Shown here: positions 1 to 46,106 of the stretch, in pieces
Numbering within the stretch: the first letter of the stretch is position 1
Layout: each line of letters opens with the position of its first letter
Source: a virus
Lineage: Duplodnaviria; Heunggongvirae; Uroviricota; Caudoviricetes
IMG/VR virus record: IMGVR_UViG_2939127364_000005
Reading direction: 5' to 3' (one strand)
Length of the DNA stretch: 46,106 nt
The notes under the pieces: generated by a model
What the model saw: the letters and a program-made list of their open reading frames with translations, nothing else
Told to the model about the DNA's origin: nothing
Database searches by the model: none
Position numbers and translations under genes: made by a program

Positions 1-585
1 CTATTCGATAATGGGTACTGTTGGCCATTCAATATCCGGTGCAGTTGATGTATCAACACGGTTCAGCAACACCCGATACTTTTTCCAGGCTTCCAGCAAC
101 AAGGTTTCTTCCTCCGTTGCGATCTCCAGATCCACAGCATCCTGAAGCGGCGCTATATGCTCACTGGCTACCTGCATCAGGCTGTTTTTTGTTTCTTCCG
201 CCTCCCGGATCCGGAACAGTTTTTCTGCTTCCGTATCCTTCACCCAGGCTGTGCCGTTCCACTTCTGATATTCCCCTCCCGGCGATAACCAGGTAACATT
301 TTCCGGTAACGGACCGAGTTCAGAAATAAATAACGCGTCGCCGGAAGCCACGTCATAAACCGTTTTACCCCGATGATCTTCAACGAGATGCCACGATGCC
401 TCATCACTGTTGAAAACAGCCACGAAGCCTGCCGGAATATCTGGCGGTGCAATATCGATACTGTTTGCTGGCAGACCTGTATGAGGCGGAATATATGCGT
501 CACCTTCACCAATAAATTCATTAGTTCCGGCCAGCAGATTATAAATTTTTATGGTCCGTGGTTGTTCACTCATTCTGAATGCCAT
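1..585 (-). CDS. tfa: Tail fibre assembly protein Tfa (194 aa), complete; stop codon at 1-3
   Basis: ORF translation matches lambda Tfa along its length as recalled ([24 protein letters not shown]...); sits immediately downstream of stf as in lambda. Confidence 0.9.
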
Positions 586-3500
586 TATGCAAGCCTCACA
601 ATATAGTTAAATGCGATGTTTTTGACGGTGTTTTCCGCGTTACCAGCAGCGTTAACGGTGATGGTATGTCCATGTGAACCAATCGCAACGGAGTGCGTAT
701 GAGCACCAATACCGACAGTATGTGCGTGTGCACCTGCGCTTGCAGCAGTACCCGATACAGAGTGCGTATGAGCGCCTGCAGAAGAAGTGTTAACACTGTA
801 TTTAGAATAATCAGGTGATCCACTTCCCGGAGCACCACTGGAACCACCTGAAACAAATGTCATCGAATGGGTATGTGCACCGGCTGAAGCAGCCGTACCG
901 CTAACACTATGGGTATGTGCACCAGTGTTATTCGTGGATTTAGTGCCGTAATCAAACGATGATGTGGTTTTCGTCCCCAAATCCGTACTGGATGCGCTGG
1001 CGCTGTGGGTGTGCGATTTAATGCCGTCCTGTTCCTGAGACAATACGGCACGACCACTGGCGGGCTTGCCCTTAATCGTCCAGCCACGCATATCAGGAAT
1101 AACGCCTGACGGATAAGCCACTGCAAGTTTCGGGTATGCAGATTTGTCAAAAGTCTGCCCCTGCATCAGGGCATAGCCAGACGGAACGGTATCTGATGGC
1201 CACGGGATTGGTGCGCCGACTGGGTAGCTTTCTGGTGGAAGATTTTTCGAGGTATAAACTTCTGCCCAGTCTTCCTCAAAACCATAACCGTCTCTTGAAG
1301 AACGGTAGAACAGACCACCATTTCTGTAATGCGCCTTCATCTGCAAGGTCCGGCAACTTCCGACTCCGGTATAGAAGTTAACCAGAATATAGCTGTCGCC
1401 AGAGCGGGTGACATTGTAAGCGCCTGATTCGGCATTCCAGGGAACGCCACCATCCGCATCGGCATATGTATCCGTTGCCCTTCTGGCAAAAGCAGCCACA
1501 TGCGCGGCGGTTAAAGTGATATCAGTAGAACCATCAAATGGAACACCGGATATTTTTCTTGCAGTCTGAAGTTTTGTAGCAGTTGCAGCATTACCAGTGG
1601 TGTTCTGATTACCCGTAGTGTTTACACCTGGAAGGTTAATATTTGCAGAACCGTCGAAAACAACTCCACCGATAGATCTTGCCGTCTGCAATTTCGTGGC
1701 TGTACTTGCATTACCATTCAATGAACCAGTTAATCCACCTGTAACAGACAACGGACCTGAAACTGTTCCTCCGGTTGTTGGCAGTGCTCCAATATCTGAT
1801 GGTGTAGGTTTCTGATGTGAGCTATACATCGTATAAACAACACCATAGGTAACGCTGGAAGGCTTACTCGCTGAATATGTTGGCGAGGTATAAACAGAAA
1901 CTGACGCATTTGCAGTACAATCCCAATGGATATTTACACTCGTCGCATAATTGCCAATCTCAACGTAAATATCATATGTATCGCCGGATGTGTTGATCCA
2001 GGCGAAATTCGTTAATCCGACGGCTGTACGCTTCCACAAAGCCCCGGTAATTCCTTTGGGGTTTCCATTGCCTGCTCGTAGAACCAGTTCTGAAATGCCT
2101 GCCTGATGTGGGGAACCGACGTTGTAACCAGCGCCACCAATCAATGCGATGTAAACGATGGAACTCGCCTGTGGCATGGTTACCGTTGCTAATTTGAACC
2201 AACCAGCACCACCGCTGAATGACATTGTTGTTGAGTTAAGCGTACCAATATCTTTCGGCGTCAGTGTTATATCCGCTGAAAGCGCCTTACCATTCACCTT
2301 ACGGGCAGAAGGTACCCGACCATTCGCATTATCATTAGCTGCTTTCACTGCTTTCGGTGTCGCGGCAAGCGTTTCAGATGCGCTGTTGGTTGCACTACTG
2401 AGCTGGACAATTCCTTTTTGTGCTGTCGTAGCGTCCTGTGCGGTGTATTTCCCGTTAGCCAGGTCATACGCGGCCTTAACGGCTTTTGGCGTTGCCGCCT
2501 GTGACTCGGAAGTGCTGTTGGTCGCACTGCTGAGCTGTACTACCCCCTTTTTCGTCGTGCTCGCATCCTCAAGCGCCACAGCGGATGCAATATCCTCTGC
2601 CCGTTTTGCTGCTGTCTCGGCGCGCGTTGCCGCGGATTCCGCCGTACTTTTGCTCTGAGCTGCCGCCGTCGCACTGCCAGCTGCCTCTGTCGCCTTCGTG
2701 GATGCCGTCGTGGCGCTGCCCTTCGCTGCTGACGCTTGTCTGGTCGCCTCATCTTTTGAAGCAGACGCCGATGATGCCGATGACGCCGCCGAACTGGCTG
2801 ACGATGCGGCAGCCGTTTTTGAGGATTCTGCGCTGGTTTCCGACACTTTCGCGTTCGTTTCGGATGTCTTCGCTGCGGAAGCTGACCTCGCTGCTGCCGT
2901 GGCCTGTTCAGTGGCTTCGCCAGCCTTCGTTGTGGCTGTTGAAGCGGATGATGCGGCGCTTTCTGCCGACTTTCCGGCAGCGGTGGCACTGGCTGAGGCC
3001 TGCCCGGCACTTGTTGACGCGGCACTGGCAGACGACGCAGCCGCTGTTTTTGAGCCTGCCGCAGCCGAGGCGCTCTGTCCCGCTGCCGTTTCAGAAGACC
3101 TGGCGTTCGTCTCGGACGTTTTTGCCGCCTTCGCGGAATTTCCTGCCGCCGTTGCCGAGGAAGCTGCACTACTGGCGCTTGATGATGCGTTCGTTTCTGA
3201 TGATTTTGCCGCCTCTTTTGAAGCCGACGCATCTCTGGCTGAGGTGGCAGCTTCTGACGCTTTCGTGGTCGCGGTGGATGCAGAAGTGGCGGCTGATTGT
3301 TGTGACGCTGAAGCATTCGTTTCTGACGTTTTCGCCGCACCGGCACTGGTGGCCGCCGCGCTTTTTGAGGACTCTGCAGCGGCAGCACTTTTTTCCGCTT
3401 CAGTGGCCTTTGTTGATGCCGTTCCTGCGCTGGAAGACGCTGACTGAGCCGACGAAGCGGCCTGTCCGGCTGACGTGCTGGCTGCGCGTGCTGAGCCTGC

Positions 3501-3944
3501 AGCATCAGTCGCATGGGTTGCCGCCTCACGGGCTGATGTGCCGGCATCGCTGGCTGACTTCTTCGCGGCTGCCGTGTTCTGTGCCACCGCGGACGCGTTA
3601 CGCGCCACCTCTTCCACCATCAGTTCAAAACGGCGCAGTGCCTCCGGACGGGCATCATCCTCCGTCATGGCACCGAGAAAATCATTCAGCGTACCGGGTC
3701 GGGAATCTTCATACACGGTGATGGTCCCGGCATGTGACGGCGGGAATCCTTCCACCAACAGAATAACGCTGTACTGACCGTACTCAACGTCCATGCTGTA
3801 ACGCCCGGCTTCATCCGGATTTTCTGAGGCCAGCGTGTTCACCACCACCGTGGTGCTGTTACGTTTTGCTTTCAGCTGGATTGTGCAGTTCTGTACCGGT
3901 TTTCCTGTGCCGTCTTTCAGTACACCTGAAATCTTTACTGCCAT
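585..3944 (-). CDS. stf: Side tail fibre protein, long StfR-like form (about 1119 aa from the ATG at 3944; ORF track begins at a GTG at 3950)
   Basis: N-terminus [20 protein letters not shown] and C-terminus ...[22 protein letters not shown] match lambda Stf as recalled; central Ala/Ser/Thr-rich low-complexity repeats; His-rich GAHTHS repeats near the C-terminus. Confidence 0.85.
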
Positions 3945-3953
3945 ATTCACCCC

Positions 3954-3982
3954 ACAAAAAAGCCCGCCTGAACCGGCGGGCT
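3954..3982 (-). terminator. Candidate rho-independent terminator downstream of lom (8-bp GC-rich stem AGCCCGCC/GGCGGGCT, then a T-run on the minus strand)
   Basis: Hairpin and T-run read directly from sequence between lom stop and stf start. Confidence 0.5.
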
Positions 3983-4008
3983 GTCATAACACTGTGTTAC
4001 CTGGCTAA

Positions 4009-4608
4009 TCAGAATTTATAACCGACACCCACGATGAAACCGTCAGTGCGCCAGTCACCACTGCCGGAACCTTCATAAGCAATATCAATGGCCACGGATT
4101 CGGTCGGGTTAAACTGCACGCCAGCCCCCCACGCCAGAGACGTGTTGCTGTGGCGACCGTCATCACTTCCGGTCAGCACATCGTGCGTTTTCCCCTTGTT
4201 GTCAGTTACGCGGAGATAATCCCCGGAGAAAGTCGACACGCGGCTGTAAGCCACACCCGCCATCGCATACGCGCTGAACCATTCATTCACGCGCACAGAC
4301 GGCCCCGCCATCACGCTGAACCAGCGGTTACGCGCGGAATCTTCATGCCAGCGGGTATCGCTGTAACGGGTAAGCTGGCGATTCTTGTCTCCTGCATAGC
4401 TGAATGACGTCACCATTCCCAGCGTGTCCGTAAACTCATAACGGTATTTCACGTTAATCCCGTTCAGATCATCGCTGCCGGAAACGTTCGTCCGGGCATG
4501 AAGATAGCCCGCGCTCAGCGTGGACTGATGTTCAGACGCCCATGCAGGCGCACCGGATACGGCCAGACAAATGGCTGCGGACAAAATGGCGGCATAAAGT
4601 TTACGCAT
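4009..4608 (-). CDS. lom: Ail/Lom-family outer membrane protein (199 aa), diverged from lambda Lom
   Basis: Signal-peptide-like N-terminus, C-terminal [24 protein letters not shown] identical to the lambda Lom C-terminus as recalled; position between J and stf. Confidence 0.85.
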
Positions 4609-4674
4609 AATTACCTCTCGCTTTTCTGCAATAAAAAAGGCGTCATTTCTGACGCCCGTTCTGGGTTATAAAAT

Positions 4675-6808
<2,134 letters not shown>

Positions 6809-6816
6809 CCACTACA

Positions 6817-9418
6817 CTTCCAGTTTCTTATTGACGGTCTGTGTGATTTCATTGCTGACATCCGTAATGGACGTCCTGATTTCAGCCAGGTCAGGCGCAA
6901 GCTGACCGTTATCAATCTGCGTCCACAGCTCCTGAGCCAGATGGGTTTTCCCTATCTCGCCTTTGAAAAAATCCAGATAGCCTGATGCATCATCACTCGG
7001 CTGACCGACAGCCTCCACGAATGCCGATTTGCCAACGGTGTTCACACTGCGAACGTAAAAATAATAATCATAGCCCGGTTTGATATTGATACTGGCGGCT
7101 ATCCAGTACAGTGCCGTACCAAGATAACGCGCGCTGGTTTCAACCTGCCTGATATCCGCAATCCGTTTTTCCGAGAACCAGAACTCAAACTGTACCGTCG
7201 GGTCATAAACCGCAAGATGCGGCGTGGCGGTTATCTGAAAATAGCCCGGCGTCAGCTCAATCCGCGACGGCGCTGCCGGTGCGGCAATCCGGAACGATAC
7301 CGACGCCGGATCGCCCTGCTGCCCCCACGCATTTACTGCCCGGACTGTCAGCCTGTAGTTCCCCAGCGCCAGTTGTGTGAAGCGGTAAGTGGTTTCCGTC
7401 GTCCGGGCCGTGCTGACCAGCCGCTCACGGCCGTCATCCGCTGCCACGGTCAGGCGAAGCAGGAAGCTCACGCCCTTCACCACCTTCGGCGTGTCCCAGC
7501 GGGCCAGCACCTGGTATTCCCCGCTGTCTGCGGTGACTTCTGCGGTCAGGTGCTGCACCGCTGGCGGCGTGACACCATTTACCGTGCCGCTCTGGTCGCC
7601 GTCAAAGTGCGCCCCGTTATCCACGATGGCCTCTTTTTCCGGTACATGCTGCACGGCGGTGATGGCATACGTGCCGTCGTCGTTCTCACGGATACTCACG
7701 CAGCGGAACAGGCGCTGGCGCAACGTCGGCAGCTTCAGCCCCCATACGCTGTATTCAGCAACGCCGTCAGGAACACGGCTCACTTTCACCTTCACGCCGT
7801 CGGTGACGGACTGAACCTCCACGCTGACCGGATTGCCACTTCCGTCAACCAGGCTTATCAGCGTGGTACCGGAGGATGGCAGCGTGATTTCACGGTCGAG
7901 CGTCAGCGTCCGGGTCTGGCTGTTTACCGCCAGCACGCGCCCGCCGATGCTGATACCGGCATAGTCATCATCACAGATTTCAATGACATCGCCCGGCACA
8001 TGGCGAAGCCCTTCTGCGCCCACGCTGAAGTCCACGGTCTGCGTTTCCAGCAGTTCTGTTTTAATCAGCCACAGCCCGGCGCGATGTGCCTGCCCCCGGC
8101 TGGTACAGCCAAAGGCATCCATCTTCGTGACATTACGACCGTAACGGGCAATGGCCTGCGTGTCCTCCACAAGCTCTGTCGCCGTCTCCCAGCCGTTATT
8201 CGGGTCAATCCAGTTCACCTCAACGGCATTATGGCGGTCCTTCAGGGCGCTGAAGCTGTAGCGGAACGGCGCACCATCATCCGGCATCACCACATTACTG
8301 CGGTTATAGGTCCACACCTTATCCGACGGTCGGTCCTGCACGAACGTCAGCGTCTGCCCGTTCCATACCGGCATACAGCGCATCGCAGAGCAGAAATCAC
8401 TGAGCACATCCCACGCCTTGCGCTGTGTGGTCAGGTACGCATTACAGGTGATGCGCGGCTCCGTGCCGCCAAAACCGTCCGGCACCGACTGATCGCAATG
8501 CTGGCCGATGACATACAGCGCCCATTTGTCCACATCCGCCGCACCAAGACGTTTCCCCATGCCGTAGCGCGGATGGGTCAGCATATCCCACAGACACCAG
8601 GCCATGTTGTTGCTGTATGCTGGCTTAAACGTTCCGTCCCAGATACCGCTGTATTGCCGCGTCTGCGGGTTATAGTTCGACGGCACCTGCAGAATGCGCC
8701 CGCGAAGATGATAATTACGGCTCACCTGCTGGCTGCCGAACTGCTCCGAATCCACCTGCACGCCGACCAGTGCCGTGTTCGGGTAGCCCTGTTTCACATC
8801 GATGATTTCGGTGTATGACGACCAGAGCGTTTTGTTCTGCAGCTGGTCTGTGGTGCTGTCCGGCGTCATCCTGCGCATCCGGATATTGAACGGGCGCGGC
8901 GGCAGGTTACCCACCACCACCGAGGCCAGATACTGCGAGGTGGTTTTGCCCTTAATGGTGATGTCTTTTTCCGTCACCCAGCCACCATTACGCTGGATCT
9001 GAACCAGCAGGCGGACTTCCGACGGATTCCTGTCCCCCTTTGAGGTGGTTTCCACCAGTGCCTGCACGCCGAAGGTAAAACGCAGTCGGTCAATGTTTGC
9101 CGACGTGATGGTCCGGGTGATCGGCGTGTCGTATTTCACTTCCGTACCCAGCACCGTCTCGGAGCCGGAGGATTCAAATCCCTCCGGCGGTGTCTGCTCC
9201 TGCTCACCGGCCCGGAACACCACCGTGACGCCGGAGATATTGGTATTCCCCTCACTGTCCAGCACTGGCGTACTGTTCAGCAGCACGCTTTTTAATCCAT
9301 CCACCGGACCTTCAACCGGCCCTTCGCTGATGGCATCGATCACACTCAGCAACTGCGTGGACTTCAGGTTGTCCTTCGCTTCGCGCGGAGTATGCCCCTT
9401 ACTGCTGCCTTTACCCAT
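6817..9418 (-). pseudogene. J: Tail tip / host specificity protein J, N-terminal about 867 codons, truncated by the IS insertion
   Basis: [41 protein letters not shown]... near-identical to lambda J N-terminus as recalled; reading frame runs into the IS right end and stops after 2 codons. Confidence 0.9.
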
Positions 9419-9477
9419 TCCTCACGCTCCATAAACGACAAAACCGCCCGGAGGCGGTTTCACATAAACGTTTTTCA

Positions 9478-10149
9478 TCATCGACCAATCACCACAACCT
9501 GACCACCATCCCCTTCGTCTGCCGTGCTGATCTCCTGAGAGACCACCCGCGACCCCACGCGCATTTCACCGTACAGAACCGGCAGAACATTGCCCTGGGC
9601 AACCATGTTATCCAGTGAGGAGAAATAGGTGTTCTGTTTGCCGTTATCCGTTGTCTGTGTACGGGGAGTTCTGGCTTTCGGTGCCAGCATCTGCGCCACA
9701 CCACCGAGCACCATACTGGCACCGAGAGAAAACAGGATGCCGGTCATACCACCGGCCCCAATGGCTGCCCCCCATGCTGCAAGGGTGGCCCCGGCGGTAA
9801 AGAATGATCCGGCAATGGCGGCAGCCCCCAGGACAATCTGGAATACGCCACCTGACTTGGCCCCGGCGACTCTGGGAACAATATGAATCACAGCGCCATC
9901 AGGCAGAGTCTCATGTAACTGCGCCGTTAACCCGGACGTGCTGACGTCCCGCCCGGCAATCCGTACCTGATACCAGCCGTCGCTCAGTTTCTGACGAAAC
10001 GCCGGGAGCTGTGTGGCCAGCGCCCGGATGGCTTCGGACCCCGTTTTCACTCGAAGGTCGATGCGGCGGCCAAATCGTTGTAAATCCCCGTAAAGGCAGA
10101 TGCGCGCCATGCCCGGTGACGCCAGAGGGAGTGTGTGCGTCGCTGCCAT
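9478..10149 (-). CDS. I: Tail assembly protein I (223 aa)
   Basis: MAATHTLPLASPGMARICLYGDLQRFGRRIDLRVKTG... matches lambda I as recalled. Confidence 0.9.
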   Translation of the reverse strand: MAATHTLPLASPGMARICLYGDLQRFGRRIDLRVKTGSEAIRALATQLPAFRQKLSDGWYQVRIAGRDVSTSGLTAQLHETLPDGAVIHIVPRVAGAKSGGVFQIVLGAAAIAGSFFTAGATLAAWGAAIGAGGMTGILFSLGASMVLGGVAQMLAPKARTPRTQTTDNGKQNTYFSSLDNMVAQGNVLPVLYGEMRVGSRVVSQEISTADEGDGGQVVVIGR

Positions 10150-10790
10150 TTGTCGGTATACCTCTCTCGTTTGCTCAGTTGTTCAGGAATATGGTGCAGC
10201 AGCTCGCCGTCACCACAGTAAATGGCGGCATGATTCGGCACCGATGAACCAAAACAGCACAGCAGCACATCGCCCGGTTGTGCTGATGACAACGGCACCT
10301 GATACAGCCCTGTGGCCTCCAGATTATCCAGATAGAGATTCTGGCCGTGACGCCACCAGTCATCCCCGCGATGAAAATTCGGCATCTCAATCCCCGCCAG
10401 ATGATAAGCATCCCGGAACAGCGTGTAACAGTCCGTCACCCCGTGCTCAAAGCGCCGCCCGGTGAGATGCGGCACACAGCGGAACTTATGAATCGCCCCC
10501 CGGCAGACCAGCAACCACGGCAAATCACTCTGCACCTGCAGCCGCCGGTCAGCCTCACTCAGCCAGGGCAGACCACCGGGGTGGCTGTGGACCAGCGCCA
10601 CAATCTCACCCTGCATTTCTGCCTGCAGCCAGTCCTCCGGAGCCATCCGGAAATAATCCTCCGGCTCACCGGAAATATTCACGCAGGGAAAATATCTTTC
10701 CCCCTCCGGCGTTCTCACCACGAAGCCGCACGACTCCGCTGGCGCACATCGCCGGGCGTGCGCCAGAATCGCTGATTCTGTCTCTGTCAT
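10047..10790 (-). CDS. K: Tail tip assembly protein K (JAMM/MPN plus NlpC/P60-like); 247 aa if started at MTETES (10790), 199 aa if started at the internal MAPEDW Met (10646); overlaps I by 103 bp
   Basis: Matches lambda K as recalled; JAMM motif HSHPGGLPWLSEAD; the upstream in-frame extension contains the Glu expected for a JAMM site; GGAGG precedes the internal Met. Confidence 0.75.
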   Translation of the reverse strand: MTETESAILAHARRCAPAESCGFVVRTPEGERYFPCVNISGEPEDYFRMAPEDWLQAEMQGEIVALVHSHPGGLPWLSEADRRLQVQSDLPWLLVCRGAIHKFRCVPHLTGRRFEHGVTDCYTLFRDAYHLAGIEMPNFHRGDDWWRHGQNLYLDNLEATGLYQVPLSSAQPGDVLLCCFGSSVPNHAAIYCGDGELLHHIPEQLSKRERYTDKWQRRTHSLWRHRAWRASAFTGIYNDLAAASTFE

Positions 10791-10794
10791 GGGA

Positions 10795-11493
10795 TTACTG
10801 CGAAAGTTTGTTAATGGAAAGGAAGCCACCAAAGTTGCCGACGTTATTGCGAAACTTACAGCCACTCAGGCATTTGCTGCATTTATCCTTCGTGATATCG
10901 GACGTCGGCTGGTCATATTCATCCGCGACAGCCGGACCGCTATAACCGCACTCGTCACCGCGATAGGTCCAGGTGCAGGTGTTGGCCAGCATGATACGTC
11001 CCGGAAAAACAGCGCCATCCGTTTCCGTCGGCGTGGACAGTACAAAGGAGGCACTCACCGCGCTCAGTTCGCTGCACTGCTCGATGCGCCAGCGGCTGAT
11101 CACCTCCTGCTCCGGATCGGCGTCACTGTTTCCGTTGACGAAGTTCACCGCATCCAGAAAACGGGCGTAAACCTTACGCCGGACCACCGTTCCGCCGACC
11201 AGACTCTGCAGATCTTCCGCCATCCCGGTGACCATACCGTACAGGTTAGAAACCGTCAGCGTGGGGCGCGTACTGGTGCCTTTGCCATTCAGTTCAAAAC
11301 CGCTCCCCTGAATGGGATACGGCTGATACTGTCGCCCCTGCCAGGTGACCGGCTCACCTTTTTCGTTCTGCTCATTACAGAAAAAATAACGTTCTCCACC
11401 GACCTCTGTCAGGTCGATTTCCCAGAGCACCACGCTGGCCGACTGCTCCGCACGGGTGCATTCATTCAGTGTTTCCTGCCGGATATCCTGCAT
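10795..11493 (-). CDS. L: Tail tip protein L (232 aa)
   Basis: MQDIRQETLNECTRAEQSASVVLWEIDLTEVGGERYFFCNEQ... matches lambda L as recalled. Confidence 0.9.
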   Translation of the reverse strand: MQDIRQETLNECTRAEQSASVVLWEIDLTEVGGERYFFCNEQNEKGEPVTWQGRQYQPYPIQGSGFELNGKGTSTRPTLTVSNLYGMVTGMAEDLQSLVGGTVVRRKVYARFLDAVNFVNGNSDADPEQEVISRWRIEQCSELSAVSASFVLSTPTETDGAVFPGRIMLANTCTWTYRGDECGYSGPAVADEYDQPTSDITKDKCSKCLSGCKFRNNVGNFGGFLSINKLSQ

Positions 11494-11822
11494 CAGTTCA
11501 CCACCTGTTCAAACTCTGCGCTGAACTCAACACGCAGCATACTGACCCGCGACGACCATTTTGCGCAGGTCACCTTTATCTGCCGCCACTCATAAGGCGG
11601 CGTCCACAGAAAGGCTTTCCAGCCCCCGTGCTCTTCCAGAAACGACTCCAGTACCGTGGCCTCCTCACGGGGGACAGAAAGCGTCACGCTGTACGTTTTC
11701 AGGTTGGCATTCAGCCCGGCAGGCGCTCGCTGGGAATAGCCATCACCAAAGCGCACCTTTCTTACAGAAGGGGCCGAAGCCACATCCATACCGGGTTTCA
11801 CTTTCCAGCGGAAGGTTTTCAT
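11493..11822 (-). CDS. M: Tail tip protein M (109 aa)
   Basis: MKTFRWKVKPGMDVAS...EFSAEFEQVVN matches lambda M as recalled. Confidence 0.9.
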   Translation of the reverse strand: MKTFRWKVKPGMDVASAPSVRKVRFGDGYSQRAPAGLNANLKTYSVTLSVPREEATVLESFLEEHGGWKAFLWTPPYEWRQIKVTCAKWSSRVSMLRVEFSAEFEQVVN

Positions 11823-14380
11823 CGTCCACCTCCGGAGAACAGGCCACCATCACGCATCTGTGTCTGAATTTCATCACGGGCCCCCTTGCGGGCCATGTCA
11901 TACACCGCCTTCAGAGCAGCCGGACCTATCTGCCCGTTCGTGCCGTCGTTGTTAATCACCACATGGTTATTCTGCTCAAACGTCCCGGACACCTGCGACC
12001 GGCTGTCAGCCAGACTGCCCGGTGTACCGACATAACCACCGGTGGCATAGCCGCGCATCAGCCGGTAGAGATTCCCCACGCCAATCCGGCTGGTTGCCTC
12101 CTTCGTGAAGACAAATTCACCACGGTGAACAATCCCCGCTGGCTCATATTTGCCGCCGGTTCCCGTAAATCCCCCGGTCGCAAAATGGAATTTCGCCGCA
12201 GCGGCCTGAATGGCTGTACCGCCTGACGCGGATGCTCCACCACTGGCAGCACCGCCAATGGCGCTGCCGATACTCCCGACAATCCCCACCATTGCCTGCT
12301 TAAGCAGAATTTCTGTCATCATGGACAGCACGGAACGGGTGAAGCTGCGCCAGTTCTGCTCACTGCCGGTCAGCATCGCCGCCATATTCTGTGCAATACC
12401 ATCAAAGGTCTGCGTGGCTGCACTTTTAACCTGCGACATACTGTCCGTGGCGCTCTCTTCCCACTCACTCCAGCCGGACTTCAGGCCTGCCATCCAGCTC
12501 CCGCGAAGCTGGTCTTCAGCCGCCCAGGTCTTTTTCTGCTCTGACATGACGTTATTCAGCGCCAGCGGATTATCGCCATACTGTTCCTTCAGGCGCTGTT
12601 CCGTGGCTTCCCGTTCTGCCTGCCGGTCAGTCAGCCCCCGGCTTTTCGCATCAATGGCGGCCCGTTTTGCCCGTTGCTGCTGTGCGAATTTATCCGCCTG
12701 CTGCGCCAGCGCGTTCAGGCGCTCCTGATAGGTGACCTTGTCGCCAAGTGCAGCCAGCTGGCGTTTGTACTCCAGCGTCTCATCTTTATGCGCCAGCAGG
12801 GATTTCTCCTGTGCAGACAGCTGGCGACGTTGCGCCGCCTCCTCCAGTACCGCGAACTGACTCTCCGCCTTCCACAAATCCCGGCGCTGCTGGCTGATTT
12901 TCTCATTCGCTCCGGCATGCTTCTCCAGCGTCCGGAGTTCTGCCTGAAGCGTCAGCAGGGCAGCATGAGCACTGTCTTCCTGACGATCGCCCGCAGACAC
13001 CTTCACGCCGGACTGTTTCGGCTTTTTCAGCGTCGCTTCATAATCCTTTTTCGCCGCCGCCATCAGCGTGTTGTAATCCGCCTGCAGGATTTTCCCGTCT
13101 TTCAGTGCCTTGTTCAGTTCTTCCTGACGGGCGGTATATTTCTCCAGCGGCGTCTGCAGCCGTTCGTAAGCCTTCTGCGCCTCTTCGGTATATTTCAGCC
13201 GTGACGCTTCGGTATCGCTCTGCTGCTGCGCATTTTTGTCCTGTTGAGTCTGCTGCTCAGCCTTCTTTCGGGCGGCTTCAAGCGCAAGACGGGCCTTTTC
13301 ACGATCATCCCAGTAACGCGCCCGCGCTTCATCGTTAACAAAATAATCATCCTTGCGCAGATTCCAGATGTCGTCTGCTTTCTTAAACGCAGCCTCTGCC
13401 TTAATCAGCATCTCCTGCGCGGTATCAGGACGACCAATATCCAGCACCGCATCCCACATGGATTTGAATGCCCGCGCTGTCCTGTCTGCCCAGGTCTCCA
13501 GCGTGCCCATGTTCTCTTTCAGGCGGCGGATCTGGTCATCAAACCCTTTCGTTGCGGCTTCGTTCGCCGCCTGCAATGCCCCGGCTTCATCGCCGGAACG
13601 CTGCAACTGAGCAACATACGCAATCTGCTCCGCCGTCACGTTATGGAACTGGCGCGCCATCGCCGTCAGCCCCGACGTCGGGTCAGTGGTCAGCTTCCCG
13701 AAGGCTTCAGCGACCTTGTCCACCTCCACACCGGATGCAGAAGAGAAACGCGCCACACTCTGGCTGATGGACGCAATCTGAGCCTCACCGCTTACCCCCG
13801 CCTTAACCAGTGCACTGAGTGACTCGCTGGTCTGGTTAAACGTCAGCCCTGCCGCCTGCCCGGCTCTGGACAGGACCAGCATACGATCTGCCGTCAGACC
13901 CGACTGATTACCGGAAAGGACCAGCGTTTTGTTGAAATCGGACAGGGTTGAGTTACCCTGATACCAGGCATACGCCAGCGCACCGGTCGCCACCGCCAGC
14001 GAGGTGGCCCCCACCATCGGCAGGGTGATCGCACCGGCAAGCCCCCTGAACATGGGGATCATCCCGCCGAAGGAGTCCTTAACCTGACCACCCTGTTGCA
14101 GCAGGATCAGCCACGGGCTTTGCCCGCCTGCAAGCTGCGTGGCCACGTCGGTGAACTGTGCAGGCAGCATACGCATGGCGGCTTTATACTGCCCGACGGA
14201 AATCCCCGCTTTCTGTGCAGCCAGCGCCTGTCGGCTCAGCGACTGTTCAACGACTGCCGCTGTTTTTTTCGCATCAGTTTCCGTACCGGAAAAATGACGC
14301 CTGACTCTGGCCATCTGCTCGTCAAATCTGGCCGCATCCAGACTTAAATCAACGACCAGATCGCCTACCGGTTCAGCCAT
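11819..14380 (-). CDS. H: Tail tape measure protein H (853 aa)
   Basis: Length and sequence match lambda H as recalled (MAEPVGDLVVDLSLDAARFDEQMARV...). Confidence 0.9.
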   Translation of the reverse strand: MAEPVGDLVVDLSLDAARFDEQMARVRRHFSGTETDAKKTAAVVEQSLSRQALAAQKAGISVGQYKAAMRMLPAQFTDVATQLAGGQSPWLILLQQGGQVKDSFGGMIPMFRGLAGAITLPMVGATSLAVATGALAYAWYQGNSTLSDFNKTLVLSGNQSGLTADRMLVLSRAGQAAGLTFNQTSESLSALVKAGVSGEAQIASISQSVARFSSASGVEVDKVAEAFGKLTTDPTSGLTAMARQFHNVTAEQIAYVAQLQRSGDEAGALQAANEAATKGFDDQIRRLKENMGTLETWADRTARAFKSMWDAVLDIGRPDTAQEMLIKAEAAFKKADDIWNLRKDDYFVNDEARARYWDDREKARLALEAARKKAEQQTQQDKNAQQQSDTEASRLKYTEEAQKAYERLQTPLEKYTARQEELNKALKDGKILQADYNTLMAAAKKDYEATLKKPKQSGVKVSAGDRQEDSAHAALLTLQAELRTLEKHAGANEKISQQRRDLWKAESQFAVLEEAAQRRQLSAQEKSLLAHKDETLEYKRQLAALGDKVTYQERLNALAQQADKFAQQQRAKRAAIDAKSRGLTDRQAEREATEQRLKEQYGDNPLALNNVMSEQKKTWAAEDQLRGSWMAGLKSGWSEWEESATDSMSQVKSAATQTFDGIAQNMAAMLTGSEQNWRSFTRSVLSMMTEILLKQAMVGIVGSIGSAIGGAASGGASASGGTAIQAAAAKFHFATGGFTGTGGKYEPAGIVHRGEFVFTKEATSRIGVGNLYRLMRGYATGGYVGTPGSLADSRSQVSGTFEQNNHVVINNDGTNGQIGPAALKAVYDMARKGARDEIQTQMRDGGLFSGGGR

Positions 14381-14807
14381 ACCGGACTCCTCCTGCGATC
14401 CCTTCTGATACTGTCATCAGCATTACGTCATCCTCCGTCATGTCCGCCACATCCGGGGAAGTAGGGATAACTTCATTCCCGTCCGGGCCAAAGCGGACAC
14501 CTCCGGCAAGCCCTGCCGCTTTCTGCATCAGCACATCATCTTCAGGCTCTTCGTCAGCCTCACGCCGGTTCAGCAAACTGAAATCCAGCGGATGCATATC
14601 CGGATCGCTGAAAAACAGGCTGAGCACGGTGTACGTCAGCCCGGAAAAGTGCATATCCAGCAGAACATCATGAAAATAATGGGTACTGTAAAAGCGGTGC
14701 CAGTCGGCATACTCCGTGGATGACATCCCGGCAAGCATGGCACGCCAGTCGGGTCGCCCCATCTCTCGCGCCAGTTTCAGGGCAAAACTCAGCTCACCGT
14801 CGAACAC
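14373..14807 (-). CDS. T: T portion of the G-T tail assembly chaperone, expressed by -1 programmed frameshift from G
   Basis: ORF in the -1 frame overlapping the 3' end of G; slippery heptamer GGGAAAG (minus strand) at 14807-14813. Confidence 0.8.
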   Translation of the reverse strand: MFDGELSFALKLAREMGRPDWRAMLAGMSSTEYADWHRFYSTHYFHDVLLDMHFSGLTYTVLSLFFSDPDMHPLDFSLLNRREADEEPEDDVLMQKAAGLAGGVRFGPDGNEVIPTSPDVADMTEDDVMLMTVSEGIAGGVRYG

Positions 14808-15211
14808 TTTCCCGCAGAAACAGGCTCTGCAGGCCCGGCGTCCTCTGTCTGTTCAGGAGCATCATTCACCACAAACTCATACATACCGGACAGCCGGTAC
14901 ACCACGTTTTCAGCATGAGAAATTGCCTCCGTGGGCCAGGTGGTAAGCACTTCCTGCTCAATCTGTTTAACGGCTTCATTCATGGACGGCATCTGCGTCT
15001 TCTGCGGATGGTTATGCCACAGGGACATCGCCACCAGAAACGCGCCGGTTTTGATGGCGTCTTCCACAGTAAACTTCCGGTTGCTGTCTGACTCCGCCTG
15101 TTCTGCCTGCCGTTTCATCAGGGCGAGATGCTCAATACGCTGCAGGGCTGACAGTTCAGAAAGCGTGACGGTCACACCGTTATGTTCAAATGATTCGGTT
15201 TTCAGGAACAT
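14789..15211 (-). CDS. G: Tail assembly chaperone G (140 aa)
   Basis: MFLKTESFEHNGVTVTLSELSALQRIEHLALMKRQ... matches lambda G as recalled. Confidence 0.9.
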   Translation of the reverse strand: MFLKTESFEHNGVTVTLSELSALQRIEHLALMKRQAEQAESDSNRKFTVEDAIKTGAFLVAMSLWHNHPQKTQMPSMNEAVKQIEQEVLTTWPTEAISHAENVVYRLSGMYEFVVNDAPEQTEDAGPAEPVSAGKCSTVS

Positions 15212-15226
15212 CGCTGACTCTCCGGA

Positions 15227-15967
15227 TTAACTGGCGGTGACGTTGATTTCTGCAACCGCAGCAAACTCACCATTACCGGATACGACCGGAATGTTGACCT
15301 TGCCTGCAGCAACACCTTTCACGGTGATGGTCATACCACTGACCGACACGGTGGCTTTTGTTTTATCCGCAGACACCGCACGGAAGCTCTTGTCGGTTGC
15401 GCACTCCGGCTGGAATGCCACGGTCAGCGTGGTGCTCTGCCCTTTCACTACGGAAGCACTGGCGGGTGTCACCGTCATGCCGGTTGTCGCCGTCACCGTG
15501 CTGCGATCTTCTGCCATCGACGGACGTCCCACATTGGTGACTTTCACCGTGCGGGTGATCACTTCCTTCGCCGTCACCGCCTTACCGATACTGCTGACCC
15601 AGCCACGGAACACATCGACCGTGCCGTTCGGGAAGCGGATTTTATAGGCACGGGTATCGCCTTCATTAAACCACGCCAGCAGCGCCTGCTGCCCCTGCTC
15701 TCCGGGCATCCACGCCAGCGTGAAGCTGGTATCTCCGGCAGATTTCTGCCCCTGCCCGGTCGCAGTCCAGTCCGCATTTTCATCATCGAGATAGCTGTCG
15801 TCATAGGACTCAGCGGTCAGTTCGCCGGGCGTCAGGTCTTTAACTTTTGCCAGACGCGACCAGTCAACGTCTGAAAGCGGATTCGCATAAGGGTCACCGC
15901 TCCCCTTATAAACCAACAGGGTGGTCCCGGCACCTTTCACCGGCATTGTAGGATTTGGTACAGGCAT
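15227..15967 (-). CDS. V: Major tail protein V (246 aa from [10 protein letters not shown])
   Basis: Matches lambda V including the C-terminal Ig-like domain; start chosen by alignment to lambda. Confidence 0.9.
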
Positions 15968-15974
15968 AGCGTCC

Positions 15975-16370
15975 TCACATTTCATAGGTAATGACATACG
16001 TCAGATCGGCTGAACTCCACAGGCCCGCATCATCGTCGCGCCGGTAGTCATAGCCACTGGCCACCATACTGGTGATCAAATCTGACAGTGCCGGGATATC
16101 GCTCATCACCGGATAAATCCGGGACTCCATCCACGAATCCAGCTCTGAATCCGGCACCTGAGCAGGCAGGAAAACTTCAATATGCAGCTCCGCCTGCCAG
16201 GTATCGCTGTCCAGCTCTTCGCCCGTGTATTCAGCGCCGGTGAGATAAACGGCAATTGCCGGAAAATCCGCCTCATCAAAAACAGCGGGGCGACCATCAA
16301 AAAGCGTCGCCCCGGTGTCATGCTTCTCCAGTGCATCCAGTACGGCTGCACGGAGTTCAGTATGTTTCAT
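15975..16370 (-). CDS. U: Tail terminator protein U (131 aa)
   Basis: [22 protein letters not shown]... matches lambda U as recalled. Confidence 0.9.
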
Positions 16371-16945
16371 CGCTTTATTACCATTCTCAGTTGATGCTGC
16401 AGCGCATAGCCCAGCTCTTTCGGAAGACGTTCACGCCGTATCCGTTCAATATTCTGTTTAAACGCCGTGGTAAGCGGCACCGCCATCGGGATTTTCACCA
16501 CATCAATGGGGTAACGGTTTTTCCCGGCCACACGCTGCATGACATGCCACCGGCCATTTTTCAGTTGCTGAATAAACGCGCCGGGAATACGACGGTTTCC
16601 CACCACAAGCACGCTGCCGCCACCTTTCAGGGATGAACGCTGCCCCTTTTTACGACGTCTGCGGCGGGAAAGGACAACCCGCGCGTTACCCAGCTTGATT
16701 ACGGGCAAATCCCCCCGGTTAACCCTGATTCTGGCCTGCGGATTTTTGACCGTGGCCCTTTTCAGCCTGGCCCTTTCCTTTACCAGTTTCCGGCGTACCT
16801 TTGTCTCACGGGCAACCTGTGCCACCGACTGCGATATCGCGGATGAAGCAACGCGGTTAATGGCCATTGCGGCGGCACCGGGCACCGCCGTTCTGCTGAT
16901 ACGGCTGAGGTTTTCAACGGCCTGCTCAAGACCTTTTATGGCCAT
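16367..16945 (-). CDS. Z: Tail completion protein Z (192 aa)
   Basis: Matches lambda Z as recalled. Confidence 0.9.
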   Translation of the reverse strand: MAIKGLEQAVENLSRISRTAVPGAAAMAINRVASSAISQSVAQVARETKVRRKLVKERARLKRATVKNPQARIRVNRGDLPVIKLGNARVVLSRRRRRKKGQRSSLKGGGSVLVVGNRRIPGAFIQQLKNGRWHVMQRVAGKNRYPIDVVKIPMAVPLTTAFKQNIERIRRERLPKELGYALQHQLRMVIKR

Positions 16946-16956
16946 ACATCCCCCTT

Positions 16957-17310
16957 TCAGCGGCGACGGTTAACGGCAGGCGGTACGCCCCGCCCAAGCC
17001 AGAGATGACAGCTTCCGCCATCATCCGGCGAAATCCGGTCTATCCAGAAGTTTTCCTCACCGATGGTCAGCGTGTCGCCGCGCCGCAGCTGCCGCACATC
17101 ATCAGTCCGGACAAACAGGGACGGGCTGGAGCCTTCAACGCGCACCCCCTGTCCGGCATAGCTGATATTTTCAGGGTCATCAAAAACACCACGTATCACA
17201 GCACCGGACTGCTCACCGGATGTCATGGTGGCTGACGTTCCCATGTACCCGCGTATCGTTTCATCGGCGCGGGCAATGGCAGCATCGAACAGGTTATCGG
17301 AATCAGCCAC
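16957..17310 (-). CDS. FII: Head-tail joining protein FII (117 aa)
   Basis: MADSDNLFDAAIARADETIRGYMGTSA... matches lambda FII as recalled. Confidence 0.9.
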   Translation of the reverse strand: MADSDNLFDAAIARADETIRGYMGTSATMTSGEQSGAVIRGVFDDPENISYAGQGVRVEGSSPSLFVRTDDVRQLRRGDTLTIGEENFWIDRISPDDGGSCHLWLGRGVPPAVNRRR

Positions 17311-17321
17311 AGCGCCTCCCG

Positions 17322-17717
17322 TTATTGCATTCTGGCCAGGCCATGTTCTGTCATTTCGGCTGCCACACCGGCAGAGACACGAAACGCCGTTCCCGGCAGC
17401 ACAAATGCCACAGGTTCATCCCGCGTGGCGTGAAGTGCATCGGTATGCAGCGTCACCAGTGCCACAACCGTGACCAGAGCAGCCGTATCAGTCACGGTAT
17501 CCGTCTGTGCTGATACCACCTCATTTTCATGTCCGGTCAGCGCATTTTCCGGGCTGACAGACGTGTCCTGACCGGCTGCGTTATCCGTGTCATCAAGCTC
17601 CTCTTCCAGCTCTGCCACACGGAGCGCCAGTTCTTCTTTCGTTCCCGTCAAACTGACATCGCGGTTCAGTTGCTCACCCAGCTCCTGAAGACGGGCAATC
17701 AGTTCATCTTTCGTCAT
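17322..17717 (-). CDS. FI: DNA packaging protein FI (132 aa from MTKDELIARL)
   Basis: Matches lambda FI as recalled; start chosen by alignment. Confidence 0.85.
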   Translation of the reverse strand: MTKDELIARLQELGEQLNRDVSLTGTKEELALRVAELEEELDDTDNAAGQDTSVSPENALTGHENEVVSAQTDTVTDTAALVTVVALVTLHTDALHATRDEPVAFVLPGTAFRVSAGVAAEMTEHGLARMQ

Positions 17718-17758
17718 GGACTCCTCCACAGAGAGAAAATGGCCCCGAAGGGCCATGA

Positions 17759-18784
17759 TTACGCCAGTTGAACGGACACGAACTCATCAGGATCAGCCAG
17801 CAGCATCAGCGGTGCTGACTGAATCATGGTGAACTCACGCGCCGGATCGCCGGTGGTCACCCAGTTTTTCGGGTAACGGGCAGAGGCGTTAATGCCTTCG
17901 CGCTGTGCGTCCGCATCCTGAATGCAGCCATAGGTGCGCAGACCGCGAGCCTGAGTGTTCCCCAGCACCATCGTGTTGTCCGGCAGGAAGTTCTTTTTGA
18001 CGCCGTTCTCCACGTACTGTCCGGAATACACGACGATGGCCACATCGCCATACATTCCCTTATAGGACACCGCTTTGCCCAGGTCTTTTACCGCTGTCTC
18101 CAGCTCGGAATGAGAGCCGCGACGGGTATCCAGCTTCTCCCTGACGGCTTTGAAGGAACGGAACAGCGCCCAGCCTTTCGGGTCAAACACGATGATATTC
18201 ACCACGCCGCTGGCGTTCAGCGCGTAGGCTTCGATATCGTCGGTCGGGTCATACGTGGACTTGTCACGCTTGCTCCACTCCGTGACGCCAGACTGTGTGA
18301 TGTTATTCGCTTCACTGCGGCCCATATCCACCTCAACCGGATCGAAGGCTTCACCGGTCATGGTGTATTTGCCCTTGAGCACGGCAGAAACTGCCTGCAT
18401 CTCTTCGACCTGAGCAATGGCCAGCTCTTCGTCTCGCATGTTCTGCATGATGATGCGACGGCGGCGGTAAGCCGGGTCCGCCAGATTCTGTGGATCTTCA
18501 TCCGGCAGGCGACGCAGGGTCATCTGCGGATTCACCTCATGCTTGGGTTTGACATATCCCGGCGTAAATTCAGAGGTGGAGCCGCCACGGGAACGGATAA
18601 CCTCACCGGAAACAATCGGCGAAACGTACAGCGCCATGTTTACCAGTCCCGGAATTTGTGAGAGATAGACTTTCTCCGTAGTGAAGGGATAGCTCTCACG
18701 GAAAAAGAGACGCAGAAACAGCGGATCAAACTTAAATTTCTGCTCATTTGCCGCCAGCAGCTGGGCGGTTGTGTACATCGACAT
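17759..18784 (-). CDS. E: Major capsid protein E (341 aa from MSMYTTAQLL)
   Basis: Matches lambda E as recalled. Confidence 0.9.
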   Translation of the reverse strand: MSMYTTAQLLAANEQKFKFDPLFLRLFFRESYPFTTEKVYLSQIPGLVNMALYVSPIVSGEVIRSRGGSTSEFTPGYVKPKHEVNPQMTLRRLPDEDPQNLADPAYRRRRIIMQNMRDEELAIAQVEEMQAVSAVLKGKYTMTGEAFDPVEVDMGRSEANNITQSGVTEWSKRDKSTYDPTDDIEAYALNASGVVNIIVFDPKGWALFRSFKAVREKLDTRRGSHSELETAVKDLGKAVSYKGMYGDVAIVVYSGQYVENGVKKNFLPDNTMVLGNTQARGLRTYGCIQDADAQREGINASARYPKNWVTTGDPAREFTMIQSAPLMLLADPDEFVSVQLA

Positions 18785-18839
18785 AAAAAAATCCCGTAAA
18801 AAAAGCCGCACAGGCGGCCTTTAGTGATGAAGGGTCAGG

Positions 18840-19172
18840 TTAAACGATGCTGATTGCCGTTCCGGCAAACGCGGTCCGTTTTTTCGCCTCGTCGCTGGCA
18901 GCCTCCGGCCAGAGCACATCCTCATAACGGAACGTGCCGGACTTGTAGAACGTCAGCGTGGTGCTGGTCTGGTCAGCAGCAACAGCAAGAATGCCAACGG
19001 CAGCACCGTCGGTGGTGCCATCCCACGCAACCAGCTTACGGGTGGAGGTATTCGGCATCAACGGAGTCATTGCTGGCGTTTTCTTACTCAATCCGCCGGG
19101 CGCGGTTGCGGTATGAGCCGGGTCACTGTTGCCCAGCGGCTGGTAATGGGTAAAGGTTTCTTTGCTCGTCAT
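18840..19172 (-). CDS. D: Capsid decoration protein D (110 aa from [10 protein letters not shown])
   Basis: Matches lambda D as recalled. Confidence 0.9.
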
Positions 19173-19181
19173 AAACATCCC

Positions 19182-19577
19182 TTACACTGGTGTGTTCAGC
19201 AAATCGTTAACGGCATCAGATGCCGGGTTACCTGAAGCCAGCGGTGCCGGTGCCCCCTGCATCAGACGATCCAGCGCAGTGTCACTGCGCGCCTGTGCAC
19301 TCTGTGGTGCTGCGGCCAGAATGCGGCGGGCCGTTTCCACGGTCATACCGGGGGTTTCGGCCAGCACGCGTGCCTGTTCTTCGCGTCCGTGAGCCTCCTC
19401 ACAGTTGAGGATCCCCATAATGCGGCTGTTTTCTGCCGCAACCGCTGCGGTGATCTGCGCGTTCACGTCCGGCTGCGCCGCGCTGGCGTTTTCGCCCTCC
19501 GTCGCTGGCACCACGTCAGTAACGTCAGCCTGCGAAGCAGTGGCTGAAACAGTTGTTGATTGAGTCTCTTTGGTCAT
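19182..19577 (-). CDS. nu3: Scaffolding protein Nu3 (131 aa), in-frame internal start within the 3' part of C
   Basis: Internal Met MTKETQSTTVSATASQ... to the C stop gives 131 aa, as described for lambda Nu3. Confidence 0.7.
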   Translation of the reverse strand: MTKETQSTTVSATASQADVTDVVPATEGENASAAQPDVNAQITAAVAAENSRIMGILNCEEAHGREEQARVLAETPGMTVETARRILAAAPQSAQARSDTALDRLMQGAPAPLASGNPASDAVNDLLNTPV

Positions 19578-20481
19578 TCGCCCTCCTGAGAGACGGGATT
19601 TACGTGCATCCAGTGCATCACGCATAACGGTGATCGCATCGGTGCTGTTGACAAGTTCATCAGCCAGTCCGGCATCAATGGCCTCCTGACCGCTGTACAC
19701 TGCAGCCTCGGTATCCAGCACAGCCTGCACGGACAGGCCGGTATATGCCGACACCTTCTGCGCAAACATCCGGCGGGTTGCATCCATCCGGGACTGCAGT
19801 GTCTCCCGGACGTCATCCGGAAGATGGCTGTAGGGGTTGCCATCCACCTTATGGCTGCCGCTGTAAATCAGCGTGATTTCCACGCCCTGTTTCTCCAGCG
19901 CAGCACCGTAATTACTGTGAGCCATCATGACGCCGATGGAGCCTGTCCGGGCGGTCTGCGTGACCAGACGCCGGGAGGCGGCGCTGGCAAGCAGCTGACC
20001 TGCACTGCAGTTCATGTCGTTGGCCAGCGCCCATACCGGTTTTATGTCTCGCACACGGGCGATGATGTCAGCACAGTCAAATGCTCCCGCCACCATCCCG
20101 CCCGGTGTGTCCATATCGAGCAGAATGCCGTCCACCATCGGATCGCTGGCAGCCTGTTGCAGACGGGCGATAATGCCGTTGTAACCGGTCATTCCCGAAT
20201 ACGGCTGCAGCGCCCGCGTCCGGCTGACCAGCGTGCCGGACACCGGCAGCACGGCGATGCCGTTCATGACCTGATAACTGCGGGCCTGTCGTGGTCCGTC
20301 ATCATCACCGGATAATGCCAGCGTCGCGAGTGCCTCCTGGGCAGTCAGGCTGTCGCCGGACACCGCATCCGTCAGGCGGCTGATCCCAAGCTGGCCTGCA
20401 AGCGCACAAAAGAAAACCCGCGCATAGGCGGGTTCAAGCATCAGCGGCTCATTAAAGGCCATGCTGGCAATATGCGGGAGA

Positions 20482-20501
<20 letters not shown>
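19182..20501 (-). CDS. C: Capsid assembly protease C (439 aa, GTG start)
   Basis: (V)TAELRNLPHIASMAFNEPLMLEPAYARVFF... matches lambda C as recalled. Confidence 0.9.
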
Positions 20502-24182
<3,681 letters not shown>

Positions 24183-24208
<26 letters not shown>

Positions 24209-24728
24209 TCAGCAACCCCGGTATCAGTTCATCCAGCGCGGCTGCTTTGTTCATGGCTTTGATGATATCCCGTTTCAGGAAATCAACATGTCGGTTTTCC
24301 AGTTCCGGAAAACGCCGCTGCACCGACAGGGGGAGCCCGTCGAGAATACTGGCAATTTCACCTGCGATCCGCGACAACACGAAAGTACAGAATGCGGTTT
24401 CCACCACTTCAGCGGAGTCTCTGGCATTCTTCAGTTCCTGTGCGTCGGCCTGCGCACGCGTAAGTCGATGGCGTTCGTACTCAATAGTTCCTGGCTGGAG
24501 ATCTGCCTCGCTGGCCTGCCGCAGTTCTTCAACCTCCCGGCGCAGCTTTTCGTTCTCAATTTCAGCATCCCTTTCGGCATACCATTTTATGACGGCGGCA
24601 GAGTCATAAAGCACCTCATTACCCTTGCCACCGCCTCGCAGAACGGGCATTCCCTGTTCCTGCCAGTTCTGAATGGTACGGATACTCGCACCGAAAATGT
24701 CAGCCAGCTGCTTTTTGTTGACTTCCAT
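24183..24728 (-). CDS. nu1: Terminase small subunit Nu1 (181 aa)
   Basis: MEVNKKQLADIFGASIRTIQNWQEQGMPVLRGGGKGNEVLYDSAAV... matches lambda Nu1 as recalled. Confidence 0.9.
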
Positions 24729-24960
24729 TGTTCATTCCACGGACAAAAACAGAGAAAGGAAACGACAGAGGCCAAAAAGCCCGTTTTCAGCACCTGTCGT
24801 TTCCTTTCTTTTTAGGGGGGGTTTTAAATAAAAACATGAAGTTACGGCGAAGAAGAACGGAAACGCCTTAAGCCGGAAAATTTTCATAAATAGCGAAAAC
24901 CCGCGAGGTCGCCGCCCCGTAACCTGTCGGATCGCCGGAAAGGACCCGCAAAATGATAAT
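24729..24960. other. cos: cos site (cosB, cosN, cosQ region); the 12-nt cohesive-end sequence AGGTCGCCGCCC (complement of GGGCGGCGACCT) is at 24906-24917
   Basis: Sequence reads as the reverse complement of the lambda genome ends as recalled (CCGCGAGGTCGCCGCCCCGTAACCTGTCGGATCGCCGGAAAGGACCCGC). Confidence 0.85.
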
Positions 24961-25116
24961 AATTATCATCTACATGTCACAACGTGCATCTACGCCATCA
25001 AACCACGTCAAATAATCAATTATGACGCAGATATCGTATTAATTGATCTGCATCAACTTAACGTAAAAACAACTTCAGACAATACAAATCAGCGACACTG
25101 AATACGGGACAACCTC

Positions 25117-25350
25117 ATGTCAACGAAGAACAGAACCCGCAGAACAACAACCCGCAACATCCGCTTTCCTAACCAAATGATTGAACAAATTAACATCGCT
25201 CTTGATCAAAAAGGGTCCGGGAATTTCTCAGCCTGGGTCATTGAAGCCTGCCGCCGGAGACTGTGCTCAGAAAAAAGAGTTTCTCCTGAAGCAAACAAAG
25301 AAAAGAGTGACATTACTGAATTGCTCAGAAAACAGGTCAGACCAGATTGA
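25117..25350 (+). CDS. Small DUF3950/YlcI-like protein (77 aa), conserved lambdoid right-end ORF
   Basis: MSTKNRTRRTTTRNIRFPNQMIEQINIAL...GSGNFSAWVIEACRRRL resembles E. coli YlcI and the lambda right-end ORF as recalled. Confidence 0.7.
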   Translation: MSTKNRTRRTTTRNIRFPNQMIEQINIALDQKGSGNFSAWVIEACRRRLCSEKRVSPEANKEKSDITELLRKQVRPD

Positions 25351-25407
25351 AGCAATTTAGATAATCGTGCAGACTACGCCCCCTCATATCACATGGAAGG
25401 TTTATCT

Positions 25408-25818
25408 ATGGATCAGGTAGTCATTTTTAAACAAATATTTGATAAAGTTCGAAACGATTTAAACTATCAATGGTTTTATTCTGAGCTAAAACGTCACAAT
25501 GTCTCACATTACATTTACTATTTAGCCACAGAGAATGTTCATATTGTATTAAAAAATGATAATACAGTGTTATTAAAGGGCCTAAAAAACATTGTGTCTG
25601 TCAAATTTTCAAAGGATAGGCATCTTATAGAAACGACCTCTAATAAGCTGAAATCCAGAGAGATCACATTTCAGGAATACAGAAGAAACCTTGCTAAAGC
25701 AGGAGTTTTTCGGTGGGTTACAAATATCCACGAACAAAAAAGATATTACTATACCTTTGATAATTCATTACTCTTTACTGAAAACATACAGAGCACATCA
25801 CAAATGTTTCCACACTAA
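25408..25818 (+). CDS. YbcV-like (DUF1398) protein, conserved lambdoid right-end ORF; start taken at MDQVVIF with a GGAAGG ribosome-binding site
   Basis: ...[30 protein letters not shown]...[15 protein letters not shown] matches YbcV and the lambda right-end ORF as recalled. Confidence 0.75.
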
Positions 25819-26118
25819 ACCATAACGTCCGGTTTCTTCCACCATCGCACCGGAAAAGCGACTATGAGGGTAACCCTGCGTCTGTCAGCACAGTAAAATC
25901 CGGTGTGCATCGTTTTTGATTATTCCCGCACACTCACGCAGAAGGAATTCCCCGTCGGGCTACGGTCATGGTTAATGCGGGAATACGGCGACGATACAGC
26001 GCATGATGTGTCAGGCTTGAATACCTTTATCCGTTAAAAGGGATATCAGTTAAGTTATCCCGTGCAGGGTATAAGCCATTATCAAGCCCCCCCGTAGATA
26101 GGCTTTGTAATGACATCT

Positions 26119-26643
26119 TCAATTAATCAGCAGTTCAGGCTGTGTCACCTGCAAGATGTATTCATGCTCGACAGCCAGGACACGCTTCTCTTTCTTCCGT
26201 TCGTTCATTAACCGACTGCCGATCGTACCTTTCAGCTTTGAGCGTGTTTCTTTGATGGCGTAGCGGTGCTGCATTTCTTCGCCAATTGCCATGCGGCGGC
26301 TCAGTTGCTCTGCCATCCAGTTGAATGCTGCGATATAGCTCTCCTTGATTGCCGCAGCAGCTTTCCCGGTGAACCCCATCACAACCATGATCCAGCCATC
26401 TTTCGTCAGGCTGTACATCGGGCGAACCTTGCCCTGCTCATCGATATAATCAGCCGACGCAAAATTGCGTTGGCTAAACTCACGCGAGCAATCAGCCTTA
26501 ACCTGCTCGATTTTCCTGAGAACATCACCGTGTCGCTTGCCGAAGTACTTGGCAATTTTTCTGGATGTGGTAACGACCTCTCCGTTTTTGGCTTGCACCA
26601 TTTCTCGGAAGTCGAAGGCTGGAATAACTGAATGATTATTCAT
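26119..26643 (-). CDS. Rha-family phage regulatory protein (174 aa from MNNHSVIPAFDF; AAGG ribosome-binding site)
   Basis: N-terminal motif VVTTSRKIAKYFGKRHGDVLRKIEQ typical of the Phage_pRha domain; occupies the position where lambda has bor (on the opposite strand). Confidence 0.65.
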   Translation of the reverse strand: MNNHSVIPAFDFREMVQAKNGEVVTTSRKIAKYFGKRHGDVLRKIEQVKADCSREFSQRNFASADYIDEQGKVRPMYSLTKDGWIMVVMGFTGKAAAAIKESYIAAFNWMAEQLSRRMAIGEEMQHRYAIKETRSKLKGTIGSRLMNERKKEKRVLAVEHEYILQVTQPELLIN

Positions 26644-26985
26644 AGCGTCTTTACCTTTTAGAAAGTGAGCCTGTCTCACAGAAAAGCCGCCCGAGAGAGG
26701 TCGCCACCTATAACGGCATTTCTCAGGCTCGCTTACTGAAAGGCTCTCGTTAATATGCGCGTGAGATGCGCTGTGAAATTCAGATATAAAAAGCCCCGCG
26801 AATGCGAGGCTAAATCCTGGTATTTGTAATGAACTGGCTCTTATCTCAACGCAGCCCCTTACTGCGCGCCAGATGCTCAATATCAAGCATCAGCAATGAG
26901 ATGTTTAATCTGGATTTACTCCAGAAGTGATCACCACCCTGTCTACAGAGCCAGATGTGAAGGATGATGAGTAAAATTATCGCTA

Positions 26986-27468
26986 TCATCGAAGGCATTG
27001 CGTCCTAATGTATTCCTGAAGCGTTCTCAGTGCTGTTTGGTCGCGGATAATTCCGTCCCGGATATCGAGAACGTTTCGTCCAGCAACTGGAGAGAGTTCG
27101 ACGGTGGCATCATTGCCCATGCCGGAGGCGCTGGAGGTTTCGGCTGAGGATGGCACAGGGCATTTTCCTTTGACGAGCACCCTGCCACCATTATCAAGCT
27201 TCCGCAGAAGAGCATCATTTTCAGCTTTAGCATCAGCTAACTCCTTCGTGTATTTTGCATCGAGCGCAGCAACATCACGCTGACGCATCTGCATGTCAGT
27301 AATTGCCGCGTTCGCCAGCTTCAGTTCTCTGGCATTTTTGTCGCGCTGGGCTTTGTAGGTAATGGCGTTATCACGGTAATGATTAACAGCCCATGACAGG
27401 CAGACGATGATGCAGATAACCAGAGCATAAATAATCGCGGCGACTCTACTCACTGATCTATCCCCCAA
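26986..27468 (-). CDS. Rz: Spanin inner-membrane subunit Rz (i-spanin)
   Basis: N-terminal half (...[77 protein letters not shown]) matches lambda Rz as recalled; C-terminal half diverges. Confidence 0.85.
27027..27233 (-). CDS. Rz1: Spanin outer-membrane lipoprotein Rz1 (o-spanin), embedded in Rz in the +1 frame
   Basis: [21 protein letters not shown]... with lipobox (VAGC) and proline-rich segment [14 protein letters not shown]. Confidence 0.75.
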
Positions 27469-27983
27469 CAGGCTAATGCGCTTTCCTGGTCACGACGAAT
27501 AACCTGTCCATAGCAGTTATTTGAACGTATGCGGCAATCGCGCCCACCATCTTTTATCCACCAGCGAATCGCCTCGCATGCACCTTTACGATCACCGGCA
27601 TTCAGCCGCTTATAAAACGTCGACGGGAAACACTTACCGGGGCCAATGTTATAGGGACAAAATGACGCGATACCCGCTTTCTGTGGTTCGGTCAGTGGCA
27701 CTTTAATATTGCGCCCCACCCATGCCAGCGCCTTATCCCGTTCAATGGCGTTAACCTGGTCGCATTTTTCCTTCGACAGTTTCATACCGGGAACAACGGG
27801 TTTTCCATCCACCACCGTGGCACCCCGACAGATGGTCCAGATGCCGGAACCATCGCGGTATGCCGTTGTGTGGTTACCTTCTTTTTCATCCAGAAACTGG
27901 TCGAGAATATCAGGCGCAGGCGCACCGACGGCAATCAGTGCCAGAACGGCAGCCGACAGGCCGTATCTGATTTTTGCGTTCAT
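27450..27983 (-). CDS. R: Endolysin, GH24 lysozyme type with an N-terminal SAR-like (signal-anchor-release) segment; not the lambda R transglycosylase
   Basis: Weakly hydrophobic Gly/Ala-rich N-terminus ([18 protein letters not shown]) followed by a T4-lysozyme-like catalytic triad spacing E-x8-D-x5-T ([16 protein letters not shown]). Confidence 0.75.
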
Positions 27984-28088
27984 GGATATTTATCAGGATT
28001 TATCGGTTTCTGAACCCTGGATATGTTTATCTGTCCCGGCCTGTTGAATCAGGCAAGGAATAGTTAAATACAATAGAGAGGATTGTTT

Positions 28089-28361
28089 ATGGACAATAGC
28101 ACCATTTCTCTACAGGAGTTGCTCGACTGCATTTCCAGGCTTCGGGATGATGTAAATGCCCTTACTGTCGCATTTTCATATCTGGCATTCTCAATTCCCA
28201 AGGAACAAATGCAACCAACACTGGCATCGCTCCAGCTTGAATCACTCAACCCCAAATGGTCCCAGCAACAACAAAATTCTTTCAAGTGGCTGGCGGTATT
28301 ACTGGAAGAAAAATATGCTGGTGAAATTACCATTTCGGCGGAGTCTTCAGAGAACCAGTAA
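28089..28361 (+). CDS. Hypothetical 90-aa protein inside the lysis cassette, opposite orientation to the lysis genes
   Basis: Protein-like translation (MDNSTISLQELLDCISRLRDDVNALTVAFSYLAFSIPKEQ...); GAGAGGA ribosome-binding site about 7 nt upstream of the ATG; overlaps the 3' end of the next minus-strand ORF by about 35 bp. Confidence 0.4.
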   Translation: MDNSTISLQELLDCISRLRDDVNALTVAFSYLAFSIPKEQMQPTLASLQLESLNPKWSQQQQNSFKWLAVLLEEKYAGEITISAESSENQ

Positions 28362-28671
28362 TTCTTCCCGGTAGCTTTCCTTTGTAGGTTATCCACACAT
28401 TCTGCGCCTCTAAAATTATGGGGCGCTTTTCCGGCGACAGCTCATCCCCTTCACATAACCCGGCAGCAACATCCAGGAAGACCTGTCTGATGCTCCTTCT
28501 GGCTGCTGCCTCATAAAACTCCAGCGCGGCACCTTCAACACGGTCCAGCGAGATGTCCAGGTCAAAAATTTCACCGTCAAAGCGTTTTTTGTCCCGTAAC
28601 GCTAAAGTTACCGTAACTTTATTCTCAAAATTGCGGATCCCTTTCACAATCAGTTCATAGTTTTGAGTCAT
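28327..28671 (-). CDS. Hypothetical protein between holin and endolysin (114 aa), possibly YdfR/DUF1327-like
   Basis: No transmembrane segment; sits where E. coli Qin prophage has ydfR between essQ and rrrQ; family assignment by position only. Confidence 0.5.
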   Translation of the reverse strand: MTQNYELIVKGIRNFENKVTVTLALRDKKRFDGEIFDLDISLDRVEGAALEFYEAAARRSIRQVFLDVAAGLCEGDELSPEKRPIILEAQNVWITYKGKLPGRITGSLKTPPKW

Positions 28672-28675
28672 TGAA

Positions 28676-28891
28676 TTACTCTCCCCGTGCAGCCTTACGC
28701 TTGTCTTCTTTAATCTTGAAATAAAGATTTGTCAGATACGTCAGCAGGCCAAATACCAGGCTACCCAGCACACCTATTGCCGCCCACTGTGAGGGCGTGA
28801 CTTTATCGAGCAACTGTAAAAACCAGTATCCCGCACTACCCGCGGATGTTCCGTAGGCAATGCCAGTAGAGATTTTGTCCATTGATTTCAT
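28676..28891 (-). CDS. S: Phage-21-type class II holin (pinholin S21-like, 71 aa) with dual-start motif MKSM
   Basis: [71 protein letters not shown] closely resembles phage 21 S as recalled. Confidence 0.85.
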
Positions 28892-29009
28892 AGCAACGCC
28901 TCCGCAAGTAACGGATTGCGTAGTTCTTATATTGGGAAGGGGAAAAAAGAAGGCCGCAGCGTAACTATCACTGATGAATTCAGGACAGCCAGTGGCTCCG
29001 GCTCAGTTA

Positions 29010-29085
29010 TGGTGCTGGTTAACGGACTTGAACCGCTACCCATTCGCTTACAAGGCGACTGCTCTACCATTGGAGCTAAACCAGC
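29010..29085 (-). tRNA. tRNA gene (76 nt, CCA encoded); anticodon by manual folding is UGU (Thr)
   Basis: Manual cloverleaf: perfect 7-bp acceptor stem GCTGGTT/AACCAGC, D-arm GCTC-CAATGGTA-GAGC, T-loop TTCAAGT, anticodon loop CTTGTAA; one G-A mismatch at the top of the anticodon stem. Confidence 0.65.
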
Positions 29086-29090
29086 ATATT

Positions 29091-29165
29091 TGGCGGGACA
29101 GCGTGGACTCGAACCACGATAAGAAGGTTAACAGCCTTCCGTAATGACCTTTATGCGACTGACCC
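29091..29165 (-). tRNA. tRNA-like gene (75 nt, CCA encoded) with GUU (Asn) anticodon; may be functional or a pseudo-tRNA
   Basis: Anticodon arm GAAGG-CTGTTAA-CCTTC and T-arm CGTGG-TTCGAGT-CCACG are perfect and resemble E. coli tRNA-Asn loops; acceptor stem has one T-T mismatch and the D-stem pairs poorly. Confidence 0.5.
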
Positions 29166-29228
29166 AAACAAAAAAAGCCACCGTTGCAACTTAAGAGTCA
29201 CTAACGGCAGCTTACCTTCTAATTATGG

Positions 29229-29747
29229 CTAAATGGATAATTGCATGTCAAGGCTTTTAACAGCAACATGCTTAACTTTCTCAACACGTTTACGCATTTT
29301 GAAAGCATTTTGCATTGGCTGGTACAAAACAAATAACGACGCTTTCAGGATGTCGTCAATTTCGTTTCTACAGGTTGCCAGTGAAGGTTTTCTCCATCCC
29401 TCGCCACCACGTCCACACATCTTGCGTGGCTTTGCAGTCGCGTGATAGTAGGATGCAATTGCTCGCTTAGATGAACCATGAGCGTAGTAGCTGAGGAGGA
29501 TGCCAAAGGCTTTTTTGTCAATGCACATGACGGAATCGACGACCTGAGAAATCAACATTCCATCATCATCATTACACATTGGCCTTGTCATAACTCTTCC
29601 CGGCTCTACGCTCTCCATGAACTTAGCTATTACGCTGCTCATGCGCTTTTCCAGACGACCTGAATAAACCCATGCGCCCCACAGTTCAAGCCAGCCATTC
29701 AGCCACTCGTGCTGTTCTTTGGTGAGGTTTAGTTCTCTTATGCCCAT
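29229..29747 (-). CDS. Q: Late antiterminator Q, phage 82/21 (QuuD-like) family; 172 aa from the ATG at 29747 (ORF track begins at a GTG at 29804)
   Basis: Motifs WGAWV...CNDDDGMLISQ...LLSYYAHG resemble the E. coli QuuD / Phage_antitermQ family as recalled; lies between ninG and the lysis genes. Confidence 0.65.
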   Translation of the reverse strand: MGIRELNLTKEQHEWLNGWLELWGAWVYSGRLEKRMSSVIAKFMESVEPGRVMTRPMCNDDDGMLISQVVDSVMCIDKKAFGILLSYYAHGSSKRAIASYYHATAKPRKMCGRGGEGWRKPSLATCRNEIDDILKASLFVLYQPMQNAFKMRKRVEKVKHVAVKSLDMQLSI

Positions 29748-29790
29748 GCGCCTTCTCCCTTGTGATCTGGAATGGTTTTTACTGAGAACG

Positions 29791-30402
29791 TCATGCGGCC
29801 TCACTTCTGCTGTTTCGCAGGTCTTTGAGTTTCTGCTGATACTCCGCCTTGATGGCCCTGCACTCTTCGACAGTCCAGCGATGGCGGTTATGGTTTGATT
29901 CGATTTCGTCTACTGCTTCCTGCCCGATGCGGCTAATCAGTTCGACGCGATACGGAACGAGATTTCCGCTTTTGTGCTGGTTGCACACCACGCATTGCTT
30001 GTGAATATTGCGTTCATCAAATCGGAGTTGAGGTGCCGCAGCAGTTGTCCGGTAATGTCCGGCATCCCACTGAGCAGACGTGAGCGTTCCGCACGAGATA
30101 CATGGTAAGTCGCGGTCTCTTTCTCTGATGAAGGCGTTTACGGCTTGTTGGGCTTGTTTAATCCAGTAACTGCGGGGCTTTAAGGCGAGTTTTCGAATCT
30201 TAAGTTTATCTTTCTGTTTCTGCTCCTCTCGTCGTCGTTTCTTCTCTGCTGCTTTTTCCGCTTTTTCGCGTTCTTTACTTCGTCGTTCGAGTGCTATCTT
30301 GGTTCCACACTCTGGAGAGCACCACCACTGATTAGCGAATGCAGGATGAAACCATTCCCGACATTCTTCGTTTTTACATCGTCTTCGCGCTTGTTTAGCC
30401 AT
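29791..30402 (-). CDS. ninG: NinG / Rap recombination-promoting nuclease (203 aa)
   Basis: [44 protein letters not shown]... matches lambda NinG as recalled. Confidence 0.9.
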
Positions 30403-30671
30403 TATGGTTCGCTCCAGTAATTCTCAATTGCAGCAGCCATTCTCTGCATCCACTCAGCCAGCTTTAACGCGGCTTCTCTTTCAGAACCACATTTAGGGAA
30501 ATCCTTCATTTCCATGCTGGCCTTATATGTTCTGAATGCTAGGTCTCCGGTAATAACCAGCTCCTGATCAAGCACCGAGCGTTTATTCCGGTGTTGAACG
30601 TAATAGACAGATTCAGTCCGCATTTCTTCTCTGTCTTTTTTGAAGGAAATAAGCTCAGAGAAATCACTCAT
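30402..30671 (-). CDS. Hypothetical nin-region protein (89 aa)
   Basis: ORF tightly packed between ninF and ninG; I recognise no lambda counterpart. Confidence 0.5.
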
Positions 30672-30876
30672 CGTCTTCTTCCTCGTACATTGAGCTATTC
30701 GGATCGCTCATCAGTTCTGCGCAGCAGTGCTCACATACGTGAACTTCCAGCACATGCAGCTTCTGACCGCAGTTAGCGCACGTTAAAGCTCGCTCGACGC
30801 TTTCTTGTTCGTAACTTCGATTTGGGTCAATCACCTTGTATTCCTCGCACGATGTCTTAGCCACCGGATATCCCAC
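30664..30876 (-). CDS. ninF: NinF (start uncertain; the lambda-like part begins near ...[39 protein letters not shown])
   Basis: C-terminal 45 aa match lambda NinF as recalled. Confidence 0.75.
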
Positions 30877-31013
30877 AGGTGAGCCGTGTAATTGAAGGTT
30901 TTTACGTCAGATTCTTTTGGGATTGGCTTGCGTTTATTTCTGGAGCGTTTCGTTGGAAGGTATTTGCAGTTTTCGCAGATGATGTCGGTGAAACTTCGTC
31001 GCTGTCGCCTCAT
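30831..31013 (-). CDS. ninE: NinE (60 aa from [10 protein letters not shown])
   Basis: [51 protein letters not shown] matches lambda NinE as recalled. Confidence 0.85.
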
Positions 31014-31537
31014 GCCGCCCTCCTGACGCCCTGCCCGATCGCTATCAATGCCGCTTTGGATACGGTAGTAAACATCCGTCGAGGACTGATGAACGGTCGC
31101 CAAATCAGCAGCATGGAGCCTTTGCTGTTTCCCTTCTTCTCCAGCCCCGTCGATGGTTCGATAAAATTAATCCGTCCATCAGTGATAATGCGAACTTCGT
31201 CGACACTCTCCAGAGCCTTGCTGAACCATCCGACTGACATATCCTCTGGCACAAGCATCACTACCGTCTGTCGCTGTTGTATGCACTGCTCAGCGGCTTT
31301 TTCCACCCACGGCCTGATATTGCTGTACGGTGGGTTATTCCAGATTGCACCGTGGCTTACCCACTCAGAATTGAGCGCGTCGTCGGCCTCAGTTAGCCAG
31401 TGAGCACACAGAGCATTTTTGTCGCTCGCTGCCGAATCCAGCCAGAATCCAAACTCAATATCCAGTGCATCAAAAAGCCAAAGCGGCGTTTGCCAGCAGT
31501 CCTTGTCGTGTGCTGGCGTATTTGATTTGATAGTCAT
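31010..31537 (-). CDS. Phage-type DNA N6-adenine methyltransferase (about 175 aa); its ATG overlaps the ninB stop (ATGA)
   Basis: NPPY(S) catalytic motif of N6-adenine methyltransferases ([14 protein letters not shown]); occupies the slot where lambda has ninC/ninD. Confidence 0.7.
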
Positions 31538-31974
31538 GCAGCCCGATCTCCCCATCTCGCTTTCCACTCCAGAGCCAGTCTCGCTTCGTCTGACCACTTA
31601 ACGCCACGCTCTGTACCGAATGCCTGTATAAGCTCTAATAGCTCCGCAAATTCGCCTACACGCATCCTGCTGGTTGACTGGCCTATTACCACAAAGCCAT
31701 TCCCGGCAAGGTTAGGAACAACATCCTGCTGCTTTAATGCTGCGGTAAACACACACTTCCAGCTTTCTGCATCCAGCCAGCGACCATGCCATTCAACCTG
31801 ACGAGAGACGTCACCTAAGCAGGCCCATAGCTTCCTGTTTTGGTCTAAGCTGCGGTTGCGTTCCTGAATGGTTACTACGATTGGTTTGGTTGGGTCTGGA
31901 AGGATTTGCTGTACTGCGTGAATAGCGTTTTGCTGATGTGCTGGAGATCGAATTTCAAAGGTTAGTTTTTTCAT
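31534..31974 (-). CDS. ninB: NinB (146 aa from MKKLTFEIRS)
   Basis: Matches lambda NinB as recalled. Confidence 0.9.
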   Translation of the reverse strand: MKKLTFEIRSPAHQQNAIHAVQQILPDPTKPIVVTIQERNRSLDQNRKLWACLGDVSRQVEWHGRWLDAESWKCVFTAALKQQDVVPNLAGNGFVVIGQSTSRMRVGEFAELLELIQAFGTERGVKWSDEARLALEWKARWGDRAA

Positions 31975-32047
31975 GACTTCCCTCTCCCCCAAATAAAAAG
32001 GCCTGCGATTACTAGCAGGCCTGTTATTAGCTCAGTAATGTAGATGG

Positions 32048-32338
32048 TCATCTTTTAACTCCATATACCGCCAATACCCGTTTCATCGCGGCACTCTGGC
32101 GACACTCCTTAAAAATCAGGTTCGTGCTCATCTTTCCTTCCCGTTCTTCCCTGGTAGCAAACCGGTAATACACCGTTCGCCAGACCTTACCTTCGATAAC
32201 CAGAAGACCTGCCCGTGCCATTTTAGCCGCAGCCTGATTTATGCTGGTTACTGTTGCGCCTGTTACCGCGGCAACGTCCTGCGCACAGAAGCTCTTATGC
32301 GTCCCCAGGTAATAAATAATTGCCTCTTTGCCCGTCAT
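32048..32338 (-). CDS. ren: Ren (96 aa)
   Basis: MTGKEAIIYYLGTHKSFCAQDVAAVTGATVTSINQAAAKMARAGLLVIEGK... matches lambda Ren as recalled. Confidence 0.9.
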   Translation of the reverse strand: MTGKEAIIYYLGTHKSFCAQDVAAVTGATVTSINQAAAKMARAGLLVIEGKVWRTVYYRFATREEREGKMSTNLIFKECRQSAAMKRVLAVYGVKR

Positions 32339-33036
32339 ACACTTGCTCCTTTCAGCCCAAACTTAGCTTTGATTTCTGCGATCTTCGCCAGAGCCTGTGC
32401 ACGATTTAGAGGTCTACCGCCCATGACAGGAAGTTGTTTTACTGGTTCAGGGATCGCCTCACCACGGTTAATTCTCGCAGTCATATGGACAAGCTCATCT
32501 GCGGCCTTACGGCGTAATTCCGCATCAGTAAGCGCATTGGCCCTCATGTTCTGATACAGGTTGGTAACCAGCCAGTAGTGCGCGTTTGATTTCCACGGAT
32601 AAGACTCCGCATCCGGATACAGGCCTCGCTTCCGGCAATACTCGTAAACCATATCAACCAGCTCGCTGACGTTTGGTAGTCCGGCGATAACGGATGCTTC
32701 TTCCCGGCACCATGCAACAAACTGCCCGGGTGATGGCAGAAATGGTCGATTCTGCCGACGGGCTACGCGCATTCCTGCGTTAACCTGTTCCATTGTGGTG
32801 ATCCCGTTTTCCCGGAAAGCCAGCACCCACTGGCGGCGGATTTCGTTCAGTTCGTTCTGGTCACGGTTAGCCAGGCTCGCCGGGAAAGTTGCCAGTAACT
32901 GGCTGAACACACCATTGATGATCTGCGCTACCTGTTGTACCTGCGGCTTTTCGTCGTACTGTTCCGGCATGTTGTTGGCGATCCGACGCATCTGCTCACG
33001 GTCAAAGTTAACCATCTGTGCGGCGATGTTTTTCAT
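32335..33036 (-). CDS. P: Replication protein P (DnaB helicase loader, 233 aa)
   Basis: MKNIAAQMVNFDREQMRRIANNMPEQYDEKPQVQQVAQIINGVFSQ... matches lambda P as recalled. Confidence 0.9.
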   Translation of the reverse strand: MKNIAAQMVNFDREQMRRIANNMPEQYDEKPQVQQVAQIINGVFSQLLATFPASLANRDQNELNEIRRQWVLAFRENGITTMEQVNAGMRVARRQNRPFLPSPGQFVAWCREEASVIAGLPNVSELVDMVYEYCRKRGLYPDAESYPWKSNAHYWLVTNLYQNMRANALTDAELRRKAADELVHMTARINRGEAIPEPVKQLPVMGGRPLNRAQALAKIAEIKAKFGLKGASV

Positions 33037-33932
33037 AGATCCACCCCGTAAATCCAGTCTGTGTTTGTCAGGTCGAGTTTTGGTTTGCTGGCTGTCACGA
33101 CTGCCTGTTGCTTGTTACGGTTGATTTCGAGCTGGGTCCACTTGTCGCGGAGTTTGGCCGGGCTAAGCACGTTACCGGACCAGAAGTTGTCCTGGCATGC
33201 CCAGCGGAACAGTACACACATGTCGCGATGGTTACGTCCGTCACGTTCACGCATCAGGCGGATATCGTTAGCCCACCCAGCAAAATTCGGTTTTCTGGCT
33301 GATGGTGCGATAGTCTTCACCATGTCAAACATCCACTCTGCGGCGGTCAGGTCTTCTGCTGTTCCCCACTTGCTGCCGCTCTGAATTGCAGCATCCGGTT
33401 TAACCACAGAAAGATCGTTTTCTGGCTGGTCAGAGGATTCGCCAGAATTCTCGGACGAATAATCTTTTCTTTTTTCTTTTGTAATAGTGTCTTTTGTGTC
33501 CCCCTGTTTTGAGGGATAGCAATCCCCCAATTTGAGGGATGTTTTATCCCTCGTTTTAGGGGATTTTCCCTCGTTTTGAGGGATACACCATTCTGAGATG
33601 TTTTTATTTGGTCCAAACATGCCGCCTTGCTGCTTGATAATATTCATTTTGACGAGTTCTAACTTGGCTTCATTGCACCGTTTGACAGGTAACTTTGTAA
33701 TCTCGCTAAGTTGAGAATCGGTGATTCTGTCCATTGGTTTATTCCACCCATAGGTTTTACGCAGAATGGCAAGCAGCACTTTAAACTGTCGCTTGGTCAG
33801 ATCTGCGCCCGAATAAGCCTCAAGCAGCATATTTGATAGTCTGGCGTAACCATCATCGAGATCTGCCACATTACGCTCCTGTCCGGCAAAGTTACCTCTG
33901 CCGAAGTTGAGTATTTTTGCTGTATTTGTCAT
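33033..33932 (-). CDS. O: Replication initiator O (299 aa)
   Basis: MTNTAKILNFGRGNFAGQERNVADLDDGYARLSNMLLEAYSGADLTK... matches lambda O as recalled. Confidence 0.9.
   Translation of the reverse strand: MTNTAKILNFGRGNFAGQERNVADLDDGYARLSNMLLEAYSGADLTKRQFKVLLAILRKTYGWNKPMDRITDSQLSEITKLPVKRCNEAKLELVKMNIIKQQGGMFGPNKNISEWCIPQNEGKSPKTRDKTSLKLGDCYPSKQGDTKDTITKEKRKDYSSENSGESSDQPENDLSVVKPDAAIQSGSKWGTAEDLTAAEWMFDMVKTIAPSARKPNFAGWANDIRLMRERDGRNHRDMCVLFRWACQDNFWSGNVLSPAKLRDKWTQLEINRNKQQAVVTASKPKLDLTNTDWIYGVDL
33495..33595. repeat. ori-lambda iterons: four tandem O-binding repeats (TCCCTCAAAA-type) inside the O gene
   Basis: Repeated ATCCCTCAAAACGAGGG-like units visible as the reverse complement (cctcgttttgagggat...); coordinates approximate. 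Confidence 0.8.
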
Positions 33933-33964
33933 AATGACTCCTGTTGATAGATCCAGTAATGACC

Positions 33965-34258
33965 TCAGAACTCCATCTGGATTTGTTCAGAACGCTCGGT
34001 TGCCGCCGGGCGTTTTTTATTGGTGAGAATCGCAGCAACTTGTCGCGCCAATCGAGCCATGTCGTCGTCAACGACCCCCCATTCAAGAACAGCAAGCAGC
34101 ATTGAGAACTTTGGAATCCAGTCCCTCTTCCACCTGCTGATCTGCGACTTATCAACGCCCACAGCTTCCGCTGTCTTCTCAGTTCCAAGCATTGCGATTT
34201 TGTTAAGCAACGCACTCTCGATTCGTAGAGCCTCGTTGCGTTTGTTTGCACGAACCAT
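33965..34258 (-). CDS. cII: Transcriptional activator cII (97 aa from MVRANKRNEALRIESALL)
   Basis: Matches lambda cII as recalled. Confidence 0.9.
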   Translation of the reverse strand: MVRANKRNEALRIESALLNKIAMLGTEKTAEAVGVDKSQISRWKRDWIPKFSMLLAVLEWGVVDDDMARLARQVAAILTNKKRPAATERSEQIQMEF

Positions 34259-34337
34259 ATGTAAGTATTTCCTTAGATAACAATTGATTGAATGTATGCA
34301 AATAAATGCATACACCATAGGTGTGGTTTAATTTGAT

Positions 34338-34369
34338 GCCCTTTTTCAGGGCTGGGATGTGTAAGAGCG
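34338..34369 (-). promoter_or_regulatory. nutR: nutR: boxB hairpin GCCCTGAAAAAGGGC (34338-34352) and boxA CGCTCTTAC (34361-34369) on the minus strand
   Basis: Canonical lambda N-utilisation motifs read directly from sequence between cro and cII. Confidence 0.8.
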
Positions 34370-34376
34370 GTGTTAT

Positions 34377-34515
34377 TTATGCTGTTGTTTTTTTGTTACT
34401 CGGGAAGGGCTTTACCTCTTCCGCATAAACGCTTCCATCAGCGTTTATAGTTAAAAAAATCTTTCGGCCTGCATGAATGGCCTTGTTAATCGCGCTTTGA
34501 TATACGCCGAGATCT
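34377..34515 (-). pseudogene. cro: cro, C-terminal part (codons about 21-66), separated from its start and from PR by IS5
   Basis: ...[46 protein letters not shown] matches lambda Cro as recalled; upstream frame runs into IS5. Confidence 0.85.
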
Positions 34516-34519
34516 TTAG

Positions 34520-35714
<1,195 letters not shown>

Positions 35715-35718
35715 TTAG

Positions 35719-35776
35719 CTGTCTTTGTTTGCCCAAAGCGCATTGCATAATCTTTCAGGGTTATGCGTTGTTCCAT
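35719..35776 (-). pseudogene. cro: cro, N-terminal 19 codons (MEQRITLKDYAMRFGQTKT), still attached to PR
   Basis: Reverse complement reads ATGGAACAACGCATAACCCTGAAAGATTATGCAATGCGCTTTGGGCAAACAAAGACAG, ending at the IS5 target duplication. Confidence 0.85.
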
Positions 35777-35800
35777 ACAACCTCCTTAGTACATGCAACT

Positions 35801-35866
35801 ATTATCACCGCTAGAGGTAAAGTAGTCAACACGCACGGTGTTAGATATTTATCCCTTGCGGTGATA
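35801..35866. promoter_or_regulatory. Right operator region: OR1 35803-35819, OR2 35827-35843, OR3 35850-35866, with divergent PR (-10 at 35801-35806, -35 at 35824-35829, minus strand) and PRM (-35 TAGATA near 35842-35847, -10 TAGATT near 35865-35870, plus strand)
   Basis: 17-bp operators TATCACCGCTAGAGGTA, CAACACGCACGGTGTTA, TATCCCTTGCGGTGATA read from sequence; OR2 and OR3 identical to lambda as recalled, OR1 differs at one central position. Confidence 0.8.
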
Positions 35867-35873
35867 GATTTAA

Positions 35874-36590
<717 letters not shown>

Positions 36591-36708
36591 CCACAATACA
36601 ACCTTGTTGTCGCAAAAAGATCGCATATGCGATTGTTTATTAGAAATAGAAATCGCCATATAGGCGAATAGTCGATCTCAGCGCATAACATAAGGAAATC
36701 AATAACAT

Positions 36709-37614
36709 ATGCCAAATTTACCGATGGGCGGATCGCAGGGTGAATTACCCTTAGTACCTACAGTAGAAGTTGTTGCTGATGGCATTCCTATGGGGGTGCT
36801 TAATGATGGAACCCCTTATCTAACTCTTTACGGTTTAGCCAAATTATGTGGCATAGATGAAGCACCTCTTCGAATGTTTACATCTAACTGGGAGACTGAA
36901 AAAAATAAGCCAAGAGGACAAAAAGTAGCTGCATACTTAGCTGAGAAAGGATTTAACAACGTTGACCGACTGTATACCCGCGTCATAAATAGCTCAAACG
37001 TTGAAACACATGCTTATCCTGACTATGTTTGTATGGCTATCCTCCGTTACTACGCTCTAGATGCCACCAATTTTGATAGGTCAGTCGCAATAGGTAATTT
37101 TGTTCGCTTGGCTGAGTACACGCTTAAGCGAATGATTTATGAAAAGTCAAATTACAACCCAAATGCTTCAATAGATATCTCATTCGAGAACTATAGAGCA
37201 AGGATTAAGCTAAACGATCAGATACCGACAACTCATTTTGCAGTATTCAGAGAGATAGCTGACATTGCCATGAACCTGATCGGAGGAGGATTCCCAATGG
37301 ATGACACCACATCTTTGGATGGAAGTGTTGGAATTCACTGGGGAAAGTATTGGACAGCTAATGGGCTATCTGAGAAATTCGGGGAAAGGGTGCAGTACCC
37401 ACATCTATTCCCCGAAAATTACAGGCAGTCAGCTGCAAATAAGCATATAACAGCTTGGATTTATCCTATTGAGGCACTTGGCGTGTTCAGAAAATGGCTA
37501 CACGATAATTACGCAATGGAAAAACTGCCAAATTACCTTGGGAACAAAAAGATTAGTAATGCCTCCGAGCTATTAGAGTCGATAAAAAAACCAGCACTCC
37601 CAAATAAGCATTGA
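36709..37614 (+). CDS. Uncharacterised 301-aa protein at the rexAB position; N-terminal KilA-N/Bro-N-like motif, C-terminal half unassigned; candidate repressor-linked defence gene (possibly BstA-like)
   Basis: Directly downstream of cI on the same strand; motif GTPYLTLYGLAKLCGI resembles KilA-N/Bro-N DNA-binding domains; no similarity to RexA or RexB as recalled; followed by a strong terminator. Confidence 0.6.
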   Translation: MPNLPMGGSQGELPLVPTVEVVADGIPMGVLNDGTPYLTLYGLAKLCGIDEAPLRMFTSNWETEKNKPRGQKVAAYLAEKGFNNVDRLYTRVINSSNVETHAYPDYVCMAILRYYALDATNFDRSVAIGNFVRLAEYTLKRMIYEKSNYNPNASIDISFENYRARIKLNDQIPTTHFAVFREIADIAMNLIGGGFPMDDTTSLDGSVGIHWGKYWTANGLSEKFGERVQYPHLFPENYRQSAANKHITAWIYPIEALGVFRKWLHDNYAMEKLPNYLGNKKISNASELLESIKKPALPNKH

Positions 37615-37626
37615 TCTCCACCACAA

Positions 37627-37652
37627 CCCGGCATCTGCGCCGGGTTTTCTTT
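37627..37652 (+). terminator. Rho-independent terminator after the 301-aa gene (CCCGGC-loop-GCCGGG then TTTTCTTT)
   Basis: Hairpin plus T-run read from sequence. Confidence 0.65.
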
Positions 37653-37802
37653 GCCTAACGCCCCCAAAAAACACATAACCAATTGTATTTATTTTAAAAT
37701 TAATAGATACAACTCGCTAAACATCGCAATTCAGATCTCTCGATCACCTTCCCAATCCACACAACCCTGCAAAAAATAAATCTATATAAAAAACATACAG
37801 AT

Positions 37803-37865
37803 AACCATCTGCGGTGATAAATTATCTCTGGCGGTGTTGACACAGGTACCACTGGCGGTGATACT
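37803..37865 (+). promoter_or_regulatory. Left operator and pL: OL3 37803-37819, OL2 37823-37839, OL1 37847-37863; pL -35 TTGACA 37837-37842, -10 GATACT 37860-37865
   Basis: Operators AACCATCTGCGGTGATA, TATCTCTGGCGGTGTTG, TACCACTGGCGGTGATA read from sequence; 17-bp promoter spacing. Confidence 0.8.
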
Positions 37866-37905
37866 AAGCGCATCAGCAGGACGCACTAACCACCATTGAA
37901 GGTGA

Positions 37906-37936
37906 GGCTCTTAAAAATTTAGCCCTGAAGAAGGGC
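37906..37936 (+). promoter_or_regulatory. nutL: nutL: boxA-like GCTCTTAAAAA and boxB hairpin GCCCTGAAGAAGGGC (37922-37936)
   Basis: Canonical lambda nutL motifs upstream of N. Confidence 0.8.
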
Positions 37937-38046
37937 AGCATTCAAAGCAGAAAGCTTTGAGTAGCGCGAAATGCAGCTGCAAGACAGCAACCGTGGAGAT
38001 AAGCATCACGGCGCGTTACTCAAAGCTAACTGACAGGAGAATCCAG

Positions 38047-38370
38047 ATGGATGCACAAACACGCCGCCGCGAACGTCGCGCAGAGAAACAGGCTCAATGG
38101 AAAGCAGCAAATCCCCTGTTGGTTGGGGTAAGCGCAAAACCAGTTAACCGCCCTATTCTCTCGCTGAATCGCAAACCGAAATCACGAGTAGAAAGCGCAC
38201 TAAATCCGATAGACCTTACAGTGCTGGCTGAATACCACAAACAGATTGAAAGCAACCTGCAACGTATTGAGCGCAAGAATCAGCGCACATGGTACAGCAA
38301 GCCTGGCGAACGCGGCATAACATGCAGTGGACGCCAGAAAATTAAGGGAAAATCGATTCCTCTTACCTAG
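38047..38370 (+). CDS. N: Antitermination protein N (107 aa from MDAQTRRRERRAEKQAQWKAAN)
   Basis: Matches lambda N including the arginine-rich boxB-binding motif. Confidence 0.9.
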   Translation: MDAQTRRRERRAEKQAQWKAANPLLVGVSAKPVNRPILSLNRKPKSRVESALNPIDLTVLAEYHKQIESNLQRIERKNQRTWYSKPGERGITCSGRQKIKGKSIPLT

Positions 38371-38922
38371 TTACTTAGATATTGGCCTTGGCTTTATCTC
38401 AATATTATATGGATCATAGCTGGCAACTAATTCAGTCCAGTAAATATCCTCAATAGGGAATAATATATGCTTCCCGTTCCATCGGGAAAAAGTTTTGTTC
38501 AACACACCAAGCTCAATCAACTCACTAATGTATGGGAATTGTTTTGATGTAACCACATACTTCCTGCCTTCATTAAGGGCTGCGCACAAAACCATAGATT
38601 GCTCTTCTGTAAGGTTTTGAATTACTGATCGCACTTTATCGTTTTGCATCTTAATGCGTTTTCTTAGCTTAAATCGCTTATATCTGGCGCTGGCAATAGC
38701 TGATAATCGATGCACATTAATTGCTAGCGAAAATGCAAGAGCAAAGACGAAAACATGCCACACATGAGGAATACCGATTCTCTCATTAACATATTCAGGC
38801 CAGTTATCTGGGCTTAAAAGCAGAAGTCCAACCCAGATAACGATCATATACATGGTTCTCTCCAGAGGTTCATTACTGAACACTCGTCCGAGAATAACGA
38901 GTGGATCCATTTCTATACTCAT
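38371..38922 (-). CDS. sieB: Superinfection exclusion protein SieB (183 aa from MSIEMDPLV)
   Basis: Matches lambda SieB as recalled; convergent with and abutting N. Confidence 0.85.
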   Translation of the reverse strand: MSIEMDPLVILGRVFSNEPLERTMYMIVIWVGLLLLSPDNWPEYVNERIGIPHVWHVFVFALAFSLAINVHRLSAIASARYKRFKLRKRIKMQNDKVRSVIQNLTEEQSMVLCAALNEGRKYVVTSKQFPYISELIELGVLNKTFSRWNGKHILFPIEDIYWTELVASYDPYNIEIKPRPISK

Positions 38923-39049
38923 CAAACTGTAGGGGTTGTAATAGTTTATCCGATTTCTCGCTGTAGGGGTACACGAGAACCACCGAGCCTGATGTGGTTA
39001 AAAGACAGGCACAATCTTTACTACCGCAATCCACTATTTAAGGTGATAT

Positions 39050-39136
39050 ATGGAAGAAGAATTTGAAGAGTTCGAAGAGCATCCTCAGGATGTGATGGAA
39101 CAATACCAGGACTATCCGTATGACTACGACTATTGA
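39050..39136 (+). CDS. Small acidic ORF (28 aa, MEEEFEEFEEHPQDVMEQYQDYPYDYDY), lambda orf28-like
   Basis: Same position and size as lambda orf28 upstream of ral; overlaps the ral start. Confidence 0.45.
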   Translation: MEEEFEEFEEHPQDVMEQYQDYPYDYDY

Positions 39137-39320
39137 TAAAAATCAATGGTGTGGACAATTCAAGCGATGCAATGGATGCAAGCTGCAATCGGAATACATG
39201 GTTAAGCCTGAAGAAATGTTTCCTGTAATGGAAGATGGGAAATATGTCGATAAATGGGCAATACGAACGACGGCAATGATTGCCAGAGAACTTGGTAAAC
39301 AGAACAACAAAGCTGCCTGA
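39120..39320 (+). CDS. ral: Restriction alleviation protein Ral (66 aa)
   Basis: MTTTIDKNQWCGQFKRCNGCKLQSEYMVKPEEMFPVMEDGKYVDKWAIRTTAMIARELGKQNNKAA matches lambda Ral as recalled. Confidence 0.9.
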   Translation: MTTTIDKNQWCGQFKRCNGCKLQSEYMVKPEEMFPVMEDGKYVDKWAIRTTAMIARELGKQNNKAA

Positions 39321-39456
39321 TAGTGGCCTTTATTTTTGGCATAAATAACAGAATAAACACTGCACTGTGTATTCATTCCAACGAGTGAATACACGGAGCA
39401 ATGTCGCTCGTAACTAAACAGGAGCCGACTTGTTCTGATTATTGGAAATCTTCTTT

Positions 39457-39483
39457 GCCCTCCAATGTGAGGGCGATTTTTTA
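39457..39483 (+). terminator. Rho-independent terminator in the pL operon (GCCCTC-CAATGT-GAGGGC then GATTTTTTA), between ral and ea10
   Basis: Hairpin plus T-run read from sequence. Confidence 0.6.
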
Positions 39484-39502
39484 TCTGTGAGGATATGAAC
39501 AG

Positions 39503-39871
39503 ATGTCAAACATCAAAAAATACATCATTGATTACGACTGGAAAGCATCAATAGAAATTGAAATCGACCATGACGTAATGACAGAGGAAAAACTTCACCA
39601 GATTAATAATTTCTGGTCAGACTCTGAATACCGACTCAATAAACACGGCTCTTTATTAAATGCTGTATTAATCATGCTGGCGCAACATGCTCTGCTTATA
39701 GCAATTTCGAAAGACTTAAATGCATATGGTGTTGTTTGTGAGTTCGACTGGGATGATGGAAATGGTCAGGAAGGATGGCCTCCAATGGATGGTAGTGAAG
39801 GAATAAGAATTACCGATATCGATACATCAGGAATATTTGATTCAGATGATATGACTATCAAGGCCGCCTGA
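39503..39871 (+). CDS. ea10: Ea10 (122 aa)
   Basis: Position between ral and cIII and length (369 bp) match lambda ea10 as recalled. Confidence 0.7.
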   Translation: MSNIKKYIIDYDWKASIEIEIDHDVMTEEKLHQINNFWSDSEYRLNKHGSLLNAVLIMLAQHALLIAISKDLNAYGVVCEFDWDDGNGQEGWPPMDGSEGIRITDIDTSGIFDSDDMTIKAA

Positions 39872-39943
39872 GTGCGGTTTTACCGCATACCAATAACGCT
39901 TCACTCGAGGCGTTTTTCGTTATGTATAAATAAGGAGCACACC

Positions 39944-40108
39944 ATGCAATATGCCATTGCAGGGTGGCCTGTTGCTGGCTGCCCTTCCGAATCTTTACTT
40001 GAACGAATCACCCGTAAATTACGTGACGGATGGAAACGCCTTATCGACATACTTAATCAGCCAGGAGTCCCAAAGAATGGATCAAACACTTATGGCTATC
40101 CAGACTAA
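39944..40108 (+). CDS. cIII: cIII (54 aa from MQYAIAGWPVAG), FtsH inhibitor
   Basis: [54 protein letters not shown] matches lambda cIII as recalled. Confidence 0.9.
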   Translation: MQYAIAGWPVAGCPSESLLERITRKLRDGWKRLIDILNQPGVPKNGSNTYGYPD

Positions 40109-40220
40109 ATTCACTATCGCCACTTTTATTGGCGATGAAAAGATGTTTCGTGAAGCCGTCGACGCTTATAAAAAATGGATATTAATGCTGAAACTGAGAT
40201 CAAGCAAAAGCATTCACTAA
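40077..40220 (+). CDS. kil: Kil (47 aa from [10 protein letters not shown]), host-killing FtsZ inhibitor
   Basis: [47 protein letters not shown] matches lambda Kil as recalled. Confidence 0.85.
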
Positions 40221-40591
40221 CCCCCTTTCCTGTTTTCCTAATCAGCCTGGCATTTCGCGGGCGATATTTTCACAGCTATTTCAGGAGTTCAGCCATGAAC
40301 GCTTATTACATTCAGGATCGTCTTGAGGCTCAGAGCTGGGCGCGTCACTACCAGCAGATCGCCCGTGAAGAGAAAGAGGCAGAACTGGCAGACGACATGG
40401 AAAAAGGCCTGCCCCAGCACCTGTTTGAATCGCTATGCATCGATCATTTGCAACGCCACGGGGCCAGCAAAAAAGCCATTACCCGTGCGTTTGATGACGA
40501 TGTTGAGTTTCAGGAGCGCATGGCAGAACACATCCGGTACATGGTTGAAACCATTGCTCACCATCAGGTTGATATTGATTCAGAGGTATAA
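40175..40591 (+). CDS. gam: Gam (138 aa), RecBCD inhibitor
   Basis: Matches lambda Gam as recalled. Confidence 0.9.
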
Positions 40592-40596
40592 AACGG

Positions 40597-41382
40597 ATGA
40601 GTACAGCACTCGCAACGCTGGCTGGGAAGCTGGCTGAACGTGTCGGCATGGATTCTGTCGACCCACAGGAACTGATCACCACTCTTCGCCAGACGGCATT
40701 TAAAGGCGATGCCAGCGATGCGCAGTTCATCGCATTGTTGATCGTCGCCAACCAGTACGGCCTTAATCCGTGGACGAAAGAAATTTACGCCTTCCCTGAT
40801 AAGCAGAACGGCATCGTTCCGGTGGTGGGCGTTGATGGCTGGTCCCGCATCATCAATGAAAACCAGCAGTTTGATGGCATGGACTTTGAGCAGGACAATG
40901 AATCCTGCACATGCCGGATTTACCGCAAGGACCGTAATCATCCGATCTGCGTTACCGAGTGGATGGATGAATGCCGCCGCGAACCATTCAAAACCCGCGA
41001 AGGCAGAGAAATCACGGGGCCGTGGCAGTCGCATCCCAAACGGATGTTACGTCATAAAGCCATGATTCAGTGTGCCCGTCTGGCCTTCGGATTTGCTGGT
41101 ATCTATGACAAGGATGAAGCCGAGCGCATTGTCGAAAATACCGCATACACTGCAGAACGTCAGCCGGAACGCGACATCACTCCGGTTAACGATGAAACCA
41201 TGCAGGAGATTAACACTCTGCTGATTGCCCTGGACAAAACATGGGATGACGACTTATTGCCGCTCTGTTCCCAGATATTTCGCCGCGACATTCGCGCATC
41301 GTCAGAACTGACACAGGCCGAAGCAGTGAAAGCTCTTGGATTCCTGAAACAGAAAGCCTCTGAACAGAAGGTGGCTGCATGA
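40597..41382 (+). CDS. bet: Bet (261 aa), single-strand annealing recombinase
   Basis: Matches lambda Bet as recalled. Confidence 0.9.
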
Positions 41383-42059
41383 CACCGGACATTATCCTGC
41401 AGCGTACCGGGATCGACGTGAGAGCTGTCGAACAGGGGGATGATGCGTGGCACAAATTACGGCTCGGCGTCATCACCGCTTCAGAAGTTCACAATGTGAT
41501 AGCAAAACCCCGCTCCGGAAAGAAATGGCCTGACATGAAAATGTCCTACTTCCACACCCTGCTTGCCGAGGTTTGCACCGGTGTGGCTCCGGAAGTTAAC
41601 GCTAAGGCGCTGGCCTGGGGAAAACAGTACGAGAACGACGCCAGAGCCCTCTTTGAGTTCACTTCCGGCGTGAATGTTACTGAATCCCCGATCATCTATC
41701 GCGACGAAAGTATGCGCACCGCCTGCTCTCCCGATGGTTTATGCAGTGACGGCAATGGCCTTGAACTGAAATGCCCGTTTACCTCACGGGATTTCATGAA
41801 GTTCCGGCTCGGTGGTTTCGAGGCCATAAAATCGGCTTACATGGCCCAGGTGCAGTACAGCATGTGGGTGACACGAAAAGATGCCTGGTACTTTGCCAAC
41901 TATGACCCGCGTATGAAGCGTGAAGGCCTGCATTATGTCGTGATTGAGCGGGATGAAAAGTACATGGCGAGTTTTGACGAGATGGTGCCGGAGTTCATCG
42001 AAAAAATGGACGAGGCACTGGCTGAAATTGGTTTTGTATTTGGGGAGCAATGGCGATGA
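41379..42059 (+). CDS. exo: Exo (226 aa), 5'-3' exonuclease
   Basis: Matches lambda Exo as recalled. Confidence 0.9.
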
Positions 42060-42238
42060 AGCATCCTCACGATAATATCCGGGTAGGCGCGATCACTTTC
42101 GTCTACTCCGTTACAAAGCGAGGCTGGGTATTTCCCGGCCTTTCTGTTATCCGAAATCCCCTGAAAGCACAGCGGCTGGCTGAGGAGATAAATAATAAAC
42201 GGGGAGCTGTATGCACAAAGCATCTCCCGTTGAGTTAA
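42050..42238 (+). CDS. Lambda orf60a-like small protein
   Basis: Position immediately after exo and size match lambda orf60a. Confidence 0.7.
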
Positions 42239-42402
42239 GAACGAGTATCGAGATGGCACATAGCCTCGCTCAAATTGGAGTCAGGTTTGTGCCAATTCCA
42301 GTAGAAACAGACGAAGAATTTCATACGTTAGCCGCATCCCTTTCACAAAAGCTGGAAATGATGGTGGCGAAAGCAGAAGCAGATGAGAGAGACCAGGTAT
42401 GA
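42211..42402 (+). CDS. Lambda orf63-like small protein
   Basis: Position and size match lambda orf63. Confidence 0.7.
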   Translation: MHKASPVELRTSIEMAHSLAQIGVRFVPIPVETDEEFHTLAASLSQKLEMMVAKAEADERDQV

Positions 42403-42478
42403 CAACCACTGAATGCATTTTTCTGGTAGCGGGCTTCATATTCTGTGTGCTTATGCTTGCCGACATGGGACTTGTTCA

Positions 42479-42694
42479 ATGACACCTCAGCAAGAAAACG
42501 CCCTTCGCAGCATTGCCCGTCAGGCTAATTCTGAAATCAAAAAAGCCAGACAGCAGTTTCCGGATAAAAACGTCGATGACATTTGCCGTAGCGTACTGAA
42601 GAAGCACCGCGAAACGGTAACGCTGATGGGATTCACACCGACTCATTTAAGTCTGGCAATCGGTATGTTAAACGGCGCCTTTAAGGAACGGTGA
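42479..42694 (+). CDS. Lambda orf61-like small protein (start uncertain)
   Basis: Position matches lambda orf61; start taken at MTPQQENAL. Confidence 0.6.
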   Translation: MTPQQENALRSIARQANSEIKKARQQFPDKNVDDICRSVLKKHRETVTLMGFTPTHLSLAIGMLNGAFKER

Positions 42695-42792
42695 ACATGA
42701 AAAGCAAAATCCTCAGGGAGCTACAGGCTCCTTTTTTATTGTTCGCATTCACCCTCAAGCGTATTAACCAACAATTCAGGGATTAATGAAAG

Positions 42793-43011
42793 ATGGCAGA
42801 CATCATTGATTCAGCATCAGAAATTGAAGAATTACAGCGCAACACAGCAATAAAAATGCGCCGCCCGAACCACCAAGCTATATCTGCCACTCATTGTTGT
42901 GAGTGTGGCGATCCGATAGATGAACGAAGACGACTGGCCGTTCAGGGTTGTCGGACTTGTGCAAGTTGCCAGGAGGAGATCGAACTTAAGAACAAACAAT
43001 GGGGATTGTGA
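42793..43011 (+). CDS. TraR/DksA-family C4 zinc-finger protein (72 aa), at the position of lambda ea22
   Basis: CxxC-x17-CxxC arrangement (CECG...CASC) typical of TraR/DksA-type zinc fingers. Confidence 0.65.
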   Translation: MADIIDSASEIEELQRNTAIKMRRPNHQAISATHCCECGDPIDERRRLAVQGCRTCASCQEEIELKNKQWGL

Positions 43012-43057
43012 TGGCCTCAAAGCAGCAAATTTCAACATCACCAACTGAGGTGTAAAA

Positions 43058-43336
43058 ATGTTCAGAATCATTTTTCCTAACACCTGGTACGTCGACCACC
43101 ACGGCACTCCCTGCAAAATCCTGCGTTCTACCCACAACAAAGTTCACTACATCCGAAAAGGCAGAACATGTATCGCCAGCATGTTCCGCTTTAATCATGA
43201 CTTTGAACCTGTGAATAAAGCTGATGCAGATCGGATAGCAGAAGAGATCGAAACAGCAGAACACATTAAGAAGTTACGTGACATGCGTTCAAAAAGCAGA
43301 GGTAATCATGGAATCATACAGCCTCACACTCGATGA
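43058..43336 (+). CDS. Hypothetical protein (92 aa), at the position and of the size of lambda ea8.5
   Basis: Positional and length correspondence only; sequence not recognised. Confidence 0.45.
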   Translation: MFRIIFPNTWYVDHHGTPCKILRSTHNKVHYIRKGRTCIASMFRFNHDFEPVNKADADRIAEEIETAEHIKKLRDMRSKSRGNHGIIQPHTR

Positions 43337-43421
43337 GGCCTGTCAGTTTCTCAAGATATCCAGACCTACCATCGCCGCATCAATGCGGCTTTTTCTTGCG
43401 TGTAATTGCGGAGACTTTGCG

Positions 43422-43640
43422 ATGTACTTGACACTTCAGGAGTGGAACGCACGCCAGCGGCGCCCAAGAAGCCTTGAAACAGTTCGTCGATGGGTACGCG
43501 AGTGCAGGATATTCCCACCACCGATTAAGGACGGAAGAGAGTATTTGTTCCACGAATCAGCGGTAAAGGTTGACTTAAATCGACCAGTAACAGGTAGCCT
43601 TTTGAAGAGGATCAAAAATGGGAAGAAGGCGAAGTCATGA
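43422..43640 (+). CDS. xis: Excisionase Xis (72 aa from MYLTLQEWNARQRRPRSLETVRRW)
   Basis: Matches lambda Xis as recalled. Confidence 0.9.
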   Translation: MYLTLQEWNARQRRPRSLETVRRWVRECRIFPPPIKDGREYLFHESAVKVDLNRPVTGSLLKRIKNGKKAKS

Positions 43641-44688
43641 GCGCCGGGATTTACCCCCTAATCTTTATATAAGAAACAATGGATATTACTGCTACAGGGA
43701 CCCAAGGACGGGTAAAGAGTTTGGATTAGGTCGAGACAGGAGGATAGCAATCACTGAAGCTATACAGGCCAACATTGAGTTATTTTCAGGACACAAACAC
43801 AAGCCTCTGACAGCGAGAATCAACAGTGATAATTCTGTTACGTTACATTCATGGCTTGATCGCTACGAAAAAATCCTCGCCAGCAGAGGAATCAAGCAGA
43901 AGACACTCATAAATTACATGAGCAAAATTAAAGCAATAAGGAGGGGGCTGCCTGATGCTCCACTTGAAGACATCACCACAAAAGAAATTGCGGCAATGCT
44001 CAATGGATACATAGACGAGGGCAAGGCGGCGTCAGCCAAGTTAATCAGATCAACACTGAGCGATGCATTCCGAGAGGCAATAGCTGAAGGCCATATAACA
44101 ACAAACCCGGTCGCTGCCACTCGCGCAGCAAAATCAGAGGTAAGGAGATCAAGACTTACAGCTGATGAATACCTGAAAATTTATCAAGCAGCAGAATCAT
44201 CACCATGTTGGCTTAGACTTGCAATGGAATTGGCTGTTGTTACCGGGCAGCGAGTTGGTGATTTATGCGAAATGAAGTGGTCTGATATCGTAGATGGATA
44301 TCTTTATGTCGAGCAAAGCAAAACAGGCGTAAAAATTGCCATCCCAACAACATTGCATGTTGATGTTCTCGGGATATCAATGAAGGAAACACTTGATAAA
44401 TGCAAAAAGATTCTTGGCGGAGAAACCATAATTGCATCTACTCGTCGTGAACCGCTTTCATCCGGCACAGTATCAAGGTATTTTATGCGCGCACGAAAAG
44501 CATCAGGTCTTTCCTTCGAAGGGGATCCGCCTACCTTTCACGAGTTGCGCAGTTTGTCTGCAAGACTCTATGAGAAGCAGATAAGCGATAAGTTTGCTCA
44601 ACATCTTCTCGGGCATAAGTCGGACACCATGGCATCACAGTATCGTGATGACAGAGGCAGGGAGTGGGACAAAATTGAAATCAAATAA
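43618..44688 (+). CDS. int: Integrase Int (356 aa, tyrosine recombinase)
   Basis: MGRRRSHERRDLPPNLYIRNNGYYCYRDPRTGKEFGLGRDRRIAITEAIQ... matches lambda Int as recalled. Confidence 0.9.
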   Translation: MGRRRSHERRDLPPNLYIRNNGYYCYRDPRTGKEFGLGRDRRIAITEAIQANIELFSGHKHKPLTARINSDNSVTLHSWLDRYEKILASRGIKQKTLINYMSKIKAIRRGLPDAPLEDITTKEIAAMLNGYIDEGKAASAKLIRSTLSDAFREAIAEGHITTNPVAATRAAKSEVRRSRLTADEYLKIYQAAESSPCWLRLAMELAVVTGQRVGDLCEMKWSDIVDGYLYVEQSKTGVKIAIPTTLHVDVLGISMKETLDKCKKILGGETIIASTRREPLSSGTVSRYFMRARKASGLSFEGDPPTFHELRSLSARLYEKQISDKFAQHLLGHKSDTMASQYRDDRGREWDKIEIK

Positions 44689-44776
44689 TGATTTTATTTT
44701 GACTGATAGTGACCTGTTCGTTGCAACAAATTGATAAGCAATGCTTTTTTATAATGCCAACTTAGTATAAAAAAGC
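44689..44776. other. Prophage-host junction: lambda attP P' arm followed by the 15-bp att core (complement of GCTTTTTTATACTAA at 44762-44776), then host DNA
   Basis: Sequence is the reverse complement of the lambda P' arm and core as recalled; flanking gene is ybhC. Confidence 0.85.
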
Positions 44777-44822
44777 AGGCTTCAACGGATTCATTTTTCT
44801 ATTTCATAGCCCGGAGCAACCT

Positions 44823-46106
44823 GTGAACACATTTTCAGTTTCCCGTCTGGCGCTGGCATTGGCTTTTGGCGTGACGCTGACCGCCTGTAGCTCAACCCCG
44901 CCCGATCAACGTCCTTCTGATCAAACCGCGCCTGGTACCTCTTCTCGCCCGATTCTGTCGGCAAAAGAAGCGCAGAATTTCGATGCTCAACACTATTTTG
45001 CATCCCTGACACCAGGTGCTGCAGCGTGGAATCCTTCCCCGATTACCCTGCCTGCGCAACCTGACTTTGTTGTCGGCCCGGCGGGCACTCAAGGTGTAAC
45101 GCATACCACGATTCAGGCGGCGGTAGATGCGGCAATTATCAAGCGTACCAACAAGCGCCAGTATATTGCCGTGATGCCTGGTGAGTATCAGGGAACGGTA
45201 TATGTCCCTGCCGCTCCGGGTGGAATTACTCTGTACGGTACAGGTGAAAAACCGATTGATGTGAAGATTGGGCTTTCCCTTGATGGTGGCATGAGCCCTG
45301 CCGACTGGCGTCACGACGTCAACCCGCGCGGCAAATATATGCCAGGTAAACCAGCGTGGTATATGTACGATAGCTGCCAGAGCAAACGCAGCGACAGTAT
45401 CGGTGTTCTCTGCTCTGCGGTCTTCTGGTCACAAAACAATGGCCTGCAACTGCAAAATCTGACCATCGAAAACACGCTGGGCGATAGCGTAGATGCAGGT
45501 AACCATCCGGCGGTGGCACTGCGTACTGATGGTGACCAGGTACAGATTAACAACGTTAACATTCTCGGTCGTCAGAACACCTTCTTTGTCACCAACAGCG
45601 GTGTGCAGAACCGTCTGGAAACGAATCGTCAGCCGCGTACGCTGGTGACCAACAGCTACATTGAAGGGGATGTGGATATCGTTTCTGGTCGCGGCGCAGT
45701 GGTGTTCGATAACACCGAATTCCGCGTGGTGAACTCACGTACTCAGCAAGAAGCGTATGTGTTTGCACCGGCTACGCTGTCCAACATTTACTACGGTTTC
45801 CTCGCCGTAAACAGCCGTTTCAATGCTTTCGGTGATGGTGTGGCGCAACTGGGCCGCTCGCTGGATGTTGATGCCAATACCAACGGTCAGGTGGTGATCC
45901 GTGATAGCGCCATCAACGAAGGTTTTAACACGGCTAAACCGTGGGCCGATGCGGTGATCTCTAATCGTCCGTTTGCGGGTAATACCGGCAGCGTAGATGA
46001 TAACGACGAAATACAGCGCAATCTGAATGACACTAACTACAACCGCATGTGGGAATACAATAACCGCGGCGTGGGTAGTAAAGTGGTTGCAGAGGCGAAG
46101 AAGTAA
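44823..46106 (+). CDS. ybhC: Host gene: YbhC, pectinesterase-family outer-membrane lipoprotein (427 aa, GTG start, lipobox LTAC)
   Basis: Matches E. coli YbhC as recalled; ybhC flanks att-lambda in E. coli. Confidence 0.85.
   Translation: MNTFSVSRLALALAFGVTLTACSSTPPDQRPSDQTAPGTSSRPILSAKEAQNFDAQHYFASLTPGAAAWNPSPITLPAQPDFVVGPAGTQGVTHTTIQAAVDAAIIKRTNKRQYIAVMPGEYQGTVYVPAAPGGITLYGTGEKPIDVKIGLSLDGGMSPADWRHDVNPRGKYMPGKPAWYMYDSCQSKRSDSIGVLCSAVFWSQNNGLQLQNLTIENTLGDSVDAGNHPAVALRTDGDQVQINNVNILGRQNTFFVTNSGVQNRLETNRQPRTLVTNSYIEGDVDIVSGRGAVVFDNTEFRVVNSRTQQEAYVFAPATLSNIYYGFLAVNSRFNAFGDGVAQLGRSLDVDANTNGQVVIRDSAINEGFNTAKPWADAVISNRPFAGNTGSVDDNDEIQRNLNDTNYNRMWEYNNRGVGSKVVAEAKK

Follow-up and report, generated by a model that had tools for sequence, protein, structure and literature searches.

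The stretch of DNA analysed here (46,106 nt in full length, called the window below) has its late genes on the minus strand. Between the Rz gene and cos, the interval 26119-26985 contains, besides the gene of a Rha-family protein (rha), a 50-aa open reading frame, a structured leader of 140 nt and, between them, an intrinsic terminator. The features of the locus, in the order in which they are met along the late strand, are as follows.

29804-29229, minus strand: Q-like gene, the first in the late-strand order
between the Q-like and holin genes, minus strand: tRNA-Asn/Thr
28891-28676, minus strand: holin gene
27983-27450, minus strand: lysozyme gene
27468-26986, minus strand: Rz i-spanin gene (Pfam Phage_lysis, E 2e-31), the upstream neighbour of the rha block
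27233-27027, minus strand: Rz1 gene, embedded in Rz
26998-26846, minus strand: 50-aa open reading frame with a hydrophobic N-terminus, overlapping the Rz stop by 13 nt
26811-26783, minus strand: intrinsic terminator from the terminator scan (8-bp GC-rich stem and T-run), separating the lysis genes from the leader
26778-26638, minus strand: structured 5' leader matched by covariance model R1, about 140 nt, from the terminator to the ATGAAT of rha
26643-26119, minus strand: rha, 174 aa, after Rz and followed by cos
25963-25989, plus strand: degenerate homologue of the HK629 bor promoter, from alignment (TGGACA to CGGTCA, TACAAT to TACGGC)
25393-25818, plus strand: DUF1398 (YbcV-like) gene (Pfam E 1.7e-46), convergent with rha
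25117-25350, plus strand: DUF3950 gene of the YlcI-YnfO family (Pfam E 5e-21; NF041551)
24728-24183, minus strand: Nu1 gene, past cos, with TerL next

The preliminary description of this DNA had placed a 174-aa open reading frame with a Rha domain on the late strand after Rz, and the coordinates of the reading frame and the profile matches given below both bear this out. The DUF1398 and DUF3950 genes which it reported beyond rha are present as well, but both are encoded on the plus strand, opposite to the late genes, like their homologues in lambda; the DUF1398 gene shares about 80% nucleotide identity with its lambda-type homologue. The last 29 bp of Rz (26993-27021) form a conserved mosaic junction common to phi80, ev099 and 2B8. 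The 50-aa open reading frame matches phrog_11822 (E 2e-37) and is annotated in RefSeq and in PhiR70_1/epsilon34 gp67; it is missing from phi80 and 2B8, roughly one in two of 80 viral contigs encoding the same Rha have it, and it is classed here as an optional mini-module.

Identity and intactness of Rha

The Rha domain was found by the Phage_pRha profile search which the preliminary description had proposed (PF09669, E 2.2e-28, 99.1 bits against a cut-off of 29.9, with residues 25-111 aligned to positions 1-90 of the 91 in the profile), by TIGR02681 (E 3.8e-33, 113.8 bits against a cut-off of 45.95) and by phrog_518, labelled 'Rha-like transcriptional regulator' (E 4e-78). PF09669 was the sole Pfam match, and ANT (PF03374), AntA and P22_AR_N domains were absent from the window Rha. 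The further C-terminal domain which the same description had suggested looking for did not turn up either, since no Pfam profile matched the C-terminal 70 aa even with the E limit relaxed to 10; ORF11CD3, the extra C-terminal domain of other occupants of this position and of a fused Salmonella relative (P0044), is absent here. The C-terminus is instead predicted to be one long, highly conserved helix (aa 94-167), with a tail that is nearly invariant in 32 homologues, and the AlphaFold2 model (mean pLDDT 81) consists of a beta/alpha N-domain and this helix. The top Foldseek matches to the model were weak, and all were winged-helix regulators (PadR, MarR, TFE). The PADLOC defence-system models gave no match for Rha, the 50-aa open reading frame, DUF1398 or DUF3950.

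By tblastn, the protein is 73.4% identical to phi80 Rha across residues 1-173, and its identity to P22 Rha is about 37-40%. A 1251-bp stretch of E. coli 2009C-3133 is 100% identical to the window locus, and RefSeq calls the gene of the same length in that strain a 'Rha family transcriptional regulator'. As phrog_518 has 268 positions and only positions 2-170 were matched, truncation or a pseudogene, the latter already raised in the preliminary description, was considered and was rejected because full-length homologues across Enterobacterales typically measure 171-183 aa and because the dN/dS of rha is 0.05-0.17. At the level of sequence, these comparisons show an intact gene under purifying selection.

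The ATG at 26643 is backed as the rha start by RefSeq and by the covariance model described below. A longer reading frame of 255 aa opens at the TTG at 26886, to which an annotated 762-bp CDS in PhiR70_1 corresponds, and it was set aside as an artefact, since the conserved leader and the terminator take up the first 81 of its codons.

Position and transcription of rha

In phi80 the gene order on the late strand is Rz, terminator and rha, an order repeated in the phi80-derived prophage of EPI300, and in P22 rha likewise follows gene 15/Rz1 on the late strand. Of the 80 Rha-bearing viral contigs mentioned above, all those that include upstream sequence have Rz there. As Rha after Rz is therefore the published phi80/P22 position, its presence in the window is no notable swap. 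Other genes are found between Rz and cos in related phages: in the lambda-type phage HK629 the occupant is bor, on the opposite strand, as the preliminary description states for lambda, and with an annotated promoter upstream; in ev099 (gp69) and HK620 (hkbK) it is a KilA-N gene; in HK106 (gp64) and epsilon34 (gp68) it is a T5orf172/GIY-YIG-like gene; and Stx phages have Ant in the same slot as the window rha. Homology to lambda-type phages is broken between 26004 and 27208, and the comparison with ev099 delimits an exchanged block at 26113-26992, which nearly coincides with the coordinates of the preliminary description. Of the earlier proposal that rha is a cargo swap at a moron site, the mosaic slot thus stands, together with the ev099 block, but the swap is not an unusual one and the cargo is not a moron of the bor type. 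The comparison of this locus across lambdoid phages which accompanied that proposal did yield alternative occupants (bor, KilA-N, T5orf172 and Rha), and phi80 and P22 share the order of the window.

How rha is transcribed bears on the alternative that it is a lysogenic-conversion moron in place of bor, which the prophage would express in the lysogen as cargo of the host or of the prophage itself. Such a role would suit a mosaic slot in which lambda puts its lysogen-expressed bor and which differs from ev099 by an exchanged block, and weak late-region ant expression has been reported in uninduced lysogens of Stx phages (PMC3064807). Against it, rha is a late-strand gene for which no separate promoter could be detected: no sigma-70 site with at least 9 of 12 consensus positions was found upstream of it, in a consensus scan which is crude and which a non-canonical promoter overlapping the terminator could escape. 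A strong intrinsic terminator stands immediately upstream of the leader and rha, and the annotations of phi80, epsilon34 and HK106 also give a terminator at the homologous hairpin. Neither of the marks of a bor-type moron, its own promoter and the opposite strand, was thus found, the homologue of the bor promoter is degenerate, and no similarity to the Bor lipoprotein was detected at the window locus. P22 and phi80 have the same arrangement, and there rha is held to be a late-operon gene, as it is described for P22 (PMC4936722); in addition, the leader RNA of P22 was detected in infected cells only (PMC13397905). We consider a moron role for rha quite unlikely.

The locus is better explained as a standard rha, the orthologue of phi80 rha, in its canonical place after Rz/Rz1, within a lambdoid prophage's Q-dependent late operon, and we hold this explanation with good confidence, taken as one reading together with the roles proposed below for the leader and for Rha. 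In this late operon, rha would be transcribed only where Q-modified RNA polymerase reads through the terminator, and it would therefore be a late lytic gene rather than a lysogenic-conversion gene.

The structured leader and its copies in other phages

The covariance model R1 matched the window in a single copy, with 136.6 bits and an E value of 2e-28, and the fold of the leader has a z-score of -3.2. The leader is made up of two hairpins.

26771-26757, minus strand: P1, short hairpin GCGC-N7-GCGC, 4 of 4 pairs covarying
26744-26653, minus strand: P2, long hairpin with irregular pairing (about 33 bp in the MFE fold), homologue of P22F

For P1, 100% of the cells were paired in the alignment of 40 sequences. 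In P2 (helices 2-4), compensatory changes were found in 26 of 33 pairs, and the outermost P2 pairs were open in up to 17 of the 40 sequences. When RNAalifold was applied to an alignment made with MAFFT only, 13 of 17 pairs showed compensatory changes; the corresponding figure for the model-fitted alignment, which is biased towards the structure of the model, was 30 of 37 pairs, with 89.5% of cells paired in comparison to 35-46% in slid controls. None of 500 shuffles reached the values observed there. The G-U pairs assign the structure to the late strand. The 3' base of P2, AAAAGGU (26659-26653), includes the rha Shine-Dalgarno sequence, and the mean pairing probability over positions -14 to -5 before the rha ATG is about 0.55, so that occlusion in the ensemble is partial. 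The apical loop of P2 carries a conserved pyrimidine-rich motif of the CCUC type. In a search of the region 25800-27100 against Rfam 15, the best matches reached 11-19 bits in comparison to gathering scores of 38-86. The leader is thus a predicted RNA motif, supported by covariation, that is uncatalogued in Rfam 15.

The motif is present in 172 phage records, in phages of at least 14 genera (with phi80, P22, HK620, epsilon34 and Stx phages among its carriers) and, for E. coli, in at least 947 of 5426 genomes, or about one complete genome in six. The genes behind the leader in the model search encode Rha, KilA-N, P22_AR_N/Ant and T5orf172 proteins as well as unknowns. The 3' end of the motif always lies within a few nt of a start codon, and it is precisely at this codon that homology between phages breaks off. 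Over the stretch that begins with P1 and includes the start codon, the leaders of phi80 and HK620 are 100% identical to that of the window, despite a rha dS of 1.29 relative to phi80 and a KilA-N gene in HK620; in those phage pairs, perfect identity could reflect recent recombination instead of constraint.

Identical leaders before unrelated genes, and breaks in homology that fall exactly at the start codon and at the 3' end of Rz, are what would be expected if the leader were conserved as DNA only, i.e., as a recombination linker or boundary for module exchange that has no function as RNA. The divergent copies, however, retain pairing through compensatory double changes in the 30 of 37 pairs noted above, the G-U pairs are strand-specific, which a DNA element would not need, and a stable RNA has been observed in P22. 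We therefore regard conservation as DNA alone as very unlikely.

The stable RNA in question is P22F, an 89-nt sncRNA of phage P22 (Noncoding RNA 2026, PMC13397905), which was found by sRNA-seq and confirmed by RT-PCR to accumulate in P22-infected cells and in vesicles, with reads in infected cells only (PMC13397905). It was reported as the sncRNA of a single phage with an Mfold picture, and identical copies in some other phages were noted (PMC13397905). The P22 copy of the leader scores 117 bits with R1, and P22F maps onto its P2 and ends 5-6 nt before the rha ATG. The P2 of the window is accordingly a homologue of P22F as judged from sequence, the RNA species itself having been seen for the P22 copy only. 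New in relation to that report are the covariation-supported motif of P1 and P2, its spread across genera and its tie to swappable cargo. The annotated start of the 201-aa P22 rha falls inside the leader, and the model favours the second ATG, which gives a protein of 178 aa.

As to function, we infer that the leader would occlude the ribosome-binding site and so restrict the translation of a DNA-binding protein that is sensitive to dose. It may further be processed to a stable hairpin RNA, as for P22F, and may serve as a homologous linker for the exchange of cargo genes. A different emphasis, which we rate as possible but rather doubtful, is that the leader is mainly a trans-acting small RNA of the P22F type that is cut from the late transcript, rather than an element regulating rha in cis. 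The accumulation in P22 infection of an 89-nt RNA equal to P2, with its RT-PCR confirmation (PMC13397905), is in keeping with a trans-acting RNA, as are the conserved CCUC-type apical loop and a motif that stays constant while the downstream gene varies. On the other side, the motif always stops near a start codon and holds the Shine-Dalgarno sequence in its 3' arm, and the leader lacks a 3'-terminal terminator of its own. Cis and trans roles of the leader are compatible with each other.

Proposed role of Rha and comparison with known systems

For the protein, we infer that Rha would most likely be a dimeric DNA- or repressor-binding regulator of the winged-helix type which acts late in infection, its candidate roles being to lock in lytic growth in the manner of an antirepressor or to interfere with competing phages. 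An excess of Rha would be harmful to the phage, and this would be the classical Rha phenotype in IHF-deficient hosts. The phi80 record (JX871397) carries for rha the note 'DNA synthesis inhibition in IHF- hosts'. Henthorn and Friedman reportedly placed IHF consensus sites on both sides of the rha start codon in 1995. No exact IHF consensus site was found near the window rha, and one site with a single mismatch lies just inside the rha CDS in the window and in P22, with none in phi80. Inhibition of phage growth by Rha in IHF-deficient (himA/hip) hosts is attributed in PMC4936722 to Mozola & Friedman 1985 and Henthorn & Friedman 1995.

More specifically, Rha might be a true antirepressor which, made late, binds CI-type repressors, its own or those of a co-resident prophage, inactivates them and so speeds or locks induction. 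Related PHROGs are labelled anti-repressor, although by annotation only, the slot alternates with P22_AR_N/Ant and KilA-N genes, the conserved C-terminal helix suggests a protein-protein interface, and the late-region Ant of Stx phage Phi24B is required for full pR' expression in induction (PMC3064807). Rha, however, has none of the ANT, AntA or P22_AR_N domains, and the only known Rha genetics concern the inhibition of phage growth in IHF-deficient hosts, unlike the phenotype of an antirepressor. An antirepressor function is thus a candidate to which we give a limited chance.

A broader proposal, speculative and on the whole rather improbable in our view, would join these elements. The terminator and leader would be a portable riboregulatory cassette of temperate enterobacterial phages that gates the translation of whichever antirepressor-like cargo follows (Rha, KilA-N, Ant or T5orf172), answers a signal in trans (for example a phage sRNA, an RNase or a factor of the host) and frees a stable P22F-type hairpin sRNA; a fault in this gating, rather than IHF bound to DNA close to the start codon, would in that case lie behind the 40-year-old phi80/P22 Rha phenotype in IHF-deficient hosts.

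The window rha itself is an already annotated phi80-rha orthologue in its textbook position, and the main yield with regard to this gene is the correction of the idea of a bor-like moron. The leader gives the sncRNA P22F a structural and evolutionary context, corrects the annotated rha start codons in P22, phi80 and PhiR70_1, and offers a testable handle on the low dosage and the inter-phage exchange of late-operon regulator genes.

Among known systems, lambda bor occupies the same interval, from Rz to the DUF1398 gene, as the window rha; it differs in being on the opposite strand, having its own promoter, encoding a lipoprotein and being expressed in the lysogen, none of which would apply to the window rha (for expression, as deduced from its late-operon setting). 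The founding member of the family, phi80 rha (JX871397, PHI80_62), has the same late-strand place after Rz/Rz1 and the terminator. In comparison to phi80, the window has the additional 50-aa open reading frame between Rz and the terminator, lambda-type DUF1398 and DUF3950 genes downstream in place of ORFs 63-66, and one copy of the leader, while phi80 has a second copy before gene 66. P22 rha (orf201) resembles the window gene in combining a Rha domain with a C-terminal tail and in its place in the late operon after gene 15/Rz1; the backbone of P22 is that of a P22-like podovirus, unlike that of the window phage. The KilA-N, P22_AR_N (Ant) and T5orf172 occupants lie on the same strand behind the same terminator-plus-leader cassette, are 140-260 aa long and belong to a domain-shuffled pool of phage regulators with N-terminal domains other than Rha; in several of them the C-terminal domain is ORF11CD3 or P63C, neither of which is present in the window Rha.

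With respect to the leader, the RNase III hairpin of the lambda N leader is a translation-occluding mRNA leader in lambdoid prophages. IsrK of Gifsy-1 was put forward as an analogy to P22F by the authors of the P22F report (PMC13397905); the Rfam isrK family has no similarity to the leader in sequence or by covariance model. In both the lambda N leader and Gifsy-1 IsrK, a structured RNA lies just 5' of a regulator gene and can mask its ribosome-binding site, as would the leader in the window.

Identity and place of the rha gene

Features of the window (coordinates, strand, feature)
29804-29229, minus: Q-like gene
29165-29010, minus: tRNA-Asn(GTT) and tRNA-Thr(TGT), flanked by the Q-like and holin genes
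28891-28676, minus: P21-type holin
27983-27450, minus: lysozyme
27468-26986, minus: Rz, directly 5' of the rha locus (26119-26985)
27233-27027, minus: Rz1 lipoprotein, embedded in Rz
26846-26998, minus: 50-aa ORF (phrog_11822), hydrophobic N-terminus, 13-nt overlap with the Rz stop codon
26811-26792 followed by a T-run, minus: strong intrinsic terminator preceding rha
26771-26757, minus: P1, short RNA hairpin
26744-26653, minus: P2, long irregular RNA hairpin, its 3' base holding the Shine-Dalgarno AAAAGG
26643-26119, minus: rha, 174 aa, ATG to stop, with Pfam, TIGR and PHROG profile matches
25393-25818, plus: DUF1398 gene, beyond rha, opposite to the late genes
25117-25350, plus: DUF3950/YlcI gene, beyond rha, opposite to the late genes
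39931-39989, plus: lambda cIII thermoregulator element match, 88.5 bits
5627-5749, plus: isrC (Hfq-binding sRNA) match, Rfam gathering level, 150 bits, at the tail-gene/tail-fibre end
44-242, minus: IS009 RNA match, Rfam gathering level, 222 bits, at the same end

One complete lambdoid prophage makes up the window, in reverse orientation, with the minus strand as the late strand, on which the rha locus is followed by cos and then by the genes for Nu1 (24728-24183) and the large subunit of terminase. The tRNA pair lies after the Q-like gene, at a place where tRNAs are common in Stx phages and other lambdoid phages, and the cIII thermoregulator match is consistent with an early left operon of lambda type. 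The 50-aa ORF, the equivalent of Sf6 gp65 and epsilon34 gp67, is an optional mini-module: about half of the 80 viral contigs encoding this same Rha have it, phi80 and 2B8 lack it, and it may encode a small membrane protein tied to lysis. The DUF1398 and DUF3950 genes do come next, as the preliminary description stated, with the correction that they lie on the plus strand, and their homologues in lambda-type phages likewise lie opposite to the late strand.

The 174-aa protein encoded after Rz was confirmed to be a Rha-domain protein, with matches to the whole Pfam Phage_pRha domain (E 2e-28, 99 bits, cut-off 29.9), TIGR02681 (E 4e-33) and phrog_518 'Rha-like transcriptional regulator' (E 4e-78). 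No Pfam family matched its C-terminal part, and no defence-system model matched the protein. By tblastn against phage genomes, the 'Rha protein' of phage phiv205-1 was 100% identical, phi80 rha, after which the Rha family was named, 73% identical across residues 1-173, and P22 rha (orf201) 37% identical. The annotated phi80 order is Rz/Rz1, putative terminator and rha, the phi80-derived prophage of E. coli EPI300 has this order too, and in P22 rha follows gene 15/Rz1; among 80 IMG/VR viral contigs with the same protein, Rz was upstream wherever upstream sequence was present. A 1251-bp stretch around rha is 100% identical in E. coli 2009C-3133, where RefSeq calls the same-length gene 'Rha family transcriptional regulator'. 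Full-coverage homologues of 171-183 aa were found across Enterobacterales, with dN/dS of 0.05-0.17 against ten relatives (where dS was unsaturated); judged from its sequence, the gene is intact and under constraint, and not a pseudogene. The locus is a classical rha gene in its classical place, which is an ordinary and already annotated finding.

In the AlphaFold2 model of Rha (mean pLDDT 81), the N-terminal domain is predicted as beta-beta-alpha-alpha-alpha-beta-beta-alpha and residues 94-167 as one single 74-residue helix. Across genera, conservation was higher in the C-terminal 60 residues than in the Rha domain, and the modelled helix suggests a conserved protein-protein interface. The Rha tail (residues about 105-174) is encoded at 26119-26331 on the minus strand.

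Cargo exchange between Rz and the DUF1398 gene

The pairwise comparisons showed that the interval from Rz to the DUF1398 gene is a mosaic slot. Homology was gone between 26004 and 27208 in comparison to the lambda-like HK629, and at 26113-26992, nearly the exact interval first described, in comparison to ev099, which carries a KilA-N gene on the late strand in the slot; in comparison to phi80 and 2B8, the sole extra segment was 26812-26992 with the 50-aa ORF. From these breaks and the differing occupants, it follows that cargo exchange at the slot is real. At the 3' end of Rz, a segment of 29 bp (26993-27021) was common to all compared; it is 86-93% identical in phi80, ev099 and 2B8 with flanks not conserved, and looks like a recombination junction for the exchange of downstream modules.

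The cargo swap proposed earlier at the bor site is partly right, as to mosaicism, and wrong as to a notable bor-like cargo, because rha is in its classical place, behind a terminator, with no sigma-70-like promoter found upstream in the promoter scan. The homologue of the HK629 bor-upstream promoter (25963-25989, plus strand) keeps its position with a degenerate sequence (TGGACA to CGGTCA, TACAAT to TACGGC); it is directed at the 3' end of rha. Rha differs from a bor-like moron in its late strand, its upstream terminator, the negative promoter scan and the degenerate bor-promoter homologue, and it is not one; that rha is a moron expressed in the lysogen, as its position in an exchangeable slot might suggest, is improbable.

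A conserved structured leader RNA

The moderate interest of the locus stems not from the rha gene but from a structured leader RNA within the same coordinates, of about 140 nt, between the terminator and the rha ATG (26778-26638; folding z-score -3.2). The window, phi80 and 2B8 show 100% identity over the stretch that begins with P1 and ends with the start codon, despite a dS of 1.29 between window and phi80 in the rha coding sequence. The HK620 leader is also 100% identical and stands ahead of a KilA-N gene, with homology stopping at ATGAA; cargo is exchanged at the start codon.

Divergent copies came from two sets, 13 annotated phage loci and, in single-species genomes, 37 loci encoding Rha relatives, and the fold is conserved among them. 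When 35 distinct leaders were aligned with MAFFT only, RNAalifold predicted the P2 core, with compensatory double changes in 13 of 17 pairs. The covariance model of the leader (R1) recovered 40 copies at E < 1e-12, and in the R1-fitted alignment, which is biased towards the model's structure, compensatory changes occurred in 30 of 37 pairs and paired cells were 89.5% in comparison to 35-46% when the partners were shifted by 1-3 columns; the observed values were never reached in 500 shuffles. The structure belongs to the late strand, as its frequent G-U pairs show (e.g., GC:25, GU:14), and a linker acting as DNA only, to which the identity ahead of exchanged genes might point, is highly improbable. 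The outermost P2 pairs, including the Shine-Dalgarno, were the least consistent (unpaired in up to 17 of 40), and the mean ensemble pairing probability at positions -14 to -5 was only 0.55. Unpaired P2 positions kept in divergent copies are the 3'-side GGG of the apical part (26677-26694, minus strand), a pyrimidine-rich CCUC-type stretch of the apical loop and the CUGUG/CUAUG internal loop; a protein or RNA partner might make contact there, or a pseudoknot might form.

The leader, single-copy in the window, was found by blastn in 172 phage records; of 5426 complete E. coli genomes, 947 carry it, ahead of genes annotated as Rha, KilA-N or GIY-YIG. It precedes rha in P22 (117 bits), and phi80 has two copies (L007 2366-2506 and 3960-4083), before rha and before gene 66 (N15 gp59-like). 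Stx phage Lyz12581Vzw also has two (L012 153-296 and 1519-1663): between R and Rz a copy precedes an Ant-type gene (P22_AR_N + ORF11CD3), and after Rz the other precedes Rha. The hosts are Escherichia, Salmonella, Klebsiella, Enterobacter, Citrobacter, Kluyvera, Kosakonia, Hafnia, Pantoea, Pectobacterium, Yersinia, Providencia, Xenorhabdus and Gilliamella. The genes behind the leader encode Rha, KilA-N (with ORF11CD3 or P63C), P22_AR_N + ORF11CD3 or T5orf172/MUG113, and some are without a known domain; they belong to the domain-shuffled pool of phage 'antirepressor-like' regulators that Iyer, Koonin and Aravind reportedly described in 2002.

Annotated starts lie inside the leader for P22 orf201 (L008 2405, its ATG within the 5' arm of P2), phi80 rha (L007 2465) and a PhiR70_1 CDS (L001 2620-3381). 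The covariance model and RefSeq annotation indicate that the downstream ATG is likely the true start in all three, so that the P22 protein would have 178 aa and the phi80 protein 172 aa.

Proposed expression and relation to known systems

P22F, an 89-nt P22 sncRNA reported in 2026 as 'partially overlapping ORF201, no known function', was observed only in infected cells and their vesicles, was confirmed by RT-PCR, and has its 3' end 6 nt from the rha start (PMC13397905). Its sequence maps to 2380-2468 of the P22 locus (L008), exactly P2 of the P22 copy, which shows that at least one phage makes the leader RNA in vivo, as a stable hairpin. With P22F and the conserved loops on one side and the Shine-Dalgarno in the base of P2 on the other, a leader that serves mainly as a trans-acting sRNA, and not in cis, seems unlikely.

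We propose that rha would be transcribed late and only in dependence on Q, when Q-modified polymerase reads through the terminator, which would make it a late lytic gene, and that its translation may be damped because the ribosome-binding site is partly occluded, which would keep a dose-sensitive regulator low in a very strongly transcribed operon. An excess of Rha would be what is lethal to phi80 and P22 in hosts deficient in IHF. According to secondary literature (PMC4936722), phage growth in such hosts is blocked by Rha of phi80 and by the product of rha in the P22 late operon, and the phi80 database record on rha reads 'DNA synthesis inhibition in IHF- hosts'. Processing may free the P2 hairpin, and the leader and Rz 3' end could serve as homologous linkers for swapping modules.

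Rha itself may be a late regulator or antirepressor-like factor, for which the late-region Ant of Stx phage Phi24B, required for full pR' activity upon induction (PMC3064807), is a precedent. That Rha is a true CI antirepressor is doubtful, with the Ant-type genes behind the same leader on its side and, against it, a search that gave no ANT, AntA or P22_AR_N domain and a growth inhibition in IHF-deficient hosts that is not an antirepressor phenotype. The P22F paper (PMC13397905) does not describe a covariation-supported P1+P2 motif, genus spread or cargo association. The leader RNA is an uncatalogued family (best Rfam 15 scores 11-19 bits against gathering scores of 38-86, with no family matching), though its kind, the structured 5' leader or processed sRNA, is known.

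Follow-up and report, generated by a model that had tools for sequence, protein, structure and literature searches.

A conserved opposite-strand gene, probably a moron, and a ydfR-family gene lie between holin and lysozyme in a phage-21-type lysis cassette

The window analysed here is a stretch of 46,106 nucleotides from a virus of the Caudoviricetes (IMG/VR record IMGVR_UViG_2939127364_000005), and the host of the prophage that carries the cassette is E. coli. The late/lysis operon lies on the minus strand and comprises Q, a pR'-like promoter, two tRNAs, an S21-type pinholin, a 114-aa ORF, a SAR lysozyme and Rz/Rz1. The genes and features of the cassette are as follows.

26986-27468, minus strand: Rz spanin (Pfam PF03245, E 2.4e-31)
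27027-27233, minus strand: Rz1, embedded in Rz (ORF list)
27450-27983, minus strand: lysozyme of the phage 21 R / RrrD type with a SAR-like N-terminus (Pfam PF00959, Phage_lysozyme)
28064-28396, minus strand: 110-aa antisense ORF, shadow of the 90-aa gene (no family match; stops)
28089-28361 (stop codon 28359-28361), plus strand: 90-aa opposite-strand gene (ORF; PGAP 'hypothetical protein' WP_000370550.1; PHROG 2411)
28327-28361, both strands: convergent 35-bp overlap of the 3' ends of ydfR and the 90-aa gene (coordinates; the overlap is also annotated in related records)
28327-28671, minus strand: 114-aa YdfR-family (DUF1327) gene (Pfam PF07041, E 4.1e-42; PGAP 'YdfR family protein')
28676-28891, minus strand: S21-type pinholin with an MKSM dual start, MKSMDK (Pfam PF04971 'Bacteriophage P21 holin S', E 8.7e-36)
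29222-29251, minus strand: pR'-like late promoter, TTGACA-18-CATAAT, downstream of Q (promoter scan, 11/12 matches)
29229-29804, minus strand: Q (Pfam PF06530)

Pfam and PDB matches thus bear out the initial annotation in reading this module as phage-21-like, with a pinholin, a SAR-type lysozyme and Rz/Rz1. The lysozyme matches both the solved phage 21 lysozyme (3HDE, E 3.6e-16) and RrrD (4ZPU, E 6.9e-16), and its Ala/Gly/Leu-rich N-terminus suggests that it may behave as a SAR endolysin that is released from the membrane. The spacer between holin and lysozyme, put earlier at about 690 bp, measures 692 bp (27984-28675) and holds both of the ORFs that had been described in it, the 114-aa ORF on the minus strand and the 90-aa ORF on the plus strand. 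The 114-aa ORF shares the minus strand with the lysis genes, and the 90-aa ORF alone stands opposite.

The 114-aa product matches PF07041 over residues 1-112 with 142.8 bits, against a gathering score of 25, and had gone unrecognized as a YdfR/DUF1327 protein in the initial annotation. It lacks a transmembrane segment, as that annotation had said, with no hydrophobic stretch and a GRAVY of -0.30; AF2 predicts a beta-beta-beta-alpha N-terminal domain followed by a low-confidence C-terminus, and dN/dS for the gene is about 0.4. The 114-aa ORF is common in S21-type cassettes without being an obligatory part of them.

The 90-aa ORF is a protein-coding gene under purifying selection, and the earlier suggestion that it might not be a gene at all can be set aside: its frame is conserved and constrained, and its product belongs to a wider protein family. 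Neither a loss of conservation nor a synonymous-site pattern typical of non-coding DNA was found; instead, among 48 unique versions with 80-100% nucleotide identity and zero indels, dN/dS in the 90-aa frame is 0.30 compared with 0.93-1.33 in the four non-coincident frames, a moderate value from loci gathered mostly by protein similarity, which favours intact copies. Variable sites fall 35/24/57 across the three codon positions, most amino-acid replacements are conservative (69% score at or above 0 in BLOSUM62, with a mean of +0.13), and every lineage at 70-82% protein identity retains an open frame of exactly 90 codons. Four nonsense alleles occur, each a singleton, where about seven stop alleles would be expected from the 146 variant alleles; as this count is not itself below the neutral expectation, only the frequency spectrum of the stop alleles argues for selection. 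Gene finding agrees, since in 60 matches sampled evenly from 1222 ranked E. coli records, PGAP places a 'hypothetical protein' beneath all 59 that reach the ORF. In the TTG-started translation, residues 3-92 align with the complete profile of PHROG 2411 (positions 1-90 of 90; E 1.7e-59), a family that carries no functional label.

The 90-aa product is predicted to be a small, acidic, cytoplasmic three-helix protein, with a pI of 4.3, a GRAVY of -0.29 and no hydrophobic segment; the AF2 model (pLDDT 83.5) places helices at residues 8-34, 38-52 and 59-77. Profile searches extend the family to Klebsiella, Atlantibacter, Brenneria and Sodalis, where its distant members have 81-97 aa and share 25-50% identity. 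In Klebsiella and Atlantibacter prophages these relatives lie backwards in tail and packaging operons, one of them between tail genes M and L and another beside packaging (terminase) genes, and some relatives stand alone in chromosomes. Pfam, NCBIfam, a PDB sequence search and Foldseek against PDB and BFVD returned nothing informative on the function of the 90-aa protein. In PADLOC-DB the 90-aa protein, YdfR and most of the relatives have no match and one relative has a marginal one (E 0.0049), and a scan of genome contigs with a second family alignment gave no matches. Our literature search found no transcription or translation data for the 90-aa gene, and its accession numbers gave no matches; papers on a Gifsy defence protein and on the LF82 moron proved to have no bearing on it.

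The signals that accompany the 90-aa gene lie on its own strand.

27980-28030, plus strand: promoter-like part of the upstream 'head' of the candidate moron (nhmmer; alignment with the regions upstream of HK022 gene 23 and HK633 gp65)
28039-28054, plus strand: leader hairpin GCCUG-UUGAAU-CAGGC (fold of 28034-28091; alignment with related heads)
28076-28082, plus strand: Shine-Dalgarno sequence GAGAGGA, 6 nt before the ATG (sequence)
28404-28432, plus strand: terminator-like hairpin GCGCCUC-9 nt-GGGGCGC followed by UUUUCC (folds)

The ribosome-binding site had been noted before, and we confirm both GAGAGGA with its 6-nt spacing and the ATG at 28089; the AGGATT-TTTATG core (AGGA plus ATG) is invariant in versions down to 80% nucleotide identity. 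The possible sigma-70-like promoter proposed alongside it fares less evenly. The conserved head, which lies back-to-back with the lysozyme start codon, does contain a promoter-like arrangement, with a -35-like TTTATC (27999-28004) and a -10-like TATGTT (28022-28027) 17 nt apart, but it is a weak one: a consensus sigma-70 scan upstream of the ORF finds no promoter, the head falling below threshold with a poor -35 element. A second candidate, TTGAAT-TACAAT, was rejected, as its spacer is 19 nt, its start would fall inside the ribosome-binding site, and its TTGAAT is the loop of the leader hairpin. No LexA box was seen by eye upstream of the gene. At the other end, the hairpin at 28404-28432 begins 43 nt past the stop codon of the 90-aa gene, within ydfR codons, and is a G+C-rich stem of 7 bp followed by 4 U only. 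It may serve as a terminator. It is kept in divergent versions and in a locus (L003) with another ORF in place of the 90-aa gene, a conservation that is confounded with coding because the hairpin lies in ydfR codons; among 71 related cassettes, 35 have a similar hairpin and T-run after the cargo ORF, compared with 13 on the control strand. The only other terminator-like site on the plus strand is at 28903-28920, beyond the holin gene.

Local conservation peaks in the head (pi 0.008, compared with 0.04-0.13 nearby), and homologous sequences stand before highly varied small ORFs in over 120 viral contigs. With an nhmmer profile of 78 such heads, 27980-28030 is the only significant match on either strand of the 46 kb (E 3.8e-5), and the head motif, TATCAGG(G/A)T...ACCCTGGT-TA(A/T)NGT, is found upstream of the 90-aa ORF. 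We refer to these units as HK022-gene-23-type backward cassettes, each a conserved head with a variable small ORF; this is a class delimited here and not a published family. Of 83 head-bearing cassettes, 49 have a large ORF of opposite orientation as nearest neighbour on both sides, and in a further 17 the sole large flanking ORF is opposite; the 90-aa gene, opposite to holin, ydfR, lysozyme and Rz, conforms to this arrangement. In the canonical form the head continues into a structured leader with covarying pairs, made up of TCAGCC, a hairpin CAGYG-GUGGGA-CRCUG and a second hairpin with GGCUGA, and the ATG follows 73-79 nt past the start of the motif. The canonical leader is absent from the window even at 3 mismatches, so the homology of the head spans only about 50 bp. 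The leader present is about 26 nt shorter and has one diverged hairpin (28039-28054), which occupies the place of the canonical covarying hairpin CAGUG-GUGGGA-CACUG. Rfam has no family for this region or for the related leaders, and a literature search with head sequence strings and with HK022 'srb' found no description of the conserved head.

The distribution of the 90-aa gene is that of an accessory element. It is present in 1220 of 5426 complete E. coli genomes (22%), among them E. coli B/REL606 and the ST131 strain EC958, whereas ydfR-matching sequence is present in 4313. In one locus (L002) the holin-ydfR-lysozyme region is 96-97% identical to ours and lacks about 28042-28335, and in L003 an unrelated plus-strand ORF of 79 aa occupies the slot; this ORF was considered as a homologue of the 90-aa family and rejected (hhalign probability 0.3%). 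The gene is retained where the 5' part of ydfR is deleted, and also beside downstream lysis genes of another type. E. coli B has an intact copy in its defective Rac prophage, from which Q and pR' are missing and in which the neighbouring lysis genes are intact too, and the module is identical in the live phage Chlobot. The G+C content of the ORF is 44.7%, and that of its upstream region 38.1%, compared with 52.8% for the lysozyme gene and 50.9% for Rz, the gap to ydfR (47.5%) and the holin gene (47.7%) being small.

Overall, we believe that the 90-aa gene is probably a moron, that is, a small self-contained accessory unit set backwards in a late (lysis) operon. This was among the options raised by the initial annotation, and it is the one that our data favour: otherwise identical cassettes may have the unit, lack it or carry something else in its place, and the unit has a lower G+C content and its own ribosome-binding site, is followed by a terminator-like hairpin, and shares upstream homology with the HK022 moron gene 23. 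A second option, that of a lysis-timing regulator, finds no support, as relatives are found in operons for tail and packaging functions and at chromosomal sites outside phages, and a cassette that lacks the gene still works. At the same time, to call an opposite orientation unusual, as had been done, overstates the case, given that the gene is found in 22% of complete E. coli genomes and that most cassettes with a related upstream head also run backwards in their own operons.

A general pathway for such a unit can be outlined. It would open with the promoter-like head (27980-28030), continue with a short leader that bears the 5' hairpin and the Shine-Dalgarno sequence and then with the 90-codon ORF, and close with the hairpin and U-run in the 3' end of ydfR. 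In the lysogen, we infer, the unit would be transcribed independently, divergent from the lysozyme gene and convergent with ydfR and the holin gene, and its transcript would end at the hairpin. The late transcript that would start at pR' runs along the minus strand and could arrive at the lysozyme gene only by reading through the opposite strand of the 90-aa gene. Upon induction, Q-modified transcription from pR' would therefore cross the unit in antisense, probably silencing it. The 90-aa protein itself would most likely bind another macromolecule to the benefit of the lysogen, for example in phage exclusion or host modulation, and not act in lysis.

A more ambitious version of this model might also be considered, in which the 90-aa gene is among the cargo genes carried by exchangeable cassettes that form a hitherto undescribed system in enterobacterial temperate phages. 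The shared head would then be a promoter joined to a structured, pseudoknot-capable 5' leader, absent from Rfam and unannotated in RefSeq, that drives lysogen-specific and possibly riboregulated expression of a large repertoire of rapidly swapped small proteins encoded backwards in late operons; the head in the window would be a trimmed variant, and the product would act with YdfR on RNA-decay or phage-exclusion pathways. As a joint reading, with all of its parts, we regard this as unlikely.

It is also quite unlikely, in our judgement, that the 90-aa protein is a dedicated partner of YdfR, whether inhibitor, antidote or co-factor, and that the convergent overlapping pair forms a two-gene module within the lysis cassette. 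The attraction of this idea is clear: besides sharing the 3' overlap, the two genes travel together with the S21 holin in front of varied endolysin types, in Stx phages as well, and other members of the head-bearing class are likewise convergent with a small co-oriented ORF (HK022 gp22/gp23, a 71-aa ORF in L176 and a 62-aa ORF in L174). In addition, YdfR of K-12 binds the N-terminal half of RNase E through its residues 1-72 and co-purifies with RNA (PMC13232886), and downstream of rne, about 1.7 kb away and beyond two other genes, there is a distant relative of the 90-aa gene. Nonetheless, ydfR sequence is found in far more genomes than the 90-aa gene, the 90-aa gene persists beside truncated ydfR, and an unrelated ORF may occupy the slot; some relatives have no DUF1327 gene in their vicinity, and elsewhere the convergent partners are unrelated to YdfR.

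We consider it very unlikely that the unit acts mainly through RNA or transcription, with the protein secondary to a convergent transcript that would be antisense to ydfR at its 3' end and perhaps to the holin gene as well; the same low weight attaches to the effects that this would have, namely damping leaky expression of lysis genes in the lysogen or excluding related superinfecting phages. The orientation and 3' overlap of the 90-aa gene are consistent with such a role, conservation is higher in the head and leader than in the ORF, related heads carry a covarying structured leader, and, if the weak hairpin leaks, the next terminator-like site on the plus strand lies past the holin gene. There is also a precedent in STnc6030 of Salmonella prophage BTP1, an antisense RNA that is expressed in lysogens against late structural genes and confers superinfection exclusion (PMC7067206). 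Against this stand the purifying selection on amino acids and a protein family that holds together at 25-50% identity across genera and insertion sites; the chromosomal relatives have nothing to be antisense to, and the terminator-like hairpin would restrict the antisense overlap to about 100 nt of ydfR.

Scarcely credible, finally, is the view that the plus-strand ORF is non-coding spacer or that the minus strand is what codes here, as the 110-aa ORF or as an extension of ydfR: the 110-aa ORF is open in the window with a dN/dS of 0.25, below that of the plus frame, YdfR variants of 176 and 183 aa exist, and the 90-aa ORF has no Pfam or NCBIfam family, but the low ratio follows from third codon positions that coincide with those of the plus frame, the minus frame has 8 stop alleles (some in up to 18 loci, several lineage-fixed, all of the most divergent lineages included), inverted codon-position variability and radical replacements (mean BLOSUM62 -1.00, 36% at or above 0), the plus ORF is both called by PGAP and matched by distant protein relatives, and the 176- and 183-aa variants end in a different sequence that is not a translation of the 90-aa gene region. 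The lineage-fixed stops mark the 110-aa ORF as a shadow, and a programmed extension of ydfR into this region is rejected as well.

Regardless of the specific function of its product, the lysis cassette carries two genuine passengers, and the one on the opposite strand now has an anatomy of head, leader hairpin, ribosome-binding site, 90 codons and hairpin. Since the gene is found in roughly one in five complete E. coli genomes, B/REL606 and EC958 included, it can be tested directly in standard strains. Its upstream region ties it to a widespread, unannotated head and leader that precede diverse backward small ORFs in lambdoid late operons, and this shared head provides a handle for the systematic finding and study of morons, with HK022 gene 23 as a long-known example. 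The link of the neighbouring YdfR to RNase E in recent work raises the further question of whether lysis cassettes carry modulators of RNA metabolism. The moron is an already known kind of element (Juhala et al. 2000, summarised in PMC3594210), and if the 90-aa gene is merely one more of them, the result is an ordinary clean-up of annotation.

The closest framework for the cassette as a whole is that of phage 21 (S21-R21-Rz-Rz1), with which it shares a pinholin of the P21 S family with MKSM, an R21-related lysozyme and Rz with embedded Rz1. Holin and endolysin genes are neighbours in the canonical cassette of phage 21, whereas here they are parted by 692 bp and two extra genes. The first of these genes resembles ydfR of the K-12 Qin prophage, which also encodes a PF07041 protein and also sits between an S21-type holin (essQ/essD) and a lysozyme (rrrQ). 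The N-terminal 70 or so residues, the RNase E-binding part in K-12, are conserved; in contrast, the C-terminal 40 residues differ, the K-12 protein has 103 aa compared with 114 aa here, and K-12-type copies match ydfR at the DNA level only over the first 68 codons or so.

For the opposite-strand gene, HK97 gp15 offers a parallel, in that it too is one small accessory gene in a lambdoid late operon. This moron has its own expression signals and is expressed from the prophage to the benefit of the lysogen, in superinfection exclusion (Cumby et al. 2012, PMC3594210). By analogy, an exclusion function might be conjectured for the 90-aa gene; unlike the 90-aa protein, however, which has no hydrophobic segment, gp15 is an inner-membrane protein, and the two have no sequence relationship. 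STnc6030 of BTP1 is alike as a unit active in the lysogen and antisense to late genes, an activity that we infer for the unit described here, but it is a non-coding RNA of more than 700 nt (786 nt), whereas a conserved protein is encoded here and the predicted antisense overlap is short.

A further close counterpart is HK022 gene 23 (NC_002166; annotated 'srb protein; moron gene product'), for whose product our literature search found no function. The proteins have no significant similarity, the family HMM giving gp23-type cargo an E of about 0.4; gene 23 is inserted between tail genes I and J and not in a lysis cassette; and it has the full structured leader (TCAGCC, CAGUG-GUGGGA-CACUG and the second hairpin with GGCUGA) where the window has a single, diverged hairpin. 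Nonetheless, gene 23, with 73 codons, stands opposite to its late operon as the 90-aa gene does, is convergent and overlapping with a small co-oriented ORF (gp22), is an add-on relative to related phages, and is preceded by a homologous promoter-like upstream region (TATCAGG..T..ACCCTGG.TA...T).

Overall, we conclude that the 90-aa ORF lying backwards within the lysis cassette is a genuine, widespread and uncharacterised moron-type gene. The late operon of this E. coli lambdoid prophage occupies the minus strand, and the 90-aa ORF is the sole plus-strand member among the cassette genes listed here:

29229-29804, minus: Q (Pfam Phage_antitermQ)
29251-29222, minus: pR'-like promoter, TTGACA-18-CATAAT
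29165-29010, minus: tRNA-Asn and tRNA-Thr
28676-28891, minus: S21-type pinholin, MKSMDK... (PF04971, E 8.7e-36)
28327-28671, minus: 114-aa ORF
28089-28361, plus: 90-aa ORF (ATG at 28089, stop at 28359-28361)
27980-28054, plus: counterpart of the conserved head and leader described below
27450-27983, minus: lysozyme
26986-27468, minus: Rz, with Rz1 embedded at 27027-27233

Matches to the lysozyme include the solved phage 21 enzyme, 3HDE (E 3.6e-16), and RrrD (4ZPU), and the initial annotation was therefore correct in describing a phage-21-type cassette with an insert, here 692 bp, between holin and endolysin genes; its 90-aa ORF is likewise present, with GAGAGGA at 28076-28082, 6 nt upstream of the ATG. 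The convergent 114-aa ORF, which overlaps the 90-aa ORF by 35 bp, encodes a YdfR/DUF1327 protein (PF07041, E 4.1e-42; PGAP 'YdfR family protein'). The two tRNA genes (29010-29165), Thr (TGT) and Asn (GTT), lie on the late strand between the pR'-like promoter and the holin gene, and other sets (Ile, Lys, Thr, Gly) occupy this holin-upstream place in related prophages.

The suggestion that the plus-strand ORF might not be a gene at all is contradicted by how it varies. Across 168 related loci, which reduce to 48 unique sequences of 80-100% nucleotide identity, there are no indels between the lysozyme and holin genes, and codon-level selection analysis, proposed as a check at the outset, finds a coding pattern in the plus frame: outside the ydfR overlap its dN/dS is 0.30, vs 0.93-1.33 in four other frames. 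The frame of a 110-aa minus-strand ORF (28064-28396), antisense to the 90-aa ORF, also has a low value (0.25), as expected from geometry, because the two frames share their third codon positions. Variable sites number 35/24/57 by plus codon position, the usual 3>1>2 order, whereas counting in the minus frame inverts it, and the mean BLOSUM62 score of replacements is +0.13 in the plus frame (69% at or above zero) but -1.00 in the minus frame (36%). Eight stop alleles, in up to 18 loci, interrupt the minus frame, every strongly divergent lineage having them, and we reject the 110-aa ORF as a shadow. The 90-aa ORF is exactly 90 codons long in every lineage, including those with as little as 70% protein identity, and its four stop alleles occur in one locus each; with about seven expected among 146 variant alleles, it is the rarity of these alleles, and not their count, that falls below neutral expectation. 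PGAP calls the ORF as hypothetical protein WP_000370550.1, and PHROG 2411 (unknown function) matches its full length (E 1.7e-59); Pfam and NCBIfam searches assigned no family. By nucleotide similarity the ORF is present in 1220 of 5426 complete E. coli genomes, and when 60 matches were sampled evenly down the ranking, all 59 that reached the ORF carried a PGAP 'hypothetical protein'.

A consensus scan upstream of the ORF found no sigma-70 promoter, and the possible sigma-70-like promoter noted initially is weak; its likely -35 box, TTGAAT, forms a hairpin loop (GCCUG-UUGAAU-CAGGC, 28039-28054). The 58 bp from the lysozyme start to this hairpin form the most conserved stretch of the region (pi 0.008 vs 0.04-0.13 nearby). 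Comparison of upstream regions revealed that distant relatives of the gene, and an unrelated 79-aa ORF, have in common a promoter-like segment and leader, delimited here as a class and termed the head. The sole significant match of a profile of 78 heads to the window lies on the plus strand at 27980-28030 (E 3.8e-5) and involves the promoter-like part, and on the basis of this match the best promoter candidate is TTTATC (27999-28004), a 17-nt spacer and TATGTT (28022-28027), corresponding to TTGCT/TTACT ... TAAGGT/TATGTT in the head family. Transcription would then start near 28034, placing the hairpin at the 5' end of a leader of about 55 nt. Downstream of the ORF, inside ydfR, a 7-bp G+C-rich hairpin followed by UUUUCC (28404-28432) could act as a terminator; similar elements with a hairpin and T-run lie 3' of the cargo ORF in 35 of 71 related cassettes, vs 13 of 71 on the control strand. 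A literature search on expression of the gene returned nothing.

Copies of the head and leader lie in related loci as follows:

L176, 3922-4004
L174, 3916-3998
L003 (E. coli A24), 1551-1633
L304 (HK022), 2501-2623
L184-L303, further copies

In IMG/VR, a 22-base core of the head is matched exactly more than 120 times. The ATG mostly falls 73-79 nt after the motif start (92 unique copies), and the ORFs that follow, mostly 62-99 aa, form 21 BLAST clusters among the 87 recovered. In enterobacterial temperate phages, most head cassettes run against the late operon that holds them: 49 of 83 unique cassettes are opposite in strand to the nearest large ORF on each side, and a further 17 have a large ORF on one flank only, also opposite. 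The leader, about 75 nt long, is structured. In 62 diverse heads the proposed structure is 98.1% paired vs 30-48% with slid partners, six pairs are changed on both sides, and none of 500 shuffles reaches the observed values. Its two hairpins, CAGYG-GUGGGA-CRCUG and AGAGG...CCUCU, covary, with inference about the first limited by a search pattern that fixed most of it. The loop of the second, GGCUGA, can pair with a 5' TCAGCC in a predicted pseudoknot-like interaction; these bases are invariant across heads and so offer no covariation for this putative helix. The element has no Rfam match, is unannotated in all 223 E. coli genomes carrying it, and is not described in the literature that we searched.

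Morons are add-ons of different composition with their own promoter and terminator, expressed from a repressed prophage (PMC3594210), and the presence, context and composition of the 90-aa gene fit this definition. In one cassette whose flanks are 96-97% identical, about 28042-28335 is missing, and with it the leader hairpin, the ribosome-binding site and nearly the whole ORF. In L003 (NZ_CP028751, 1634-1873) the slot of window 28089-28361, between a 104-aa ydfR variant and the lysozyme gene, holds the unrelated 79-aa plus-strand ORF with its canonical head, which marks the slot as a cassette-exchange site. The gene is retained where the 5' two-thirds of ydfR is lost, in Stx phages, in the isolated phage Chlobot, and in the defective Rac prophage of E. 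coli B/REL606, whose cassette lacks Q and pR'. Distant relatives are found in reverse orientation in Atlantibacter (between tail genes M and L) and Klebsiella (beside packaging genes), and also singly in chromosomes, for example between dinI and bssS. The G+C content of the gene is below that of the lysozyme and Rz genes.

The REL606 module (L183, NC_012967, 21626-23525; also L182) comprises an EssD-type holin, ydfR, the backward gene (99.6% identity), lysozyme and Rz, and directly adjoins ydaF/sieB. Related locus L160 (1589-2901) has a ParE/ParD toxin-antitoxin pair after the lysozyme gene, in the place of Rz/Rz1, and has lost the 5' part of ydfR. In L170 (2430-3803) S21 holin, ydfR and the backward gene are followed directly by Phage_holin_8, Phage_holin_3_7 and an M15 peptidase, so that two holin systems stand in series; the phage-21-type lysozyme is absent and the second lysis set is unrelated. 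In L180 (1-4730) the relative between dinI and bssS (P0078, 92 aa) sits about 1.7 kb downstream of rne, a non-prophage setting beside an SOS gene.

A profile search of 1.8 billion representatives recovered relatives of 81-97 aa and 25-50% identity from E. coli, Klebsiella, Atlantibacter, Brenneria and Sodalis, with the common motif ELLD.IS.LR..VN.L..AFSYLAFS....E....T...L.FES; the E. coli relative is a second paralogue, which bears the name 'Ybl58' on one plasmid. The homology and structure checks proposed initially thus yielded a distant family and an AF2 model of three helices (8-34, 38-52, 59-77; pLDDT 83.5), with no informative fold match: Foldseek hits in PDB and BFVD all had E > 0.5, and PDB sequences, Pfam and PADLOC gave nothing informative. 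The product has an acidic pI of 4.3 and a non-hydrophobic sequence. Most probably, the lysogen would transcribe the unit on its own and so make a small, soluble, acidic protein whose action depends on binding a partner. Once the prophage is induced, antiterminated late transcripts from pR' would have to pass through the unit in antisense on their way to the lysozyme gene, and would override the unit.

YdfR is an attractive candidate partner because the two genes overlap at their 3' ends and because of its RNase E link. Residues 1-72 of K-12 YdfR bind the N-terminal half of RNase E, and the protein co-purifies with RNase E(1-598) and with RNA, its over-production affecting the transcriptome little (2026 study, PMC13232886). 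The idea is weakened, however, because either gene is often present where the other is absent. YdfR/DUF1327 is a known family, study of whose function is just beginning; sequence matching the 114-aa ORF is present in 4313 of 5426 complete E. coli genomes, and K-12-type copies share only the first ~70 codons with the window ydfR. The N-terminal domain is common to variants of 103/104, 114, 116 and 176/183 aa (compared here through the 3' part of the window ydfR, 28327-28450, and proteins P0135, P0120, P0123 and P0220); those that were sequenced part ways after the motif SLKTPP or earlier. In the 176/183-aa forms an additional helical C-terminal domain, encoded on the ydfR strand, takes the place that the backward gene has in the window. 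Alternatively, the unit may act at the RNA level, for which STnc6030 of BTP1 is a precedent (PMC7067206), but this would leave selection on the protein unexplained. As for a regulator of lysis timing, nothing links the 90-aa protein to lysis itself.

We return to the moron, the option raised initially that agrees with the empty or replaced slots, varied contexts, lower G+C and head. The interest of the gene lies in its uncharacterised protein family, its neighbour YdfR, and a head common to many different small genes; its novelty is modest, because such elements have been recognised since 2000. Phages HK022, HK633, mEp043, mEp213, ES18, SPN3UB and Oslo also carry the head. Immediately 5' of it, HK022 (2478-2500, GCCACCCGAAGGTGGC) and HK633 (L305, 1275-1296, GCCGCACGATGGCGGC) have a G+C-rich hairpin, perhaps an insulator between the cassette and the adjacent gene. 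The window head directly abuts the lysozyme start codon and therefore lacks such a hairpin. Unlike canonical heads, that of the window has only the promoter-like part and a diverged hairpin. In HK022 the head stands before gene 23 (annotation: 'srb protein; moron gene product'), a reversed gene between tail genes I and J that converges on gp22 and overlaps it. Judged by their upstream sequence, the 90-aa gene is related to HK022 gene 23 through this head.

Follow-up and report, generated by a model that had tools for sequence, protein, structure and literature searches.

A phage 21-type tRNA-Asn–tRNA-Thr pair in the late region of a lambda-like Escherichia coli prophage and its proposed relation to tRNA-cleaving defense systems

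The 46,106-nucleotide stretch of viral DNA analyzed here (the window) carries two tandem tRNA genes, one for tRNA-Asn(GUU), one for tRNA-Thr(UGU), just ahead of its lysis genes. The pair is a known module of the phage 21-type late regulatory region. We consider it probable that its tRNA-Thr replaces a host tRNA that is cleaved by the Old nuclease of phage P2, and that its tRNA-Asn likely serves in a similar way. The role of the tRNA-Thr was published in 2025, and the feature as such is ordinary, as it has been annotated automatically in hundreds of genomes and has been on record for years in phage 21, Sf6, and SfI. The remaining interest lies with the Asn partner, which has an anticodon from the set of targeted tRNAs, an altered cleavage region, and a record of traveling with tRNA-Thr(UGU) in unrelated lineages. 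This partner thus provides a cheap and concrete hypothesis on how temperate phages fight each other's abortive-infection systems.

The tRNA genes and their setting in the late region

When run over the whole window, ARAGORN returned exactly two tRNAs, with the coordinates, lengths, and anticodons that the initial annotation had derived by manual folding: a 76-nt tRNA-Thr(UGU) at positions 29010 to 29085 and a 75-nt tRNA-Asn(GUU) at positions 29091 to 29165, with the proposed gap of 5 nt between them. The Rfam tRNA model (RF00005) likewise accepted both, with the same boundaries and anticodons. It gave tRNA-Thr 61.5 bits (E-value 5e-11) and tRNA-Asn 47.3 bits (E-value 4e-07), where the gathering score is 29 and the E-values refer to the whole window; both tRNAs thus lie far beyond chance. 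Both are on the minus strand, which the initial annotation did not specify; thus, tRNA-Asn is transcribed first and tRNA-Thr second. The anticodon loops read CUUGUAA in tRNA-Thr and CUGUUAA in tRNA-Asn, and the T loops TTCAAGT and TTCGAGT, with U33 and a purine at position 37 in both tRNAs. The cloverleaf of tRNA-Asn bears out its earlier description as imperfect, with a mismatch in the acceptor stem (U4·U69) and a weak D stem, as well as the statement that its anticodon and T arms are perfect. The tRNA-Thr, which had been called well formed, does have an otherwise good cloverleaf, but one mismatch, G27·A43, sits at the top of its anticodon stem. Taken together, the identity and anatomy of the pair are established with high confidence. 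A search for a third or degenerate tRNA in the conserved 118 nt that follow tRNA-Thr, in which ARAGORN was run with its thresholds lowered to 80% and Rfam was scanned by E-value, yielded none beyond these two.

The pair belongs to a lambda-like E. coli prophage located at the lambda attachment site adjoining ybhC. Across most of its length this prophage is 98 to 99% identical to a prophage of E. coli BS15R-A; the two diverge in the immunity region and at the tail-fiber end. The late genes are encoded on the minus strand, and Pfam matches to Phage_antitermQ and to the P21 holin S flank the tRNAs, in agreement with the earlier placement of the pair between Q and the holin gene. The features to which we refer are the following.

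29229–29747, minus strand: Q late-gene antiterminator, 172 aa (ORF; Pfam PF06530 Phage_antitermQ, E-value 1.3e-25)
29222–29251, minus strand: predicted late promoter PR', with −35 TTGACA, an 18-nt spacer, and −10 CATAAT (promoter scan, 11/12 matches)
29166–29213, minus strand: tR', intrinsic terminator of the ~46-nt late leader (homology and fold)
29091–29165, minus strand: tRNA-Asn(GUU), 75 nt, encoded CCA, discriminator G73 (ARAGORN; Rfam, 47.3 bits)
29086–29090, minus strand: spacer AAUAU, 5 nt, between tRNA-Asn and tRNA-Thr
29010–29085, minus strand: tRNA-Thr(UGU), 76 nt, encoded CCA (ARAGORN; Rfam, 61.5 bits)
28943–29002, minus strand: conserved long imperfect hairpin (29002–28953), then UUCUUUUUU (fold −37.8 kcal/mol, z −3.1)
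28676–28891, minus strand: S21 pinholin/antiholin, 71 aa, dual start MKSM (Pfam PF04971 “Bacteriophage P21 holin S”, E-value 8.7e-36)
40294–40591, plus strand: gam, encoding a RecBCD inhibitor, given for context only (Pfam PF06064 Gam, E-value 1.1e-64)

The Q gene is identical to one in E. coli BS15R-A that PGAP annotates as “antiterminator Q family protein.” In alignments, the predicted PR', which overlaps the 3' end of Q, corresponds to the annotated PR' and Q-binding elements (QBE) of phage 21 and to the “P R'” of Sf6; by this homology it would act as the late promoter, and late transcription would start at position 29215. Two candidate 8-nt repeats resembling Q-binding elements, ATTATCCA and TTTAGCCA, lie between the two hexamers at about positions 29242 to 29227 and belong to the Sf6 rather than to the phage 21 type. 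The terminator tR' folds into a hairpin followed by U7 (−21.3 kcal/mol, z −4.2). It is the same as the annotated phage 21 terminator save for one base past the T run, and its U run stops 3 to 4 nt upstream of tRNA-Asn. Beyond the tRNAs, the long hairpin is kept across relatives with two compensated pairs. The U run after it is present in the S21-type relatives and absent in the Sf6-type relatives. To judge from its predicted fold, the hairpin together with UUCUUUUUU looks like a putative second terminator, one that would separate the tRNAs from the lysis genes. The S21 gene, which aligns with S21-71/S21-68 of phage 21, is the first protein gene of the late transcript, and a DUF1327 gene, a lysozyme gene, and a spanin gene follow downstream. 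An attB-complementing function of the tRNAs was considered and rejected, as the prophage resides at the lambda site next to ybhC and has its integrase at the opposite end, and the tRNAs are complete genes in its interior.

In the most plausible scheme, RNA polymerase would start at PR' and terminate at tR', about 46 nt on, unless Q is present; Q would let it continue into tRNA-Asn, tRNA-Thr, the S21 lysis cassette, and the morphogenesis genes. Given that the U run of tR' ends 3 to 4 nt before tRNA-Asn, with no promoter in this gap, production of the tRNAs should require Q, a dependence that we infer by homology, with the reservation that the Q-binding repeats are of the Sf6 type and the characterized ones are those of phage 21. 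Host enzymes would presumably cut the tRNAs out of the transcript, with RNase P acting at the 5' ends and 3' trimming proceeding to the encoded CCA.

Distribution of the pair and its relatives

A 361-nt region spanning this locus matches 96 phage records, including those of phage 21, Sf6, SfI, BTP1, and SPN9CC, many of which have both tRNAs annotated, and 367 of the 5426 complete E. coli genomes carry the Asn gene. The SfI genome paper described tandem tRNA genes with anticodons GUU and UGU downstream of Q, and listed them also for Sf6, ST64T, PS3, and p21 (PMC3636060). The pair is therefore already known, and the earlier remark that tRNA genes just after Q are a familiar feature of lambdoid late transcripts is well founded (the pair is annotated in phage 21, Sf6, SfI, and BTP1).

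From tR' through to the start of S21, the window and phage 21 (GenBank OL657228) align nearly base for base; the phage 21 record annotates PR', the Q-binding elements, the transcription start, tR', tRNA-Asn, and tRNA-Thr. The two phages share tR', all 76 of 76 nucleotides of tRNA-Thr, the spacer region, the hairpin and U run after tRNA-Thr, and S21. They differ by one base in tRNA-Asn, where the window has U11C, and in the Q-binding repeats, which read ATTGAGCA and AATGAGCA in phage 21, whereas the window combines ATTATCCA and TTTAGCCA with a Q 3' end of the Sf6 type. A DUF1327/YdfR gene lies between S and R in the window. Sf6 and its relatives SfI, ST64T, BTP1, and SPN9CC carry the tRNA pair downstream of gene 59 (Q) in the same order as the window, and this group has the same type of Q and PR' and the same tR'. 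However, Sf6 encodes a lambda-type S holin and lacks the U run after the post-Thr hairpin, while the window has S21 and the U run. Moreover, the virions of the Sf6 group are P22-like or SfV-like, whereas the window is a prophage of the lambda type that occupies the lambda attachment site. The slot between Q/PR' and the first late genes is also occupied in Stx phages of the 933W type, by the ileZ-argN-argO tRNAs, a case cited in PMC3636060. These read the rare codons AUA and AGA/AGG, for which codon supplementation is the usual rationale; the slot is the same as that of the window pair, but the tRNA identities are different.

The viral comparison covered 117 IMG/VR loci anchored on the 3' end of tRNA-Thr. 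Among these, 58 have AATAT as the spacer and 50 have AACAT, and the pair directly follows the T run (junction TTTTTTATTT/GGGTCAG) of at least four leader/terminator types. Judged from these alignments, the pair behaves as a mobile mosaic module that always takes the same slot. The invariable abutment on a terminator U run, whatever the leader type, and the conserved hairpin that follows the tRNAs would also suit a role as RNA-processing punctuation, in which cuts by RNase P and RNase E detach the leader and set the 5' end and the stability of the late lysis mRNA. Yet many Q-regulated late operons, such as that of lambda, work without tRNAs. We regard punctuation as very improbable as the main role of the pair, as it leaves unexplained the strictly conserved anticodons, discriminator bases, and CCA ends, the recurrence of Thr(UGU) with Asn(GUU) in unrelated arrangements, and the published decoding function of the tRNA-Thr (PMC12445682).

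Species-representative genomes were scanned with the Thr anticodon arm. The enterobacterial copies have the order Asn then Thr, while all five Pseudomonas/gamma-proteobacterial genome loci (5/5) have Thr(UGU), 3 nt, and then Asn(GUU). In a second viral scan for this Pseudomonas-type clade, Asn(GUU) was found beside or near Thr(UGU) in 12 of 15 loci. The Pseudomonas-type tRNA-Thr shares positions 8 to 46 with that of the window; the acceptor and T stems differ, and these differences are fully compensated between the enterobacterial and Pseudomonas-type copies. The Pseudomonas-type Asn genes are quite different in sequence, and all of them keep G30-C40, G31-C39, and the loop CUGUUAA. The Pseudomonas locus L162 has the pair in the same promoter-terminator-tRNA-holin slot and reads NinB, NinG, an unrelated ORF of 193 aa, a promoter-like site, a terminator, Thr, Asn, and later a lambda-S-type holin. 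BLASTP detected no similarity between the window Q and the 193-aa protein, nor did the latter have a Pfam match; by position only, it is a putative Q analogue.

tRNA-Thr, P2 Old, and codon demand

The Old nuclease of P2 kills cells that express Gam, which is its published trigger (PMC12445682; bioRxiv 10.64898/2026.07.10.737580), and does so by cutting the host tRNA-ThrU between positions 28 and 29 and between positions 40 and 41, at a paired CNG motif (PMC12445682). The tRNAThr21 of phage 21 protects against P2-OLD and rescues ACA decoding; its resistance to cleavage was traced to a shorter anticodon stem combined with C28U/G42A, and since the C28U/G42A change alone left ThrU unprotected, the shortened stem is needed as well (PMC12445682). 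The window tRNA-Thr is identical to tRNAThr21 (OL657228, 39671–39746) and has 71% identity with host thrU. Its anticodon arm, GUCGC/GCGAA, with the G27·A43 mismatch, U28, and A42, replaces the ACUGA/UCAGU of host thrU, and both published resistance features are thus present. The window itself also encodes Gam, the trigger of Old. The tRNA-Thr gene is functional and its role is published, in that the identical sequence decodes ACA and resists P2 Old. From these two properties it follows that tRNA-Thr would replace a host tRNA lost to a competitor's abortive-infection system, namely, the tRNA-ThrU that P2 Old would destroy when a lambda-type Gam is made. Other phage-encoded Thr(UGU) tRNAs have been set against P2 Old, those of T4, Bas32, HK446, and phage 21, all with the anticodon of the window tRNA. 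A 2026 preprint reports that viral Thr(UGU), including that of the lambdoid HK446, counters Old for some phages, and that lambda was not rescued by a single viral Thr(UGU) (bioRxiv 10.64898/2026.07.10.737580).

The initial annotation had asked which rare codons the two tRNAs might supplement. Codons were counted in our own ORF calls, with the window and 50 kb of E. coli K-12 (the host sample) treated alike, and are given below per 1000 codons.

ACA, all genes: window 14.4; host sample 5.5
ACA, early and other genes: window 17.1; host sample 5.5
ACA, late genes: window 12.2; host sample 5.5
ACG, late genes: window 29.0; host 13.0
ACA + ACG, late genes: window 41.2; host sample 18.5
AAC + AAU (Asn), all genes: window 42.5; host sample 36.7

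Relative to the 50-kb K-12 sample, ACA is thus enriched 2.6-fold, and ACA plus ACG in the late genes 2.2-fold, with no enrichment of the Asn codons. These counts make supplementation plausible for tRNA-Thr but not for tRNA-Asn, which answers the question in part. If supplementation were the whole explanation, the tRNAs would only boost codons favored by the phage and would have no tie to tRNA-cleaving defenses. The single-copy nature of thrU and the low abundance of its tRNA speak in favor of this, as does the Thr codon bias. On the other hand, the E. coli host has four asn genes, the usage of Asn codons in the window is close to that of the host sample, and ACA is more frequent in the non-late genes than in the late genes, which are coexpressed with the tRNAs. 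The SfI authors reported the same ACA bias and no enrichment of Asn codons, and described the purpose of the tRNA-Asn as “not clear” (PMC3636060). With a nuclease-resistance phenotype demonstrated for the identical Thr sequence (PMC12445682), we consider it unlikely that supplementation alone accounts for the pair. As regards tRNA-Thr, supplementation is compatible with the replacement of Old-cleaved tRNA that we favor; the same tRNA would also help to meet the high ACA/ACG demand of the phage.

tRNA-Asn: family constraint, the window copy, and a possible counter-defense role

The window tRNA-Asn has 61% identity with host asnT. GUU, G73, and CCA are kept, while the acceptor stem is otherwise unlike that of asnT (G1-C72 versus U1-A72). 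The identity set of E. coli AsnRS consists of G34-U35-U36 and the discriminator G73, and the window tRNA has both the GUU anticodon and G73. Within the family, 102 of 129 loci carry the canonical allele (U11), which shares with E. coli glyT a D stem made up of G-C, U-A, A-U, and U·U. An “alt” version, which has diverged strongly, retains U4·U69 together with the rest of the acceptor stem; its D, anticodon, and T stems have all changed and are perfectly paired. Three loci have a compensated change from A28-U42 to C28-G42. Among 22 distinct members, 12 of 21 pairs have changed on both sides and 91.3% of cells are paired, a result that none of 500 shuffles reached. In the 117 viral loci, the nucleotide diversity of tRNA-Asn (0.008) is similar to that of tR' (0.007) and tRNA-Thr (0.013) and five times below that of the adjacent hairpin (0.041); GUU, G73, and CCA are kept in about 109 of these loci. 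The comparison suggests that the imperfections of tRNA-Asn are mostly conserved family traits rather than signs of decay, and it is highly likely that the members of this family are functional tRNAs.

The window copy is a less favorable case. It differs from the phage 21 and Sf6 genes at position 11 only, and there U11C breaks U11-A24, so that a third D-stem pair is lost in comparison with the canonical allele: G10-C25 and A12-U23 alone are standard, with C11·A24 and U13·U22 unpaired. This exact allele occurs in 2 of 367 E. coli genomes and in 1 of 117 viral loci. Its minimum-energy fold is not a cloverleaf, whereas the canonical allele folds into one. The fold is not decisive on competence, however, because host asnT and glyT also miss the full cloverleaf. 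As the rare U11C breaks an additional D-stem pair, the competence of this particular copy is uncertain, and it may be impaired.

These observations bear on the notion that tRNA-Asn is a nonfunctional passenger (a pseudogene in decay, or simply a structured spacer that separates tR' from tRNA-Thr), be it throughout the family or only as the U11C copy. Its acceptor mismatch, weak D stem, and Rfam score below that of tRNA-Thr would fit such a passenger, and so would the further broken pair and non-cloverleaf fold of the window allele and the lack of Asn codon demand. Scattered singleton alleles with damaged anticodons, CCA ends, or stems, seen in relatives, point in the same direction. A family-wide passenger is, however, difficult to reconcile with a diversity as low as that of the proven tRNA-Thr, with the compensatory stem changes and the fully paired alt version, with a U4·U69 mismatch that is conserved between diverged versions and a D stem that serves in functional glyT, with the retained anticodon, discriminator, and CCA, or with the Asn(GUU) that accompanies Thr(UGU) in the separate Pseudomonas-type clade. 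Decay across the family is thus unlikely, and we give the passenger explanation as a whole little credence.

For a functional tRNA-Asn, the published targets of defense nucleases offer a candidate role. The AriB nuclease of PARIS cuts host Lys(UUU), Thr(UGU), and, less well, Asn(GUU) between positions 40 and 41, beside U36AAU39, and full escape from PARIS required resistant T5 versions of all three tRNAs (PMC12409363). Host Asn(GUU) is also a substrate of P2-OLD, cleaved more slowly than ThrU (PMC12445682). In a second study, the most depleted targets of Old were Thr(UGU), Gly(UCC), fMet, Val, and Pro, and Asn was not listed (bioRxiv 10.64898/2026.07.10.737580). Positions 36 to 41 read UAAGCG in the window tRNA-Thr and UAACCU in the window tRNA-Asn, compared with UAAUCA and UAAUCC in the respective host tRNAs. 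Both window tRNAs have therefore lost the U39 that host thrU and asnT keep (UAAG in tRNA-Thr and UAAC in tRNA-Asn), and the Thr and Asn tRNAs of T5 are without U39 as well. Likewise, the paired C28NG30/C40NG42 motif is present in host thrU and asnT and absent in both window tRNAs. The window tRNAs are thus changed at the same places as the published resistant phage tRNAs, position 39 and the stem at 28 to 30 and 40 to 42. The window shares the Thr and Asn anticodons of the T5 Lys/Thr/Asn set that acts against AriB but has no tRNA-Lys(UUU). It is also unlike T5 in kind, being a temperate phage whose two tRNAs lie under a presumably Q-dependent late promoter, while those of T5 belong to an early array of many tRNAs.

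On this basis, tRNA-Asn would be a charged, working, and nuclease-resistant substitute for host tRNA-Asn(GUU), a secondary target of both AriB and P2 Old. By analogy with the published cases, we put this counter-defense role at close to an even chance. A broader version holds that Asn(GUU) and Thr(UGU) form a dedicated cassette against OLD-family TOPRIM tRNases (P2 Old, PARIS AriB, and relatives), which has spread, with its genes in either order, among lambdoid prophages ranging from Enterobacteriaceae to Pseudomonas, where it takes the late-leader slot under Q control; within the cassette, tRNA-Asn would itself be resistant and be needed together with tRNA-Thr for escape. The shared anticodons with the cleaved host tRNAs, the changes in the cleavage region, and the recurrent pairing of Thr with Asn are in its favor, and we hold it tentatively, as somewhat short of an even chance. 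As the phage lacks tRNA-Lys(UUU), the main target of AriB, the pair alone could not defeat the characterized PARIS. Furthermore, Asn and Thr(UGU) are both tRNAs that phages often carry, so part of their joint occurrence may have no common function behind it. Two observations count against resistance of tRNA-Asn: its anticodon stem has a perfect 5 bp, whereas the resistance of tRNA-Thr to Old needed a shortened stem, and the three C28-G42 variants recreate the paired CNG motif. The omission of Asn from the second study's list of most depleted Old targets likewise speaks against the substitute role. In the literature searched, we found no published test of a lambdoid tRNA-Asn, and searches on BTP1 tRNA expression and on Thr/Asn, prophage, and antiterminator returned nothing useful.

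Other tRNAs occasionally appear beside the pair in the slot, namely, Gly(UCC), tRNAs with the anticodon CAU, Tyr(GUA), Ser(UGA), and Arg(UCU). Gly(UCC) and fMet(CAU) are on the published list of Old targets (bioRxiv 10.64898/2026.07.10.737580). The CAU tRNAs in the slot share the anticodon of fMet and may or may not be initiators. One relative, L093, has an array of CAU, Arg(UCU), Gly(UCC), and Thr tRNAs in the same slot.

tRNA-Asn position 11 and related tRNA arrangements

The tRNA-Asn of the window carries C at position 11 (window 29155). The base there is T in phage 21, in Sf6, and in ~95% of relatives, and the U11−A24 pair of the D-stem is consequently lost in the window copy. This exact allele was found in 2 of the 367 E. 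coli genomes having the gene and in 1 of 117 viral loci. Because the 11−24 pair is C−G in both the Pseudomonas-type versions of tRNA-Asn and a strongly diverged version of the family, C11 could represent one half of a compensatory switch.

A sister clade of tRNA-Thr(UGU) is found in Pseudomonas/gamma-proteobacterial genome contigs (L151, L154, L158, L162, and L164) and in viral contigs (L166 to L180). The D and anticodon arms of these tRNAs are identical to those of the window tRNA-Thr, while the acceptor and T stems differ in a compensated manner. In this clade tRNA-Asn(GUU) lies 3 nt after tRNA-Thr(UGU), whereas the window has the reverse order, Asn and then Thr. The Thr-Asn pair of L162 is preceded by a promoter-like site and a terminator, and is flanked by a block consisting of NinG plus an unknown ORF and by a lambda-S-type holin.

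The slot 5′ of the same tRNA-Thr gene can also house tRNAs other than Asn, as in L093 and L159, and mixed tRNA arrays were found at two further loci.

tRNA content of four loci related to the window module
L093 (viral contig): CAU-anticodon tRNA, Arg(UCU), and glyT-like Gly(UCC), in place of Asn
L159 (Citrobacter braakii): CAU-anticodon tRNA, in place of Asn
L169 and L171: tRNA arrays Asn-Tyr(GUA)-Thr-Ser(UGA)

One published set of targets of the P2 tRNase Old includes Gly(UCC) and fMet(CAU); the CAU tRNAs of L093 and L159 may be initiator, elongator Met, or Ile2 species.

The hairpin after tRNA-Thr and the lysis region

A conserved structure directly follows the tRNA-Thr gene, and the lysis genes beyond it include an insertion.

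Features downstream of tRNA-Thr in the window
28943-29002, minus strand: long imperfect hairpin, directly 3′ of tRNA-Thr
28327-28671, minus strand: DUF1327/YdfR-family gene, between the S21 holin and lysozyme genes
28089-28361, plus strand: ORF antisense to and overlapping the DUF1327/YdfR-family gene

The hairpin accompanies the tRNA module over mosaic boundaries (phage 21, Sf6, and 113 viral loci); it is five times as diverse in nucleotide sequence as the tRNAs, and two of its pairs display compensatory change. A U run follows the hairpin in the S21-type relatives, including the window, and thus forms with it a second terminator-like site, located downstream of the tRNAs and ahead of the lysis genes; the hairpin of Sf6-type relatives has no U run. 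The S and R genes of phage 21 lie next to each other, while in the window the DUF1327/YdfR-family gene separates holin from lysozyme.

Threonine codon use

Among all called window ORFs, ACA is more enriched in early and other genes (17.1 per 1,000 codons, or 32% of those for Thr) than in late genes (12.2 per 1,000; 16%), in which ACG is abundant (29.0 per 1,000). The codon best read by the Q-dependent tRNA-Thr therefore peaks in genes expressed before the expected synthesis of this tRNA.

Mosaic boundaries and other RNA elements

Most of the window is 98 to 99% identical to the prophage of E. coli BS15R-A, the exceptions being 1-6800 (tail-fibre end) and 33957-38927 (immunity region), which are unaligned or only ~90% identical. 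Judged from this alignment, the edges of both segments are typical lambdoid mosaic boundaries. Besides the two tRNAs, three window matches exceed the Rfam gathering score.

Further Rfam matches in the window
44-242, minus strand: IS009, 221.7 bits, tail-fibre end of the prophage
5627-5749, plus strand: isrC, 150.4 bits, tail-fibre end of the prophage
39931-39989, plus strand: lambda cIII thermoregulator, 88.5 bits, beginning of cIII

Follow-up and report, generated by a model that had tools for sequence, protein, structure and literature searches.

The nin region of this lambdoid prophage encodes an intact orphan phage Dam that is already annotated and belongs to the PF05869 family. The gene lies in a window of 46,106 nucleotides (the whole stretch of viral DNA that was analysed, IMG/VR record IMGVR_UViG_2939127364_000005; all coordinates refer to it), and its 175-residue product is highly likely to be an orphan S-adenosylmethionine (SAM)-dependent N6-adenine methyltransferase of GATC sites that is made as a delayed-early protein and tops up the methylation of the phage DNA. 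The features that carry the argument are the following.

31010..31537, minus strand: coding sequence of the 175-aa orphan phage N6-adenine DNA methyltransferase (PF05869 / TIGR01712), from the ORF list and profiles
31534..31537, minus strand: ATGA in which the ninB stop (TGA) overlaps the methyltransferase start (ATG), read directly from the sequence
31010..31013, minus strand: ATGA in which the methyltransferase stop overlaps the ninE start, read directly from the sequence
31019..31024, minus strand: AGGAGG Shine-Dalgarno element for ninE, inside the 3' end of the methyltransferase gene
31325..31336, minus strand: codons for NPPY (residues 68-71), catalytic motif IV, from the alignments
31424..31441, minus strand: codons for L-D-S-A-A-S (residues 33-38), motif-I-like, from the alignments and the predicted strand
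31534..31974, minus strand: ninB, Orf-family recombination mediator, the upstream gene of the same operon, from its ATG start
30831..31013, minus strand: ninE, 60 aa, the downstream gene of the same operon (PF05322, 1.3e-42)
31999..32022, minus strand: intrinsic-terminator-like hairpin with T-run between ren and ninB, assigned by its position relative to lambda
34521..35715, plus strand (transposase): IS5, 1195 bp, inserted in cro and not part of the methyltransferase gene
34377..34520 and 35716..35776, minus strand: remnants of cro flanking IS5

Both the ORF list and the raw sequence place the methyltransferase gene on the minus strand, with its ATG at 31537-31535 and its TGA at 31012-31010, and translation yields 175 amino acids (MTIKSNTP...GVRRAA). 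The first-pass annotation had described a 175-aa ORF with an NPPY motif at this place, leaving out the strand, and the motif is indeed present as residues 68-71. Two other ways of reading the region were considered and rejected. An in-frame GTG start at 31597 would give a 195-aa product whose extra 20 residues lie outside the family profile and overlap ninB; the homologues and the RefSeq annotation use the 175-aa form. On the opposite strand, a 174-aa antisense ORF (30879..31403, plus) has no credible family match.

The gene is tightly packed between its neighbours. At its 5' end the start codon shares an ATGA with the ninB stop, as had been noted before, and a GGGGAG Shine-Dalgarno-like element lies within ninB, 10 nt 5' of the start junction. 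A single GATC (31545) is found in this ribosome-binding region. At the 3' end a second ATGA, which had gone unmentioned, joins the methyltransferase gene to ninE. The coupling to ninB is not peculiar to the methyltransferase gene: the ninB/ninC junction of lambda has the same ATGA, so that the coupling is inherited from the end of ninB.

Lambda carries the order ninB-ninC-ninD-ninE at the same place. In junction alignments, near-identity to lambda runs through ninB including the ATGA, is abruptly lost, and is regained at about codon 3 of ninE. The methyltransferase gene thus precisely replaces ninC-ninD in a clean cassette swap, in agreement with the slot originally proposed for it. The flanking frames are clear members of their families by Pfam profiles (NinB matches PF05772 at 2.3e-54), and NinE is followed by NinF, an 89-aa ORF, NinG and the Q antiterminator. 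The 89-aa ORF between NinF and NinG (30405..30671, minus) has no Pfam match; it goes by 'NinX' or 'DUF2591 family' in the records of some related phages, and RefSeq calls it a 'hypothetical protein'. Among the neighbours (ninB, ninE, then NinF and NinG) no cognate restriction endonuclease gene was found beside the methyltransferase gene; the enzyme is an orphan and not part of a Type II restriction-modification system.

The family assignment rests on full-length profile matches. Against PF05869 ('DNA N-6-adenine-methyltransferase (Dam)') the protein scores 217.1 bits (1.6e-64; cut-off 28.1) over residues 4-169 of 175 and profile positions 1-167 of 169, and against the NCBIfam equivalog TIGR01712 ('phage N-6-adenine-methyltransferase') it scores 264.3 bits (3.1e-79; cut-off 97.05) over profile positions 1-165 of 165. 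With such a distance from both curated cut-offs the methyltransferase call is far beyond chance, and the original proposal of a phage N6-adenine methyltransferase is upheld. The protein also matches phrog_111 ('DNA methyltransferase'), its best PADLOC model is 'oMTase' (orphan methyltransferase), and its size agrees with that of the family (175 aa in a single domain, with homologues of 172-237 aa). As a gene it is known and ordinary, being routinely annotated as RefSeq WP_000153277.1.

The term 'Dam-type', also used by the first-pass annotation, is apt for the function but not for homology at the family level: Pfam gives PF05869 only, and the protein does not belong with E. coli and T4 Dam (alpha-class, MethyltransfD12), in which FxGxG is followed by a target-recognition domain and DPPY. 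Neither did the protein give a Pfam match to MT-A70, its motif being NPPY and not DPPW.

Invariant positions were taken from two alignments, one of 48 homologues and a second that included the T1, HP1 and VT2 proteins. They comprise T17, P18, L33, D34, A37, N41, W59, N68-P-P-Y-S72, D99, S101, W104, F105, E114, R122, F125, N137 and K139, and every one of them is kept in the window protein. The catalytic stretch N68-P69-P70-Y71-S72 is invariant in the 48 homologues as well as in phage T1 Dam and the HP1 methyltransferase. The canonical FxGxG is not present in the sequence. Its place as SAM-binding loop is taken by a motif-I-like L-D-x-A-A element (residues 33-37, on a predicted strand at 31-36), which is common to T1 Dam and the HP1 methyltransferase and whose L33, D34 and A37 are invariant family-wide, T1 and HP1 included. 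It is similar to motif I of the gamma class (M.TaqI, for instance), which reads (E/D)P-A-C.

AlphaFold2 returned a confident single-domain model (pLDDT 87.5, pTM 0.86) with elements from H19-29 through H161-174. The predicted fold is a minimal class I Rossmann adenine-N6 methyltransferase core with a gamma-like motif order, and its nearest structural neighbours are PCIF1 and the DNA adenine methyltransferase M.TaqI. Foldseek matches to METTL3/14 were insignificant. The first-pass annotation had wanted its call judged by the presence of a SAM-binding motif, and an equivalent of motif I was found in L-D-x-A-A, together with a predicted SAM-dependent Rossmann fold of class I. In the model no target-recognition domain stands apart from the 175-aa core, a point that counts against GATC recognition. 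Searching the PDB by sequence gave no relative of the protein (best E 0.24), and the PF05869 family is without a solved structure.

Comparison with named enzymes delimits the family. Dam of phage T1 (M.EcoT1Dam, 33% identity) and the methyltransferase of Haemophilus phage HP1 ('DNA methyltransferase', orf13, 36% identity) belong to the same PF05869 family, are likewise small and devoid of a target-recognition domain, and share with the window protein an N-terminal NTP..D.W.TP, L-D-x-A-A, NPPYS, ML.P.D.S..WF, R..F and N.KG. T1 Dam is longer (237 aa): relative to the window protein it is extended by 44 residues at the N-terminus and has 14 residues inserted. The genomic contexts also differ, T1 being virulent and HP1 P2-like. 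Dam of E. coli and T4 stands apart: in the window protein no target-recognition domain is inserted, NPPY takes the place of DPPY, and motif I is degenerate. The GATC specificity that it very probably shares with these enzymes is a matter of convergence, not of orthology. M.TaqI, M.BseCI, CamA, type I HsdM and the catalytic domain of PCIF1/CAPAM show 14-17% sequence identity to the window protein; the gamma-class enzymes and PCIF1/CAPAM have 380-550 aa and include large domains for the recognition of DNA or RNA; the window protein is the bare core.

The first-pass annotation had considered the target specificity unknown, which proved too cautious. The protein is identical at 174 of 175 positions to orf32 of the Stx2 phage VT2-Sakai (NP_050531). 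The one difference, I165 here and M in VT2, is conservative and falls in the non-conserved C-terminal helix; the two proteins have equal length, and both genes are flanked by ninB and ninE and overlap them in the same way. Orf32 is the only methyltransferase annotated in VT2-Sakai (orf4 of that phage is a DUF551 protein and not a methyltransferase), from which we infer that it is M.EcoVT2Dam. A passage of the O111 STEC methylome report describes M.EcoVT2Dam of prophage VT2-Sa as 'known to target 5'-GATC-3'' and cites Radlinska & Bujnicki 2001 for this target (PMC6602927). As far as that passage and the sequence identity carry, the enzyme very probably methylates the adenine of GATC, the site of the host Dam, with slight doubt left about its strictness. 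In E. coli, such an enzyme would add to existing methylation and create no new mark, since the host already methylates GATC.

The gene is widespread. A megablast search found it in 1565 of 5426 complete E. coli genomes (~29%), always at an identity of at least 95%, and RefSeq labels it there as 'phage N-6-adenine-methyltransferase' between NinB and NinE. Its DNA is 100% identical to the WP_000153277.1 gene of strain LHM10-1, whose prophage sits at the same ybhC-side lambda attachment site. Copies identical to orf32 are carried by Phi24B, Min27 and Stx2-converting phage II, and HK97 has one at 99%. The ninB-dam-ninE block as a whole is 97-99% identical in 434, HK140, mEp043, SfI and Lahn3, as it is in numerous lambda-like isolates and in numerous Stx1/Stx2-converting phages. 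Homologues at a greater distance (60-80% identity) are encoded by Pectobacterium and Providencia prophages, again in the slot that follows the replication genes and precedes Q. The prophage itself is, in comparison with VT2-Sakai, a mosaic with lambda immunity and without stx, inserted beside ybhC at the lambda attachment site. The same mosaic was found in no complete E. coli genome of the set, where the best match covers 75% of the right-hand 20 kb.

As to expression, the hairpin between ren and ninB sits at the place of tR2 in lambda. With a tR2-like terminator upstream of ninB, the nin genes including the methyltransferase gene would need N antitermination and would be delayed-early. The enzyme would be transcribed from pR, past this terminator, and translated within the ninB-dam-ninE unit, whose stop and start codons overlap on both sides of the gene; in the lysogen it would be expected to be silent. 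The dam gene of Phi24B, 100% identical to that of VT2, changes its expression significantly on prophage induction (PMC3342100).

Once made, the protein would transfer the methyl group from SAM to the N6 of adenine by means of its Rossmann core, in which L-D-x-A-A would be followed by NPPY as the adenine-binding catalytic motif. In this way the GATC sites of fast-replicating phage DNA could stay fully methylated where host Dam is scarce or missing. The progeny DNA might then resist restriction enzymes that cut unmethylated GATC, growth might be allowed in Dam-deficient hosts, and the phage DNA would not be treated as hemimethylated or unmethylated by host systems that read GATC. Topping up methylation and protecting against restriction are suggested benefits, against which it counts that lambda does without the gene. 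The window holds 128 GATC sites where trinucleotide frequencies predict 221 (observed/expected 0.58), a depletion measured for this prophage alone and uninformative on the enzyme. Among 4-bp palindromes of the whole window, GATC is the second most depleted, after CTAG.

Whether the gene still serves the prophage in its present state is a separate matter. The immunity region is of the lambda type (with IS5 removed, cI-OR-cro-nutR is 98% identical to lambda), and IS5, bounded by the inverted repeats GGAAGGTGCGAA(C/T)AAG and a 4-bp TTAG target duplication, interrupts it between pR and nutR-cII-O-P-ren-tR2-ninB-methyltransferase, truncating Cro at about codon 20. This separation of pR from the operon makes expression of the methyltransferase after induction uncertain here; IS5 is likely to affect it, and the prophage is probably either defective or hampered in its lytic growth. 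One could therefore propose that the gene is an intact passenger that, its pR operon cut by cro::IS5, has no useful expression and no current function. For this speak the position of the 1195-bp element and its TTAG duplication within cro, on the pR side of nutR, cII, O, P, ren, tR2 and ninB, and the shortening of Cro; yet the ORF is undamaged, every residue invariant in the family is preserved, IS5 may have inserted recently, and read-through from pR is conceivable. We regard a gene without present function as possible but on the unlikely side. The proposal concerns expression and is compatible with the identity of the product as a GATC methyltransferase.

Turning to the specificity of that GATC methyltransferase, the enzyme might instead be relaxed or not directed at GATC, methylating adenines in many contexts for broad anti-restriction, as M.EcoGII and Hia5 do. 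The protein has only 175 aa and no target-recognition domain. A relative of T1 Dam, M.Btr190III, was cloned and methylates GATC with significant off-target activity (PMC4996451), and prophage methyltransferases that are silent in the lysogen can prove non-specific (PMC5778455). Digestion with DpnI/MboI, as in classical cloning assays, probes no site other than GATC, and Dam-like enzymes made in excess can methylate off-target sites (PMC10810198; PMC4996451). Set against this are the VT2-Sakai protein that differs by one residue and, taken as M.EcoVT2Dam, is GATC-specific according to the methylome passage quoted above, and the finding that DNA of T1-type phages carries GATC methylation (PMC11447400). 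The known non-specific enzymes, moreover, belong to other classes (M.EcoGII to the beta class, Hia5 to the alpha class), both with FxGxG and DPPY. A relaxed or different specificity strikes us as improbable.

Broader still is the idea that the enzyme is not a strict GATC methyltransferase in vivo, either through relaxed or different specificity or through a preference for single-stranded DNA or RNA. We give it a very low probability; if true, a broad anti-restriction or regulatory factor would have been mis-filed as a redundant Dam. That the physiological substrate is RNA or a single-stranded nucleic acid rather than duplex DNA, as the PCIF1 resemblance of the predicted fold and the precedent of an unrelated MT-A70 'DNA adenine methyltransferase' of an Stx prophage might suggest, seems to us extremely improbable.

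Several other adenine methyltransferases of E. coli prophages resemble the nin-region GATC methyltransferase in being orphans: M.EcoGV and M.EcoPA8orf6770P (MT-A70, DPPW), and M.EcoGI and M.EcoGII (beta-class, non-specific). These other enzymes reside in prophages, lambdoid or cryptic, and have little or no expression in the lysogen. The M.EcoGV type and M.EcoGI/M.EcoGII differ from the nin-region enzyme in their family and size, in the order of their motifs, in where they lie in the prophage and in what they methylate. M.EcoGV has been listed as a second 'Dam homolog' on Stx2 prophages (PMC6602927). It is highly similar to the MT-A70 enzyme M.EcoPA8orf6770P (Gong et al., PMC10810198), and is therefore a different gene from the one described here. 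Hia5/Hin1523 and M.EcoGII were rejected as relatives, being alpha-class and beta-class enzymes with FxGxG and DPPY and members of other families. The 16S rRNA methyltransferase of Stx phage phiPA8 (PMC10810198) was likewise set aside, as it is an MT-A70/DPPW protein (gp5) that needs the partner PNB-2.

Other features of the prophage are given here as observations in their own right. The integrase gene (43618..44688, plus) is followed by the host gene ybhC (44823..46106, plus), which places the prophage at the attachment site classically used by lambda. Immediately after cI, at the place of rexAB in lambda, a 301-aa protein (36709..37614, plus) matches the PADLOC model of BstA (abortive-infection anti-phage defence) at 3.6e-106 and has no Pfam match. 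Two tRNA genes, tRNA-Thr(TGT) and tRNA-Asn(GTT), lie at 29010..29165 (minus) between the holin gene and the Q antiterminator with its pR'-like promoter (TTGACA-18-CATAAT at 29251..29222). Stx phages have tRNAs and stx at this position; here there is no toxin gene. The SieB superinfection-exclusion protein (38371..38925, minus; PF14163, 1e-29), which adjoins N, and the Rfam Lambda cIII thermoregulator element (39931..39989, plus; 88.5 bits) are ordinary features of a lambda left arm. At the tail / tail-fibre end, two Rfam small RNAs were detected, IS009 at 44..242 (minus; 221.7 bits) and isrC at 5627..5749 (plus; 150.4 bits).

What the first reader, a model, noticed from the sequence alone, without database searches (positions are those of the whole stretch)
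36591..37660. rexAB is replaced by a single 301-aa KilA-N-like gene downstream of cI: candidate repressor-linked defence gene
In lambda the slot immediately downstream of cI, co-transcribed from PRM in the lysogen, carries rexA-rexB. Here a single 301-aa ORF sits between an intact cI and OL/pL, ending in a strong terminator. Its N-terminal region carries a KilA-N/Bro-N-like motif (GTPYLTLYGLAKLCGI) and the C-terminal half matches nothing I recognise. This placement and architecture are what has been described for BstA-type abortive-infection proteins, so this is the most likely place in the window for a defence function that protects the lysogen.
Basis: partly seen in the sequence, partly recalled or inferred. 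Interest (0 to 1): 0.85.

Follow-up and report, generated by a model that had tools for sequence, protein, structure and literature searches.

The report
BstA phage-defence gene beside lambda repressor
The gene that replaces rexAB next to the repressor of this defective lambda-like E. coli prophage is a BstA abortive-infection gene.

Summary
A 301-aa ORF (36709-37614, +) lies between an intact lambda-type cI and the tIMM terminator, OL and pL. Window 36587-37624 replaces exactly the rexA-rexB segment of lambda.

The interpretation also holds. The protein matches PADLOC BstA (E 3.6e-106) and PHROG 6287, named "BstA abortive infection system" (E 5e-135), over its full length. It is 43.5% identical to the founding BstA of Salmonella phage BTP1. 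It is 92% identical to the CL707/NCTC10963-type E. coli BstA that Owen et al. 2021 tested. That paper already discusses the cI-N slot and the rexAB parallel, so this is known biology.

Two increments came out of the work:
- **Chimeric allele.** The spacer and codons 1-100 match an O111-type allele. Codons 101-301 match the tested BstA-Ec type.
- **Repeat pair at the start codon.** GATCTCAG and GATCGCAG lie 57 bp apart, where BTP1 carries its anti-BstA (aba) element, whose repeats are 56 bp apart. A repeat at 56/57 bp with clade-specific sequence recurs across 50 distinct bstA loci.

The C-terminal domain has no solved structural neighbour. The prophage itself is defective, with IS5 in cro and an IS3-family element in J.

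The parts
35877..36590 (+). cI repressor (237 aa, lambda immunity); bstA is presumed to be co-transcribed with it from pRM/pRE
   Evidence: ORF. HTH_3 plus Peptidase_S24. The window stretch 35712-36586 that holds OR and cI is 97.3% identical to lambda. No promoter-like site on the + strand between cI and bstA.
36591..36708 (+). cI-bstA spacer of the O111-type module. It holds two perfect palindromes (36620-36633 ATCGCATATGCGAT; 36653-36667 TCGCCATATAGGCGA) and the conserved ribosome-binding region AAGGAAATCA.
   Evidence: The spacer is 97-100% identical to L003 but only 39-48% to the CL707-type spacer. Its RNA fold is no better than shuffles (z -1.17).
36674..36740 (.). Candidate aba (anti-BstA) self-immunity DNA element. 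Direct repeats R1 GATCTCAG (36674-36681) and R2 GATCGCAG (36731-36738) lie 57 bp apart and straddle the bstA start codon.
   Evidence: The position and spacing match the mapped BTP1 aba, which spans -29..+34 with terminal CCCGCC repeats 56 bp apart. A repeat at 56/57 bp is enriched family-wide. Function is inferred, not tested.
36709..37614 (+). bstA gene (301 aa), BstA-family abortive-infection protein
   Evidence: PADLOC BstA E 3.6e-106. PHROG 6287 E 5e-135. 43.5% identity to BTP1 BstA. 92% identity to the CL707/BstA-Ec type.
36709..37140 (+). N-terminal DNA-binding-like domain (residues ~13-145). A beta-hairpin plus helix-turn-helix surrounds the conserved MGVLNDGTPYLT..GLA..CG block. Residues 1-12 are predicted disordered.
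37141..37611 (+). C-terminal BstA domain (residues 145-301), effector of unknown fold class. Invariant residues: R165, E182, D204, S206, H232, Q240, Y252, W211, W215, W263.
36570..37010 (.). Recombinant patch. This segment is 97-100% identical to the O111-type locus, while the flanks (cI, and 36990-37700) match the CL707/BstA-Ec-type locus.
   Evidence: Sliding identity. Protein residues 1-100 equal L003 and residues 101-301 equal L001, L002 and L008, with 24 differences from each parent.
37625..37646 (+). Rho-independent terminator (tIMM homologue) ending the cI-bstA unit
   Evidence: Homologous to the lambda stretch 35826-35496, whose first bases are the 3' end of rexB. CL707 annotates the equivalent site as Timm.
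37837..37865 (+). pL promoter with the OL operators, marking the right edge of the cargo slot
   Evidence: TTGACA-17-GATACT. 89% identical to the lambda OL/pL region.

Best explanation
The ORF is a bstA gene, a single-protein abortive-infection defence carried as cargo in the cI-to-OL slot of a lambda-immunity prophage.

**Inferred from the position and from Owen et al. 2021.** The gene is transcribed with cI from pRM in the lysogen, so BstA is present constitutively.

**Shown for BstA-BTP1, with only the defence phenotype also shown for BstA-Ec; inferred here.** When a sensitive foreign phage infects, BstA moves to the replicating phage DNA and blocks its replication. The infected cell still lyses but releases no progeny, which protects the population.

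**Domain roles (inferred).** The N-terminal winged-helix/KilA-N-like domain is the likely DNA-contact module. The conserved C-terminal domain is the likely effector, and its biochemistry is unknown.

**Self-immunity (inferred).** It should come from an aba DNA element straddling the start codon. I place it at about 36674-36740, defined by the repeats GATCTCAG and GATCGCAG 57 bp apart.

**This allele.** It is a natural chimera. The aba region and residues 1-100 come from one lineage. Residues 101-301 are identical to the tested BstA-Ec type. I therefore predict BstA-Ec-like defence with a different aba specificity. Because this prophage is defective, only the defence half of the system is likely to matter to the host now.
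For: **Family membership**
- PADLOC BstA E 3.6e-106 and PHROG 6287 E 5e-135 over the full length.
- 43.5% identity to BTP1 BstA over residues 10-300.
- 92% identity to the CL707-type protein, with residues 101-301 identical.
- The primers used to clone BstA-Ec from NCTC10963 match CL707-type loci exactly: L008 matches both, L001 and L002 match the forward primer.

**Phenotypes in the literature.** PMC8585504 reports the Abi phenotype, block of replication, co-localisation with phage DNA, and the 63-bp DNA-based aba with essential terminal repeats and cognate specificity.

**Architecture**
- cI lies directly upstream on the same strand, with no intervening promoter-like site, and a terminator follows.
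- 35 of 48 distinct loci have an HTH plus S24 repressor upstream.

**aba-like repeat**
- The best straddling 10-mer repeat falls at spacing 56/57 in 22.4 of 50 distinct loci, out of 36 spacings tried.
- The mean best score is 7.06, against 5.41 +/- 0.145 when the upstream sequence is shuffled.
- Cognate upstream/downstream pairing scores 7.06 and non-cognate 5.82; 0 of 2000 permutations reach the cognate value.
- At least seven different repeat sequences occur, and both copies change together.
- The repeats follow the bstA 5' module, not the repressor type.
- R2 lies in codons 8-11, within the N-terminal tail that AF2 predicts as disordered.

**Gene integrity.** The region is >=99% identical in 23 complete E. 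coli genomes, and the exact protein was seen on 623 contigs.
Against: - Nothing was measured on this allele.
- The N-terminal 93 residues carry all 24 differences from the tested protein, 16 of them in residues 1-25. The consequences are unknown.
- R1 and R2 match at only 7 of 8 positions. In BTP1 a single substitution in a repeat abolished aba function.
- The family-wide repeat statistics use related loci, so the counts are not independent events.
- The aba of BstA-Ec was never mapped finely.
- KilA-N homology is not detectable with Pfam HMMs.
- Co-transcription with cI is inferred. A weak hairpin sits in the spacer at 36619-36634.
- The C-terminal domain gives no mechanistic clue.
Confidence: 0.85

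Rival explanations
1. The gene is a BstA homologue by descent but has no role here. It would be a silent or inactive passenger in a decaying prophage that is disabled by IS5 in cro and an IS3-family element in J.
For: The prophage is defective. In another genome an IS1 element lies inside the region that matches this gene (H59), so loss of the gene is tolerated. The chimeric junction could in principle have uncoupled the two domains.
Against: The ORF is intact and the region is 100% identical in five complete genomes of unrelated origin, and >=99% identical in 23. The exact protein was seen on 623 contigs. cI, pRM/OR and the terminator are intact. Both parental halves are themselves widespread alleles. 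Every residue listed as invariant in the family alignment, which includes this protein, is by definition present in it.
Confidence: 0.07
2. It is a DNA-binding regulator of the prophage itself, an antirepressor- or Bro/KilA-like transcription factor, and not a defence protein.
For: The N-terminal domain resembles winged-helix and APSES DNA-binding domains. Some family members give weak HTH hits: Phage_CII in 8 of 84 members, best E 0.003. The gene lies in the immunity region.
Against: Close homologues from three genera confer abortive infection when expressed alone outside any prophage. BstA does not affect lysogenic development (PMC8585504). There is no hit to the ANT, Bro-N, KilA-N or Rha Pfam models.
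Confidence: 0.04
3. It is chiefly a host-fitness or virulence factor, as first proposed for the BTP1 orthologue st313-td, and phage defence is secondary.
For: The BTP1 gene is still annotated st313-td. Earlier papers cited in PMC8585504 link it to both virulence and anti-virulence phenotypes.
Against: Those reports proposed no mechanism. The defence phenotype is direct and strong. The strain that matches this window comes from pig faeces, and the allele occurs in very diverse E. coli.
Confidence: 0.03

Closest known systems
BstA-Ec, the bstA of E. coli NCTC10963 (E4V89_RS07420), tested in Owen et al. 2021 (PMC8585504); same allele type as phage CL707 orf CL70704 and WP_000026554.1
   Same: Same slot, between a lambda-type cI and tIMM/OL/pL. 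Same cI (93-100% nt identity). Same length, 301 aa. Residues 101-301 are identical and overall identity is 92%. Same terminator.
   Different: The spacer and the first ~300 nt of the gene come from another lineage, at 39-87% nt identity. That gives 24 substitutions, all in residues 2-93. The start-codon repeats are GATC(T/G)CAG here and (G/A)ATCCCT(A/G)CA there. This allele has not been tested.
BstA-BTP1 (st313-td, STMMW_03531) of Salmonella prophage BTP1, with its 63-bp aba element
   Same: Two-domain protein downstream of the repressor on the same strand, followed by a terminator. A conserved AAGGAAA(A)TCAA ribosome-binding region. A direct repeat straddling the start codon at almost the same positions: BTP1 at about -28 and +29, 56 bp apart; window at -35 and +23, 57 bp apart.
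   Different: Only 42-43.5% amino-acid identity. The repeat sequence is CCCGCC in BTP1 and GATCNCAG here. The phage backbone is P22-like rather than lambda-like.
RexAB of phage lambda
   Same: Occupies exactly the same cassette slot, from the cI stop codon to tIMM. It is also an abortive-infection system expressed with cI in the lysogen.
   Different: No sequence relationship. RexAB is a two-protein system of a sensor and a membrane ion channel that collapses membrane potential. BstA is a single cytoplasmic protein that blocks phage DNA replication (PMC8585504 discussion).
KilA-N / APSES / winged-helix DNA-binding domains (e.g. Mbp1, DdrC N-terminal domain)
   Different: No Pfam KilA-N or Bro-N hit for any of 84 family members at E<=10. 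Sequence identity in the structural matches is 4-11%.

Membership tests
BstA abortive-infection family (Owen et al. 2021) | Full-length sequence homology to BstA-BTP1 across both domains | tested here: met
   PADLOC BstA E 3.6e-106, residues 8-286 against profile positions 4-281 of 292. PHROG 6287 E 5e-135, residues 5-301. tblastn to BTP1 gives 43.5% identity over residues 10-300, E 3e-71.
BstA abortive-infection family (Owen et al. 2021) | Two-domain build: an N-terminal KilA-N(-like) DNA-binding domain, a boundary near residue 155, and a conserved C-terminal domain | tested here: met
   The AF2 full model has pLDDT 87.7 but pTM 0.61, while the C-terminal part alone reaches pTM 0.80. That is consistent with two separately folded domains. 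The precomputed Pfam table lists PF26567, the BstA-like C-terminal domain, for every homologue but one (P0103).
BstA abortive-infection family (Owen et al. 2021) | The N-terminal domain is specifically of the KilA-N type | tested here: inconclusive
BstA abortive-infection family (Owen et al. 2021) | Located directly downstream of the prophage repressor on the same strand and ending in a Rho-independent terminator | tested here: met
   cI is at 35877-36590, bstA at 36709-37614 and the terminator at 37625-37646. 35 of 48 distinct family loci have an HTH plus S24 repressor upstream.
BstA abortive-infection family (Owen et al. 2021) | A cognate aba DNA element at the 5' end of the gene with terminal direct repeats | tested here: inconclusive
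   A 7/8 direct repeat, GATCTCAG (36674) and GATCGCAG (36731), lies 57 bp apart across the ATG, as in BTP1 where the spacing is 56 bp. The 56/57-bp repeat is strongly enriched across 50 distinct loci. Anti-BstA activity cannot be tested in silico.
BstA abortive-infection family (Owen et al. 2021) | Abortive-infection phenotype with a block of phage DNA replication | not testable with these tools
   Abortive infection was shown for BstA-BTP1, -Ec and -Kp; the replication block for BstA-BTP1 (PMC8585504). It is inferred here from 92% identity to the BstA-Ec type.
RexAB (lambda) | Homology to RexA or RexB | tested here: not met
   The lambda segment 37230-35827 holding rexA and rexB has no counterpart in the window. 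The family scans give no Rex hit.

The most novel reading that the evidence does not exclude
The window allele is a natural domain swap, and it makes one open question about BstA testable: which part of the protein reads its cognate aba DNA.

The putative aba and residues 1-100 come from the O111-type lineage. Residues 101-301 are identical to the tested BstA-Ec. If aba specificity lies in the N-terminal DNA-binding domain, this allele should be neutralised by its own aba and by the O111-type aba, but not by the BstA-Ec aba.

More generally, the aba architecture mapped only in BTP1 appears to be universal in the family. It consists of two short direct repeats 56-57 bp apart (about 5.4 helical turns) across the start codon, and the repeat sequence is clade-specific and changes in both copies together. 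That would give a sequence rule for predicting cross-immunity groups among bstA prophages.
Probability: 0.45. Interest if true: 0.45.

Novelty: already known. Interest (0 to 1): 0.2.

Why it matters
The finding correctly names a gene that older RefSeq annotations, including the matching CP53 record, still call "hypothetical protein". It shows that a defective lambda-like prophage keeps an intact repressor, BstA and SieB, which fits domestication of prophage defence cargo.

It adds nothing fundamental. BstA, its position after cI and its equivalence to the rexAB slot were published in 2021.

The useful extras are practical:
- a ready-made natural chimera for mapping aba specificity;
- in-silico evidence that the 56/57-bp repeat architecture of aba is conserved across the family with allele-specific sequence.

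Tried and rejected
1. **KilA-N/Bro-N by HMM.** No hit for the protein or for any of 84 relatives at E<=10. The label rests on the literature and on weak fold similarity.
2. **Function of the C-terminal domain from structure.**
   - Foldseek against BFVD gave no hit at E<=0.001.
   - A profile search of PDB sequences found nothing.
   - The AlphaFold-database library was not available.
3. **aba as a mimic of the replication origin.** The BstA-Ec-type repeat ATCCCT(A/G)CA resembles the lambda iteron half-site ATCCCTC. The window allele's repeat does not. It is also not enriched anywhere else in the 46 kb: 69 sites at >=7/8 against 67 in shuffles. Rejected for this allele.
4. **A structured RNA or attenuator in the cI-bstA spacer.** The fold is no better than shuffles (z -1.17). 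The + strand hairpin at 36619-36634 has a poor T-tail.
5. **A third repeat copy.** GATCGCAT at 36619 lies 55 nt upstream of R1. It occurs only in this spacer type and was found post hoc, so I do not count it as part of the element.
6. **Newer mechanistic work on BstA.** I found none in the searchable library.
7. **An own promoter for bstA.** No + strand consensus match in the spacer.

Full report
**1. The observation**

The window carries a lambda-type immunity region in reverse orientation. The parts are:
- the two halves of cro on the - strand, split by an IS5 element;
- pR (TTGACT-17-GATAAT, 35829..35801, - strand);
- cI (35877..36590, +);
- a 118-bp spacer;
- a 301-aa ORF (36709..37614, +);
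- a hairpin terminator at 37625-37646;
- pL (TTGACA-17-GATACT, 37837-37865);
- N (38047..38370, +).

cI has HTH_3 and Peptidase_S24 domains. Three window stretches match lambda NC_001416:
- 35712-36586 matches lambda 38105-37231 at 97.3%;
- 37625-37959 matches lambda 35826-35496 at 89%;
- 38021-38607 matches lambda 35386-34800 at 99.5%.

So window 36587-37624 (1038 bp) stands exactly where lambda has rexA and rexB (lambda 37230-35827).

The terminator folds at -15 kcal/mol, z -2.2. It is the tIMM homologue, and the CL707 record annotates the equivalent site as Timm. The motif GTPYLTLYGLAKLCGI lies at residues 34-49, in the most conserved block of the N-terminal half (invariant G29, L31, G34, L38, L43, C47, G48).

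**2. What the gene is**

- Pfam (local copy) and NCBIfam gave no hit.
- PADLOC gave BstA at E 3.6e-106 over residues 8-286.
- PHROGs gave phrog_6287, "BstA abortive infection system, replication inhibitor", at E 5e-135 over residues 5-301.
- tblastn against phage records found the BTP1 gene st313-td/bstA at 43.5% identity over residues 10-300. It also found the hypothetical protein CL70704 of lambdoid phage CL707 at 94% over residues 9-301.
- A database search found 113 clusters of relatives. All but one truncated hit carry the precomputed Pfam tag PF26567; some sources name carriers of that tag "BstA-like C-terminal domain-containing protein".
- Newer RefSeq annotations use the name "BstA C-terminal domain-containing protein". 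Older ones, including the record that matches this window at 100% (E. coli CP53, NZ_CP033096), say "hypothetical protein".

**3. What is known about the family**

All of this comes from Owen et al. 2021, PMC8585504.

- BstA of prophage BTP1 lies downstream of cI and is highly expressed in lysogens.
- It confers population-level defence by abortive infection. It relocates to foci with the infecting phage's DNA and prevents phage DNA replication.
- Homologues from K. pneumoniae and from E. coli NCTC10963 (BstA-Ec) do the same.
- BstA-BTP1 protects E. coli against lambda, phi80, P1 and T7, but not against T4 or T5.
- Self-immunity is given by aba, a 63-bp DNA element spanning -29 to +34 of bstA.
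  - Its terminal CCCGCC direct repeats are essential.
  - It works as DNA, and only at high copy.
  - It is specific for its cognate BstA.
- The discussion notes that the cI-N interval is a mosaic hotspot and that rexAB sits at the same site in lambda.

**4. Relation to the tested E. coli protein**

The supplementary primers used to clone bstA-Ec have 3' ends GTCCGCAGCAAGAGACTTTATACG and GCGTTTTTTGGGGGCGTTAGGC. The forward primer matches the first bases after the cI stop codon of the CL707-type loci exactly (L001, L002, L007-L009). Locus L008 matches both primers exactly. The window lacks the forward primer site. So BstA-Ec is of the CL707 type.

Sliding identity and residue counts show that the window allele is a clean chimera.

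| Compared with | Identical part | Divergent part |
|---|---|---|
| CL707/BstA-Ec type (L001, L002, L008) | cI at 93-100% nt; 36990-37700 at ~100% nt | 36590-36990 at 39-87% nt; 24 substitutions in residues 2-93, 16 of them in residues 1-25 |
| O111-type locus (L003, CP027582) | 36570-37020 at 97-100% nt | cI unrelated; the rest at 63-93% nt; 24 substitutions in residues 111-300 |

The crossover lies between residues 93 and 111. The left edge of the patch is a ~25-nt stretch at the 3' end of cI that is shared even by the unrelated repressor gene of L003.

All three alleles belong to one 90%-identity cluster of 206 members. Each was seen on 600-800 contigs. Among 5426 complete E. coli genomes, 43 carry this gene region:
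- 23 at >=99% identity;
- 10 of the O111 type, at 86%;
- 10 of the CL707 type, at ~94% from nucleotide 172 of the query onward.

**5. An aba-like element**

At the position of the BTP1 aba the window has GATCTCAG (36674-36681, position -35) and GATCGCAG (36731-36738, position +23), 57 bp apart. On its own, a 7/8 match of an 8-mer is weak evidence. I therefore collected 80 bstA loci from viral contigs and assigned their start codons. I reduced them to 50 distinct -80..+83 segments and searched each for the best 10-nt direct repeat straddling the ATG, at every spacing from 40 to 75.

The results:
- The best repeat falls at spacing 56 or 57 in 22.4 of 50 loci. Chance over 36 spacings would give about 2.8.
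- The mean best score at 56/57 is 7.06. It is 5.41 +/- 0.145 when the upstream part is shuffled.
- Pairing each upstream region with its own coding region scores 7.06. Non-cognate pairing scores 5.82, and 0 of 2000 random pairings reach the cognate mean.

The repeat sequence differs between clades, and both copies change together:
- CCCGCC (BTP1);
- GATCCC(G/A)G, GATCG(G/C)..G and ATCCCT(A/G)C (enterobacterial alleles);
- GCAGCACC;
- (G/C)(A/C)CCACCA;
- TGG(A/T)CACC;
- GGGCA(C/G)CA and TGGGCA;
- TGGTG(A/T)AC.

Some loci show no convincing repeat (L017, L059, L069, L073).

Two internal controls apply:
- The repeats follow the bstA 5' module, not the repressor. The window and L003 have unrelated cI genes and nearly the same repeats. 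The window and CL707 share cI and have different repeats.
- R2 lies in codons 8-11, inside the N-terminal tail that AF2 leaves disordered (pLDDT <50 for residues 1-12). Conservation there is more easily explained at the DNA level.

There are caveats. The loci are related, so the counts are not independent events. The aba of BstA-Ec was never mapped finely. Activity cannot be tested in silico. Adjacency alone would also keep the aba region and the N-terminal codons together in a recombination event. In the text and supplements I could read, Owen et al. describe the repeats only for BTP1.

**6. Structure**

AF2 with an 84-sequence alignment gave pLDDT 87.7 and pTM 0.61 for the whole protein. It gave pLDDT 87.2 and pTM 0.80 for residues 145-301 alone.

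- **Family size.** An exhaustive search with this domain found 301 clusters at 50% identity among 1.84 billion representatives. Among the 150 best listed, most are proteins of about 300 aa with the domain in the C-terminal half. The two-domain build is nearly fixed.

**7. Mechanism proposed for this locus**

- **Shown elsewhere, inferred here.** BstA is expressed constitutively with cI. When a sensitive phage infects, BstA goes to the replicating phage DNA and blocks replication. The cell lyses without releasing progeny.
- **Inferred.** The N-terminal domain contacts DNA. The aba repeats, about 5.4 helical turns apart, are its cognate sites, and amplified aba DNA neutralises the protein.
- **Specific prediction.** This allele defends like BstA-Ec, because the C-terminal 201 residues are identical. 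It should belong to the aba immunity group of the O111-type allele.
- **Consequence of the defective prophage.** The prophage has IS5 in cro (about 34520-35711, TTAG duplication). An IS3-family element splits gene J. Self-immunity is therefore probably moot, and only host protection remains.

**8. Verdict**

The finding is real and was correctly interpreted, but it is already known. Standard defence-finder profiles name the gene. The founding paper tested an allele 92% identical in the same slot and discussed the rexAB parallel. The interest is low. The chimeric allele and the family-wide 56/57-bp repeat are modest, testable increments.

Noticed in passing
window 34520-35711 (IS5; transposase 34588..35568 +), inside cro (35711..35776 and 34377..34553, - strand): An IS5 element with a TTAG target duplication interrupts cro at about codon 21 (lambda coordinate ~38100). 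OR, pR and pRM are left intact. The prophage should be unable to run a normal lytic programme.
   Followed up: partly
window 4675-9418 (IS3-family transposase 5631..6808 +): An IS3-family element splits the host-specificity gene J into two pseudogene fragments (4675..5559 and 6911..9418). This is a second disabling lesion in the prophage, while cI, bstA, sieB and lom stay intact.
   Followed up: no
window 36565-36590: The last ~25 nt of cI (CCAGTGGCC(A/T)GAAGAGACGTTTGGGTAA) are shared with an unrelated repressor gene in E. coli 2013C-4538 (L003). This is a conserved mosaic joint at the left edge of the bstA cassette. The right edge is the tIMM terminator.
   Followed up: partly
window 36620-36633 and 36653-36667: The cI-bstA spacer holds two perfect palindromes, ATCGCATATGCGAT and TCGCCATATAGGCGA. 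They occur in the window and O111-type spacers but not in the CL707-type spacer. The first contains a third GATCGCA copy 55 nt upstream of repeat R1. Their function is unknown, and the spacer RNA fold is no better than shuffles.
   Followed up: partly
window 36619, 36674, 36731; methyltransferase gene 31010..31537 (-): All three repeat copies of this allele contain a Dam site (GATC), and the prophage encodes its own N6-adenine methyltransferase. The BTP1 aba has no GATC, so any link between methylation state and aba activity would be allele-specific. This is pure speculation.
   Followed up: no
L001/L002 spacer and 5' end of bstA; window ori iterons 33511-33600: The BstA-Ec-type repeats ATCCCT(A/G)CA share six bases with the lambda ori iteron half-site ATCCCTC. 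The window allele's own repeats do not, and they are not enriched elsewhere in the window.
   Followed up: yes
E. coli ECO2947, NZ_CP046259 (hit H59): In this genome the match to window 36591-37660 comes in two pieces at 99.8% identity that together span 1847 bp, with an IS1A transposase annotated under the match. This looks like natural inactivation of the gene, but the insertion point was not mapped.
   Followed up: no
window 38371-38853 (-) and 4009-4608 (-): Other lysogen-expressed cargo is intact next to bstA: a SieB superinfection-exclusion gene directly after N, and a Lom/Ail outer-membrane protein gene in the tail region.
   Followed up: no
tool libraries: The local Pfam-A copy has no model for the BstA C-terminal domain, so it reports zero families. 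The precomputed table lists PF26567 for every homologue but one (P0103). A Pfam-only check would have wrongly left this gene as 'no known domain'.
   Followed up: yes

Follow-up and report, generated by a model that had tools for sequence, protein, structure and literature searches.

Exclusion by SieB and the antisense escape from it make up a classic, thinly studied defence of phage against phage. The sieB/esc/sas system of phage P22 was reportedly described by Ranade & Poteete in 1993 (J Bacteriol 175:4712 and Genes Dev 7:1498), and the same authors are said to have identified the sieB promoter of lambda through its homology to that of P22. In the curated GenBank entry for P22, BK000583, sieB has an annotated 31-bp promoter and a marked 'sieB RNA start site', and esc begins 24 codons into sieB. 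A discrete antisense RNA, sas, has been reported for P22 (PMC13397905); in Table 2 of that 2026 small-RNA survey it is 127 nt long and contains CUGUAGGGGU twice. According to summaries in PMC12197685 and PMC7067206, P22 sas makes the sieB message yield Esc, an in-frame inhibitor of SieB, in place of SieB itself. The ends and the origin of sas used here are those of the 2026 table and of published abstracts.

Other described systems also bear on a short sequence repeated across a promoter. In the paired operators of lac (O1/O3), gal (OE/OI) and lambda (OL/OR), identical short sites flank the -10 element at a fixed distance. The CII-activated promoters of lambda carry a TTGC-N6-TTGC direct repeat at -35, and in IS10 the loop of RNA-OUT pairs with the 5' end of RNA-IN.

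The DNA that we analysed is an IMG/VR virus record of 46,106 nt (Caudoviricetes, IMGVR_UViG_2939127364_000005), the whole of which is called the window here. Positions 38700-39200 correspond to phage lambda J02459 34707-34207 with 99.8% identity, the sole mismatch being at position 39196, in ral, and this match means that the plus strand of the window runs in the direction of the leftward pL transcript. The genes around the repeat are the following.

Ending at 38370, plus strand: N (local gene list)
38371-38925, minus strand: the sieB ORF of 184 aa, with TTG at 38925 and ATG at 38922
39050-39136, plus strand: orf28 (ORF list)
39120-39320, plus strand: ral (local gene list)

The locus has the same order as in P22, namely N, sieB on the opposite strand, its promoter and ral, and the DNA of the two phages is homologous and nearly identical from the proximal copy of the repeat through orf28 into ral. 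This homology starts exactly at 38927 (query base 228), the first base of the proximal copy, whereas the sieB coding and leader sequences that precede the first repeat show no DNA relationship between the two phages. Both phages share an internal in-frame start 24 codons into sieB. In lambda this is Met25, at 38853, which has an SD sequence. Pfam PF14163 (SieB) covers residues 25-183 of the lambda ORF in a domain search, and OM418626 annotates the sieB start and RBS at this same internal Met25, with a good SD sequence. As Met25 has the same offset as the P22 esc start in BK000583, it appears to be the counterpart of esc, and the shorter lambda product would then correspond to Esc. The start codon of lambda sieB is ambiguous between TTG 38925 or ATG 38922 and the internal Met25 at 38853. 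A further difference from P22 is that TTG 38925 and ATG 38922 lie just 11-14 nt from the predicted 5' end of the lambda mRNA and have no SD sequence; translation of lambda SieB may thus use an mRNA with hardly any leader.

The repeat and the promoter elements are arranged as follows, the start being predicted from P22.

38927-38936, plus strand: proximal copy CTGTAGGGGT, read as ACCCCTACAG on the minus strand, predicted +1 to +10 of the sieB mRNA
38936, minus strand: predicted sieB transcription start, 5'-ACCCCUACAGUUUGAUG..., transferred from P22 (BK000583)
38943-38948, minus strand: putative -10 hexamer TAAACT, 6 nt upstream of the predicted start, by homology to P22
38961-38970, plus strand: distal copy CTGTAGGGGT, at -25 to -34 from the predicted sieB start, overlapping the annotated -35 hexamer
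38968-38973, minus strand: weak, putative -35 hexamer TGTACC, at the outer limit of the annotated P22 promoter

The two copies of CTGTAGGGGT are exact, lie 34 bp apart start to start, and stop matching at 10 nt (aCTGTAGGGGTtgt versus gCTGTAGGGGTaca). Both had been seen in the preliminary description, which gave the second copy correctly, set the first one base off (38926-38935 instead of 38927-38936), and rightly located the pair upstream of sieB on the minus strand and before orf28 on the plus strand. It had also suggested that the sieB promoter be looked for by prediction and by comparison with the lambda sieB upstream region. The comparison showed the window to be lambda at this point, with a promoter homologous to that of P22. 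Prediction was less productive: a generic promoter scan of 38300-39500 called no promoter, and we therefore placed the promoter by homology to P22.

In P22 the annotated sieB RNA start is the last base of the homologue of the proximal copy, and the mRNA begins ACCCCUACAG (BK000583 compared with the sequence). The promoter annotated in that record extends from the -10 hexamer TAAACT to TGTACC, ending inside the distal copy, and lambda equals P22 at every base of these 31 bp (38943-38973 in the window). TGTACC matches the consensus at three of six positions and is separated from the -10 hexamer by a 19-bp spacer. By this homology, the lambda sieB promoter would lie between and over the two copies, with its -10 hexamer between them, and the complement of the proximal copy would form the first 10 nt of the sieB mRNA. 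The preliminary proposal of sites for a regulator of the sieB promoter thus holds in so far as the copies bracket the -10 hexamer of the promoter homologous to that in BK000583; its reading of them as targets of a regulatory protein is unsupported. In all repeat-bearing classes (see below) a -10-like hexamer stands between the copies (TAAACT, TAAAAT, TATAAT, TAATCT or TATATT), always 5-8 nt from the proximal copy, and in the fetched relatives it is TAAACT, TAAAAT, TATAAT or TCTAAT.

On the statistics of the window alone the repeat is unremarkable. Exact 10-mer pairs no more than 60 bp apart number 20 in the window, at about 12 distinct places (2.8 +/- 2.1 in Markov shuffles). With one mismatch allowed, CTGTAGGGGT has 5 matches where 1.56 are expected, a number reached in 4 of 100 shuffles. 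A third exact copy, with about 0.09 copies expected per window, is found at 19828-19837 within a minus-strand ORF of 477 aa; no hairpin or promoter context was seen there, and this copy is probably due to chance. It is because the pair at sieB is conserved in other phages at a fixed spacing, and not because of window statistics, that we count it as non-chance. Resemblance of the repeat to LexA, CRP, DnaA-box or boxB sequences was also considered, and none fits.

The antisense strand of the locus can likewise be compared with P22.

38901-39027, plus strand: putative lambda counterpart of the P22 sas locus, ends transferred from P22 by alignment

P22 sas has its 5' end 5 nt inside sieB and its 3' end 17 nt past the conserved block that closes the module (sequence from PMC13397905), and contains both copies of the repeat. 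Beyond the first few bases of the spacer, lambda 38927-39027 and the P22 sas region differ at one position, and the start codons at 38925 and 38922, as well as the predicted +1 at 38936, all fall within the transferred interval. Judging from this alignment, lambda 38901-39027 appears to be the homologue of the P22 sas locus, running antisense across the start codon and 5' end of sieB, and lambda seems to have the same promoter and antisense module as P22. By analogy, switching from SieB to Esc by the antisense RNA may carry over from P22 to lambda. Reading the plus strand by eye across the classes revealed no consistent -35/-10 pair that could act as a dedicated promoter for the antisense RNA, which probably derives from the long operon transcript. 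An SD-like role for UAGGGGU was rejected, since no conserved start codon lies downstream. An Rfam covariance search of 37500-40500 at E <= 1 returned Lambda_thermo, the cIII thermoregulator, alone (39931-39989, a full-length match with 88.5 bits), leaving the repeat region uncovered.

Of the 12 relatives that we fetched, 11 retain the two exact copies 34 bp apart, while the intervening sequence differs; Stx, Klebsiella and Hafnia prophages are among the carriers. The phages with both copies are lambda, P22, Stx1a_10051, 689R2, HK630, Kp4866-6, 720R6, Hafnia phage Pocitis76, SEN22, Lambda_2E9 and SPN9CC. The preliminary description had named the absence of the repeats from related phages that retain sieB regulation as the observation that would speak against it; we found the repeat in every examined related phage that retains sieB. 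Phage 21 lacks both sieB and the module. In this phage (L205, 501-600) the stop codon of N is joined directly to the orf28/ral leader, and this junction puts the right-hand border of the sieB cassette near 39026, 15 nt past the block and near the 3' end of P22 sas.

The flanks of the module differ on both sides among lambda, P22, HK630, 2E9, SEN22, 720R6 and Pocitis76, and no regulator gene was found to be co-inherited with it among these phages. The minus-strand gene that the module serves encodes a lambda-type SieB, a P22-type SieB, HkaP, or ORFs without a Pfam match. Because homology in many phages ends right after CAGGCA at 39011, we take the conserved unit to be about 85 bp long (38927-39011), and the comparisons point to mosaic joints at both of its ends and to no linked protein gene. 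Its end away from sieB is formed by the following block.

38980-39010, plus strand: conserved 31-nt block CCACCGAGCCTGATGTGGTTAAAAGACAGGC, the end of the module in most relatives

The block occurs once in the window, where no copy is expected by chance. We anchored the family search on this 3' block (CCACCnnGCCTGAnGTGGnnAAAAGnCAGGC, lambda 38980-39010) and not on the repeat, and found it in more than 120 viral contigs (IMG/VR enterobacterial prophages). In the form CCACCnnGCCTGAnGTGGnnAAAAG(n)CAGGC it always abuts the start of a minus-strand gene (loci L016-L135). Two architectures were seen, in which either a motif is duplicated at 33-35 bp or a single hairpin stands beside the block. The duplicated architecture comprises five lineages with differing motifs, each duplicated at 33-35 bp.

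Class A motif: CTGTAGGGGT
Class B motif: TTGTTGTTGGGGA
Class C motif: TTGACTGTGGAA
Class D motif: TTGCATTGGGG
Class E motif: TTGTGGGGG

Fifteen distinct class A sequences, recovered with a search anchor outside the repeat, keep both copies exactly. Since the spacers of the classes are recognisably homologous (…AGATTTTAACCGATTTCTCG in class A versus …AGATTAACCGAATCCTTG in class B), the duplicated arrangement appears to have arisen once, both copies then having changed together. Across classes, the identity between copies ends at +1 and extends into the transcript. In three loci (L192, L046 and L081) the copies differ by a transition, with the hairpin described below kept and the proposed intermolecular duplex mismatched.

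Where the hairpin is single, about 36 of 48 distinct sequences carry an extended -10, GGTGG-TATnCT, on the minus strand, and the stem covaries (CTTGG/CCAAG, GCTGG/CCAGC and CCTTAAAA/TTTTAAGG). These sequences suggest that in such phages the block itself is the promoter, with transcription starting inside the hairpin loop. Two IMG/VR contigs (L057 and L072) have the -10 hexamer, the distal copy, the hairpin and the block intact, the proximal copy and the minus-strand gene being replaced by unrelated sequence with a CCCCC/GGGGG hairpin; they look like natural 'half modules'.

The pL-sense RNA of the module has the following predicted structures.

38955-38979, plus strand: hairpin HP2, UUCUCG-C-UGUA-GGGG-UACA-CGAGAA in the pL-sense RNA
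38980-38983 with 38994-38997, plus strand: stem S1 of a probable pseudoknot, CCAC/GUGG
38987-38991 with 39006-39010, plus strand: stem S2 of the same pseudoknot, GCCUG/CAGGC

HP2 is present in the MFE and centroid folds alike. The distal copy contributes its bulged C, upper 5' arm, GGGG loop and the first base of its 3' arm, and in all duplicated classes the distal copy is the upper 5' arm and GGGG loop of the hairpin that abuts the block. Over 18 distinct sequences of classes A, B, D and E, 90.6% of cells are paired (36-64% in slid controls), and 7 of the 11 pairs have changes on both sides. Around 30 of the cells hold G·U or U·G, which on the opposite strand would be C·A mismatches, and in classes B, D and E the plus strand hairpin is far more stable than its minus strand equivalent (for example, -10.1 versus -1.6 and -14.2 versus -5.7 kcal/mol). 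Because the G·U pairs exist on the plus strand only and the hairpin is more stable there, we assign the hairpin to the pL-sense strand and take the selected structure to reside in the pL-sense (sas-sense) RNA. Taken as a whole, the region folds no better than shuffled sequence (z = +0.8 for the plus strand and -0.3 for the minus strand), and the local HP2 is its one robust element. In lambda, P22 and HK630 the proximal copy seemed to have a hairpin of its own, HP1, but over all repeat classes it reaches 4.69 bp against 4.46 bp in mismatched-flank controls, and we rejected it as a general feature.

The 31-nt block probably forms an H-type pseudoknot. Stem S2 has one fully compensated variant (AUCUG/UAGGU, in L187) and four wobble variants on the plus strand, and is changed on both sides to GCCGG/CCGGC in L278, from other Enterobacterales modules. 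Two-sided changes in S1 come from Symbiopectobacterium and Rosenbergiella modules, where the stem becomes CCCUC/GAGGG (L222) and CGGG/CCCG (L271). In a set of 21 selected variants from which disruptive ones were left out, 97.9% of cells pair and 4 pairs are double-changed. We grade the pseudoknot as probable, not proven, because about ten single-base variants that break pairs remain, four in S2 and six in S1.

The explanation of the repeat that we favour, with moderate confidence, is that the sieB mRNA is complementary at its 5' end to the antisense hairpin, so that the two copies reflect a match at the RNA level. The portable 85-bp module (38927-39011) would drive the minus-strand 'moron' gene sieB, and its opposite strand would encode the 3' part of a sas-type antisense RNA. 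In a lysogen, with pL off, sieB mRNA would be made and translated; upon infection or induction, pL transcription would cross the module in the antisense direction and produce a structured RNA which, carrying the proximal copy, HP2 and the pseudoknot, would pair with the 5' end and start region of the sieB mRNA. In P22, this pairing would shut off SieB, Esc synthesis continuing. The first 8-13 nt of the mRNA, complementary to the proximal copy, would match the hairpin loop and upper 5' arm provided by the distal copy, and the two copies would stay identical because loop and upper arm must remain complementary to the mRNA 5' end. The 34-bp spacing would be plainly the distance from -35 to +1. 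What the second site does, where the RNA originates and every RNA step in lambda are inferred.

Complementarity is in our view the simplest explanation because the proximal copy, which has no conserved local partner, tracks the distal copy in every class. The calculated duplex between the mRNA 5' end and the distal copy has -22.0 kcal/mol in lambda, compared with -9.9 for HP2 alone, and the same comparison in class B gives -26.7 and -10.6 kcal/mol. Several points weigh against pairing at such a seed: the antisense RNA already contains a contiguous perfect complement in the proximal copy, so that the second site looks redundant, and without opening of the upper stem a helix of ten bases would fit poorly, for steric reasons, into a closed hairpin loop. 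The mismatched copies of L192, L046 and L081, the fold energy of the whole region and the pairing count given below also speak against it.

Among the alternatives, operators for a DNA-binding regulator, placed at -35 and +1 and repressing or tuning the sieB promoter, would suit copies that are strictly conserved, that bracket the core promoter at a constant 33-35 bp and that accompany a poor -35, which is common in regulated promoters. We nevertheless consider operators quite unlikely. The copies are direct repeats, no dyad symmetry or palindrome being found in the CTGTAGGGGT sites and no likeness to known binding motifs being recognised; no regulator gene travels with the module, which is found in phages with unrelated immunity regions; and each lineage's motif would need a protein of its own, with both copies changing together. 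Moreover, the distal copy is under selection for RNA structure, as seen from strand-specific G·U pairs and compensatory changes, the same stretch lies inside the published P22 sas RNA, and the identity between copies stops exactly at +1. Paired operators of the lac, gal and lambda kind differ from this repeat in the same respects, since here the motif varies with lineage, lacks dyad symmetry and a known or linked protein, and covaries at the RNA level at one site. The CII-activated promoters share with sieB a direct repeat and a promoter with a poor -35; they differ in motif and in spacing (10 bp, compared with 34 bp here), and the sieB repeat has a copy at +1 and no TTGC. A chance repeat without function could appeal to the 10-mer pairs within 60 bp at about 12 places in the window and to the third copy in a coding region, but we give it a negligible weight, as conservation of both copies at fixed spacing in many divergent prophages, with neighbouring sequence changing, refutes it.

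The two remaining alternatives accept the RNA structure. One is an intramolecular switch in the pL-sense RNA, in which the proximal and distal copies would compete for the 3' arm of HP2. The upper 5' arm of this hairpin has the sequence of the proximal copy, the strand-specific structure is on the plus strand, and two alternative folds would set the processing, stability or activity of the antisense RNA; in L192, L046, L081 and L011 the proximal base can still pair with the base of the HP2 3' arm, as G·U or Watson-Crick. However, such a helix has no need of the GGGG loop and the one further base in which the identity is best conserved, class A would form just 4 bp (UGUA/UACA), and a systematic count of 72 intramolecular versus 66 intermolecular cells showed no preference and no signal separating the two kinds of pairing; we regard the switch as quite unlikely. 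The other, in our judgement rather unlikely, is that a short duplication left two copies with no functional coupling, each kept for its own reason. HP2 alone would explain the distal copy and the +1 position the proximal one, L192 kept its hairpin at the expense of copy identity, and L057 and L072 retain the distal half without a proximal copy. Against this stand the homologous spacer in five classes, which implies one origin followed by matched changes at several positions, and the identity of unpaired loop-adjacent bases, which independent constraints would not maintain.

The preferred reading, pairing of the antisense hairpin with the 5' end of the sieB mRNA, would liken the module to IS10. 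RNA-OUT and RNA-IN also have convergent overlapping promoters and a stable antisense hairpin with a loop complementary to the extreme 5' end of the mRNA, and a block of the start region by pairing is proposed here by analogy with them. The sieB module differs in that the complementary sequence occurs twice in the antisense strand, in that 34 nt separate the hairpin copy from the contiguous antisense copy and a pseudoknot comes after the hairpin, and in that the probable source of the antisense RNA is a long operon transcript, with no promoter of its own. As a wider and distinctly tentative possibility, the modules of Enterobacterales prophages might encode structured antisense RNAs that form a family so far undescribed, with the hairpin as a lineage-specific seed for the moron mRNA. 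Each member would consist of a GGGG-loop hairpin and an A-rich H-type pseudoknot and would sit over the promoter of an opposed 'moron' gene that directly follows N. The seed would be encoded in one motif copy and the target, the first 8-13 nt of the moron mRNA, in the other. If true, classes A to E could give class-specific control, phages of one class could interfere with each other when they are co-resident or superinfect, and from the motif class one could tell which prophages are able to silence the exclusion genes of one another.

Knowledge of the promoter and of the P22 antisense RNA dates from 1993, and the lambda stretch is a close homologue; the present findings refine a known system. 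Neither Rfam nor the searchable literature yielded a description of the GGGG-loop hairpin, the probable pseudoknot, the co-evolution of the repeat copies or the extent of the family, and within the searchable literature the repeat-bearing sequence is printed in PMC13397905 only. Part of the module would be a conserved structured RNA, made up of a hairpin and a probable pseudoknot, and its two 10-mers appear to co-evolve across many prophages. This offers a testable model of how prophage accessory genes that oppose the pL operon may switch at lytic onset, and the alignment could seed an RNA family model, which Rfam does not have.

Some loci recovered in the search are identical to lambda (100%, flanks included) and come from assemblies of unrelated taxa, among them Nocardioides, Vibrio, Paenibacillus, Bradyrhizobium, Enterococcus and Streptomyces. 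They are L217, L219, L220, L224, L235-L237, L239, L242, L246, L250, L252, L255, L258, L259, L261, L264, L265, L268, L275 and L277, and they sit on short, mostly low-coverage contigs; they almost certainly represent contamination of the assemblies with lambda DNA. Elsewhere in this part of the window, a two-way hairpin, TTCCCGTTCCATCGGGAA, is found at 38471-38488, within the 3' part of sieB, and a strong terminator-like hairpin followed by a T-run is located at 39455-39476, in the gap from ral to ea10 where the tL2 terminators lie.

Follow-up and report, generated by a model that had tools for sequence, protein, structure and literature searches.

The feature described here is already known: it is a textbook lambda attL, the product of the Int/IHF/Xis system. 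In E. coli K-12 MG1655, the core of the empty attachment site occupies positions 807328-807342, 46 bp upstream of ybhC (ybhC end, 807281) and 90 bp downstream of ybhB, with ybhC as the gal-side neighbour of attB. Leftward read-through from a prophage at this site towards gal is the classical 'escape synthesis'.

Lambdoid prophages at this site have also been linked to the gene dgcX, which is reported always to lie beside a lambdoid prophage and usually between ybhC and ybhB (PMC4287979, PMC10459773). Its product, DgcX, combines MASE4 and GGDEF domains, and an RxxD I-site precedes its GGEEF motif by 5 residues (PMC4287979, PMC10459773). Prophages carrying dgcX occupy attB in E. coli O104:H4, 55989, ETEC H10407 and E24377A (Richter et al. 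2014, PMC4287979; PMC10459773). Here, we characterize a lambda-type junction near one end of a 46,106-nt stretch of DNA, hereafter the window, together with the prophage to which it belongs and the nearest relatives of that prophage.

Results

Phage and host sequences meet at the lambda core

The 15-bp common core O, GCTTTTTTATACTAA, which is the point of strand exchange, is matched exactly at 44762-44776 on the minus strand, and this is its only exact copy in the window. On the phage side of the core lies the P′ arm (44686-44761, minus strand). All 73 bp between the int stop codon and the core (44689-44761) are identical to lambda (J02459, 27739-27811), and identity runs on for 89 bp into int, giving 162 of 162 bp from the core into int without a mismatch to lambda 27739-27900. 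The arm includes exact matches to the lambda sequences of three putative arm-type Int sites, P′1 (44706-44715), P′2 (44696-44705) and P′3 (44686-44695), and of a putative IHF site, H′ (44724-44736). These names are taken from the established attP map and presumably apply here, given the identity to lambda. On the host side, the B arm of attB, a 46-bp leader upstream of ybhC (44777-44822, plus strand), matches MG1655 at 46 of 46 positions. It is followed by a complete ybhC gene of 427 codons with a GTG start (44823-46106, plus strand), the stop codon of which supplies the last base of the window. The encoded protein is identical to MG1655 YbhC (b0772) at 427/427 residues, with no mismatches in the DNA, and B arm and gene together (44777-46106) are 1330/1330 identical to E. 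coli K-12 MG1655. The 46-bp distance between core and ybhC is likewise equal in the two sequences.

The breakpoint could be located to a single position. In a megablast search against 50,697 phage records, the int/P′/core stretch was covered in 54 at 98.0-98.8% identity, and each of the matches listed breaks off at 44776 (lambda 27724), on the outer boundary of the core. Identity to the MG1655 host begins at 44777, directly past the core. In a four-way alignment with lambda attP, K-12 attB and the attR of a relative, the junction follows attB in its left half and attP in its right half, switching at the core. Every feature of lambda attL that was looked for was found: the core, the P′ arm, a B arm with the switch at the core, and adjacent int and xis. 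A first-pass annotation had proposed that the lambda P′ arm and 15-bp core adjoin host ybhC, and that this is the int-proximal junction of a prophage at the canonical lambda site. Both proposals are borne out, the first by the exact core flanked by 73/73 matching positions of P′ arm and 1330/1330 of host DNA, the second by a base-perfect attB/attP hybrid with lambda-type int and xis beside it.

To judge from its sequence, the junction at 44686-44822 is attL (B-O-P′), int-proximal and on the side of gal and ybhC, which is the arrangement of a classical lambda lysogen. We regard it as very nearly certain that it arose by integration of a lambda-like phage at E. coli attB between ybhC and ybhB. 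Site-specific recombination between phage attP and E. coli attB, mediated by Int and IHF and with a crossover within the overlap region of the 15-bp core, would yield such a product, leaving the host B arm and ybhC on one side and the P′ arm, int and xis on the other. By analogy with lambda, excision would require that Int, Xis, IHF and Fis act on attL and a distal attR.

Int and xis adjoin the junction

The attL junction and the adjoining int and xis genes look intact. Int (43618-44688, plus strand) encodes a lambda-type tyrosine integrase of 356 aa with Pfam Arm-DNA-bind_1 and Phage_integrase domains. It is identical to lambda Int at 351 of 356 residues and keeps the catalytic R212, K235, H308, R311, H333 and Y342. 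The excisionase gene xis (43422-43640, plus strand; Pfam Exc, E = 1.3e-39) overlaps the start of int, as in lambda, and its 72-aa product shares 69 residues with lambda Xis, the differences being V34I, G59S and R64K. Both genes are transcribed towards the attL junction.

A mosaic joint lies upstream of xis (42988-43424), where lambda homology is lost at 42988 and regained at 43374 (lambda 29126). An open reading frame starting at 43278 reads through into xis in the same frame, and the ~38 residues at its N terminus (MESYSLTLDEACQFLKISRPT...) resemble the start of another protein, one of AlpA/excisionase helix-turn-helix type, possibly a remnant; this fragment had neither a Pfam nor a PHROGs match.

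Across the junction, int is followed 134 bp downstream by the co-directional ybhC, and scans that stayed at chance level detected no terminator-like site between the two. Promoter and terminator scans of the attL junction and of the empty K-12 site returned nothing above shuffle expectation, and we therefore make no claim on ybhC regulation.

Junctions of this type are common. Of the 5426 complete E. coli genomes searched, 1889 (~35%) match a 901-bp int-attL-ybhC probe at ≥80% coverage, and in these RefSeq annotates the int-ybhC junction as "tyrosine-type recombinase/integrase | ybhC".

Relatives suggest an attR about 2 kb beyond the window

The opposite end of the window carries tail genes. 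A complete tail fibre assembly gene, tfa (1-585, minus strand; 194 aa; Pfam Caudo_TAP, E = 7e-44), encodes a protein ~95% identical to lambda orf-194, and the DNA is 93% identical to lambda 21824-22556. The first-pass description of a window that begins inside the prophage at tfa thus stands in substance and needs one adjustment, as base 1 belongs to the stop codon of a complete gene. Both ends of the window coincide with gene boundaries, the tfa stop codon at base 1 and the ybhC stop codon at 46106, and the window seems to have been cut at annotated gene coordinates and not randomly.

As the same annotation had stated, the other junction is not in the window. The core search returned no second att core besides 44762-44776 anywhere in the 46,106 nt. 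With up to two mismatches allowed, two matches were obtained in the window against 0.07 expected, a count reached in 0 of 100 shuffles. The additional match (6223-6237, two mismatches) was considered as a secondary att site and rejected as a chance resemblance within an IS3-family transposase ORF.

Relatives were reached through the side tail fibre protein Stf. Its ATG-start form (1119 aa) has an identical counterpart on 16 contigs, six of which were retrieved and examined. Exact-protein look-ups of the GTG-start form of Stf and of the IS-truncated fragment of J gave no match. Two of the relatives, L003 and L007, are 100% identical to window positions 1-5558 and 99.98% identical to 6817-15205, and lack only the insertion sequence (IS) in J. 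Past tfa, all six contigs have the same order: a 73-bp spacer, a 1332-bp gene of opposite orientation, a P arm and a second exact core. This core starts 2,045 bp past the tfa stop codon, with identical spacing in the six contigs and in strain AH01. Beyond it, the six contigs continue into the K-12 B′ arm (CTTGAGCGAAACGGGAAGG...), ybhB, bioA and bioBFCD-uvrB. Strain AH01 has the same succession of tfa, a GGDEF gene, P arm, core, B′ arm and ybhB, and an attR (P-O-B′) at ybhB/bioA was seen in every relative examined (L001-L007). The tfa-to-ybhB stretch comprising the GGDEF gene and attR recurs, at ≥80% coverage, in 587 of the complete E. coli genomes. The first-pass annotation had named the absence of a second core as the result that would speak against its reading; every relative examined has an exact second core, with ybhB and bioA beside it.

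These results support, indirectly, a prophage that goes on past the start of the window. The argument is threefold: no second core lies in the window, the window opens with tail-fibre genes 93% identical to those of lambda, and in the six Stf-identical contigs phage DNA extends ~2 kb further before a second core is reached. From the nearest relatives, attR would lie ~2.06 kb beyond base 1. If the source genome resembles them, the element would measure ~46.8 kb from core to core, or ~44.4 kb without its two insertion sequences. We give only a slight chance to a window start leading instead into a second, tandem prophage through a P-O-P′ junction, as in a polylysogen, or into a deleted right end, as the six contigs and AH01 all reach ybhB with the same 2,045-bp spacing and the stretch recurs in so many complete genomes.

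The P arm that the relatives carry at attR most resembles the P arms of HK106 and HK97 (93.6-97.1% identity over 15-20% of the query), with lambda at 88.9%. The HK97 record annotates the sib retroregulation site beneath this match; sib therefore remains at the distal end of the prophage, which is also its position in lambda.

A GGDEF gene occupies the short b region of the relatives

In the nearest relatives (L003, 13945-16004; L001, 9941-12000), the b region spans just 2,045 bp between tfa and the core of attR. It encodes a 443-aa MASE4-GGDEF diguanylate cyclase with RKED 5 residues before GGEEF. This gene region is absent from all 50,697 phage records. It lies within the att-bounded element and is therefore phage cargo and not flanking host DNA. 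The gene fits published dgcX, and we call it dgcX-like on the basis of that description.

Two insertion sequences interrupt cro and J

Two IS elements are inserted in the prophage. The first is a 1195-bp IS5 (34520-35714) with a 338-aa InsH ORF, 99.9% identical to K-12 IS5A and flanked by the target duplication TTAG (34516-34519 and 35715-35718). Its insertion breaks cro at lambda 38099-38105, some 20 codons into the gene, and creates a 70-aa hybrid ORF (34377-34589, minus strand). With cro split and cI (35877-36590) intact, the prophage is therefore cro-defective.

The second is a 1258-bp element with TG...CA ends (5559-6816), carrying orfA (5595-5942) and orfB (6062-6808) and flanked by the target duplication CTT (5556-5558 and 6817-6819). 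We refer to it as IS3-family because RefSeq so annotates a 99.9% identical copy in strain AH01; assignment to IS3 itself was rejected, as megablast gave no match to K-12 IS3A. The element cuts the tail-tip gene J into ORFs of 868 aa (6812-9418) and 311 aa (4675-5610). The site is empty in the IS-free relatives L003 and L007, where intact J encodes 1160 aa. The AH01 copy is also in J, at another position, and the two insertions are therefore independent.

Several properties would suit a fully functional, inducible prophage able to excise and give infectious phage: attL, int, xis and cI show no disruption and hardly differ from lambda, and the genes for head and tail share 97% identity with their lambda counterparts. 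Against this, cro and J are both IS-split, so that essential lytic genes are not intact. A functional prophage is accordingly a still slighter prospect than an aberrant right end. Instead, the prophage is crippled and would yield no infectious progeny.

The prophage body is a natural mosaic with lambda immunity

In total, 33,563 bp of the window are collinear with lambda in permuted prophage order (int ... cI ... cos ... J-stf-tfa). The 18 kb from J to Nu1 (6922-24917) are 97.3% identical to lambda, cos lies at 24917/24918, and the replication, immunity and recombination genes, xis and int follow. Where aligned, the prophage is ~97-98% identical to lambda, with ~12.5 kb of the window lacking a lambda alignment. 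Because of these gaps between lambda-aligned blocks, we consider the prophage a natural mosaic and not lambda itself. It belongs among the true relatives of lambda and has lambda immunity.

Other parts of the body diverge more strongly. Much of 25279-31534, which covers late regulation, lysis and nin, is unaligned to lambda or only ~80% identical. Immediately downstream of cI, an ORF of 301 aa (36709-37614, plus strand) takes the place of lambda rexA/rexB. Over its full length it matches PHROG 6287 (phrog_6287), 'BstA abortive infection system', with E = 5e-135, and it had no Pfam match. The 1119-aa Stf (585-3944, minus strand) aligns to lambda stf only in parts, at 78-88% identity; reconstructed lambda Stf has 774 aa. 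An Ala/Ser/Thr-rich stretch of low complexity at about residues 110-480 of Stf generates long spurious ORFs in other frames. When window segments 1-7200 and 21107-46106 were compared by megablast with 5,426 complete E. coli genomes, no full-length identical match was found; the best matches reached a coverage of 88% (97.7% identity) and of 80% (99.1% identity).

The host flank, 100% identical to K-12 MG1655 over 1330 bp, could point to a lambda lysogen made in the laboratory, or to engineered integration at att-lambda of the CRIM or DE3 type. The body does not: its lambda identity is limited to ~97-98%, ~12.5 kb are unaligned, and a BstA homologue stands where rexAB would be. Furthermore, int is intact here and is not in DE3, and near-identical tail regions occur in wild isolates and read-archive assemblies. 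A laboratory origin is therefore barely credible. Finally, the notion that the core match is a chance AT-rich 15-mer can be dismissed, given that none of 100 shuffles reached the observed count and that the flanks are base-perfect for 162 bp to lambda and for 1330 bp to K-12.

Discussion

The window can be placed firmly in an E. coli chromosome, at the classical lambda site and with a ybhC flank identical to that of K-12. One prophage boundary is thereby fixed to the base, a result useful for annotation only.

Beyond the attL assignment, a prophage immobilised by IS elements, with int, xis and attL intact, might be kept by its host for the cargo it carries, and leftward prophage transcription could enter ybhC. 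We consider this reading unlikely. Candidate cargo genes are the BstA homologue next to cI, lom and, beyond the window start, probably dgcX. Each element of this reading is individually known.

Among described systems, the dgcX-carrying lambdoid prophages share their layout with the relatives of the window, in which a MASE4+GGDEF gene lies between tfa and ybhB. They differ from the present case in that the gene is outside the window and its putative match to DgcX follows the published description. Phages 434, HK97, HK106, 2B8, HK629/HK630 and mEp332 are 98.0-98.8% identical to the window across int-xis-P′-core. Among the matches listed, 2B8, 434 and HK97 are the best over this stretch, slightly closer than lambda. 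All of these are free phage genomes with attP, whereas the window holds the integrated attL. The nearest counterpart is lambda attL in an E. coli K-12 lysogen, with which the junction shares the core, the 162-bp P′ identity, the B arm, the neighbouring genes and the 46-bp distance from core to ybhC. It differs from lambda by 5 of 356 residues in Int and 3 of 72 in Xis, and in that the attached prophage is a natural mosaic relative.
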